Shown here: positions 1-32,000 of the stretch, piece after piece
Layout: every line of letters begins with the position of its first letter
Numbering within the stretch: the first letter of the stretch is position 1
NCBI GenBank assembly: GCA_026625185.1
Contig: CP113000.1
Span: 1,935,622 to 1,967,621, forward strand
Origin: Thermodesulfobacteriota bacterium
GTDB taxonomy: Bacteria > Desulfobacterota > WTBG01 > JAGOGO01
Direction: 5' to 3'
Length of the DNA stretch: 32,000 nt
Notes under the pieces: generated by a model
What the model was told of the DNA's origin: nothing
The model's database searches: none
Seen by the model: only the letters and a program-made list of their open reading frames with translations
Translations under genes and position numbers: made by a program

Positions 1-377
1 AGCAGACCATCCACCCCGGCCTCTTTGGCCCGCCGGGCAATTTCCTGCGCTCCGACCACAAAAAGCGGATTGTAATAACTGAAGAGAATAAGGGGAATCT
101 GGGAAAACTGCCTAATTTCTTTTACCAGCTCCATAATATCATCAAGGGTAACCCCGGTTTTTAGCGCGCGCTGGGCAGCAGACTGAATGACCGGGCCGTC
201 CGCGGTGGGATCTGAAAAAGGAACGCCGAGCTCAAGGATATCCGCGCCGCTTTCGATTAATTGCCGGATGATGTTCTTGGAAACCGAAATATGGGGATCA
301 CCGATGGTTATGTAAGCGATAAGCGCTTTTTTGTTTTCTGCCTTTAAATTCTGAAAGACTGCTTTTATTCTGCTCAT
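1..377 (-). CDS. trpA: tryptophan synthase alpha subunit, N-terminal part (gene continues beyond left edge)
   Basis: Manual minus-strand translation from the ATG at 377: [72 protein letters not shown]... [17 protein letters not shown] is the TrpA signature. The ATG overlaps the trpB stop (ATGA at 374-377). Missing from the ORF track because it is truncated by the window edge. Confidence 0.9.
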
Positions 378-1573
378 GGATTTAAACCCCCCATCTGTTC
401 GGCCACAATATTGAGGTCCTTATCTCCCCGGCCGGAGAGATTAATAATAATAATTTTATCTTTGCCCATCATTGGCGCCATCTTAATGACCTGAGCCACC
501 GCGTGCGCGCTTTCAAGCGCGGGGATAATGCCTTCGGCTTTCGTGAGAACATGAAATCCCTCGAGCGCTTCTTTATCGGTGATCGCCACGTATTCCGCCC
601 GTTTTATTTCATGGAAAAGGCTGTGCTCCGGCCCCACGCCCGGATAATCCAGACCGGCAGAAACCGAGTGAACCTCCTGAACCTGGCCGTGGTCATCCTG
701 GAGCAGATAACTTTTGCTTCCATGAAAAACTCCGACTTTTCCCCGGCAGATCGATGCGGCATGTTTCGGCGTGGAAAGACCCAGTCCACCGGCTTCCACT
801 CCTACCATTTTTACGTCCGCGTCATCCCTGAAGGGGTAAAACAAACCCATGGCGTTGCTTCCCCCGCCTACACAGGCGACCAGACAATCAGGGAGCTTTC
901 CTTCCAGTTTCAGAATTTGTTTTCTGGTTTCACGGCCGATGATGGACTGAAAATCCCTCACCATCATGGGGTAAGGATGCGGTCCGGCAACCGAGCCAAT
1001 GAGGTAATAGGTGGTGCGGATATTGGTCACCCAGTCACGAAGGGCTTCATTCATGGCGTCTTTCAGGGTCCTGGTTCCCGCGTTGACCGGCACTACTTCC
1101 GCCCCCAAGAGTTTCATCCGGAAGACGTTTAAGGATTGACGCTTTATGTCCTCAGTGCCCATGAAGATGTGGCAGTCCATTCCGAAGATGGTCGCAGCTG
1201 TGGCTGTGGCCACGCCGTGCTGTCCGGCTCCGGTTTCGGCGATGATCCTTTTTTTGCCCATCCGCCGGGCGAGCAGAGCCTGCCCCACGGTGTTATTGAT
1301 TTTGTGGGCTCCGGTGTGGTTCAAGTCTTCACGTTTGAGATAAATTTTTGCTCCTCCCAGTTTTTCCGTCAGGCGCTGGGCAAAGTAAAGCGGGGTTTCC
1401 CGTCCCACAAATTCCTTGAGATAGTAATCAAGCTCTCGTAAAAATTCCTGGTTTCGTTTATATTGCTTATAAGCCTTTTCCAGCTCTAACACAGCAGGCA
1501 TGAGCGTCTCAGCAACATACCTTCCGCCAAACGAGCCGAAATGACCCTGCCTATCAGGCATTGGTAATACCAT
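374..1573 (-). CDS. trpB: tryptophan synthase beta subunit
   Basis: 399-aa ORF. It has [17 protein letters not shown], the PLP-lysine motif [11 protein letters not shown] and GGGSNAMG. Sits between trpF and trpA. Confidence 0.97.
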
Positions 1574-1625
1574 GGCGTATTCCTCTCATTATTGGTTTTT
1601 TAAAAAGCATAAGTTGTTTTAATTT

Positions 1626-2240
1626 TCATTTTCTTCTCACCATCTCTACGAACCTTCTGAGCTTGGCCGGATCCTTGATTCCCGGCGACAACTCCACGCC
1701 GCTGCTTACATCAACCGCGTAAGGATTTACTTCCCGGATCGCCTCACTTACATTTGCTTCATCGAGCCCACCAGCTAGTATCACAGGTCCAAAGTCTTTT
1801 GCCGCCCGGGCAAGTTCCCAGTTCGCTTTTTTTCCGGTGCCGCCATACTGCTTCGGGTCATAGGCGTCAACCAAATAAGCCTGCACTGAATAGCGCGGGA
1901 TAGCGTCCATATCGGCCTTATCTTTTAAGGAGAATGCCTTTATTACTTTATAGTCGGGGAAAAAGGCGCAGTAGTCCGGGGATTCATTACCGTGAAACTG
2001 CAGGGCGTCAAGGCGGCACGCTTTGGCCACGTTCATGACTTCTTCCCTGGATTCATTCACAAAAACTCCGACGCAGAGGGTAAAGGGAGGAATTTCCTGT
2101 CGGATTTGTTGTGCTTTATCCGGAGTAATTGCGCGAGGGCTTGGTGGATAAAATACAAACCCCAAAGCATCTACCTCCAAATTTACTGCGGTAAGAGCAT
2201 CTTTAAGGTTGGTAATTCCACAGATCTTAATCTTGGCCAT
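1626..2240 (-). CDS. trpF: phosphoribosylanthranilate isomerase
   Basis: KIKICGITNLKDA...ALGFVFYPPSPR is TrpF-like. I prefer the ATG at 2240 (MAKIKICG) because AAAGGAGAGGTCA lies directly upstream. The ORF-track start at 2261 would add 7 aa and a longer overlap with trpC. Confidence 0.9.
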   Translation of the reverse strand: MAKIKICGITNLKDALTAVNLEVDALGFVFYPPSPRAITPDKAQQIRQEIPPFTLCVGVFVNESREEVMNVAKACRLDALQFHGNESPDYCAFFPDYKVIKAFSLKDKADMDAIPRYSVQAYLVDAYDPKQYGGTGKKANWELARAAKDFGPVILAGGLDEANVSEAIREVNPYAVDVSSGVELSPGIKDPAKLRRFVEMVRRK

Positions 2241-3057
2241 TGACCTCTCCTTTAAACTCACGCAGCTTTTTACCGGGATCTTTTTCTATCATTAAAGCCT
2301 CACCGATTAAAAAAGCGTGCACACCGGCTTTTTCCAAAAGTTCAATCTGCTCTCTGGTGTTGATGCCGCTTTCACTCACGATCACCTTCCCCTCCGGGAT
2401 AAATTTTATCAACGACAGGGTAGTCACGATATCGGTTTTAAAGGTTTTTAAATCACGATTGTTGATCCCGATGATCTTTGCTGAGGTAAGAAGCGCTTCC
2501 TTAAGCTCCTTCTCATTATGGACTTCTAGCAGCGCCTCCATGCCTAATTCTCTTCCCAGGGATAAAAAGTCTTCTATTTGCTGCCGGGAGAGGATAGCGG
2601 CAATTAAAAGAAATCCGTCCGCTCCGTGGGCGGCAGCCTCGTAAATCTGATACGGATCGATGATGAAATCCTTGCACAAGAGAGGAAGGTCAACGCTTTT
2701 TCTCACCAGAGAAAGATACTCGATATCTCCCTGAAAAAATTTTTTCTCCGTAAGGATCGAGATCGCCCGCGCTCCTGCCTTTTGATAAATCGCTCCGATT
2801 TTTTCCAGATCAAAATCATGTTGAATTATTCCTTTGGAAGGAGAGGCTTTCTTTATTTCAGCAATAATCCGGCTTTGGTTGTCGCCTTTTTCATAAAGCG
2901 GGGAAAAGAAATCCCGGGGCGCGGGGCGGTTGATCGCTTCCTGTTTTACTCGTTCCAAAGGAATGAGGTTTTTCCGCGCTTGAATGTCTTCTTTTTTATG
3001 GGTGAGAATTTCATCTAAAAACATTATATTTGTTTTCTCGCATTTTTTCGGCTTCAT
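2227..3057 (-). CDS. trpC: indole-3-glycerol phosphate synthase
   Basis: 276-aa ORF with EIKKASPSKG, GADGFLLI and IGINNRDL motifs. The start overlaps the trpD stop (TAATG). Confidence 0.93.
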   Translation of the reverse strand: MKPKKCEKTNIMFLDEILTHKKEDIQARKNLIPLERVKQEAINRPAPRDFFSPLYEKGDNQSRIIAEIKKASPSKGIIQHDFDLEKIGAIYQKAGARAISILTEKKFFQGDIEYLSLVRKSVDLPLLCKDFIIDPYQIYEAAAHGADGFLLIAAILSRQQIEDFLSLGRELGMEALLEVHNEKELKEALLTSAKIIGINNRDLKTFKTDIVTTLSLIKFIPEGKVIVSESGINTREQIELLEKAGVHAFLIGEALMIEKDPGKKLREFKGEVNGQD

Positions 3058-4067
3058 TAATCGTTGCTTAGCTCAATTAGCTGTTTCAGTTTTTTTGCAG
3101 CCTCCCCACTATCAATGATTTCTTCTGCCCGTTTAATTCCTTGCGTGAGATTCGAGACTGTTTCTCCCGCCAGCAACGCGGCGGCGGCGTTGATCAGGAC
3201 AATATCCCGGGGCGCGCCTTTCTCGCCGGCAAGAATAGCTTTAGTGATACGAGCGTTTTCTTTCGGGTCGCCTCCGCGGAAATCATCCGGTGAATAGGTT
3301 TTGTCAAAAAAAGTCCGGGGATTTAAGTTGTAGGTTTTAATCTGACCGGCGGATAATTCCGTTACTCTGGTTTCACCGCGCAAGGTTATTTCATCAAGTC
3401 CGTCGGCCCCATGAACCACCAGTGCTTTTTTGGTTCCCAGATTTTTTAATACGCTTGCAAACATCTCGGTTAGTCCGGCTGCATAGACCCCCAGCACCTG
3501 ACAGGTGGCGCCGGCAGGGTTGGTGAGCGGACCGAGCATATTGAAGATGGTGCGGATTCCGATTTCCCGCCGCACTTGACCGGCGTATTTCATAGCGCCG
3601 TGCAGCTTTGGAGCGAAAAGAAAGCCGATGCCGATTTCACGGATGCATTGTTCCAAAATCTCCGGATCCGCCTGAATGTTGACGCCCAGTTCTTCGAGCA
3701 GGTCGGCGCTGCCGCATTTGCTGGAAACCGAGCGGTTGCCGTGTTTGGCGACCGTCAGCCCGCCTCCCGCGGCCACGAATGCAACCGTGGTGGAGATATT
3801 AAACGTATTGGACTTGTCACCCCCGGTCCCGCAGGTATCAAGGATATTATTGGAAGCAGCGTCAATAAAAATCGCGTGCCTGCGCATCGCCCGGGCCGCG
3901 CCGGTTAATTCGGCAATGGCTTCTCCTTTTATCCGTAAGGCCGTAAGGAGCGCGCCTATCTGGGCCGGCGTGGCCTTACCTTCCATGATCTCTTCCATGA
4001 TCTCAGACATTTCCTGTTCACTGAAGTTCTGAAGGATGATTGCTTTTTCGATTGCCTCTTTAATCAT
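3057..4067 (-). CDS. trpD: anthranilate phosphoribosyltransferase
   Basis: 336-aa ORF with DTCGTGGDKSNTFNISTT, KHGNRSVSSKCGSAD and NPAG motifs. Overlaps trpG by 4 nt. Confidence 0.95.
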   Translation of the reverse strand: MIKEAIEKAIILQNFSEQEMSEIMEEIMEGKATPAQIGALLTALRIKGEAIAELTGAARAMRRHAIFIDAASNNILDTCGTGGDKSNTFNISTTVAFVAAGGGLTVAKHGNRSVSSKCGSADLLEELGVNIQADPEILEQCIREIGIGFLFAPKLHGAMKYAGQVRREIGIRTIFNMLGPLTNPAGATCQVLGVYAAGLTEMFASVLKNLGTKKALVVHGADGLDEITLRGETRVTELSAGQIKTYNLNPRTFFDKTYSPDDFRGGDPKENARITKAILAGEKGAPRDIVLINAAAALLAGETVSNLTQGIKRAEEIIDSGEAAKKLKQLIELSND

Positions 4068-4642
4068 GACGCCTCTCTTTTAAGTTTCAAAAAATTTCTC
4101 AGGATTCTTTTCCCGTTGGGGGTCAGGATGGATTCCGGATGAAACTGGATGCCTTCAACCGGATATTTTTTATGCCGCACCCCCATTATTTCATTGTCGT
4201 CGGTATGAGCGGTTATTTCCAGGCAGTCGGGAAGACTTTTTCGTTCAATGACCAATGAGTGATAACGGATCGCTTCAAAAGGACTGGGGATCCCCCGAAA
4301 AATGGTTTTCTGATCATGATAAATCGCCGATGTTTTTCCATGCATAATTGATTTGGCTTTCACGATTTTTCCCCCAAAAGCAAATCCAATAGACTGGTGC
4401 CCCAGGCACACCCCCAAAAGGGGAATCTTTTCGTGAAACCGCTTGATGACCTCGACGCAAATTCCCGCTTCCGCGGGTGTCTTGGGACCCGGAGAGAGGA
4501 GAATGGCATGGGGAGCAAAGTTTTCCACCTGTTCAAGGCTAATCTGATCATTTCGATAGGTGAGGGTTTTTTCTCCCAGTTGCCCTAAATATTGAACAAG
4601 GTTATAGGTAAACGAATCATAGTTGTCAATCACTAAAATCAT
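4064..4642 (-). CDS. trpG: anthranilate synthase component II (glutamine amidotransferase)
   Basis: 192-aa ORF. MILVIDNYDSFTYNLVQYL, the catalytic Cys in GVCLGHQ and FHPES mark a class I GATase. Position is between trpE and trpD. Confidence 0.93.
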   Translation of the reverse strand: MILVIDNYDSFTYNLVQYLGQLGEKTLTYRNDQISLEQVENFAPHAILLSPGPKTPAEAGICVEVIKRFHEKIPLLGVCLGHQSIGFAFGGKIVKAKSIMHGKTSAIYHDQKTIFRGIPSPFEAIRYHSLVIERKSLPDCLEITAHTDDNEIMGVRHKKYPVEGIQFHPESILTPNGKRILRNFLKLKREAS

Positions 4643-4679
4643 GTTCTGTTCCTTTCAAATATCAGGAGTAAGGGTAGGG

Positions 4680-6188
4680 TTAGTTCTCGCCGCCGGTTTT
4701 TGACGAATACAGTTCAAACCCCCGGGCAGCCAACTCCAGCGCTTTCACCATCCCTTTGGCTTTATTTTCAACTTCCTCTAATTCCCTTTGCGGGTCAGAA
4801 TCCGCCACAATTCCGGCTCCGGCCTGAAGATATATTTTTTCATCTTTAACAAATATCGTGCGGATAGTAATCGCCATATCCATATTCCCATTAAACCCGA
4901 TGTACCCTACTGCTCCTCCGTAAGGCCCTCGATTGACCGGTTCCAGCTCGCGGATGATTTCCATGGCCCTTACCTTGGGAGCGCCGGTTAAGGTCCCGGC
5001 CGGAAAGGTTGCCTTGATTACATCAAAGGCGTCTTTATCCTTTTCCAGATAAGCCTGGATATGAGAGACCAGATGCATGACATGGGAATAGCGTTCAACC
5101 ACCATCAGCTCATTGACCTGTACGCTTCCAATCCTTGCGATCCTTCCGAGGTCGTTTCTCCCCAAGTCGACCAACATTATGTGCTCAGCTCTTTCTTTCG
5201 GGTCATTCAAAAGCTCGTCCGCCAAGCGGCGATCTTCGCTTTCGGTTTTCCCTCTCCCTCTGGTGCCCGCAATGGGGCGAAGTTCCGCCAGCCCGTCAGT
5301 CAAACGGACCATTATCTCGGGAGACGATCCCACAACCACTAACTCTTTGAAACGGAGAAAAAACATATACGGTGAAGGATTGATATACCGGAGCGCCCGG
5401 TAGAGATCAAATTCATCAGCCACTTTGTCGGTGGTAAATCTGCGGGAAAGAACCACCTGAATTATATCCCCCTCCTCAATATACATCTTTGATCTTAGTA
5501 CCGCCTCCTCAAACTCTTTTGGTCCCAGATTTGGCATCAGAGAGATCTTGCCTTCTCTGATCACGGGCCGGGGCTTTTTTTGTTCCTTAGTTAGCTTTTT
5601 GATTAGGTCTTCGATTTTTTTGATAGCTCCTTGGTAAAGCTCATCAAGGTCATCGTGTTCGTTGATGAGGGTGTTGGCGATAATTTTTACGGTGTTTTTC
5701 TGATTGTCAAAAATAAGCAGAAGCTCGGTGATCATAAAGATAGCTTCTTCCTCGCTGAAGCTGTTGTTTTTTCGAGGAGGAAGCTTTTCAAAATAATCGA
5801 TCATTTCGTAGGCAAAAAACCCCACTGCCCCCCCAAAAAACCGCGGGAGGTCATTAACTGTGACCGGACGGTAGCGCTCCATCAATTTTCTGAGGCAGTT
5901 CAGAGGGTCGCCATGATGGGGAAACGAGGTTGTATTATCATGCTCCTCAATGATCACCTGGTCACCTGCTACCCGAAAAATTACTGAAGGTTTGACACCC
6001 ACCAAACTGTACCTTCCCCATTTTTCTCCACCTTCCACGCTTTCCAATAAAAAAGAATAAACCTTATCATCTATTGTTTGAAAGGCGGAAACCGTAGTTT
6101 CCTGGTCGGCTAAAAATTCCCGATACACGGGGATTAGGGTGCCTTTTTTCGCCAGTGTTTTAAACTCGGAAAGATTTGGGTGATACAT
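4680..6188 (-). CDS. trpE: anthranilate synthase component I
   Basis: 502-aa ORF. It has the LLESVEGG Trp-feedback motif, VLSRRF, GTLTGAPKVRAMEII and GPYGGAVGY. First gene of the operon. Confidence 0.95.
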   Translation of the reverse strand: MYHPNLSEFKTLAKKGTLIPVYREFLADQETTVSAFQTIDDKVYSFLLESVEGGEKWGRYSLVGVKPSVIFRVAGDQVIIEEHDNTTSFPHHGDPLNCLRKLMERYRPVTVNDLPRFFGGAVGFFAYEMIDYFEKLPPRKNNSFSEEEAIFMITELLLIFDNQKNTVKIIANTLINEHDDLDELYQGAIKKIEDLIKKLTKEQKKPRPVIREGKISLMPNLGPKEFEEAVLRSKMYIEEGDIIQVVLSRRFTTDKVADEFDLYRALRYINPSPYMFFLRFKELVVVGSSPEIMVRLTDGLAELRPIAGTRGRGKTESEDRRLADELLNDPKERAEHIMLVDLGRNDLGRIARIGSVQVNELMVVERYSHVMHLVSHIQAYLEKDKDAFDVIKATFPAGTLTGAPKVRAMEIIRELEPVNRGPYGGAVGYIGFNGNMDMAITIRTIFVKDEKIYLQAGAGIVADSDPQRELEEVENKAKGMVKALELAARGFELYSSKTGGEN

Positions 6189-6247
6189 TTTTTTTACGCT
6201 CCTTTTTACCCAAAGGGCTCAAATAAATTTTATTTGTTTTAAAGTTT

Positions 6248-6280
6248 AAAAAAAAGACCGTGATTTTTTTTTGCACGGCC
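6248..6280 (-). terminator. attenuator hairpin B (distal intrinsic terminator upstream of trpE)
   Basis: Minus-strand RNA reads GGCCGUG-c-A9-u-CACGGUC, a 7-bp stem with one G.U pair, followed by U8 (plus-strand A8 at 6248-6255). The G.U pair becomes an A-C mismatch on the plus strand, which supports minus-strand function. Confidence 0.55.
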
Positions 6281-6294
6281 TTTTTTGGTTATCG

Positions 6295-6337
6295 AAATAA
6301 AAAAAGCCGTGGATATCTGAGAAGTTTATCCACGGCC
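6295..6337 (-). terminator. attenuator hairpin A (proximal intrinsic terminator after the leader ORF)
   Basis: Perfect 10-bp stem GCCGUGGAUA / UAUCCACGGC (plus 6327-6336 / 6306-6315) with an 11-nt loop. Followed on the minus strand by U7-A-U3. Confidence 0.7.
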
Positions 6338-6360
6338 TTTCATTTTTTTATGAAGATCCC

Positions 6361-6441
6361 CTAACGGTGGTGGATAAACCTCCCGCTTTGCCAGCACCAC
6401 CACCATTCCCAGTTTAAAATATTGGTTAATGAGTAAATCAT
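6361..6441 (-). CDS. Trp-rich leader peptide of the trp operon (26 aa)
   Basis: Manual translation gives ATG ATT TAC TCA TTA ACC AAT ATT TTA AAC TGG GAA TGG TGG TGG TGC TGG CAA AGC GGG AGG TTT ATC CAC CAC CGT TAG, i.e. MIYSLTNILNWEWWWCWQSGRFIHHR*. Five Trp fall within 7 codons. AAGGAG lies 15 nt upstream, which is a long spacer. Sits 170 nt upstream of trpE, and its 3' end is complementary to the terminator arm. Confidence 0.65.
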   Translation of the reverse strand: MIYSLTNILNWEWWWCWQSGRFIHHR

Positions 6442-6483
6442 GACTGCTACGTCAATCTCCTTTTAAAAAATTAATAGTTTTTG

Positions 6484-6514
6484 ATAATAAAACAATCCTT
6501 AAAACAAATGTCAA
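6484..6514 (-). promoter_or_regulatory. candidate sigma70-type promoter of the trp leader/operon
   Basis: On the minus strand: TTGACA (6514-6509), a 19-nt spacer, then TATTAT (6489-6484). The -35 is a perfect match and the spacer is longer than optimal. Confidence 0.4.
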
Positions 6515-6571
6515 GAGTTTTTTTAAACGGTTTTATGCCTCACTTATTTTTTATGTGAGGAGCGAATAAGT

Positions 6572-7450
6572 CTATAACTCGATTTCTAACCCTTCCTGCG
6601 CCACAATACAATCCATCCTCCCTCCCCGGCGTTTTATAATTTCCAAACATCGGATTCCGATTTTATCAAGATCCGCATCAGTGTGAGAAGGGTCATGGTG
6701 AAAAAGAAAGCACTTTTTAATTTCAGCGGCCATGGCAACAGTGAGCACATCTTCATAGTGAGAATGCCCCCACCCCTTTTTGTTTTGATATTCCTCTGGA
6801 GTGTATTGGGCGTCGAAGATCACAAGTTCAGCACCTTGAATAGCATGAATGATTTTTAAATTATAATCATCACAGGAGATATGATTAGTCTTCGGTTTTT
6901 TTATAGAGCCGGAGACAAATTCGTTATCCGTTAAATATCCAATCGTCTTATTTCGATGAGTGATAAGATAGCCGAGGGTGTTTCCCGGATGGTTAAGAGA
7001 AAGAGCTTTTACCGTAAAGTCATCGATGAAATAAGGTCCTTCAGTGAGCGGGTTGAACGTGAGGATGGCTCCGAGCTTTTTTAAAGGAACGGGGAAATAA
7101 GAACTTTCCATCTGATCAGAAAGGACTTTGCTCAATTTTGTTTTTTGGTTTTCGCAGCCATAAATCGAAAAACGATTATCTGCGCAAAAGGCAGGGGCAA
7201 AAAAAGGCAACCCTTGGATGTGATCCCAGTGGAAATGAGTCAAGAAAATATGACTCATAATTTTCTTTTGGGTTTTTATAAGATGGTTTCCCAGCTCTCT
7301 GATTCCGGATCCAGCATCAAAAATAATATGCTTCTCCTTATCAAAGGTTACGGATACGCAGGGCGTGTTGCCTCCGTATTTTACCGTCCGGGGACCTGGG
7401 GTAGGAATGGATCCCCTTGTCCCCCAAAACTTCACCGCAATTTTGGTCAT
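6572..7450 (-). CDS. MBL-fold metallo-hydrolase
   Basis: KFWGTRGSIPTPG...GGNTPCV...DAGSGIR...LTHFHWDHIQGLPFF (HxHxDH metal motif) ...HHDPSH. I prefer the ATG at 7450 (MTKIAVKFWG) over the TTG at 7462 used by the ORF track. Confidence 0.85.
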   Translation of the reverse strand: MTKIAVKFWGTRGSIPTPGPRTVKYGGNTPCVSVTFDKEKHIIFDAGSGIRELGNHLIKTQKKIMSHIFLTHFHWDHIQGLPFFAPAFCADNRFSIYGCENQKTKLSKVLSDQMESSYFPVPLKKLGAILTFNPLTEGPYFIDDFTVKALSLNHPGNTLGYLITHRNKTIGYLTDNEFVSGSIKKPKTNHISCDDYNLKIIHAIQGAELVIFDAQYTPEEYQNKKGWGHSHYEDVLTVAMAAEIKKCFLFHHDPSHTDADLDKIGIRCLEIIKRRGGRMDCIVAQEGLEIEL

Positions 7451-7501
7451 GAGAAGCACCAATCATCAACTACTAAAAAGTCTAACAGCTCGCTCATGGG
7501 G

Positions 7502-7726
7502 TTACCATAACCTTTCTAAATCGAGGACCAAAACCACCCGGCCATCTCCCAAAACAGTTGCTCCCTAAAGAACTTAGATTTTATCGAGCAACGTGCCGAG
7601 GGGTTTTACATAGATTTGGTCAATCTTCACTAGAGCATCTACAATTAATCCTGCCTTTTTCCCCTTGATATCGGAAATAATTACCGGAGGGTTGTCCCGC
7701 TTTTCTTGAGGAGCGCCGTTTAATAG
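7502..7726 (-). pseudogene. CheW-like domain remnant (C-terminal part only, two in-frame stops)
   Basis: Manual translation: LLNGAPQEKRDNPPVIISDIKGKKAGLIVDALVKIDQIYVKPLGTLLDKI*VL*GATVLGDGRVVLVLDLERLW*. The pattern GL(I/V)VD...V.KPL...(S)GATiLGDGrVvLiLD is typical of CheW/CheA-P5 C-termini. In-frame TAA at 7574-7576 and TAG at 7565-7567. No start codon and no N-terminal half. Confidence 0.6.
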
Positions 7727-7756
7727 TATTACTCCGGCAATTAAACCGCACAATAT

Positions 7757-7851
7757 GTCATTCCCGCCCCCCCTTCGCGGGGATAAACTCCAGCGGGAAC
7801 CTATAAGTAATCATTATTCTGGATTCCCCCGAAGCAAGTTCGGGGAATGAC
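7757..7851. repeat. 95-bp GC-rich inverted-repeat element (MITE/REP-like)
   Basis: The ends GTCATTCCC (7757-7765) and GGGAATGAC (7843-7851) are reverse complements. Internal hairpins are TTCCCGC...GCGGGAA and CCCCGAA-gcaag-TTCGGGG. GC-rich relative to the AT-rich flanks. Confidence 0.4.
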
Positions 7852-7947
7852 ACCGAAAGATCATGGGGATATTTATTTGCCGAGGCAATATATAAACAAT
7901 ATATGCTTTTTTCGATTTGCCAAGGGTGCCCGTGAAAAGTTCAAGGT

Positions 7948-9033
7948 TCATTTTTTAATGTTCTCCAACAAATAAGGGATAAGCGGCTCTTTCTTACCCT
8001 TTAAAGTCTTTTGAGACAGTTTTTTTGCTATAATCTTTTCTTTAACCATTTCGTACGTAGATTCGCTCAAAAGAATTTGCCCTGCTAAAGCCACCCCTTC
8101 TAAGCGTTGGGCTATATTTACCGTGTCGCCGACAATGGTATAATTCATTGCCCTTTCGGTTCCCACATTTCCAAAGATGACCTCTCCGGTACTTAATCCA
8201 ATGCCTAGACCTATTTTTTTCAGTCCTTCTTGTACCCATTTTTTTTGTAAATTAACGAACTCCCTTTGCATATCTACCGCTGCTTTAACTGACCTTAAGG
8301 CATCATCAGGATAACCCATAGGAGCCCCAAAGTAGGCCATTATTGCATCCCCTATATATTTATCAAGCGTTCCCTGATAATCAAAAATTACCTGTGTCAT
8401 TTTCTGAAAAAAATGATTTAAAGTGCTTACCACTTTTTCAGCGGGATGCGTTTCAGCAAAATTTGCGAAACCCCGAAGGTCAGCAAAGATAACTGTCACG
8501 ACCCTCTTTTCCCCCCCTAATCTTAAAAATTTTTCCGGGTCACTTAAGACTAAGTTGGCAATTTCATCGGAGAGATAAACCCTAAAGATTTCTCTCATCC
8601 GCTCCTTTTCTTCTTTTTGCTTTCGCTCTAACTCATCCCTCAAGTAACGCATTTGCAAAAGGGATTTAACCCGAGTTAAAAGTTCCAATTTATTGAAAGG
8701 CTTGGATAAAAAATCGTCTGCGCCGGCTTCGATTCCTTTAACTTTATCTTCTATCTCCTTTAACGCGGTTATCATTACAATGGGGGTAAATCGGGTTTTT
8801 TCATTTTTTTTTAAAAAACTACAGACCTGATACCCATCGAGCTTGGGCATCATAACATCGAGGAGGATGAGGTGAGGATCGCAATCTTCAACCACCATTA
8901 ATGCTTCTTCACCATCAAAAGCCTTTAAAACATCATACCCGGCCGCGCTGAGGTGGCCCTCCAGAAGTTCAACATTCTGCATATTATCATCAACGATCAA
9001 AATTTTTGAATATTGTGGAAGAGAGTGGTTCAT
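7948..9033 (-). CDS. response regulator receiver fused to class III adenylate/guanylate cyclase
   Basis: N-terminal REC domain (ILIVDDNMQNVELL...LILLDVMMPKLDG...KPF). C-terminal cyclase domain (VTVIFADLRGFANFAE...DKYIGDAIMAYFGAP...GNVGTERAMNYTIVGDTVNIAQRLE). Confidence 0.9.
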   Translation of the reverse strand: MNHSLPQYSKILIVDDNMQNVELLEGHLSAAGYDVLKAFDGEEALMVVEDCDPHLILLDVMMPKLDGYQVCSFLKKNEKTRFTPIVMITALKEIEDKVKGIEAGADDFLSKPFNKLELLTRVKSLLQMRYLRDELERKQKEEKERMREIFRVYLSDEIANLVLSDPEKFLRLGGEKRVVTVIFADLRGFANFAETHPAEKVVSTLNHFFQKMTQVIFDYQGTLDKYIGDAIMAYFGAPMGYPDDALRSVKAAVDMQREFVNLQKKWVQEGLKKIGLGIGLSTGEVIFGNVGTERAMNYTIVGDTVNIAQRLEGVALAGQILLSESTYEMVKEKIIAKKLSQKTLKGKKEPLIPYLLENIKK

Positions 9034-9076
9034 AATTAAATTTTTAGTTTAATCTTTATTAGCAACAAATTGACTT

Positions 9077-9105
9077 ATTTTAATAATTCAATTTTTACAA
9101 GTCAA
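9077..9105 (-). promoter_or_regulatory. candidate sigma70 promoter for the receiver-cyclase gene
   Basis: On the minus strand: TTGACT (9105-9100), a 17-nt spacer, then TAAAAT (9082-9077). This is about 45 nt upstream of the ATG at 9033. Confidence 0.5.
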
Positions 9106-9413
9106 GTTTTTTACCTATTGTCAACAATTGTCAGAAGTAAACCAAAAATTGGCAAAAGTTAACTAGTATTTAGCTTTGGTTTTCTAACTTTTCAGTTTCT
9201 ATAAGGTTTTTAAAGGTAAACGTCGTAAAAAAAATAATTACCATATTAATATTTAATTATAAATATATTTCCCTCCCCATGAATTGATATTAAAAAGGGA
9301 ACACCCTGTTTTTTTAAGATAGTAAACGTGATTTTAAAAATTAGCTTTAATTTTAATTTGTTGCGGATTTTTATTTTTTTGAAAATGGCTTTGAACGGTA
9401 TTATATTTTTCAA

Positions 9414-9429
9414 TGGTATAGTTATTGCT
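9414..9429 (+). promoter_or_regulatory. candidate sigma54 (-24/-12) promoter upstream of the pilin gene
   Basis: TGGTAT-AGTTA-TTGCT fits TGGCAC-N5-TTGCW with exact GG-N10-GC spacing. Type IV pilin genes are often RpoN-dependent. Confidence 0.35.
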
Positions 9430-9468
9430 TATTGGTATTATCAAATTAGATTAAAATAATTAATTACT

Positions 9469-9586
9469 GAGATAAAGCCACACCCGTCGTGAGGCGGGGC
9501 CGGAAAGCCACGGGTCTTAAAATTGAAAGATAGCCGTGTTGCCAAAAAAGCGATCCGGTTTTTTCTTTATCTGCGTCACGATAAAG
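9469..9586 (+). promoter_or_regulatory. structured 5' leader of the pilin gene (candidate cis-regulatory RNA, class unknown)
   Basis: Nested helices. AGATAAAG (9470-9477) pairs with CTTTATCT (9565-9572). A GNRA hairpin CCCGTC-GTGA-GGCGGG lies at 9483-9498. CCGGA (9500-9504) pairs with TCCGG (9554-9558), followed by T6. CACGG (9509-9513) pairs with CCGTG (9534-9538). A competing hairpin is CTTTATC (9565-9571) with GATAAAG (9580-9586). Confidence 0.3.
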
Positions 9587-9681
9587 GTGCGGGATCAATA
9601 AAAACAACAAAAAATGATATCGGCAGGAAAATACCGTACACCGTACAAATTAAACATGTTACTGGGGAGCTCAGAAAAACA

Positions 9682-10122
9682 ATGAAAAAAAGAAAAGGAA
9701 TATTTCGGAGCCTAAAAGGGTTTACCTTGGTTGAGTTGATGATTGTGGTTATCATTATCGGTATTCTGACCGCAGTTGGCGTGCCTCTTTATATGGGGTA
9801 TGTCCGAGACGCCAAGGCCGCATCTGCTCAGGCGACTATTGGCGTTATTGTCAACGCCGAAAAACTTTACCACCAATTTCATGGGACATTTAAAGGTGGT
9901 ATTGACGTTTCGACTGTTCCTAATGACTTAAACATTGATGTCCGGGATGCGACCCAGTATTGGACGATCATAATTCCAAGTGCTTCCGATACTAACTTCA
10001 CGGCCTTAGCTACCGGGAAAGCAGGCACTGATTATGAAGGAATTCAAGTCGAACTTAAATACGATATGGCTAATCCAGAGGTATGGATCTTTAGAGAAAA
10101 CGGGATACAATGGAATACATAA
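9682..10122 (+). CDS. type IV pilin-like protein (prepilin-type N-terminal cleavage/methylation domain)
   Basis: MKKRKGIFRSLKG|FTLVELMIVVIIIGILTAVGVPLY is the class III signal with the G-F cleavage site and Glu+5. The start was moved to the ATG at 9682 (GGGGAG lies upstream). The 53-aa extension in the ORF track is not pilin-like. Confidence 0.85.
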   Translation: MKKRKGIFRSLKGFTLVELMIVVIIIGILTAVGVPLYMGYVRDAKAASAQATIGVIVNAEKLYHQFHGTFKGGIDVSTVPNDLNIDVRDATQYWTIIIPSASDTNFTALATGKAGTDYEGIQVELKYDMANPEVWIFRENGIQWNT

Positions 10123-10220
10123 AAATTTCCTTTTCCCTTAGCGAGGATAGTATGGTTGGCTGTTAATCTTCAAAAAAAATAGTTTTTTATAAAGTAGATT
10201 AAGAATAAAATTTTTACTTA

Positions 10221-10253
10221 AAAAAGCCCTGTCATACTGAAAGGGCTTTTTTT
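10221..10253 (+). terminator. intrinsic terminator after the pilin gene
   Basis: AAAAAGCCCT-gtcatactgaa-AGGGCTTTTT, with the T-run extending to 10253. Confidence 0.75.
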
Positions 10254-10368
10254 GTGTTTTTACAATCTATTGCAATGATTTTAAATTTTTGTTAATTATA
10301 TAGCAACCAAAATTAAGGAGTTCTTTGATATAACCCGATGGAGCGGACGTTATGTTCAAGGAGACCAC

Positions 10369-11109
10369 ATGAATGTAAATTCGGAAAACAAATTTATCTC
10401 AACGATCTCCCATAAATTGAAGACTCCCTTAAACGCGATTCTTGGCTTTTCTGAGCTTTTAGTAGAACAGGTATACGGCACGCTCAATGAAAAACAGATT
10501 CATTATCTAAAAAATATCCACTCGAGCGGTGAAAACCTTCTGACCCTCTTAAATGACTTGATGGATTTAATGAATTTCCGCTGGGGTGAAACGCAGCTTA
10601 ACTATTCTGATTTTTCCCTTCCCCTCGCTATCAATGAAGCATGCGAATCAGTGAAAAACTGGGTTGCAAAAAAAAATATTTCTTTGGAAATAAACAATGG
10701 TGAAGGGGTATCTGTTATCAGAGCTGACGAGGCTAAATTCATGAAGATACTGCACCATCTTCTCTCGAACGCGATTAAATTTACGCAGCCCGGGGGCGAG
10801 GTGAAAATATCAACCCAGTTCCTTAAAGCCCCAACTGATGAAGGTTCGCCTTTTTCCCCCCAGATCTACATTGAGGTCACGGTTGCAGACACGGGCATTG
10901 GGATACACCCTCAAGACCAAGAAAAAATATTTTCCGAATTTTATCAAGTTGACCCGAATCGTTCTCAGGATTTTGAGGGAACTGGATTGGGTCTTTGTAT
11001 AACCCGTGAACTGGTTAAGCTGCACCGGGGGAGAATTTGGGTGGAAAGTGAAGGGGGAAAGGGAAGTAAATTTTCCTTTGCCATTCCCAAGGTTGATAAC
11101 CAGGTTTGA
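10369..11109 (+). CDS. histidine kinase core (HisKA + HATPase_c, no sensor or TM domain)
   Basis: H-box ISTISHKLKTPLNAILGFSELL, N-box LLSNAIKFT, DTGIGI and GTGLGLCITRELVKLHRG. AAGGAG lies 6 nt upstream of the ATG. Confidence 0.9.
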   Translation: MNVNSENKFISTISHKLKTPLNAILGFSELLVEQVYGTLNEKQIHYLKNIHSSGENLLTLLNDLMDLMNFRWGETQLNYSDFSLPLAINEACESVKNWVAKKNISLEINNGEGVSVIRADEAKFMKILHHLLSNAIKFTQPGGEVKISTQFLKAPTDEGSPFSPQIYIEVTVADTGIGIHPQDQEKIFSEFYQVDPNRSQDFEGTGLGLCITRELVKLHRGRIWVESEGGKGSKFSFAIPKVDNQV

Positions 11110-11492
11110 TGAGGTTTCCCATGGCAGGAGCAAAAATTCTTCTGGCAGATGACACCCGGTTAAACCGAGAACTCGCTAAAGATCTTTTAGAGATGGAAGG
11201 ATATCAGATAATTGAGGCTATTTCCGGAAGCGAGTGTATTGATAAAGCTCGTCAGAATAAACCTGATATTATTTTATTGGATATCGAATTACCCGACATG
11301 AGCGGATTGGAAGTAATTAAAGTTATAAAAAAAGATGCTGAGATCAACTCCATACCCGTGGTTGCGTTTACGGGTTATAACCGAAACGAAGAGGGGGAGA
11401 ACTTTCTCGCTGCAGGATTTGCCGGATTTATTTCTAAACCTTTTGATATAAAAAAGTTTACTCAGATGGTGGCCGAGTTCTTAAAAAAATAA
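11109..11492 (+). CDS. single-domain response regulator (CheY-like receiver)
   Basis: KILLADDTRLNRELAKDLLE...DIILLDIELPDMSGLEV...FISKPF. The ATG at 11109 overlaps the kinase stop (TGATG). Confidence 0.9.
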   Translation: MRFPMAGAKILLADDTRLNRELAKDLLEMEGYQIIEAISGSECIDKARQNKPDIILLDIELPDMSGLEVIKVIKKDAEINSIPVVAFTGYNRNEEGENFLAAGFAGFISKPFDIKKFTQMVAEFLKK

Positions 11493-11582
11493 GCTTGGAT
11501 TATAAACTTACAAACTTGACCAAACTCCCTTGTTGGTCTACCTCATGTTCGGGAAGATCAGGGACCTACAGGTTCGTTTGGT

Positions 11583-12404
11583 CTAATTGACCGTAATGAT
11601 CGGACAACCAGCTTCCCGCACAAGCTTCACTGCCACATTGCCGAAGAGAAATTCCTGCGCTTTAGACATCTTGGTCCCTCCGATTACAATGGTATCGTAG
11701 TGAAACTGCTTCTGCTCTTCCATGATTTTCAGGGCAACGCTTTTCTCGAAAATATGGGAGGTCTTGATCTGGAACGATCCCTTTGGGAAACCTCCCTCAA
11801 GGAGAATATTTTGTGTTTGTTCAGTGAGGCCGGAAATTTCGGACTGGCTCTTCTTTTTGGCATTCTCCCATTCCTCTTTTGTGCTAAAGAGATCGAATGA
11901 AGGCTCACGGACGATTCCGAGGACAGTCACCGCGGTTCCCTTCTGACCGGCAAACGTGTCCACAACATACTTAGCCGCTTTCAAAACATTCGGCGAATTG
12001 TAAATGCAAAGGAGCAGATTTCGGCCATGATCCATAACAGTCCTCGTTGGAACTTCCGGGGCGGTCACCAGAGAAGCAAAGTGAGACACTCTGGCATCGT
12101 GATAAAAGCCCACGAAATAAGCAATAAGGAAAAACACCAGTAGTTCAATGACATTCAAGGCATGATAACGAAGCCCCGCTCCCATGGTGTCCATGAAAGT
12201 CCAGGGAAGAAAAAGCATGGCCACAATAGCACACATGGTGAGGCCCCACTTTTTCCCGAACCAATAGGAGCAAAGTATGACGGGAATGAGGTAAAGTTCA
12301 CGGTGAATAAGGTGCAGAACCGGTTGATGCCGGGTGGTAAAATGGAGAAAGGAAACGCCAAAGGTTAGCAGAACAATCAGAAGTATCTTTTGTTTCCGGC
12401 TCAC
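11583..12404 (-). CDS. membrane protein with N-terminal multi-TM module and C-terminal universal stress protein (Usp) domain
   Basis: N-terminal hydrophobic segments (LIVLLTFGVSFLHF, LYLIPVILCSYWFG, LTMCAIVAMLFLPW, VIELLVFFLIAYFVGF). C-terminal Usp-like region (NLLLCIYNSPNVLKAAKYVV...YDTIVIGGTKMSKAQEFLFGNVAVKLVREAGCPIITV). Confidence 0.8.
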   Translation of the reverse strand: MSRKQKILLIVLLTFGVSFLHFTTRHQPVLHLIHRELYLIPVILCSYWFGKKWGLTMCAIVAMLFLPWTFMDTMGAGLRYHALNVIELLVFFLIAYFVGFYHDARVSHFASLVTAPEVPTRTVMDHGRNLLLCIYNSPNVLKAAKYVVDTFAGQKGTAVTVLGIVREPSFDLFSTKEEWENAKKKSQSEISGLTEQTQNILLEGGFPKGSFQIKTSHIFEKSVALKIMEEQKQFHYDTIVIGGTKMSKAQEFLFGNVAVKLVREAGCPIITVN

Positions 12405-12486
12405 AATCTTTCTCCCATCAAAAATGGTTAGCTATTAAAAAAGGAAATGAACAGTAAATTTATTTTACTCACAGTTGCAAAGCGAA

Positions 12487-13455
12487 CTACCGTACCAATT
12501 CTTCTTCGCACTCCTTGATATCTTCCAAAAGCTCTTCTGCAGTTTCATAGAAAACCTCCGCTCCGCAACTAAAGAAAAGCAGGATATTATTTAGACGCTG
12601 AGGGATGTAAGGAAAAATCTTCTTCAAGTTCATAATCCGGTGCCGGATAAAAAGAGACATGTCCTCAAGACGCAGATCGGATGCTATTCTTTCTCCTTCA
12701 GGTCCCCAGGCTGCTACCTCCCTGGGGCTGTATAAACCCTTTCCGGCGGTAAAGAGAAGGATGTTTCCCAAACCGAAGAGATCAACCCCGAAGTGGTTCT
12801 CTGACCAGTTGTACTTGAAGTCAAAGTCAATCCAGATGTGTTTTCCATTGTTCCGATGAATAAATATATGGTCATTTCTAATGTCTCCGTGAACCTCGCC
12901 GATTTGATGGAGCTTGTTAATAGCTTCCATGCAGCTCATTACTTGTTTCAGAATGTTTGGAAGATACTGGTGAAAATACGTTTCATGATCTACATTAAGG
13001 CGCTGGAGGAATTCATAATATGAGTTGCCTCGAATCTTATCGATGATGCGGATATGGTTTCCGGCGGTGTCGATCACCGTGGTCCCTTGCATAAAAGCAG
13101 GATCACCTTTAACCATCTCAAGGACGCGCGCTTCCTTTTGGGGACTTCGGTAACAAAGGATTTCCTCCCCCCCCAGGTGCATGGTAAAAGATTCATGGAA
13201 TACCAGCTTAATGATTTTCGGATCACCGGTGGCGAGGTCAACAGCTCTTTTAACCCAGAACTTGGGTTCTCCTTCGAGGTCAAAGCGTTCTTCTTTTTCA
13301 TCTCCGCGGACAAGGTAGTAAGTTCCATTTAGCTCCAAAACGTCGTTTGGTCTGATATTCATAAACTCGGTGGTATCGGTGATAATACTCAATTGGCCTC
13401 TTGGTGCGAAGTGAGTGTACTCTTTGATTTTTTCGCGCAATTCTGCCTCAGTCAT
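12487..13455 (-). CDS. protein-kinase-like fold protein (atypical Ser/Thr kinase or pseudokinase)
   Basis: A catalytic-loop-like HGDIRNDHIFI (compare HRDLKPEN) and IDFD (compare DFG), plus KIIKL as a possible VAIK lysine. No clear Gly-rich loop. Confidence 0.6.
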   Translation of the reverse strand: MTEAELREKIKEYTHFAPRGQLSIITDTTEFMNIRPNDVLELNGTYYLVRGDEKEERFDLEGEPKFWVKRAVDLATGDPKIIKLVFHESFTMHLGGEEILCYRSPQKEARVLEMVKGDPAFMQGTTVIDTAGNHIRIIDKIRGNSYYEFLQRLNVDHETYFHQYLPNILKQVMSCMEAINKLHQIGEVHGDIRNDHIFIHRNNGKHIWIDFDFKYNWSENHFGVDLFGLGNILLFTAGKGLYSPREVAAWGPEGERIASDLRLEDMSLFIRHRIMNLKKIFPYIPQRLNNILLFFSCGAEVFYETAEELLEDIKECEEELVR

Positions 13456-13584
13456 TTCGATTACCTCGAAAAACCATGGTGCTCCCTCACCGAGATCCTT
13501 TGTAACATTGGTTTGTTCCTGTCACCGCTTTTTAAATTATAGGCGCCATCCTCCCATCACTCTGAGAAACCTACCTGCGGGGGA

Positions 13585-14646
13585 TTAGGGATTACAACTG
13601 ACCTCCTTATTTGGAAAGGTCTCTTCACCAAGAAGAGGAAGTTCTAAGGAAACTCTGGTGCCCTTTCCCTGGGTACTCCTGATGCTTATGTCTCCACCAT
13701 GCTCTCTGGCGACTTTACGTGCAATCGCAAGTCCTAACCCCGTCCCCTTTGGTTTGGTGGTGAAAAAAGGAAGAAAAATTTTTTCAATGCAATGTTCAGG
13801 AATTCCGTCGCCTTCATCTTTGATTACGACTCTCAGGAGCTTGCGACCTCTTTCAGCCTTAAGCCTAACCTTACCGCCCTTTTCAGGGGAAGCATGAAGA
13901 GCGTTCTGGAGCACGTTAATAATAGCCTGGCGAATCATCTCCAAGTCGAGATAAGCTTCACCGATTCCTTCATGGCAATTGCAAATCAGTTCAACGCCTT
14001 TTTCCTTAAACTCTTCACTGAGGGTGTGACAAATATCGTGCAGCAAGGCTTCAACCGCAATCGGCTCTCGTTGAATCGAAGCCCGTCGGGCAAAGGTGAG
14101 CATGTTCTTGGCAATTTTCTCTAACCGGGACGACTCGCGTTGTGCGATTTCTATATAGGACTCTGCCTTTCCATCCATAGGGCAGGTTTGCCGAAGCAAC
14201 CGGAGGAACCCTCGAACCGGGATCACGATGTTTTTAATCTCGTGGGCTACAAAAGCGGCAGCTTCCCCTATGGATGCAAGCGTTTGAAGTTCTTGGTTAC
14301 GAGCTCTTTGCCTGTGCTCCATTTGGGTTAGAATTCCTACCATTGGACCGAAAAGGTTAAACAGAATGACCTCAAGAATCTTATTCCAGAAAACAAAACC
14401 GCTTTCTCCCCATCCCATCCAGAGGTGAGGGAAATAAAGTAAGGTCACGACCACAGGAACACCAGTCCCTCCTATCAGCCCAAACCAGAACCCCCCCAAA
14501 AATATCGGTAAGTAGTATAACCGAGCAAATAACTCATGTGGAAAAGGCAAGGATAAGGGAGTTCGATAATGGAACCAGGTTATCACAGCGACCAGTACGA
14601 TAACCACCAGGAGTTTTGTTCGGTCACTATTCCTACCAGTTAGCAT
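13585..14646 (-). CDS. membrane sensor histidine kinase
   Basis: N-terminal TM module. H-box AAFVAHEIKNIVIPV, N-box NVLQNALHA, DEGDGIP and TTKPKGTGLGLAIARKVAREHGG. Confidence 0.9.
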   Translation of the reverse strand: MLTGRNSDRTKLLVVIVLVAVITWFHYRTPLSLPFPHELFARLYYLPIFLGGFWFGLIGGTGVPVVVTLLYFPHLWMGWGESGFVFWNKILEVILFNLFGPMVGILTQMEHRQRARNQELQTLASIGEAAAFVAHEIKNIVIPVRGFLRLLRQTCPMDGKAESYIEIAQRESSRLEKIAKNMLTFARRASIQREPIAVEALLHDICHTLSEEFKEKGVELICNCHEGIGEAYLDLEMIRQAIINVLQNALHASPEKGGKVRLKAERGRKLLRVVIKDEGDGIPEHCIEKIFLPFFTTKPKGTGLGLAIARKVAREHGGDISIRSTQGKGTRVSLELPLLGEETFPNKEVSCNP

Positions 14647-14835
14647 AGTAACTTCCTCTCCATATTACCGAACCTGCATTCAAGTTTTTCAGTTTGAGAA
14701 TTCCAAACTAAGGTTATCAATATCCCCGAATAAAATGTACCTTAATGATGCTCATTTTTATTGATAAGTTAGCGGTGGATTTCATTCGCAACGACCTTAG
14801 TCAAAAATAAAAAAAACTGGGCCTTTTGAACAGGG

Positions 14836-15249
14836 TTAGTGCACATGGCCCTGGTGTGCTGCCGACGGATTCTCACTTTCTTGTACATTGGGAATCGTCT
14901 TAGAGGCAGAGCTTACAAAACCAGTGGTCTTTTCTACTTGCAATTTATCAACCACAGAACCATCCTTGGTTATGACTGGAGCTATAAAATAATCTTGGGT
15001 TTCGGAGACCTCTCCCAATACAAGATCTGGATTGTTAGCTGATTTAAGGTGGTCTTCCATAAACGCTTTTGCTTGGTCATGAGTCACCGGTTGGGCATGC
15101 TCGGCCCCACTTTGCTGGTGACCAGAATGGGAACTCATATCTCCATGCCCCATCATACCCTCCTGGCACATCATACCGGCAAAACCGAGCTTCATATCGA
15201 GAAAGACAGCGACCATCATTACCAATGTGATTAAAACGATCTTTTTCAT
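14836..15249 (-). CDS. secreted Met/His-rich protein with PepSY-like C-terminal region (putative periplasmic metal binding)
   Basis: Signal peptide MKKIVLITLVMMVAVF. Met/His tract GMMCQEGMMGHGDMSSHSGH. C-terminus ends HQGHVH. The region LGEVSETQDYFIAPVITKDGSVVDKLQVEKTTG looks PepSY-like. AAAAGGAGAA RBS. Confidence 0.6.
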   Translation of the reverse strand: MKKIVLITLVMMVAVFLDMKLGFAGMMCQEGMMGHGDMSSHSGHQQSGAEHAQPVTHDQAKAFMEDHLKSANNPDLVLGEVSETQDYFIAPVITKDGSVVDKLQVEKTTGFVSSASKTIPNVQESENPSAAHQGHVH

Positions 15250-15364
15250 AAGCGTTCTCCTTTTAAAAATTTAGATTCACCGATTTGAAAAATTGGAAAA
15301 ATGAAATTAAAAGCTTTTGAGATAAAGCTTCTTCATTAGGAGAGGAATGACCGTGGAGTTAGAT

Positions 15365-15745
15365 TTATAGTAAAAAGGTAGAGTTTTTTAAGAAAAATGG
15401 CAGGTTGGGTTGATTGAAATTGGTAATAGAATAATAAAATGTCCTTAAGTTTTGGAGAGGCTTTTGGCCAAAGTCCACAAAAGTTTGAAGATAAAATGGC
15501 TTAAATAATGAGATCGGGGATTCATAAATACCATCATTTTTCCCGGTTTCCGCTTTGAAACAGTTTGGACAAACTGGATTGTGATACTTTTTGAGTTGGT
15601 TGGAGGAATTCTGGCATGAATAGAGGGGCGCTAAAGAATTCCGGCAACAAGGTGAATTACAGCACGTAGCTGCCTTCAATAATTCTATCTCGGGGGATAA
15701 AGCAAAATAGAGAAGAAAAAAGAATAAAATAATTTTTTTTGCCAT
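15365..15745 (-). CDS. hypothetical Cys-rich secreted protein
   Basis: 126-aa ORF with a hydrophobic N-terminus and CCNSPCC ... CPNC. No recognisable SD, AT-rich, no family recognised. Confidence 0.3.
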   Translation of the reverse strand: MAKKIILFFFLLYFALSPEIELLKAATCCNSPCCRNSLAPLYSCQNSSNQLKKYHNPVCPNCFKAETGKNDGIYESPISLFKPFYLQTFVDFGQKPLQNLRTFYYSITNFNQPNLPFFLKNSTFLL

Positions 15746-15920
15746 TTTCTAAAATCTTTGGTTAGGTTTTAATTAACTACTGGCTTCAATGTATTTAACC
15801 ATTCAGTGAGGGAAAACCCCCAATATTTTTAGACTTGAGGTAAATAAATATTATGTGTAAAATAAAAGTGGCCTGCCTAAAGCCTTTCTTTGATAAAAAA
15901 AGCCTCGAACAGGAAAGATA

Positions 15921-16487
15921 ATGGATGAGGATACTGAACTTTTTCTGGCATTAAAAAAGGGTGATGACCCTGCCTTTAGTAAGCTTTTTCAAAAATATTA
16001 CCCCAAAATAGTAAACCTCATTTATCGTTTTCTGTTTAATGAAAAAAAGGATGTCGAAGACCTTGCCCAGGAAATATTTTGCCGGGCTTATTTGGGTGCA
16101 CAAACCTTCTCTCCTCACGCTAAGTTTTCCACCTGGCTTTATAAGATCGCGGTAAACCGCTGTCTTAGCCACTACCATAAGATTAAACGAAGAAAAGAAA
16201 GTTATCAGGACGATGACAAGGAAACCCAGAATTTTGAAAACCACCTATCGCCGATAAATAGTCCGGATACTCAGATTATCCAGAAAGAACTACACCAGGA
16301 AATTCAAGCAGCTCTTGATAAACTCCCATTGGATCAGAAAATGGCTTTTATATTACTGGAGTCCGTCGGGTTATCTTATCAGGAAATCGCCCGTATATCC
16401 GGGACTTCGGAAAAGGCAGTGGAAAGGCGGATATATCATGCGCGACAGAAATTGAAGGAGCTTTTAACACCTTATATTTCTTCTTAA
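15921..16487 (+). CDS. ECF-type RNA polymerase sigma factor
   Basis: Region 2 (DLAQEIFCRAYLGAQTF...FSTWLYKIAVNRCLSH) and region 4 HTH (LSYQEIARISGTSEKAVERRIYHARQKL). Confidence 0.9.
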   Translation: MDEDTELFLALKKGDDPAFSKLFQKYYPKIVNLIYRFLFNEKKDVEDLAQEIFCRAYLGAQTFSPHAKFSTWLYKIAVNRCLSHYHKIKRRKESYQDDDKETQNFENHLSPINSPDTQIIQKELHQEIQAALDKLPLDQKMAFILLESVGLSYQEIARISGTSEKAVERRIYHARQKLKELLTPYISS

Positions 16488-16562
16488 TTCAAAAAAAACA
16501 TAGGGGGTTTTAAGATATAATGAGAGTTAAATAGGTAGGGGAAAAATAACCGGCACTAAAAG

Positions 16563-17069
16563 ATGAAAAAGATGAATTGTAAAGATATTCAAAGAAAGCT
16601 TAGCCAATACATTGATAATAGAATTTCTGCAAAAGAAAGATCGATAATAGAAACGCATATTAAAAAGTGTGTTTTCTGTGCAGCAGAAAAAGAAAAATTG
16701 GATAAAGTGACCACTGTTTTTCGCAGCATTCCAGAGTTTATCCCTATTCAGGATTCGGAGGAGGTTTTCTGGAAAAAGGTTCGGCAGGCAAGAAAACACC
16801 GGTTCATTGAAAAAATTCGTTCCCTCATTACCCAGTGGGATTTTATCCCGGTTTATTATCCGGCTACGGCCTTGTTTCTAATCGGGCTGGTGCTGGGAAT
16901 ATGCTTAGGTCCTGTTTATAACGGGACTTTCTATAAAAATAGATTTAGCTCTTCAAACATTACCTATTTAGCCTTAGATCGGATGGATACAATTCCGTAT
17001 CGCTCTTTTACCGGCGTATATCTGAGCGGCAAAGCTACACCTCATAAGTTCTCAAAGGAGGAACCTTGA
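16563..17069 (+). CDS. anti-sigma factor (zf-HC2, single TM)
   Basis: MNCKDIQRKLSQYID... with THIKKCVFC (H-x3-C-x2-C). Central TM segment YYPATALFLIGLVLGICLG. Lies immediately after the ECF sigma gene. Confidence 0.8.
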   Translation: MKKMNCKDIQRKLSQYIDNRISAKERSIIETHIKKCVFCAAEKEKLDKVTTVFRSIPEFIPIQDSEEVFWKKVRQARKHRFIEKIRSLITQWDFIPVYYPATALFLIGLVLGICLGPVYNGTFYKNRFSSSNITYLALDRMDTIPYRSFTGVYLSGKATPHKFSKEEP

Positions 17070-17548
17070 AAAAGTTGATACTATTATTGGTATTTGTCTT
17101 GGGAATAGGAGCGGCCTTTGTCTTAACTAAACATTTTATTTTCGAAAACCACAAACCAGACCATCCGGTTTCCATAAATTCCCAACATTGTGATCTTTCC
17201 TGCTGTGTTCCTGAGAATATTAAGCTCAGCCCCTCCCAAAAAGCGAAGATCCAACCACACGTGAGGGAATATTGTCAGTGCCGGGATACCCTCTCCATTC
17301 AGATTGACCAAAAAAGGTTGTCAGTGGCCAACCTTTTGCTTCAGCCGCATCCGGATTTTTTAGCAATTGATAATCTGTTAGAAGATATCGCCAAGCTTCA
17401 GAAAAAACTGGAACTGAAAACGATCAGCCATATTTTAGAGGTCAAAAACCTGTTGAAACCTGAACAGCAGGATCAGTTCATTAGACCCATTGTGAATGAA
17501 ATTCGCCGGCGATGTTATCACGGAGAATCTCTGAAGGAGAAAAGTTGA
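17066..17548 (+). CDS. Spy/CpxP-family periplasmic protein (periplasmic heavy-metal-sensor type)
   Basis: Signal/anchor KKLILLLVFVLGIGAAF. LxxxQ repeats LSPSQKAKI and LKPEQQDQF. TTG start 4 nt after AAGGAGG, overlapping the anti-sigma stop. Confidence 0.7.
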   Translation: MKKLILLLVFVLGIGAAFVLTKHFIFENHKPDHPVSINSQHCDLSCCVPENIKLSPSQKAKIQPHVREYCQCRDTLSIQIDQKRLSVANLLLQPHPDFLAIDNLLEDIAKLQKKLELKTISHILEVKNLLKPEQQDQFIRPIVNEIRRRCYHGESLKEKS

Positions 17549-17816
17549 CTTTCCTCAAAAAATACAATACTATTGCCGGAAGAAAAATGTTATTCGGAAT
17601 ACATAGTCTTCTCTCCTAAAATACATAGTTTACCCTATTATTCTGTTGCGATACGAAGAGGTATTATTTTAAAAGCTTGCTTCATTTATTCGCCAAAGTA
17701 ATTAGGGGGTAGACAGCAGACATTTTTAAAAAGGAAAGACTATCATAAACTATACGTGGTCTTTAATTTAGGGGCGGATTCGGGTGGTAAATTTTAAACT
17801 TTCAGAGGAGGAAGCC

Positions 17817-18206
17817 ATGAAAAGATTTTGTTTATGTATTTTTGTTTTTTTAATTGGTGTAACCCTTGGGTGTGCTAAGGGGTATGAAATAACCAAACCT
17901 GCAGGGGAATATAATGTGACTATTACTTTAGATAAAAGTCCTCCGGTAGCAGGTGAAAATCACATGACCATTATGCTCAAGGATACCACGGGCAAAATAG
18001 TAACTGATGCCACAGTAAAAGTTGAATACACAATGCCGGCCATGCCGGGGATGCCGGCAATGCATTATTCGGCAGAACCGAAGGTGCGAGGAAATGCATA
18101 TCATACAACGTTAAACCTTTCTATGTCGGGCGCATGGAACATTGCTATAAAAATTACCCACAACGATAAAACCGAAATGGTGAACTTCAATGTGGACGCC
18201 AGTTAA
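17817..18206 (+). CDS. FixH/YtkA-like lipoprotein with Met-rich motif
   Basis: MKRFCLCIFVFLIGVTLGC has a lipobox. NVTITLDKSPPVAGENHMTIMLKD...NLSMSGAWNIAIKI resembles FixH/YtkA-type domains. MPAMPGMPAM lies at 18033-18062. The ATG at 17817 is preceded by GAGGAGGAAG. Confidence 0.7.
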   Translation: MKRFCLCIFVFLIGVTLGCAKGYEITKPAGEYNVTITLDKSPPVAGENHMTIMLKDTTGKIVTDATVKVEYTMPAMPGMPAMHYSAEPKVRGNAYHTTLNLSMSGAWNIAIKITHNDKTEMVNFNVDAS

Positions 18207-19467
18207 CTTTATCAAAATTATTGCGGGGGGATTGTTCTTCTGTCTCTCTTCGGCTGTCTTTGCGCAAGAACTGAAGCTCAATGACCTGATTGAGGAGGCA
18301 TTGAAAAATAATCCGGAAATCCTTGCCGCTCAGGCGAGGGCGGAAGCTGCAAAATATAAAATCCCTCAGGCCAAGAGCCTTCCCGACCCGATGGTTATGT
18401 TCGGCTATCAGAATGAAGGGTGGGATAGGTACACTTATGGTGAGATGCAAGATGCCCAGTGGATGTTTTCTGCTTCCCAAATGTTTCCCTTCCCGGGGAA
18501 ACGATCATTAAAAGAGACCATGGCGGCAAAAGATGCAGAAAGCATAAATGCTTCTTATGCGGCAACCCAATTAAAAACCATTGCCAAAGTAAAGGAACTT
18601 TATTTTGATCTTTTCCTTACCTATAAGAACATTGACCTCACTCGAAACAAGACCTCCCTTTTTTCGCGTATCGAGGAAGCAGCGTTAGCGCGGTATTCAT
18701 CAGGCATGGCTCCCCAACAAGAAGTCATCATGGCTCAGACCGAAAAGTACATGGTTATAGAAAAAGAGGAAATGTTCAAGCAGAAAATTCAGGCTTTGGA
18801 GGCGATGTTAAACTCGACTCTCGGCCGTGGGAGTAATACCCCCCTCGGACGACCGGTTGAACCTGTTTCGGTTGCACTTCCCGCCACCCTGGATGAGCTT
18901 ATCGAAAAAGCCTACACCAATTCTCCGGAAATTAAAGCTCGAGAAAAGATGATTTCCGGTGCCGAAGCAAAAGTAGAGTTGGCGAAGAAAGAGTACTATC
19001 CTGATTTTACCATCAACGCCGGGGTCTCAAAACGACAAGGAATGTTTGAAGATATGTGGTACGTTACCAACACCATCAATATTCCTCTTTATTTTCGAAG
19101 CAAGCAGCGCCAGGGGGTTTTCGAGGCACAAGCATCTTTATCGGAAGCACAGAGCGAATGCGAGTCCATCAAGCTTATGATTGCCTCCGCCATACGAGAT
19201 AACTACTCTATGTTCAAAGCCGCGGAAAAATTGACTGAGTTATATCAAAGCGCTTTAATCCCTAAAACCTATCAGGGTTTTGAATCAGCCATTGCGGGAT
19301 ATGTAACCGGGAAGGTGGAAGCGATAACCACTATAAGCCGGCTTAAATCCTTGTTTGACTATGAGCTTCTTTATTGGGGGCAGGTCATTGAGAGGGAAAA
19401 AGCAATCGCAAGAATTGAGGCAATTACTGGAGGTGCCGACTTCATAACCGCAATGGGGGAAAAATGA
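18190..19467 (+). CDS. cusC: TolC-family outer membrane efflux protein
   Basis: 425-aa ORF with a signal peptide ending AVFAQE. LNDLIEEALKNNPEILAAQA is a typical OEP repeat. Overlaps its neighbours in a three-component operon. The symbol is assigned by operon context. Confidence 0.85.
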   Translation: MWTPVNFIKIIAGGLFFCLSSAVFAQELKLNDLIEEALKNNPEILAAQARAEAAKYKIPQAKSLPDPMVMFGYQNEGWDRYTYGEMQDAQWMFSASQMFPFPGKRSLKETMAAKDAESINASYAATQLKTIAKVKELYFDLFLTYKNIDLTRNKTSLFSRIEEAALARYSSGMAPQQEVIMAQTEKYMVIEKEEMFKQKIQALEAMLNSTLGRGSNTPLGRPVEPVSVALPATLDELIEKAYTNSPEIKAREKMISGAEAKVELAKKEYYPDFTINAGVSKRQGMFEDMWYVTNTINIPLYFRSKQRQGVFEAQASLSEAQSECESIKLMIASAIRDNYSMFKAAEKLTELYQSALIPKTYQGFESAIAGYVTGKVEAITTISRLKSLFDYELLYWGQVIEREKAIARIEAITGGADFITAMGEK

Positions 19468-20684
19468 AACCAAATAATCTGATTATCGATGCTCAAATTT
19501 TTTTGACTATCTTTCTTATTTGTTTTTTTCCACCCGACCCATTAATGAGTCATAGGATTTCACCAATTGCGTATGCCCAAACATCATCAATGCCGGGTAT
19601 GCCCGGCATGTCGTCTGAAACCCCTCAACCGGCTTCGACCGCACCGTCAGCTCTTCGTAAAGAAACTGCGGAAGTTCCATCGCTTCAGATATCCCCAGAG
19701 AAACAACAACTCATTGGTGTTAAGACAGTTGAGGCTTCGGTGAAGTCTCTTGAGAAAACAATCCGGACGGTTGGAAGAATTGAGTACGATGAAAAAAAAC
19801 TTGCTACGGTCAATACCAAAATCGAAGGCTGGATCGAAAAATTATTTGTGGACTATACCGGGAAGCAGGTAAAAAAAGGAGCGCCATTGGTTGAGATTTA
19901 CAGCCCAGAGCTTTTTGCTACTCAACAGGAATTTATTAACTTGGTAAAATGGAACAATACCCAAAGTTCAGAGGGTTTTGGAAAAATGCTTTCGCAGGAT
20001 TCGCAAAAGATTCTGGAAGCAGCACGAGAACGGCTGAGACTGTGGGACATAACTAATGACCAGATTAAAAAAATCGAAAAGACCGGTAAACCGATAAGGA
20101 GACTTAGGCTTTATAGTCCGGTGAGCGGATATGTTGTTCAGAAGATGGCACTTCAAGGAATGCGGGTAATGCCCGGAGAGAAACTTTTTGATGTTGCGGA
20201 TCTTTCTACGGTGTGGGTCATTGCGGATATTTATGAGTATGAGCTTTCTCTGGTAAAAGTGGGGGAGATTGCCAAGATAAACCTGAGTTATTTCCCTGAA
20301 AAGGAGTTTGAATCCTCGATTGACTATATCTATCCTACCCTTGCCGGTGAAACCAGAACCACCAAAATCAGGTTCACCATTCCCAACCCGGAAGGGAAGC
20401 TGAAACCGAATATGTTTACCGACGTGGTGCTGAAAATTTCACTCGGGACGAAACTTGTCATCCCGGAAGATGCTTTAATTGACACCGGGGTGAGACAAAT
20501 CGTGTATATTGATAAAGGTGAAGGATATTTTGAACCGCGGGAAGTTGTTCCTGGTGCAAGGGGGGAAGGGATGATAGAAATTATAAAAGGACTCTATGCA
20601 GGAGAAAAGGTCGCCTCGGCAGCCAATTTTCTTATTGACTCGGAAGCAAAGCTCAATGGGGTAGTGCCTCTTCATCAACATTAA
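19464..20684 (+). CDS. cusB: RND efflux periplasmic adaptor (membrane fusion protein)
   Basis: 406-aa ORF. GRIEYDEKKLATVNTKIEGWIEKLFVDYTGKQVKKGAPLVEIYSPEL is a lipoyl/HlyD-like region. N-terminal Met motif SSMPGMPGMSS. Confidence 0.88.
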   Translation: MKPNNLIIDAQIFLTIFLICFFPPDPLMSHRISPIAYAQTSSMPGMPGMSSETPQPASTAPSALRKETAEVPSLQISPEKQQLIGVKTVEASVKSLEKTIRTVGRIEYDEKKLATVNTKIEGWIEKLFVDYTGKQVKKGAPLVEIYSPELFATQQEFINLVKWNNTQSSEGFGKMLSQDSQKILEAARERLRLWDITNDQIKKIEKTGKPIRRLRLYSPVSGYVVQKMALQGMRVMPGEKLFDVADLSTVWVIADIYEYELSLVKVGEIAKINLSYFPEKEFESSIDYIYPTLAGETRTTKIRFTIPNPEGKLKPNMFTDVVLKISLGTKLVIPEDALIDTGVRQIVYIDKGEGYFEPREVVPGARGEGMIEIIKGLYAGEKVASAANFLIDSEAKLNGVVPLHQH

Positions 20685-20759
20685 ACAGAAGACGGAATTC
20701 CGAAGCCAGAAAAAATTTTAAAAATATTCTAAATTCTGACTCCTGACCCCTGAATTTAT

Positions 20760-23700
20760 ATGATCGCTAAAATTATCGAGTACAGCGCCCGAAACAAATT
20801 TATTATCTTTTTGTTTACCTTTTTTGCCCTTGCCTGGGGCTACTGGGCATTAAAAAATACCCCGCTTGACGCCCTGCCGGATTTAAGTGACACCCAGGTT
20901 ATTGTTTATACCGAATGGGGTGGCAGGAGTCCTGACTTAGTAGAAGATCAGATTACCTATCCTATTTCCTCAACCCTTCTTGCCGCCCCAAAAGTACAAG
21001 CGGTTCGAGGTTTTTCTTTTCTTGGGAGTTCTTTCATTTACATTATTTTCCAGGAAGGAACTGATATTTACTGGGCACGGAGCCGGGTTCTCGAATACCT
21101 CCAAGCCGTAAAAAACAAACTCCCGGCGGATGTGAATCCAATTCTTGGCCCGGATGCAACCGGCCTTGGCTGGGGATTTTCCTATGCATTAGTTGATGAA
21201 ACCGGAGAGCATGATCTTGCCCAACTTCGCTCGCTTCAGGATTGGAACCTGAAGCTGGCTATTGAGAGTGTTCCAGGGGTTTCTCAGGTTGCCAGTATTG
21301 GAGGTTTTGTCAAGCAGTACCAGGTCACCATCGATCCAAACCGTCTACAGGCTTATAACATTCCTCTAACCAAGGTTATGAATGCAGTGAGAAGGGGCAA
21401 CCTGGATGTTGAGGGGAGAGTTTTAGAGGTTTTCGGTTTTGAATACATGTTGAGGGGCAGGGGTTATATAAAGACCCTTAAAGACCTTGAAGACCTCTCA
21501 GTGGGGACCAACGGCGCAGGAACACCGATCTATTTGAAAGACATAGGACGTATTCAGCTTGGACCGGAGATACGGAGAGGGCTGGCCGACCTGGATGGAA
21601 AAGGAGAAGTGGCTGGGGGCATTGTAGTTATTAGGTTTGGCGAAAATGTGCTCAGTGTCATTGAACGGGTCAAAGAAAAAATTAAAAATAACATTGAACC
21701 GAGCCTTCCCAAAGGAGTAAAGATGGTCATAACCTATGACCGGTCTGACCTGATCCACCGTTCTATTAACACTCTCAAGGAAGAACTGGTCAAACTCTCA
21801 GTGGCGGTGAGCGCGGTTTGCCTGGTTTTTTTATTCCATTTGCCGAGCGCCCTGGTTGTCATCATTACGCTCCCGTTCGCCATCATCTTGTCCTTTGTCT
21901 GCATGTATTATTTAAAGGTCACTTCCAACATCATGAGTTTAAGCGGCATTGCTATTGCCATTGGGGCGATGGTGGATGCCGCGATCATTATGGTGGAAAA
22001 TGCTCATAAAAAACTTGAAGAGTGGGAAATACAAGGGAAGCTGGCTAACCGAACCGACGTAATCATCGAGGCGGCGAAGGAGGTTGGGCCGTCGTTGTTT
22101 TTTTCACTCTTAGTAATCACGGTGGGGTTCCTTCCGGTCTTTACTCTTCAGGGGCAGGCAGGAAGACTCTTTAAACCGCTTGCCTACACCAAGACCTTTG
22201 CCATGCTTTTTTCTTCCTTTATGGCGATAACCTTAACCCCGGTCTTAATGACCTTGTTAATTCGCGGGAGGATAAAGCCGGAGGAGAAAAATCCTTTAAG
22301 TTTGATCCTTCACCGCCTCTATGAGCCGGTTGCCTCCCTTGCTCTCCGATTTAAAAAGACGGTTATTATTCTTGCTCTTATAGTGCTGGCAATTTCTGTC
22401 TATCCCTTTTTGAAACTTGGTTCTGAATTTATGCCTTCCCTTTATGAAGGAACCCTTTTTTATATGCCGGTGACTGCTCCCGCTCCATCTATATCTGTGG
22501 TCTCAAAATTACTCCAGCTTCAGGACAAGATATTAATGAAGTTTCCGGAAGTGGCCCAGGTTTTTGGAAAAGCCGGCCGTGCGGAAACCGCTACTGACCC
22601 CGCTCCCCTGGAGATGTTTGAAACGATAATCAACCTGAAGCCCGAATCCGCGTGGAGACCGGGAATGACGGTGGAGAAACTGAAAAACGAGATGAATGAC
22701 GCTTTAACCATACCTGGGGTGGCGAATTCGTTTACCATGCCCATAAAGGCGCGGATCGATATGCTGGCAACCGGTGTCAGGACCCCCGTGGGGATCAAAA
22801 TTCTCGGCCCCAAACTTGAGGAAATTGAAAAAATAGGTCTAGATATTGAACACCACATGAAGAATATCCCCGGCACACGGAGCGCATATGCGGAAAGGGT
22901 TACCACCGGTTATTTCCTGGACTTCACCATCAAACGGGACGCGATTGCCCGATATGGTTTAACCGTTGAAGATGTTCACGACGTTATCCAGTCTGCTATC
23001 GGAGGGATGAATCTAACCACGACGGTGGAAGGAAGGCAGCGCTACCCGGTTAATATCCGGTATTCGCGAGAATTACGGGATGATCTGAAAAAACTGGAAA
23101 GAGTTTTTGTGCCAGTCATGAGGGAAAATGTCCCTTCTGGTTCGGGAATGCCAACTTCTTCTGCTTCAACACCCATTCAGGTGCCTTTGGGTGAGCTGGC
23201 AGAGATAAAAATTGCAACCGGACCAACAGTAATTAAAAGTGAGGAAGGGCTTCTTACTGCCTATGTTTTTGTGGACTTTTCCGGCCGGGATATAGGGGGA
23301 TATGTGAATGAGGCCAAAAAGAGTGTTGTCTCCCTGAAGATACCGGATGGCTATCATTTGGAGTGGAGCGGTGAATATGAATATTTGGTGAAGACCCATG
23401 AAAGGCTAAAACTAGTTATCCCTCTGACCATACTGATTATCTTTGTGCTCCTGTATTTTAATACCCGCTCAGTTACCAAAACACTAATTGTTTTTCTCGC
23501 GGTTCCTTTTTCTCTGGTAGGATCATTCTGGCTTCTTTACCTTCTCAACTACAATATGAGTATTGCGGTCTGGGTGGGTATCATCGCTTTGGCTGGTTTA
23601 GATGCGGAAACCGGAGTGGTTATGCTACTCTACCTGGACCTAGCTTATGCGCAGTGGAAAAAGGAAGGTAGATTAAATACTATCAGTGACCTTAAGGATG

Positions 23701-23930
23701 CGATCATGCACGGCGCAGTAAAAAGGATAAGGCCAAAAATTATGACCGTAAGTGTTATCTTGGCCGGTCTTATCCCAATTATGTTCAGCCACGGCACAGG
23801 CGCAGATGTGATGAAGCGGATCGCCGCACCTATGATCGGAGGCGTTATCACCTCCACTATCCTCGAGCTGATCATTTATCCTGCCATATACTTGATATGG
23901 AAGGGAAGGGCATTAAAAAATATCACATAG
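20760..23930 (+). CDS. cusA: CusA/CzcA-family heavy-metal RND efflux pump (Cu(I)/Ag(I)-type)
   Basis: 1056-aa, 12-TM RND protein. Strong resemblance to E. coli CusA around the three-Met site: EGTLFYMPVTAP, APLEMFETIINLKP and IKARIDMLATG. Confidence 0.93.
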   Translation: MIAKIIEYSARNKFIIFLFTFFALAWGYWALKNTPLDALPDLSDTQVIVYTEWGGRSPDLVEDQITYPISSTLLAAPKVQAVRGFSFLGSSFIYIIFQEGTDIYWARSRVLEYLQAVKNKLPADVNPILGPDATGLGWGFSYALVDETGEHDLAQLRSLQDWNLKLAIESVPGVSQVASIGGFVKQYQVTIDPNRLQAYNIPLTKVMNAVRRGNLDVEGRVLEVFGFEYMLRGRGYIKTLKDLEDLSVGTNGAGTPIYLKDIGRIQLGPEIRRGLADLDGKGEVAGGIVVIRFGENVLSVIERVKEKIKNNIEPSLPKGVKMVITYDRSDLIHRSINTLKEELVKLSVAVSAVCLVFLFHLPSALVVIITLPFAIILSFVCMYYLKVTSNIMSLSGIAIAIGAMVDAAIIMVENAHKKLEEWEIQGKLANRTDVIIEAAKEVGPSLFFSLLVITVGFLPVFTLQGQAGRLFKPLAYTKTFAMLFSSFMAITLTPVLMTLLIRGRIKPEEKNPLSLILHRLYEPVASLALRFKKTVIILALIVLAISVYPFLKLGSEFMPSLYEGTLFYMPVTAPAPSISVVSKLLQLQDKILMKFPEVAQVFGKAGRAETATDPAPLEMFETIINLKPESAWRPGMTVEKLKNEMNDALTIPGVANSFTMPIKARIDMLATGVRTPVGIKILGPKLEEIEKIGLDIEHHMKNIPGTRSAYAERVTTGYFLDFTIKRDAIARYGLTVEDVHDVIQSAIGGMNLTTTVEGRQRYPVNIRYSRELRDDLKKLERVFVPVMRENVPSGSGMPTSSASTPIQVPLGELAEIKIATGPTVIKSEEGLLTAYVFVDFSGRDIGGYVNEAKKSVVSLKIPDGYHLEWSGEYEYLVKTHERLKLVIPLTILIIFVLLYFNTRSVTKTLIVFLAVPFSLVGSFWLLYLLNYNMSIAVWVGIIALAGLDAETGVVMLLYLDLAYAQWKKEGRLNTISDLKDAIMHGAVKRIRPKIMTVSVILAGLIPIMFSHGTGADVMKRIAAPMIGGVITSTILELIIYPAIYLIWKGRALKNIT

Positions 23931-23945
23931 GAGGAACCATCTCGC

Positions 23946-25868
23946 TTGAGCGCACATGGTAAAAACCCATTTTTGGAAAAAGGAACCGTTCTCAACGGCA
24001 AGTGGGAGATCATCGAACATATTGCCACCGGTGGAAAAGGTGAGGTGTACCGCGCCCGGCAGATCAATTTGGACCGGCCGGTAGCTGTAAAAATAATTTC
24101 GGAAGGATTACTCGCGTCTTTTGATGATGACCAAGAGGAGATTAAAGCCACATTGGAGCGATTCCGACGCGAAGTTCTCACCATGGCTCAGGTGCGTCAT
24201 CCCAATATCCTTCAGGTTTATGACCAGGATCAGGCGGTTATTCAGAAGGGTGGTACTACGTCATCAATTGACTATCTTGTGATGGAGTATATTCCCGGGC
24301 CCACACTTCGATCCATTCTTCATTCGGAAGGGTTACGGGATAATGAGAAAGATATCCGGAAATGGATTAGAGAATATTTTTTCCCTATCCTGGACGGGGT
24401 ACAAAAACTCCACGACTTGGGAATTGTTCACCGTGACTTAAAGCCTGAAAATGTACTCCTGGATGAATTTACTCCTAAAATTACCGACTTTGGACTCGCC
24501 GGAGGTCCCCGCTGGCAGGGGGTTACCCGAAGTCATCACATGGAAGGAACCATACCGTACATGCCTCCGGAACAGATAATGGATCTGGGGGGCACTGATT
24601 CCCGAGGTGACATCTATGCATTGGGAAAAATTCTTTATGAAGTCGTCATCGGAAAAATGGGCAAGGATACCGCCTTTCCCCTCAAAACCGCCCACCTTTT
24701 AAATCCTGACACCCTTTTTCTGAAACGGTTGGACCGTATCATTCAACAAGCCACGGCAGAGGACAAAACAAAACGAATCCCTTCGGTAAGTGTCTTGAGG
24801 AAAGCCCTGTTAGATACTTTGGAGGGAACCGAAGAAACTTTGTTTTCATCCCAGAGGCCTCGAACCAAGAAGGCTCGCCTTGCTGTAGCAATGGTAGCAC
24901 TTCTTGTAGTAGCATCCATAGGGTTCCACATTCTCTATCACCGGGCAAAATCATCTCAGCCCCCCATTGCGGTACCGTCTTCGCTTCCCGGTGTTACTCC
25001 GGGTTTAGCCCCCCAAAAAGAAAAGATTACTCCCCTTAACTCAAATGCTCCTTTGACCGTTAAAGGAAAAGATGGAGCAATTCTTCATCTGGTCCCTCAG
25101 GGCAAGCTTACCTTTCCAGAAAGTTTCGGGCTGCAAGCGGGAACATTTGATGTCCCTGCTTTTTACATGGATGAGATAGAGGTTACCAATCAACAGTATG
25201 TGGACTTTTTAAATCACGTCCTCTCCACCATCCGGGTAGAGGATGGGGTGGTAAAGGTTAACGGTGATATCTGGCTCCTTTTGGAAGAGGTTAAGGAGGG
25301 ATACGATCCCATTATGTTCCATAACGGGAAATTTTTCGTTACTGACCCAAAGTACGATTATTATCCGGTAGTGCGGATTACCGCTTACGGAGCTGAAGCA
25401 TATGCTCGTTTTTACCGAAGACGTCTGCCCAATGAGGTAGAGTGGTTCTATGTGAGGAGAGGCGGGTTCAAACGCTCAGAAACACCAGCGGTGGATTCAC
25501 CAGAACCTTCAGGAACAATGATGAACATGGATAACATGCACTCCCACACGGGAGACACCATCCATGGCCAGGTCTCTTCACCTCCAACTCCCCCGCAAAG
25601 TCATCAAAAACTTTCTGACTCAGTGTTCGATTCTAAACCTAATCCTTATGGGATTAGGGGTATGGATGAAAATGTAAGCGAATGGGGGATACGATTTCAA
25701 AAGACATCCTTACGGGAGAAGGAAGAAACACAATACATCATCTTAGGCGGATTGAACACCGGGTTGACAAAAGAAAATAAAATGATTCAGGGCATCCCGC
25801 GACATCCTTGGGAGGCGTTTGCGGAAGTGGGATTCCGGTGCGTCTCGGATGTTACAAATTATCAATAA
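23946..25868 (+). CDS. Ser/Thr protein kinase - TM - formylglycine-generating-enzyme (SUMF1/FGE) domain fusion
   Basis: Kinase motifs GGKGEVY, VAVKII, HRDLKPENVLL, DFGLA and PYMPPE. TM segment LAVAMVALLVVASIGFHILY. C-terminal FYMDEIEVTNQQYVDFL...RLPNEVEWFYV...NPYGIRGMDENVSEWG...GFRCV. TTG start 11 nt after an AGGAGG that spans the cusA stop. Confidence 0.88.
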   Translation: MSAHGKNPFLEKGTVLNGKWEIIEHIATGGKGEVYRARQINLDRPVAVKIISEGLLASFDDDQEEIKATLERFRREVLTMAQVRHPNILQVYDQDQAVIQKGGTTSSIDYLVMEYIPGPTLRSILHSEGLRDNEKDIRKWIREYFFPILDGVQKLHDLGIVHRDLKPENVLLDEFTPKITDFGLAGGPRWQGVTRSHHMEGTIPYMPPEQIMDLGGTDSRGDIYALGKILYEVVIGKMGKDTAFPLKTAHLLNPDTLFLKRLDRIIQQATAEDKTKRIPSVSVLRKALLDTLEGTEETLFSSQRPRTKKARLAVAMVALLVVASIGFHILYHRAKSSQPPIAVPSSLPGVTPGLAPQKEKITPLNSNAPLTVKGKDGAILHLVPQGKLTFPESFGLQAGTFDVPAFYMDEIEVTNQQYVDFLNHVLSTIRVEDGVVKVNGDIWLLLEEVKEGYDPIMFHNGKFFVTDPKYDYYPVVRITAYGAEAYARFYRRRLPNEVEWFYVRRGGFKRSETPAVDSPEPSGTMMNMDNMHSHTGDTIHGQVSSPPTPPQSHQKLSDSVFDSKPNPYGIRGMDENVSEWGIRFQKTSLREKEETQYIILGGLNTGLTKENKMIQGIPRHPWEAFAEVGFRCVSDVTNYQ

Positions 25869-25964
25869 CCCTCTTTAGCTTTGCCCGCACTTCCTCCGCA
25901 ACAGTCCTAAGCTTGCGATTATCTACTGCGGCCATGGGGGCAACCGGGTCAATGGCAGTGGCGC

Positions 25965-26292
25965 TCAGAGTAGCTTCCCTATTTCTGTACGCCATCGGAC
26001 TTGGTAAAGGTTCGGATAAAGGCAGTTACATCGGCTGTTTCTTTTTCTGTCAAAACAACACCCCAGGCCGGCATCTGGGGGGATAGGCCCAAGGCAGACC
26101 ACGCCTCTGAGAACCTTTTCAATCTGCTTATCGGATAGGACCGCCAATTTGGCACGATTTGTAAGGTTCTTTGGCGGGGTAGTCATTTTGTAGGAATTGA
26201 AACCGTCTCCTTTTCCACTTTTACCATGGCAAAAAACGCAATAATACCCATAAAGGATAAAAAAGTGCAAAAAGAAGTCTTCGCCCCCGCAT
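25965..26292 (-). pseudogene. monoheme class I cytochrome c, disrupted by apparent frameshifts at homopolymers
   Basis: The listed frame gives ...YYCVFCHGKSGKGDG...SDKQIEKVLRG and then nonsense. The -1 frame after a C6 run (plus-strand G6 at 26077-26082) reads PQMPAWGVVLTEKETADVTAFIRTFTKSDGVQK*, which contains the distal Met ligand. The only upstream ATG (26292, MRGRRLLFAL) is in yet another frame across T5/T6 runs (26259-26273). Confidence 0.6.
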
Positions 26293-26356
26293 TACTAATA
26301 GGTTGAAGAAGCCGGTGACGCTCCCAACAAAGTTAGCCAATGAAAGCAAACTGATA

Positions 26357-27871
26357 TTACTCCACCAAAGCGCCCTTATGGCAGTCGCTGCACAAAAATT
26401 CTAAGCTTATCTCTCCTCCCGGGTGGTCGAATGTAAGGCCTTCAGGGCTAATGGACTTAGTTTCTACGCCAGACCCCTGGCTTATAATAATATGGCAGGT
26501 GTTGCAGTCGTGTGAGATTTTTTTTCCATCTGAGCTTACATGCTCTCCGTCATGGCACCGCACACATCCCGGCCAGATTGAATGTCCGATATTATCCGGA
26601 AATTTTTTCCAGCTCGCCTTCATTTCTGGGAAGAAATTTTCACGGAATATCCTTTGAATTTCGGAGATGGCGCTAAGAATTTTATTTTTATCCCTGTAAC
26701 CAGCATAGTCCGCCATTAGTTTCTTCTTCACGTTCTCCAACCCTTCAGACTCTGTTTTGCTAGTCTCGCCGCTTTCCACCAGCGCTTGAACCCCATTTTT
26801 CTTAATAAAGGGTATGGACTGATCGATTCGCCCAAACAATAAGGCATCGTCCATTGCTTTGTCCGGCGTGGAATAGATATGGGTCGGACGATTGTGGCAG
26901 TCGATACAATCCATCAATCTGGGGCTTGCTTTGGAAATTGTATCGGCTTTCAGTTCCTTTCCTCTGGATTGGTATATGGTCGCACTTCCATCCGGATGAA
27001 TGACTTTTACCCACGGGATTTCCTGCCGGTCATCTTTTGTTGCTATGTATTCCACTCGAGTCTCTGGGCTCATGTGCCAGTGGATCCCGCCCACGGGAAC
27101 TCGTGAGGGGTCACCTCCTCCGACCTTAAGTAATAGGCGGATCGTCCAGGGATCATTATTTTCCGTCATACCAAAATGGGTACGAATCCTCTCGACCGAC
27201 CCCGAAAACTTCTGAGGCCAGTGGCATTGTTCACAGGTCTCCCGTGCGGGCCGGAGATTTTTAACAGGGGTTGGAATGGGGTGGGGATACTTCTCAGCGA
27301 TAGTCGCGTAAATTTGATAGGCTCCTGAAATCTTTGATTTTACGAAAAAGCTTGCTCCCGGGCCTACATGGCACTCCGTGCAGGGTACCCTCGCATGTGG
27401 CGATCTTTTGTATAAAGTATATTCCGGTTTCATGACAGAGTGACATAAAAGTCCGCAAAAGTGGACGGATTCTGTAAAGTGATAGAGTCGGTAGGTGCCG
27501 AGAAAGGAAAAAAGAAGAAAGGAAAAAGAAATAACCAAAACTGCAATTAAAGTATTCCGATGAGAAGATATGCTGAGGTCAATATGTGGAAGCGGTGGAG
27601 GACATCTCTTTGCTGCTATATGACGACACCGGCGCTCATTCCAAGCGCCCACAACGACTAAAAGCAGACCCGTGATCAACCCGCCGGGTATGAGAACATA
27701 GGTTATTACGGCTGTGTAAGGGCTTGTAAAACCACGAATAAAGTCGATTCCGAAAAGAGCAAGGACAGCGATGAAACTGCAAATAGCCAGGATAATCCCC
27801 AAAAAACTCATCCAATTATTCAGGAGAGATGGTTCTTTGGAAGGGACTATACTTGGTGGAGAGTCAGGCAT
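26357..27871 (-). CDS. inner-membrane multiheme cytochrome c, NapC/NirT-related, ImcH-like (7 heme motifs)
   Basis: Three N-terminal hydrophobic helices. Heme motifs are FCGLLCH (CX3CH), CTECH, CEQCH, CIDCH, CVRCH, CNTCH and CSDCH. 504 aa. Confidence 0.8.
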   Translation of the reverse strand: MPDSPPSIVPSKEPSLLNNWMSFLGIILAICSFIAVLALFGIDFIRGFTSPYTAVITYVLIPGGLITGLLLVVVGAWNERRCRHIAAKRCPPPLPHIDLSISSHRNTLIAVLVISFSFLLFSFLGTYRLYHFTESVHFCGLLCHSVMKPEYTLYKRSPHARVPCTECHVGPGASFFVKSKISGAYQIYATIAEKYPHPIPTPVKNLRPARETCEQCHWPQKFSGSVERIRTHFGMTENNDPWTIRLLLKVGGGDPSRVPVGGIHWHMSPETRVEYIATKDDRQEIPWVKVIHPDGSATIYQSRGKELKADTISKASPRLMDCIDCHNRPTHIYSTPDKAMDDALLFGRIDQSIPFIKKNGVQALVESGETSKTESEGLENVKKKLMADYAGYRDKNKILSAISEIQRIFRENFFPEMKASWKKFPDNIGHSIWPGCVRCHDGEHVSSDGKKISHDCNTCHIIISQGSGVETKSISPEGLTFDHPGGEISLEFLCSDCHKGALVE

Positions 27872-28151
27872 AAAAGCCCCGTTGCACTTTTTGTTCTTTC
27901 ATTCGGGCCATTCAACCGTTTATTGACCCATTCTGGTATTGAAAGGAAAACCCTCGCTTGCAGGCGGAGACTTTAGTATGCATGCGGTATGGAGAATGGT
28001 TGTAAATCCAGTCATACCCTATACGACAGCAAATATCAAGTTGTTGGGATCACGAAATGCCGCAAGCCGATCCTTAAGGCCGATAGTGACCGGAGAATTC
28101 AAGATTCGATCCTTAAGATTTGCCAATTTAAACCGATCTTCAAGCGCAGGA

Positions 28152-28490
28152 TCACTTGCCCTTAAGTGTCCGAAGAAATTTGACGATTTCCTTAACCTCT
28201 TCAGCTGTGAGCTTTTCTTTGAACGGAGGCATCACGATTTTTCCTGAGCTATCTTTGACTCCCTCGTTGATGCCCTTGGCTGCCTGGTCATCGGTAAATG
28301 CTTCTTGCACTTTCGGGTTGGTCAGGTCACGGCACTTTAGTTTCTGGCACATCGGGGTCGTTCCTTTACCATCCTTACCGTGGCAGAGGGCGCATTTTTT
28401 TGCCCATATTTCTGCACCAGCCGCGATGGCGGTTCCAGTAAGATTAAGGAGAAAAAAAACCAAGGCCACACCTATCAGAACTTTTTTCAT
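28152..28490 (-). CDS. periplasmic monoheme class I cytochrome c
   Basis: Signal peptide MKKVLIGVALVFFLLNLTGTAIA. CALCHGKDGKG heme motif, MPPF distal Met region and LTAEEVKEIVKFL C-terminal helix. Confidence 0.85.
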   Translation of the reverse strand: MKKVLIGVALVFFLLNLTGTAIAAGAEIWAKKCALCHGKDGKGTTPMCQKLKCRDLTNPKVQEAFTDDQAAKGINEGVKDSSGKIVMPPFKEKLTAEEVKEIVKFLRTLKGK

Positions 28491-28636
28491 AGTAACACCC
28501 CCTTTTTTTCTTTTAATAACAACTCTTTTTTAATGGAATAATTATAAAAAAGTTTTAGGGTCTAGACTGGATTAGCACAGGTAAGAGTGCTAAAAAGGTA
28601 GTCATAACAATAAGTAACAAGTACTTAAAGCGTTAA

Positions 28637-28921
28637 AAAATTTCTGAGGCTAAATTTCGAGAGTTTATCAGATACCTTTCTCTGGATTTAGACGCTCATA
28701 AAATTGCTTTTTTGACCGGTTTAAATCGCAATACCGTTAATCGTTATGTTTTGCTCATCAGAAAAAGGATTGCCGAGTTCTGTGAGCAATCATCTCCTTT
28801 TTCCGGAGAAGTCGAAGTAGACGAATCATACTTCGGAGAGCGTGTCCTCAGCATGTTTGGCCACGGCAATCAAGAACGGCGGTACCACCGCCATTACCAG
28901 TTTATCCGCGGTGCCCGATAA
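28637..28921 (+). mobile_element. IS1595-family transposase remnant (N-terminal HTH region only, no start, truncated at the DDE domain)
   Basis: The open frame from 28637 reads KISEAKFREFIRYLSLDLDAHKIAFLTGLNRNTVNRYVLLIRKRIAEFCEQSSPFSGEVEVDESYFGERV. From memory, this block ending in EVDESYFG precedes the IS1595 DDE domain. Sequence after ~28850 is unrelated. No ATG start and no inverted repeats seen. Confidence 0.65.
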
Positions 28922-28982
28922 AAGATATTAAAACAATGAGTGCGCGGTTGAATCACCCAATTGTCACTAACTCATAAGCTCA

Positions 28983-30971
28983 TTAGAACCTGTACTGCAA
29001 AAATCCCTGCACAACATGCGCCGTGGCGTCCGGGTAGAACCCGCCCAGGGTATTTAACGACTGATCATTGCCCGGCGCGCCCGCCGCGGTGATTCCCCGC
29101 AGGAAAAGCCTTTCGTACGCGCTGCTTATGCGAAACATCTGGAATATATACCCCGCTCCGACATCCCAGTGATCGTTGAACCGGTAGTTGAACCATGTAT
29201 CTACATCGGCGTAGGATTCGTTCAGATTGGGCATGACCGGGTTGTGGAAATCCGAGGTCGAATGGGAGTAGCTGGCGCTGGTCTTGAGACTCAGCTTGTT
29301 CGGAATGAGCTTAATATCCGCTCTGGCGACCACAGTGTCAAATGAATCGGAGGTGATCAAAGTGGGTCCCTCATCACCCCCGACCAGACCAGGTTCATCA
29401 TTAATTAGGAATGTGGCGGCCAATTGTTTAACTCGGAGTTGCTGGTGGTCGTATCCAAGGCTCAACGCGACCCGGTCATGCGGGCTCCAGCTCACATCCG
29501 CGCCGGCCGACCAGCCTCGATCTCTTTGGATACCAAAATCCGAGTCGGTAAAGTTGTCGTTATAGATCGAAAAATTGAGTGAGAAGGTGACATTATTCAA
29601 AGGATACACTTCTGCAATGAAATTGGCGTTGTTACGGATGAGATTTCCCGCGTAGAATTTGTAAGTCAGCGGCACCTGCGTCGCCTCCCCCGTCGGGTTC
29701 ACAAATGCTACATTATTATGCCCTTCCCGGTCTGTGAACGCATAGTTGGCGTTAAGGCTCAGCCAGTTAGTAGGAGACCACCTGAGGCCCGTCTGGGGCG
29801 AGTGACTCGAGGTCGAGCCCAGTTCATGTTTGCGGGAGACTCCCTTCCAGGAATAGCCGACAGTGAAGGCCATCTTCTGGTTCACTTTATAGTCGGCTCC
29901 GAGGTTGACACCCTGCCGTAAATACGAGTAATGCTCAGCCTTGAAAAGAGCTTGGTTTTCCCCGAATGCCGTTTCCAAAAGTTGATTCATTGTGCTATCA
30001 TTCGAAAAATCATAATAATTGTACGAATATCTCAAGGTTAGCGGGGGCCAGAGACGGGTGACGCCGGAAATATTCGCGTTCACAGTCGAGTCGTCGAGAC
30101 CCGGATCGCCGATCGTAACACCATTTCTATCGATGACGAGGTCGTTCTCGGACAGCCAGCCGTAGGAAAACGAACCGGTGAGCCTGGTCTTGTAGGCAAG
30201 CAGGTTCAGGGACCCCTCCCCGGTTACGTAGTTGGCTTTATTGCTGGGGGGCAGGGCTACAAAGGAATTCGTCGTATTCTGGCGGCCCAGAACAAGGTCA
30301 TTCTCATTGTCAAAGTTCGAAAAATGATAAGACACACGACCCTGAAACACCACCGGCTGATCATATTCCACGCCGACTTTCAGGTCGTTTTGCTTATCAT
30401 CAATCGGTCTGATATAGGTGAAAAAATTAAGGGGATTGCCAGGGCCTGTAATATAGGTCCCGGGTTGCGAGCCGGTTCTCTTCAGGAAATCGTTCTCGGC
30501 GAAAAGGGTGATGTTAAGGGTCGGATTGTAGTAGCCGCTGAACCGCAGTCTCTGCACCAGGGTCCTGATACTGGTATCAAAGGGATTCACCGTGCTGTAA
30601 AGGTGTTGCAGCGAGTCATATTCAATCTCGGAATGGTAGACCCCAAGTTTGCCCGCCTGGAGCAAGAAATCCTGATCCCTTAATCCCGGATGGCTCATCC
30701 AGAATCTATAATACTCAAGGCCGTCCTTGCTCTTCAGCGATAAATCCGTTTCCGCGAGAAACCCTTCGGGGAAGGGAATATACTTTTCCAAAAATCCCGC
30801 GTTTCTGTGAAGGGGGGGATCGGCGAGAAATCCTCCGCCCAAGGAGATATAGCCGCCCAACGTGTAATTACCCGCATCCATTTCAGCAATTCCGCCCCTA
30901 CAGGTCAGAGTGATAAACATGACTGCAAGAAAAAAGACCAGAAATTCTCTCTTAATCTTCACCTTCATCAC
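28983..30971 (-). CDS. outer-membrane beta-barrel, MtrB/PioB-family (decaheme-associated porin)
   Basis: 662 aa with a signal peptide. Y/G/N/S/T-rich alternating-strand composition and a C-terminal ...GFLQYRF terminal Phe. Starts 8 nt after the decaheme cytochrome gene, the mtrA-mtrB / pioA-pioB / mtoA-mtoB gene order. Confidence 0.75.
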   Translation of the reverse strand: MMKVKIKREFLVFFLAVMFITLTCRGGIAEMDAGNYTLGGYISLGGGFLADPPLHRNAGFLEKYIPFPEGFLAETDLSLKSKDGLEYYRFWMSHPGLRDQDFLLQAGKLGVYHSEIEYDSLQHLYSTVNPFDTSIRTLVQRLRFSGYYNPTLNITLFAENDFLKRTGSQPGTYITGPGNPLNFFTYIRPIDDKQNDLKVGVEYDQPVVFQGRVSYHFSNFDNENDLVLGRQNTTNSFVALPPSNKANYVTGEGSLNLLAYKTRLTGSFSYGWLSENDLVIDRNGVTIGDPGLDDSTVNANISGVTRLWPPLTLRYSYNYYDFSNDSTMNQLLETAFGENQALFKAEHYSYLRQGVNLGADYKVNQKMAFTVGYSWKGVSRKHELGSTSSHSPQTGLRWSPTNWLSLNANYAFTDREGHNNVAFVNPTGEATQVPLTYKFYAGNLIRNNANFIAEVYPLNNVTFSLNFSIYNDNFTDSDFGIQRDRGWSAGADVSWSPHDRVALSLGYDHQQLRVKQLAATFLINDEPGLVGGDEGPTLITSDSFDTVVARADIKLIPNKLSLKTSASYSHSTSDFHNPVMPNLNESYADVDTWFNYRFNDHWDVGAGYIFQMFRISSAYERLFLRGITAAGAPGNDQSLNTLGGFYPDATAHVVQGFLQYRF

Positions 30972-30979
30972 CCCCCCTC

Positions 30980-31930
30980 TTATCTAGAGAATAAATTGCC
31001 GTTTACATTGTTGCTGCCGTGGATGCTCCGGTGACAGTTGATGCACCCGCCGCCGGCCATCATATTTACCCTTGTCTGTGGCTGCCCTCCGACCGTGAAA
31101 TTGACGTTGTGGTAGGTAATGTGGCACTCCCGGCACAACCTGATGGGCGGGGATTTCAGCAGGCTGGGATAGGCGCTGCCGTGGGGCTTATGGCAATTGA
31201 AGCAATCCTCTATGACGGGAGGGTGCTGAAAAACGAACGGACCTCGGTACTGGGCGTGGCAATTAAAGCAGAGTTCTTTATTGGAAAGCCCCTTTACCAG
31301 CTTGGCCGAAGTAGTCCCGTGCGGGTTGTGGCAACTCGCGCAGTCCATTTTTCCTTCGCGCAGGGGATGATGCGAAAACTGCAGCTCCGCGCGGACTTGC
31401 TCTTTATGACAGGTAAGGCACGTATCCCCTACGGTTATATTGGCGAGTTGAGCACGGACCGTTATTCCCGGTCCCGTATGGACTGCGTGGCATGAGGTGC
31501 AGGCGAGGCCTTCGGTTTCATGAGCACTGCCCGCCCAGAAAAGCCTCTCCCTCTTTTGATGGCAGTTGAGACAGACATCGTTGCGCACGGAAATAGGCGT
31601 GGGCGACTCCTTCGTAAATCGCACCATACCCTCGAAGGTTTTGCCTCCGGAGTCCACATGGTCTGTTCCCGGTCCATGACACGTTTCACACCCAAGTTTT
31701 TCATCAGCGGTAGGGGGGTGCTTCAGAAACAGGGTGCCCATAGTCGTCTTGGTGAGCTGCTCGTACACCTGAAAGTGACAGGTTTGGCAGCTTTCCACGC
31801 CCGTATACCCTTCCTTGGCCCTTTCGGCCTTTTCGTCCTCCCCTTTTGCCGGCCCTTTGGAAAAACAGAGAAGGAAAATCACTCCGAGATAGACAAGAGT
31901 CAGTGCGGGTATAAGAATTCTGCGCATCAC
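30980..31930 (-). CDS. periplasmic decaheme cytochrome c, MtrA/DmsE/PioA/MtoA family
   Basis: 316 aa with a signal peptide. Ten CXXCH motifs: CQTCH, CETCH, CLNCH, CTSCH, CLTCH, CASCH, CFNCH, CFNCH, CRECH, CINCH. C-terminal CINCHRSIHGSN resembles the family ending. Confidence 0.9.
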   Translation of the reverse strand: MMRRILIPALTLVYLGVIFLLCFSKGPAKGEDEKAERAKEGYTGVESCQTCHFQVYEQLTKTTMGTLFLKHPPTADEKLGCETCHGPGTDHVDSGGKTFEGMVRFTKESPTPISVRNDVCLNCHQKRERLFWAGSAHETEGLACTSCHAVHTGPGITVRAQLANITVGDTCLTCHKEQVRAELQFSHHPLREGKMDCASCHNPHGTTSAKLVKGLSNKELCFNCHAQYRGPFVFQHPPVIEDCFNCHKPHGSAYPSLLKSPPIRLCRECHITYHNVNFTVGGQPQTRVNMMAGGGCINCHRSIHGSNNVNGNLFSR

Positions 31931-32000
31931 CTCCCCTTTTTTATTAAGGGTGTAACTTTAAAAAGGATTAAATAATAAAAGCCAAATTTTGGATATGGGG

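Follow-up and report, generated by a model that had tools for sequence, protein, structure and literature searches.

How is the tryptophan operon of this Thermodesulfobacteriota genome controlled from its leader, and does the wiring of that leader depart from the scheme known in Escherichia coli? In the window, that is, the whole 32-kb stretch of DNA analysed here, trpE (4680..6188, minus strand; TIGR00564, 550 bits versus a cutoff of 517.7) encodes anthranilate synthase component I and is the first gene of a trpEGDCFB operon, the ORFs located 3' of it matching trpG, trpD, trpC, trpF and trpB. The original prediction had placed ahead of this operon a promoter, a 26-codon ORF with five Trp codons and two terminators, hereafter A and B, and each of these elements was found in its place. 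Its proposal that trpE is preceded by an attenuator and an unannotated leader ORF with Trp codons is sustained by the operon matches and by 16 related loci. The reading that we favour is that of a ribosome-mediated attenuator of six RNA segments which senses charged tRNA-Trp and relays its decision to the second terminator, B; taken as a whole, we give this statement a probability of roughly 0.55.

All elements of the leader lie on the minus strand. Sequence reading identified a −35 hexamer TTGACA at 6509..6514, which is invariant among six aligned leaders and could be recognised by eye in the upstream sequence of more distant loci, as well as a −10-like TATTAT at 6484..6489, separated from TTGACA by a long spacer of 19 nt. 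An alternative −10 in the window, TG-n-TTTATT, has a spacer of 17 nt, and the −10 elements of the relatives are TAnnAT-like hexamers at a spacing of 17–19 nt. The leader promoter remained uncalled in a consensus sigma-70 scan that allowed spacers of 16–18 nt, because its 19-nt spacer falls outside that range. The Shine-Dalgarno-like AAGGAG (6457..6462) is situated 15 nt 5' of the leader ATG, a sub-optimal distance; in four leaders (L067, L001, L071 and L115) an in-frame GTG located 9 nt 5' of the ATG gives a spacing of 6 nt, and the window has GTA where these close relatives carry that better-placed start. The sequence and its translation define a trpL-like, unannotated leader ORF of 26 codons plus TAG at 6361..6441 (MIYSLTNILNWEWWWCWQSGRFIHHR), in which five TGG codons, the putative regulatory Trp codons, fall within seven codons (codons 11, 13, 14, 15 and 17; 6391..6411), at 6411-6409, 6405-6397 (three) and 6393-6391. 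The run TGGTGGTGG occurs a single time in the 32-kb window against an expectation of 0.10. Reading of the sequence between terminator B and trpE disclosed no promoter, so that expression of the operon would require the bypass of B.

Six RNA segments can be delineated in this leader, and every pairing among them was recovered independently by repeat search. Segment 1, AAUGGUGGUGG (6397..6407), is the anti-antiterminator arm and has segment 2 as its partner, as indicated by the minimum free energy (MFE) hairpin, an inverted repeat and the RNAalifold consensus helix UGGUGG:CCACCA. In helix 1:2, AAUGGUGGUGG (6407-6397) pairs with CCACCACCGUU (6373-6363), that is, the Trp codons UGGUGGUGG pair with CCACCACC near the end of the leader ORF. 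Segment 2 (6363..6383) occupies leader codons 20-26 and extends into the stop codon; its portion 6373-6363 is directed to segment 1 and its portion 6383-6370 (GGAGGUUUAUCCAC) to segment 3. The latter (6320..6340) provides both the 5' arm of terminator A (6340-6327) and the antiterminator partner GUGGAUAAACUUCU (6333-6320), which extends into the loop of hairpin A. The antiterminator 2:3, GGAGGUUUAUCCAC with GUGGAUAAACUUCU, thus comprises 14 bp, two of them G.U. The perfect 10-nt complementarity that had been predicted between GUUUAUCCAC (6379-6370) and GUGGAUAAAC (6333-6324) is real; the length given to this helix had to be corrected.

Segment 4 (6299..6315) consists of the 3' arm of A, UAUCCACGGC (6315-6306), followed by U7 (6305-6299), and hairpin A is formed by GCCGUGGAUA (6336-6327) with that arm. 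Segment 5, AAAAAAGGCCGUG (6274..6286), detected through inverted and direct repeats, serves as the 5' arm of terminator B or, alternatively, as a partner of segment 4: CACGGCUUUUUUU (6311-6299) can pair with AAAAAAGGCCGUG (6286-6274) over 13 positions with one G.U. Segment 6 (6248..6262) contains the 3' arm of B, CACGGUC (6262-6256), and then U8 (6255-6248), so that hairpin B is composed of GGCCGUG (6280-6274) and CACGGUC. The 5' arms of the two terminators are direct repeats of each other. Neither A nor B was called by a consensus terminator scan restricted to loops of 3–8 nt, because both have loops of 11 nt. The motif GGCCGTG has seven copies in the window, a number reached by one of 100 shuffles; the five copies outside A and B are scattered, and on this ground we rejected a REP-like element or generic repeated terminator.

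Folding of the 241-nt leader yielded −68.3 kcal/mol (z = −4.25), and none of 200 shuffled sequences folded as well. A comparison set of 17 leaders was assembled from the window and 16 other trpE-upstream loci, whose TrpE proteins are 59–92% identical and which belong to metagenome-assembled genomes (MAGs) labelled Syntrophus, Syntrophales or Thermodesulfobacteriota. In all 17 leaders the unconstrained MFE structure combines 1:2, A and B, and RNAalifold on a MAFFT alignment returned the same three helices. These results bear directly on the question of wiring. In the Yanofsky model of E. coli trpL, the segment that overlaps the Trp codons (segment 1) has segment 2 as its partner, 2:3 serves as antiterminator and 3:4 as terminator. 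The original prediction had proposed a different arrangement of five segments, in which a free first segment (GUUUAUCCAC), with no upstream partner, would itself act as the antiterminator. The complementarity of GUUUAUCCAC with GUGGAUAAAC on which this reading was built is genuine and covaries. Nevertheless, CCACCACC, the partner of the Trp codons in the 17 MFE structures and in the RNAalifold consensus, overlaps that presumed first segment; hence what had been called segment 1 is the canonical segment 2, the pairing of AAUGGUGGUGG with CCACCACCGUU having been overlooked, and once the true segment 1, the Trp codon run, is included the standard E. coli scheme results with its segments renumbered. 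The conserved 1:2 helix contradicts a wiring different from that of E. coli, and we consider that the five-segment version has next to no chance of being correct.

The architecture is widely shared among the related loci. In the 16 other loci trpE is likewise preceded by a leader ORF with a Trp run and by hairpins A and B, each with its U-tail, and the leader ORFs of these relatives carry WWW or WWWW, an outcome that answers the call for a conservation check on the W-run ORF. Hairpin A is followed by at least five U in the next 8 nt, and terminator B has a GC-rich stem of 6–8 bp, extended by A:U pairs, and a U-rich tail, both in 17 of 17 leaders; the two intrinsic-terminator-like hairpins in series that had been anticipated are therefore a constant feature of the set. 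Likewise, the predicted chain of mutually exclusive pairings is present and has been kept throughout, since all five helices (1:2, 2:3, 3:4, 4:5 and 5:6) are possible in each of the 17. In both hairpins the GCCGUG and CACGGC cores are either invariant or conserved to at least 88%; the variable parts are the loops, the distal stem of A and the spacers (21–43 nt), the loop of B measuring approximately 4–12 nt and A possessing the extra distal stem. The second, sequence-related putative terminator is the one unusual feature of this attenuator, and it is conserved across Syntrophales-like bacteria.

Covariation was likewise proposed as a check at the outset, and its results across the 17 leaders divide the helices into two groups. 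The antiterminator 2:3 is paired at 90% (slid registers at no more than 53%) and shows 12 double-change cells against 4.7 ± 1.7 after shuffling; 3:4 (A) is paired at 90% with 14 such cells against 4.3, and 5:6 (B) at 86% with 8 against 2.8, the observed number being reached in none of 500 shuffles in each case. Covariation supports these three helices. For 4:5, in contrast, it was not significant in the same 17 leaders (9 double-change cells against 7.0 ± 2.1, a value of 9 being attained by 126 of 500 shuffles; score 0.184 against 0.170 when shuffled, 112 of 500), the helix being paired at 82% in register versus at most 54% in slid registers. Its invariant core neither proves nor disproves the helix, and the complementarity could simply go back to a duplicated terminator arm, as the direct repeat of the 5' arms could indicate. 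In two leaders (L118 and L119) a base pair of B at alignment columns 93:115 has changed from G-C to A-U and segment 4 carries no matching change. Helix 1:2 was judged by per-leader energies and not column by column, because the (UGG)n run pairs in differing registers between leaders.

Taken together, the data suggest that segments 1–4 very probably constitute a core attenuator obeying the classical trpL logic, with 1:2, a 2:3 antiterminator and a 3:4 terminator. Under tryptophan scarcity, the ribosome would stall on the WxWWWxW run and cover segment 1 while leaving segment 2 exposed; if W15 (6399-6397) occupies the A site, a footprint of some 13 nt would end near 6386, just before segment 2 begins at 6383. 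The antiterminator 2:3 would then form ahead of the transcription of segment 4, and terminator A could not form because its partner would already be engaged when segment 4 is made. As an extension of this logic, segment 5 (A-tract plus GCCGUG) may capture the freed segment 4 (CACGGC plus U-tract); with its 5' arm held in 4:5, terminator B (5:6) would be blocked as well and RNA polymerase would enter trpE. When tryptophan is plentiful, the ribosome would reach UAG, which adjoins the end of segment 2, and cover that segment, and in untranslated transcripts 1:2 would form instead; in both situations 3:4 would terminate transcription at A, and any escaping polymerase would meet 5:6, that is, B. 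The relay through 4:5 is an evenly balanced proposition to us, and the coupling of B to the tryptophan signal is plausible but unproven.

Folding under simulated ribosome positions appeared consistent with the main branches of this scheme. When the stall footprint was masked and the transcript ended after segment 5, the MFE structure was 2:3 plus 4:5 in 14 of 17 leaders; in the other three (L116, L118 and L119) the MFE at this intermediate transcript length differed. A plus B was obtained in 17 of 17 when the ribosome was placed at the stop codon or left out. At full length the equilibrium favours A plus B under the stall mask too (16 of 17 leaders), and read-through therefore has to be kinetic. 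The 4:5 hairpin has an energy of −10 to −22 kcal/mol, similar to that of 5:6 in the same leader, and the states 2:3 + 4:5 and 2:3 + 5:6 lie within 1 kcal/mol of each other in seven of the 17 leaders and up to 12 kcal/mol apart in others. The barrier between these two states was estimated at 8–17 kcal/mol, thermodynamic folding and findpath being rough kinetic proxies; the same barrier method, applied to the E. coli trp leader, gave 5.8 kcal/mol for its validated switch from 2:3 to 3:4. Helix 4:5 is sterically and energetically plausible.

The principal alternative is a classical four-segment trp attenuator followed by a B that always forms and is uncoupled from it, a constant, leak-reducing or fail-safe element whose likeness to A would be the relic of a tandem duplication. 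Such a terminator would scale operon expression down without receiving the antitermination signal. The missing covariation of 4:5 is in line with it, as are the direct repeat of the 5' arms, which fits an origin by duplication, and the full-length equilibrium folds, which always contain B; furthermore, the helix of B covaries on its own account, which argues that selection acts on it as a hairpin, and a precedent exists in the rimP-leader of some Gammaproteobacteria, where only one of two tandem terminators has an evident antiterminator (PMC2965389). However, a strong constitutive terminator directly in front of trpE would set a ceiling on induced expression. Hairpins that are independent of each other should also diverge by compensatory change, yet GCCGUG and CACGGC stay identical in A and B down to 59% TrpE identity, in leaders whose loops, spacers and distal stem of A have changed. 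To this must be added that 4:5 is the MFE pairing of segment 5 at the relevant transcript length in the 14 leaders mentioned above. We hold an uncoupled B to be rather unlikely. Within the six-segment attenuator, a more specific proposal, tentative and somewhat short of even odds, is that a single ribosome-sensed signal running from 2:3 to 4:5 disarms two serial terminators, with B serving as a time filter. RNA polymerase would need roughly 55–75 nt more to pass B, so that the ribosome would have to stay stalled for longer; a ribosome that resumed translation would strip 2:3, whereupon 3:4 would re-form, segment 5 would be released and B would fire. If this holds, B would let through only sustained tryptophan starvation, as a time filter or double check, and would confer a very low basal level as well; the leader would then be a naturally occurring 'double-lock' attenuator conserved among Syntrophales-like Thermodesulfobacteriota.

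An altogether different possibility is that the palindromes serve a dimeric repressor as operators or, as RNA hairpins, are recognised by a regulatory protein that binds GGCCGUG stems. The almost invariant GGCCGUG...CACGGCC core present in both hairpins could indeed be a binding site. Against an operator with fixed spacing, the distance between half-sites varies widely, both in the loop of B and through the additional distal stem of A, and the stems covary as RNA helices, two observations that led us to reject the DNA operator reading. U-tracts follow both hairpins, no candidate regulator gene was seen adjoining the operon, and the Trp-codon ORF together with the antiterminator already accounts for regulation. 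Recognition of these hairpins by a protein, in either form, is highly improbable.

The six-segment attenuator, as we read it, would add a conserved family of trp leader-peptide attenuators to a lineage of uncultured or syntrophic anaerobes, and makes annotatable an ORF that gene callers skip. Our literature search on tandem-terminator leader-peptide attenuators, or on delta-proteobacterial or Syntrophus trp leaders, returned nothing relevant, and the regulon study of delta-proteobacteria (PMC545781) does not treat tryptophan; we found no published description or Rfam model of a trp leader peptide of Syntrophales-like Thermodesulfobacteriota. The locus also offers a clear case of a chain of constraint, running from the Trp codons to CCACCACC and on to segments 3 and 4: the Trp codons fix CCACCACC, hence the His-His of the peptide, and with CCACCACC given, segment 3 must carry GUGG and segment 4 CCAC. 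Were the 4:5 relay real, one sensor would control two terminators by means of shared arm sequences, a compact form of tight, time-filtered control that could serve as a template for synthetic attenuators.

Among the families described so far, Rfam offered no counterpart. At the gathering threshold, the window contained only an unrelated c-di-GMP riboswitch; Trp_leader (RF00513), the family of the enterobacterial trp leader, gave no match at that threshold in the window and was absent at E ≤ 10 for 6150-6600, and T-box matches were found neither at the gathering threshold in the window nor in the permissive search. The latter returned sub-threshold matches on both strands to Thr_leader and others, and to the trpB motif RF04312 (31.9 and 27.9 bits; gathering score, 59). 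This motif is a candidate riboswitch of Firmicutes and Fusobacteria (PMC11109978), and shares with the present leader two hairpins, the second of them a terminator, sometimes near trp genes; it differs in occurring in other phyla and in being described without a leader ORF (PMC11109978). We rejected it, sub-threshold matches on both strands being what two generic hairpins and a U-run would give.

Serial terminators have precedents elsewhere. Two tandem intrinsic terminators within a single 5' leader are known from the rimP-leader in some Gammaproteobacteria (PMC2965389), unlike here without a leader peptide, with stems bearing inverse CCCg...cGGG motifs and with no relay between the terminators having been proposed. 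Tandem riboswitches and T-boxes also place two successive termination checkpoints before a biosynthetic operon, as in Desulfovibrio, where two THI-elements each have their own terminator (PMC545781). In these systems every terminator has its own sensor, whereas in the leader analysed here a single leader ORF precedes both.

The closest relatives in logic are two leader-peptide attenuators. With E. coli trpL the present leader has in common a short ORF with tandem Trp codons 5' of trpE, a segment 1 located on those codons, a 2:3 antiterminator and a 3:4 intrinsic terminator with its U-tract, as well as a kinetic decision, the antiterminator being no more stable than the terminator. It departs from trpL in having three to five Trp codons instead of two, in a segment 2 that lies inside the ORF, where CAC CAC codons encode His-His, in an antiterminator of 14 bp, in the presence of a second terminator, and in its lineage, Thermodesulfobacteriota/Syntrophales as opposed to Gammaproteobacteria. 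The his leader of Salmonella and E. coli, reportedly described by Johnston et al. in 1980, comprises six segments in which A:B, C:D and E:F compete with B:C and D:E. The same six-segment domino of exclusive helices can be drawn here, segments 1 to 6 corresponding to A, B, C, D, E and F, respectively, and in both leaders masking of the first segment would propagate through two alternative helices to a last hairpin that is a terminator. The differences concern the regulatory codons, Trp here and His there, the equivalent of D:E (4:5), which in our leaders stands without covariation support, the arms of hairpins A and B, which here repeat each other, and the middle hairpin 3:4 (C:D), which in all 17 leaders bears a U-tract of its own and is thus a terminator too.

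All elements of the leader fall between positions 6514 and 6248 on the minus strand. Read from the sequence, they comprise a −35 motif TTGACA (6514-6509), a −10 motif TATTAT (6489-6484) after a 19-nt spacer, an AAGGAG (6462-6457) and two terminator hairpins, A (GCCGUGGAUA and UAUCCACGGC around an 11-nt loop, followed by U7) and B (GGCCGUG and CACGGUC, likewise around an 11-nt loop, followed by U8), while translation gives a 26-codon leader ORF, MIYSLTNILNWEWWWCWQSGRFIHHR (6441-6361, stop codon included). The ATG of trpE, encoding the 502-aa anthranilate synthase component I (4680-6188, minus strand; TIGR00564, 550 bits, above cutoff), lies 59 nt downstream of the U8 of hairpin B, and trpG, trpD, trpC, trpF and trpB follow in this order. 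The leader folds at −68.3 kcal/mol (z = −4.25), a value equalled by none of 200 shuffles, and TGGTGGTGG occurs once in the 32-kb window against 0.10 expected. A consensus scan called neither the promoter nor the terminators at the leader, because the 19-nt spacer and the 11-nt loops fall outside the ranges it accepts (spacer 16-18 nt, loop 3-8 nt). The start of the ORF is ambiguous (6441-6462, minus strand): four close relatives (L067, L001, L071 and L115) carry an in-frame GTG 9 nt 5′ of the conserved ATG, at a good Shine-Dalgarno spacing of 6 nt, where the window has GTA, leaving its ATG 15 nt from AAGGAG.

The coordinates and pairings of the original prediction were all correct, and a repeat search without prior knowledge recovered the pairings. 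Its scheme, said to be wired differently from E. coli trpL, had overlooked a helix present in the minimum free energy (MFE) fold, in which the Trp codons, AAUGGUGGUGG at 6407-6397 (segment 1), pair with CCACCACCGUU at 6373-6363, the final codons of the ORF; the repeat search recovered this helix as well. It corresponds to the canonical pairing of segments 1 and 2. The arm formerly numbered as segment 1, GUUUAUCCAC, is part of segment 2, so that the different wiring was an artefact of numbering; the antiterminator ascribed to that arm is real, though longer than proposed, as GGAGGUUUAUCCAC (6383-6370) pairs with GUGGAUAAACUUCU (6333-6320) over 14 bp, including two G.U, and extends into the loop of A. 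Once the 1:2 helix and this 14-bp 2:3 helix are included, segments 1-4 conform to the scheme of E. coli trpL. A ribosome stalled at the Trp run would mask segment 1, with its leading edge at about 6386, just before segment 2, if the footprint is taken to reach ∼13 nt beyond the A site on its 3′ side; 2:3 could then pair and block A. A ribosome at the UAG directly 3′ of segment 2 would instead mask segment 2 and permit termination at 3:4, and without translation 1:2 should form, again leaving 3:4 to terminate. We put the probability that this is a working Trp leader-peptide attenuator of the classical logic at about 0.9. Leader codons 23-25 (6364-6372, minus strand), CAC CAC CGU, encode the His-His-Arg end of the peptide, which RNA pairing to the UGG UGG codons, and not a need of the peptide, seems to impose; the same constraint seems to extend further, to segment 3 (GUGG) and segment 4 (CCAC).

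Conservation in relatives, put forward as a check with the original prediction, was borne out. With TrpE, chosen independently of the leader, as an unbiased search handle, loci were drawn from one genome scan, one metagenome scan and contig look-ups for TrpE homologs. All 16 loci with upstream sequence and a TrpE at least ∼59% identical share the layout, namely a short ORF containing WWW or WWWW, a segment 2 that contains CCAC and ends at or near the stop codon, and hairpins A and B, each with a U-rich tail. They are labelled Thermodesulfobacteriota, Desulfobacterota, Deltaproteobacteria, Syntrophales, Syntrophus sp. or Syntrophobacterales, plus one Pseudomonadota MAG, and the layout was absent in TrpE relatives at most 52% identical (Nitrospinota, Margulisiibacteriota, Clostridia and others). 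The leader peptides have diverged nearly throughout, outside the Trp run and those C-terminal residues that segment 2 imposes (e.g. MLKVQLSTMNWWWQPSKQGVDRR in L122), as have the loops and the A-B spacer (21-43 nt).

The unconstrained MFE fold consisted of 1:2, A and B in all 17 leaders (window included), and RNAalifold on a plain MAFFT alignment returned exactly these three helices. In a gapless segment alignment anchored on the hairpin bases, 90% of cells were paired for 2:3, 90% for 3:4 and 86% for 5:6, with 12, 14 and 8 double-change cells against 4.7, 4.3 and 2.8 in shuffles, values reached by 0/500 shuffles in each case; 2:3, A and B are therefore evolutionarily supported helices. Pairing of 4:5 reached 82% of cells, with 9 double changes against 7.0 (reached by 126/500 shuffles) and a covariation score reached by 112/500, so that its complementarity rests on conserved sequence and not on compensatory change. 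Slid registers gave at most 61% paired cells for each of the four helices (4:5, at most 54%). Of the four pairings for which covariation was originally put forward as a check, all but 4:5, then numbered 3:4, show it; overall, the observation is confirmed and its interpretation partly supported.

Whether terminator B also responds to the Trp signal hinges on 4:5. A 16-nt direct repeat, 88% identical, links the 5′ arms of B (6268-6283) and A (6325-6340), which suggests that B may have arisen by duplication of part of A; because segment 5 is a copy of that arm of A, it is complementary to segment 4 in 17/17 leaders. The GCCGUG/CACGGC cores are alike in A and B across the 17 leaders (invariant or at least 88%) while the distal stem of A is free to covary, as expected if four segments must stay mutually complementary. 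No promoter was seen by eye between B and trpE, and expression would therefore require bypass of B. These features favour coupling.

We consider the chances about even that B is relieved through 4:5 pairing; that it is an uncoupled fail-safe terminator appears less likely. For stall-masked transcripts ending after segment 5, the MFE fold was 2:3 + 4:5 in 14 of the 17 leaders, consistent with coupling; the relay fold was not obtained in L116, L118 and L119, and in the latter two the basal pair of B is altered but segment 4 shows no corresponding substitution, which, like the lack of 4:5 covariation, speaks against coupling. On the side of coupling, energies of the 4:5 and 5:6 hairpins are similar within each leader, and 2:3 + 4:5 and 2:3 + 5:6 lie within 1 kcal/mol of each other in 7/17 leaders (up to 12 apart elsewhere). 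Full-length equilibrium favours A + B (16/17 leaders when stall-masked), again against coupling, and the argument for relief of B would therefore be kinetic: the estimated barrier between 2:3 + 4:5 and 2:3 + 5:6 is 8-17 kcal/mol, against only 5.8 kcal/mol when the same procedure is applied to the 2:3 to 3:4 competition of the E. coli trp leader, which is established by experiment.

Trp-rich leader ORFs also occur upstream of trpE in a Phycisphaerae MAG (L009, 1260-1355, MRNINKQNLNENWWLWRWQ...) and a Burkholderiales MAG (L019, 1381-1434, MNVFTKSAPWWRWQIWR), the latter with no clear terminator in its fold. Short ORFs beginning MNWWRVFSDWK and overlapping a strong terminator hairpin precede trpE in uncultured Lachnospiraceae (L035, 1072-1170; L039, 1358-1459; L040, 1380-1469) and may represent a Trp leader-peptide attenuator in Firmicutes, whose trp genes are usually under T-box or TRAP control. 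The unrelated leaders of L009 and L040 have one terminator each. Within the window, a c-di-GMP-I-GGC riboswitch (RF03167, 9468-9547, plus strand; 66.7 bits, E 7e-14, a gathering-level Rfam match) lies just 5′ of, or overlaps, the listed start of the ORF at 9523-10122 (plus strand), near a receiver-domain protein (7948-9033, minus strand) that matches PleD and further response regulators over its N-terminal ∼140 residues.

The window leader would work like E. coli trpL; it gave no match to the Rfam Trp_leader at E ≤ 10 and is not a member of that family. Matches to the trpB ncRNA motif (RF04312, 6245-6347; 31.9 and 27.9 bits, on both strands, against a gathering score of 59) look like generic recognition of two hairpins with a U/A run and not homology. 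In our literature search, no paper described the two-terminator arrangement or reported a trp leader peptide for either Syntrophales or delta-proteobacteria, an absence that is not proof of novelty. The Salmonella his leader forms a six-segment chain (A:B, C:D, E:F versus B:C, D:E) onto which the six segments here map one-to-one, with the difference that in the window leader the middle hairpin is followed by a U-tract, which makes it a terminator too. We regard the element as a trp attenuator specific to its lineage, in which the terminator has been duplicated and a relay of the his type is plausible. An attenuator is unsurprising in principle, yet this one is conserved and cleanly structured, and one sensor may control both of its terminators. 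Tandem terminators within one leader are reported for the rimP-leader (PMC2965389), and tandem sensor-terminator units are known among riboswitches (PMC545781), but in neither case does a single leader peptide act on both terminators.

Follow-up and report, generated by a model that had tools for sequence, protein, structure and literature searches.

The Mto system of Sideroxydans lithotrophicus ES-1, a microaerophilic iron oxidiser, holds MtoA, MtoB, MtoD and CymA/ImoA in one cluster without an MtrC-type surface cytochrome, and its inner-membrane protein is a tetrahaem protein of about 200 aa or less with a single TM helix. PioABC of Rhodopseudomonas palustris TIE-1 likewise combines a decahaem protein and a barrel without a surface cytochrome and uses a small high-potential periplasmic carrier, which is a HiPIP and not a cytochrome c. 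To our knowledge, the pio cluster has no dedicated quinone oxidoreductase. The MtrB proteins of gammaproteobacterial reducers such as Shewanella, whose MtrCAB complex (6R2Q) works with CymA, are recognised by an N-terminal CXXC motif, which MtoB and PioB are not known to carry.

A different inner-membrane protein, ImcH, is needed by Geobacter for acceptors above about -0.1 V. Its menaquinol oxidation is electroneutral, with periplasmic cytochromes as the electron acceptors; its haems range from -150 to -358 mV (all below -100 mV), menadiol reduction was only partial and no interaction with the high-potential monohaem PccH was seen (bioRxiv 10.1101/2023.05.03.539133). Triheme c7 (PpcA-type) cytochromes and Pcc/Ext conduits are its partners or neighbours in Geobacter, and the same holds for those nearest relatives of the protein described here that are not linked to MtrAB. 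A survey from 2018 reported no mtrAB/mtoAB genes adjacent to imcH and found ImcH homologues only in reducers (PMC6295460). In Desulfuromonas acetexigens mtrAB are clustered without mtrC beside them, transposases are found in the vicinity, and ImcH and CbcL homologues are encoded (ISME J 2025, PMC12133095). That study, which reports co-occurrence and co-expression within one genome, proposes a CymA homologue for Mtr and, unlike the locus presented here, describes no mtrAB-cytochrome c-imcH cluster. It deals mainly with Desulfuromonadia; the relatives of our clade carry Desulfobaccales or Syntrophobacteraceae annotations. We found no later description of MtrAB-ImcH adjacency in the literature.

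The four genes and their products

We analysed a window of 32,000 nucleotides (the whole stretch) from a Thermodesulfobacteriota MAG of an anaerobic lineage, with wetland/peat-type metagenomes as the source type; the host is a peat-soil relative of sulfate reducers. A preliminary description had placed four ORFs on the minus strand between positions 26357 and 31930, and all of them were recovered there (Table 1), with family assignments well outside what chance would produce. It had also treated them as one cluster. The shared strand and order hold, but the genes are not contiguous: 492 nt separate the barrel gene from that of the cytochrome c and contain an IS1595 transposase remnant on the plus strand, and another 280 nt lie between the cytochrome c gene and the 504-aa gene. 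Co-transcription of the four genes is thus not evident from the sequence, and a promoter/terminator scan of the cluster gave no signal above chance. The opposite-strand remnant and the two gaps split MtrAB from cytochrome c-ImcH, so that one operon is no more than a possibility.

Table 1. Positions of the annotated features in the window
Feature	Position	Strand	Evidence
Decahaem c-type cytochrome (MtrA/MtoA/DmsE family), periplasmic/barrel-inserted, 316 aa	30980..31930	-	10 CXXCH, TIGR03508, 6R2Q_A alignment
Outer-membrane 26-strand beta-barrel (MtrB/MtoB/PioB family), 662 aa	28983..30971	-	PF11854, AF2 model, Foldseek
IS1595-family transposase, N-terminal remnant	28640..28921	+	NF033547 E 3.8e-8
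Soluble class I monohaem cytochrome c, 112 aa	28152..28490	-	PF13442/PF00034, one CXXCH
ImcH-family inner-membrane haem c quinol:cytochrome c oxidoreductase, 504 aa	26357..27871	-	Architecture, PF03264, GSU3259 spacing
Second class I cytochrome c, pseudogene: frameshifted, N-terminally truncated	25981..26280	-	PF13442 after conceptual repair
Direct repeat of ~169 nt, downstream copy (DUF302 3' fragment)	25792..25960		Repeat search, DNA alignment

The decahaem protein has the length and the motif count first given for it, exactly 10 CXXCH, and a signal-like hydrophobic N-terminal segment. It passes the DmsE-family decaheme model TIGR03508 (E 2.7e-72, 243 bits, cut-off 192), and its residues 37-316 align with the MtrA chain of the Mtr complex structure (6R2Q_A, E 1.8e-53). 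A 100% identical NCBI protein, from a Thermodesulfobacteriota MAG, is annotated as a DmsE family decaheme cytochrome. In the decahaem tree it falls in a distinct Desulfobacterota clade, separate from MtoA; identity is ~36% to MtrA and ~42% to a Nitrosomonadales MtoA-like protein. The long N-terminal extension of PioA-type proteins (the PioA-like proteins of Rhodomicrobium, L052, and Afifella, L044, have 471 aa and 361 aa) is absent from it.

The barrel gene starts 8 nt past the decahaem stop, as A and B genes are also adjacent in Shewanella, and its 662-aa product ends in ...LQYRF, again as first noted. Assignment to the MtrB/PioB family is borne out by PF11854 (E 2.1e-57, 195.6 bits), while the score against TIGR03509 (125) stays under the cut-off of 240. 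The family profile matches 6R2Q_B at E 8.9e-18. An AF2 model (pLDDT 76.5) has 26 long strands, in line with the roughly 26 that had been expected, and Foldseek returned MtrB (6R2Q_B) as the top match (E 2e-24, TM 0.72), far ahead of 22-strand TonB-dependent receptors (TM <=0.45). Together with the decahaem matches, this supports the MtrA-MtrB-type pairing. Unlike Shewanella MtrB, the barrel has no N-terminal CXXC motif; it contains a single Cys.

The monohaem cytochrome c carries a signal peptide and one CXXCH (CALCH), and matches PF13442/PF00034. Since it contains only one His, its haem must have His/Met ligation. Among PDB entries, Kuenenia c-552 Ks_3358 (5MXY) is the closest relative (E 1.9e-9), and the alignment takes in the Met region, ...MPPF. 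A soluble class I monohaem protein in an MtoD-like position is thus retained from the preliminary description; homology to MtoD was rejected on the single His and the Kuenenia relative. The pseudogene of a second such cytochrome is split between two frames, one with CVFCH and the other with ...MPAWG...FIRTF, and scores 30.5 bits against PF13442 after conceptual repair (cut-off 27).

In the 504-aa protein, hydrophobic segments at 24-42, 55-73 and 107-125 coincide with helices 20-45, 51-86 and 102-133 of an AF2 model. The three TM helices and seven haem sites reported earlier are there, but only six of the sites are CXXCH, the seventh being CX3CH (CGLLCH at 139). PF03264 NapC/NirT scores 37.7 bits (cut-off 24.1) and, like the NrfH model, matches over residues 105-218. 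The protein shares three TM helices and CX3CH plus six CXXCH with Geobacter sulfurreducens ImcH (GSU3259, 507 aa), and the haem motifs are collinear with near-identical spacing (offsets +7/+8/+8/+11/+8/+8/+8), in a positional comparison with the motif spacing of PMC6295460 Table S3. E134, H144, K180, Q186 and Y195 are the counterparts of GSU3259 E127, H137, K173, Q179 and Y188, which are quinol-site and haem-1 residues; the Glu/Lys/Tyr residues and the His/Gln residues of haem 1 are conserved. The protein is therefore ImcH-like and not CymA-like, as had been proposed, and the locus has the four-part content of mtoAB-cymA-mtoD with an ImcH type in the inner-membrane position.

Neither an MtrC/OmcA-like gene nor a further multihaem gene was found in the window or in the 10 kb upstream (~40 kb of the 3.3-Mb genome), which agrees with the earlier claim for the outer decahaem. 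An mtrC-like gene may lie elsewhere in the genome, as Desulfobacterota with mtrC apart from mtrAB have been reported (PMC12133095).

Proposed pathway and direction of electron flow

Most likely, a complete quinol-to-surface pathway is encoded. The ImcH-family cytochrome, with its three-helix anchor and an NrfH-like quinol site at haem 1, would exchange electrons with menaquinol/menaquinone. The class I cytochrome c, probably with other periplasmic cytochromes, would cross the periplasm, and the MtrA-type protein threaded through the MtrB-type barrel would cross the outer membrane. Given the lack of a nearby gene for an MtrC/OmcA-like cytochrome, direct reaction with soluble or colloidal partners would fall to the terminal haem that the decahaem protein exposes. 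We infer that these parts would be coupled physically and functionally and would be co-expressed. A His/Met carrier, usually of high potential, would be awkward between ImcH haems and an MtrA-type wire, and this counts against such a pathway.

For direction and substrate, we favour by analogy an outward flow to soluble acceptors at the higher-potential end, such as chelated Fe(III) and humic quinones, as for Geobacter ImcH. Besides the Geobacter role and the finding of ImcH homologues only in reducers so far, this rests on the anaerobic lineage of the host and on several Acidobacteriota loci in which a CbcL-like protein (11 haems, 5-6 TM helices) and ImcH adjoin each other after MtrAB, resembling the Geobacter low-/high-potential quinol oxidase pair. 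The MtrC-less architecture and the class I monohaem protein, known from Fe(II)-oxidising MtoAB/PioAB, count against the outward reading.

Electrons might instead be taken up from Fe(II), reduced humics, a mineral or a syntrophic partner and pass from MtrAB through the monohaem cytochrome c inward to the ImcH-type protein acting as a quinone reductase. We regard this as unlikely, but it is the strongest competitor. The gene content parallels mtoA-mtoB-mtoD-cymA/imoA clusters, of which the Nitrosomonadales locus L082, where A and B are followed by a small c-type cytochrome and next by a 4-haem NapC-like protein, is typical; a nearby MtrC/OmcA and the CXXC of the barrel are missing, and His/Met class I cytochromes such as the periplasmic carrier are usually high-potential. 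Furthermore, the CymA and CbcL/MtoC families are on record as working either way (PMC6295460). However, ImcH homologues have up to now been linked to reducers only, and with haem potentials and partial menadiol reduction as in Geobacter, quinone reduction from a high-potential cytochrome would be steeply uphill. Genes for an oxidase, a nitrate reductase or a photosystem do not adjoin the cluster, and the Acidobacteriota pairs beside MtrAB look like the Geobacter outward set.

Recurrence of the linkage and insertion of the segment

An ImcH-like ORF lies within 10 kb of the MtrA-like gene at 18 of 80 species-representative loci, and at 10 of the 18 within 2.5 kb on the same strand. As these 80 are the loci most similar to the window decahaem, the 22% should not be read as a rate for Mtr/Mto/Pio systems in general; with one or two copies per 3-6 Mb genome, we would expect less than 1% by chance. 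Linked loci occur in Desulfobacterota (L011, L012, L064), Gemmatimonadota (L022) and Acidobacteriota (L027, L038, L048, L063, L068, L071, L072, L075, L080 and others). They involve several ImcH subclades and both gene orders, which suggests independent recruitment, and intergenic gaps as short as 7-36 nt occur in L048, L063, L071 and L075. Every member of the window's decahaem clade with enough flank is ImcH-linked, and the order A-B-monohaem-ImcH recurs in the close relatives L001 and the P0001 contig. This recurrence supports a functional coupling of MtrAB and ImcH.

The cluster lies in a segment of ~6.4 kb with diverged copies of a DUF302 direct repeat on both sides (80% identity, spacing 6378 nt; repeat search of L008 and DNA alignment). 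The downstream copy matches the DUF302 C-terminus in 29/38 aa (E 2e-18); the second lies just past the end of the window, in the 3'-terminal part of an intact DUF302 gene. The IS1595 remnant covers positions 5-79 of 215 of the NF033547 model and is also found, ~90% identical, in L001. The junction that includes it is common to lineages whose proteins are only 64-87% identical and has thus been retained for a long time. Flanking genes are not conserved in close relatives: the segment studied here has a CusCBA-type efflux system, an ECF sigma/anti-sigma pair and a Metal_resist protein on one side (15921-23930) and a DUF302 gene and an HMA P-type ATPase on the other (L008), whose places are taken in L001 by a Rieske/cytochrome b complex, ArgJ and SecA and on the P0001 contig by an integrase and rpsB-tsf. 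On the basis of the repeat, the shared remnant and these flanks, we take the four genes to move together as a mobile cassette, whose cytochrome c-ImcH and MtrAB halves were joined in the host lineage at the old IS1595 junction.

The remnant sits exactly at that junction, so MtrAB and cytochrome c-ImcH could also be independent modules of different pathways, juxtaposed by an IS1595-mediated event, with ImcH feeding, for example, other periplasmic reductases. The window ImcH is closest (60-66% identity) to those of L002, L004 and L005, which are not MtrAB-linked and lie beside c7-type and CbcL-like genes. To the ImcH of other MtrAB-linked Desulfobacterota loci it is only 49-53% identical, although their decahaem proteins are 66-70% identical. 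Moreover, none of 80 metagenomic ImcH-like loci has an MtrB-like neighbour; ImcH clearly serves other partners too. Together with the failure of Geobacter ImcH to interact with PccH, this null result counts against the pathway. We nevertheless consider an accidental neighbourhood improbable, more so than uptake: the junction was long retained, linkage across three phyla with varied ImcH subclades and orders would not arise by chance, and exchange of the ImcH type at the same site argues for selection on the pairing. A heavy-metal defence island, with surface redox of a toxic metal (e.g. Cu, Cr or U species) in place of respiration, would fit the flanking metal genes, but we give it very little credence because the flanks differ wholly in the closest relatives and the DUF302 repeat shows insertion of the segment, which makes this context incidental.

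Overall, we think it probable that the segment is a complete, self-contained path between quinone pool and surface, with outward flow favoured and its genes moving as a mobile cassette. The preliminary description called the combination uncharacterised; it is indeed undescribed in the literature we found, but it is not a one-off. Its parts are known, and the pairing of an outer MtrAB with an inner ImcH recurs in many uncultured soil bacteria. Here, all parts for wiring the membrane quinone pool to the cell surface sit on one inserted DNA segment.

The MtrAB-type conduit and its putative ImcH-like partner

All four minus-strand ORFs of the preliminary description are present exactly as it reported them (see the table). 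They are not contiguous: the barrel and cytochrome c genes are 492 nt apart, and another 280 nt lie between the cytochrome c and ImcH-like genes. A scan for consensus promoters and terminators gave no signal above the shuffled background. The short spacing between the decahaem and barrel genes is in line with the related loci, as the barrel gene lies directly downstream of the decahaem gene in nearly all 80 of them.

Features of the cluster and of its borders (window positions unless L008, the JGI contig identical to the window and running past its end, is named)
Feature	Position	Strand	Description
Decahaem cytochrome	30980-31930	-	316 aa, ten CXXCH, signal-like N-terminus
Outer-membrane barrel	28983-30971	-	662 aa, start 8 nt after decahaem gene, C-terminus YRF
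IS1595 transposase remnant	28640-28921	+	In the barrel-cytochrome c gap; first ~79 of 215 model positions, E 3.8e-8
Monohaem cytochrome c	28152-28490	-	112 aa, one CXXCH
ImcH-like protein	26357-27871	-	504 aa, three hydrophobic helices, one CX3CH (CGLLCH), six CXXCH
Second class I cytochrome c	25981-26280	-	Frameshifted, N-terminally truncated; between ImcH-like gene and DUF302 fragment
Direct repeat, ~169 nt, 80% identity	25792-25960 and L008 9590-9758		Brackets the whole segment

The decahaem protein was judged by a family definition of ten CXXCH motifs in about 300-350 aa plus a signal peptide, and it shows all of these, with hydrophobic residues at 5-23 and all ten Cys/His pairs invariant across 35 homologues. 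Its expected place in the DmsE family was borne out by TIGR03508: the match spans model positions 1-256 of 258 at E 2.7e-72, and its 243.3 bits exceed the cut-off of 192.2. Additionally, its residues 37-316 align with residues 56-333 of MtrA in the solved Mtr complex of Shewanella baltica (6R2Q_A, E 1.8e-53). Identity is 36% to Shewanella MtrA, about 42% to an MtoA-like protein of Nitrosomonadales and 41-43% to PioA-like proteins. The decahaem and barrel products have 100% identical counterparts at NCBI, named by PGAP as DmsE-family and MtrB/PioB-family (the deposited decahaem protein begins one codon later than the window ORF), and relatives are annotated from Desulfobaccales and Syntrophobacteraceae.

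The barrel protein scores 125 bits against TIGR03509, below the cut-off of 240, so we regard it as a divergent member of the MtrB/PioB family; PF11854 (MtrB_PioB) matches its residues 75-662 at 195.6 bits (gathering score 23). A search of the PDB with the single sequence (phmmer) returned no match, and MtrB was recovered only by a family profile and a fold search: the profile of 48 homologues matches 6R2Q_B, the MtrB chain of the Shewanella complex, at E 8.9e-18. The AF2 model (pLDDT 76.5, pTM 0.67) has 26 strands of at least 8 residues, and Foldseek places 6R2Q_B first (E 2e-24, TM 0.72/0.73), ahead of 22-strand TonB-dependent receptors (TM at most 0.45). The model thus agrees with the barrel of some 26 strands, wide enough to enclose the decahaem protein, on which the preliminary description had made its reading depend. 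Shewanella-type MtrB, the metal-reducer subtype, is marked by an N-terminal CXXC motif, whereas the window barrel has a single cysteine (C24) and no CXXC.

An MtrC/OmcA-like surface multihaem gene had been described as absent beside mtrAB, and we found none in the window or in the 10-kb upstream flank. Across the 32-kb window and the 10 kb upstream (L008 DNA) there is no further ORF with at least two CXXCH motifs. The genes upstream of the decahaem gene in L008 are a DUF302 gene, an HMA P-type ATPase and signalling genes, with no MtrC/OmcA-like gene among them.

The monohaem protein is a class I cytochrome c of ordinary type (PF13442/PF00034), and its closest solved relative is the Kuenenia c-552 Ks_3358. 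Since it contains a single histidine, it must be His/Met-ligated. MtoD of Sideroxydans is a bis-His-ligated monohaem cytochrome, and its structure is presumably in the PDB; the name MtoD does not occur among the 24 PDB matches of the window protein (E up to 0.01). Its likeness to MtoD, suggested in the preliminary description, can therefore be one of position only.

The assignment of the fourth protein rests on architecture, motif spacing and key residues, with ImcH of Geobacter sulfurreducens (GSU3259) compared through published descriptors rather than as an aligned sequence. ImcH homologues are defined by three TM helices, a CX3CH motif beside the membrane domain, six CXXCH motifs and a length of 495-519 aa (Zhong and Shi, PMC6295460). 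In GSU3259, the TM segments span 13-35, 45-67 and 100-122, and the motifs start at 132, 156, 205, 311, 428, 448 and 486 (Table S3, PMC6295460). The window protein has hydrophobic segments at 24-42, 55-73 and 107-125, CGLLCH at 139 and CXXCH at 164, 213, 322, 436, 456 and 494. The motifs are collinear, with offsets of +7, +8, +8, +11, +8, +8 and +8 and spacings of 25/49/109/114/20/38 as against 24/49/106/117/20/38 in GSU3259.

In Geobacter ImcH, haem 1 is ligated by H137 and Q179, and E127, K173 and Y188 lie at the NrfH-like menaquinol site (bioRxiv 10.1101/2023.05.03.539133). At collinear positions, each offset by +7, the window protein carries H144, Q186, E134, K180 and Y195; across 55 homologues, all of these but Y195 are invariant, and Y195 is conserved in 44. 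PF03264 matches residues 105-195 (37.7 bits, cut-off 24.1), the NrfH model TIGR03153 matches residues 110-218 and NrfH itself (2J7A_C) is reached at E 0.0067. No ImcH-specific match was found in NCBIfam or Pfam, which recognise the NapC/NirT/NrfH-like region (residues 105-218) alone. The AF2 model has a pLDDT of 68, below 50 in the haem-binding regions; three TM helices (20-45, 51-86 and 102-133) can be read from it, and a Foldseek search with this low-confidence model found nothing in the PDB at E below 0.25. The family is very large: more than 7,900 clusters were matched, many of them about 500 aa long and 50-55% identical. Annotations place its members in Verrucomicrobia, Gemmatimonadetes and further phyla, which agrees with the published spread of ImcH.

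On these sequence features we accept the 504-aa protein as a predicted member of the ImcH family. The inner-membrane partner is thus ImcH-like rather than CymA-like, as first proposed: proteins of the CymA/NapC/ImoA type have roughly 200 aa or fewer, one TM helix and four CXXCH motifs, whereas this one has three TM helices and seven haem sites. No candidate of the CymA/NapC/ImoA type was found in the window or its upstream flank.

Recurrence of the pairing and mobility of the genes

To place the cluster among its relatives, the decahaem alignment was scanned against one genome per GTDB species. The best 80 loci were kept with 10-kb flanks, and their ORFs were searched with HMMs built from homologues gathered in this analysis. 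An ImcH-like ORF lies within 10 kb of the MtrA-like gene in 18 of the 80 loci, 10 of them within 2.5 kb and on the same strand; this 22% is not a global frequency, as the sample is biased to relatives of the window decahaem protein. Within the same distance, CymA-like ORFs (3-5 haems, 140-260 aa, 1-2 TM helices) were found in 14 loci and CbcL-like ORFs (at least 5 haems and at least 4 TM helices) in 10, while 48 have none of the three. The categories overlap, and contig ends shorten many of the loci. With one or two imcH copies in a genome of 3-6 Mb, chance linkage would be expected in fewer than 1%.

Among the ImcH-linked loci, L011, L012 and L064 are from Desulfobacterota, one is from a Gemmatimonadota genome and many are from Acidobacteriota. 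Gene order varies: decahaem, barrel, monohaem and ImcH genes follow one another in L012, L064 and L080, a CbcL-like gene precedes the ImcH gene in L027 and L068, and the monohaem and ImcH genes come before the decahaem and barrel genes, with gaps of 10-36 nt, in L063, L071 and L075. In a neighbour-joining tree, the window decahaem protein falls in a distinct Desulfobacterota clade, every member of which, where enough flank is available, is ImcH-linked.

The ImcH tree disagrees with the decahaem tree. Nearest to the window ImcH are genes with no MtrAB-type neighbours (L002, L004, L005; 60-66% identity) that adjoin c7-type and CbcL-like genes, whereas the other linked Desulfobacterota ImcH proteins are only 49-53% identical to it. 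This conflict implies that the MtrAB-ImcH pairing was made, or remade, more than once. We read the repeated pairing as selection for the combination, which fits the insertion-sequence junction within the cluster.

In L002 and L004 (ImcH 62% identical to that of the window), a small c7-type cytochrome gene lies upstream of the ImcH-like gene, and multihaem genes with a Ni_hydr_CYTB cytochrome b gene, together resembling a split CbcL-like set, lie downstream; this Geobacter-like arrangement contrasts with that of the window. In six Acidobacteriota loci (L027, L068, L039, L045, L046, L072), MtrA and MtrB genes are followed by class I monohaem, CbcL-like (11-13 haems, 5-6 TM helices) and ImcH-like genes, so that both Geobacter-type quinol oxidases adjoin an Mtr-type conduit. 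A shorter ImcH variant (421-482 aa; CX3CH and five CXXCH) occurs in Vicinamibacterales and other Acidobacteriota (L063, L071, L075, L048, L038). In four of these loci it adjoins mtrA or mtrB at a distance of 7-36 nt, whereas in L038 it follows mtrB after about 1.2 kb. These shorter variants, with L072, stand apart from the seven-haem types in the ImcH tree.

In the reverse census, which covered 80 ImcH-like loci from metagenomes (42-63% identity), no MtrB-like neighbour was found, which points to ImcH as a generalist with MtrAB as one client. Close relatives (above 80% identity) of the ImcH-like protein were not recovered by this metagenome scan.

The cluster bears scars of insertion. The gap between the barrel and cytochrome c genes holds the same IS1595 remnant in L001, a close relative (8978-9325, about 90% DNA identity). 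As the cluster proteins of the two are only 64-87% identical, the junction is old and has been retained. The L008 copy of the direct repeat coincides with the 3' end of a DUF302 gene that is intact and lies just past the window end, and the window copy is a DUF302 3' fragment (29/38 aa identical; also entered as 25792-25995). The pair marks an inserted or duplicated segment of ~6.4 kb. When conceptually repaired, the second cytochrome c passes the Pfam PF13442 threshold. Close relatives have the cluster in other, unrelated surroundings, close to IS4-like or integrase genes; together with the scars, this suggests that the four genes behave as a mobile cassette.

A heavy-metal neighbourhood (window 15921-23930, L008 6659-9698) surrounds the cluster and is not conserved in close relatives. 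It comprises genes for an ECF sigma factor, a zf-HC2 anti-sigma factor, Metal_resist and a CusCBA-type efflux system (OEP, CusB-like, CusA-CzcA), with the HMA P-type ATPase and DUF302 on the upstream side. Adjoining the inserted segment, 23946-25868 (+) encodes a 640-aa protein with an N-terminal Ser/Thr kinase, a TM segment and a C-terminal FGE-sulfatase (formylglycine-generating enzyme-like) domain. The rest of the window also includes signalling genes. Farther off, 374-6188 (-) is a complete-looking tryptophan operon (anthranilate synthase I and II; TrpD-, IGPS-, PRAI- and TrpB-like genes), and a response-regulator/adenylate-guanylate cyclase fusion (7948-9033, -) adjoins a type IV pilin-like protein (9523-10122, +) with an N_methyl motif and a ComP_DUS-like domain.

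Public gene calls missed the decahaem gene in L001 (6054-7001) and in the contig of the related protein P0001, where antisense ORFs of 158 aa and 120 aa, respectively, were called in its place; the equivalent antisense ORF in the window is 31019-31495. Surveys relying on such calls would undercount MtrA homologues.

The proposed electron path and its probable direction

Every part needed for a route through the inner membrane, the periplasm and the outer membrane is encoded in this one place, and the same grouping is seen in other loci. In the route we propose, the ImcH-type protein and menaquinol would exchange electrons at the NrfH-like haem-1 site. The monohaem cytochrome, possibly along with others, would bridge the periplasm, and the decahaem wire inside the barrel would reach the cell surface. 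As no MtrC gene was found in the window or its upstream flank, the terminal haem of the decahaem protein may make direct contact with partners that are soluble or colloidal.

In Geobacter, ImcH oxidises menaquinol where the acceptor lies above about -0.1 V (bioRxiv 10.1101/2023.05.03.539133), and ImcH has been tied only to reducers (PMC6295460). By analogy, the window protein would oxidise menaquinol and serve high-potential acceptors. These two points, the pairing of ImcH with CbcL-like genes in Acidobacteriota as in Geobacter, and the anaerobic host lineage lead us to favour outward electron flow, which we consider fairly probable.

Inward flow, the direction of Fe(II)-oxidising Mto/Pio-like systems, is the less likely reading, though one of appreciable weight. 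The MtrC-less architecture is what such systems look like, and the His/Met monohaem carrier, probably of high potential, is likewise of their kind. Additionally, Geobacter ImcH does not bind the high-potential monohaem PccH (bioRxiv 10.1101/2023.05.03.539133), which counts against an outward relay.

There is a slim chance that a horizontally mobile cassette from quinone pool to surface, repeatedly assembled from MtrAB and ImcH, runs either way in anaerobic soil and peat bacteria; when reduced humics, Fe(II) or partner cells were the source of electrons, ImcH would serve as a quinone reductase. If true, this would overturn the view of ImcH as a quinol oxidase only, and the inner-membrane entry point that is so far missing for electron uptake in lineages other than Proteobacteria would have been identified.

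Metal detoxification was rejected as the main reading, as close relatives do not share the Cus/CopA-like flanks and the segment carries visible marks of insertion; the heavy-metal-resistance surroundings are probably incidental. A DmsEFAB-type extracellular reductase was rejected because no molybdopterin or Fe-S subunit was found nearby.

Significance of the combination

Metagenomics has revealed MtrAB/MtoAB/PioAB conduits in many lineages of soil, peat and sediment. To our knowledge, the enzyme joining them to the quinone pool outside Proteobacteria had been unclear. Gene order supplies a link, as an ImcH-type cytochrome, sometimes with a CbcL-like protein, adjoins MtrAB in Desulfobacterota, Acidobacteriota and Gemmatimonadota. 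This adjacency contradicts the only published survey of the question known to us, which reported no mtrAB or mtoAB genes adjoining imcH (PMC6295460).

Desulfobacterota that have mtrAB, with mtrC elsewhere, and also express ImcH, CbcL and a CymA homologue were reported in 2025 (ISME J, PMC12133095), in a paper that makes no mention of an mtrAB-imcH cluster. A survey of cytochromes in Desulfuromonadia, published in 2024, lists DmsE/MtoA/MtrA genes with MtrB/PioB porins and does not report ImcH linkage. We found no description of an mtrAB-imcH cluster in the literature searched, most subscription journals lying outside its scope. The preliminary description had called the joining of ImcH to an Mtr/Mto conduit an uncharacterised combination; this agrees with the literature searched, yet the census shows that the combination is recurrent rather than singular.

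In general, the finding is real and its first interpretation stands. Known modules are joined here in a new combination, apparently unreported and recurrent in uncultured soil and peat bacteria; it is no new protein family, principle or kind of system. Its main value lies in a testable wiring diagram and in experiments on the partner choice and directionality of ImcH: the compact four-gene cassette could be transferred to model hosts, and it is a natural experiment that asks if ImcH functions with a periplasmic partner other than c7, and in reverse. For abundant uncultured peat and soil bacteria, it offers a concrete, testable wiring diagram of extracellular respiration, or of electron uptake.
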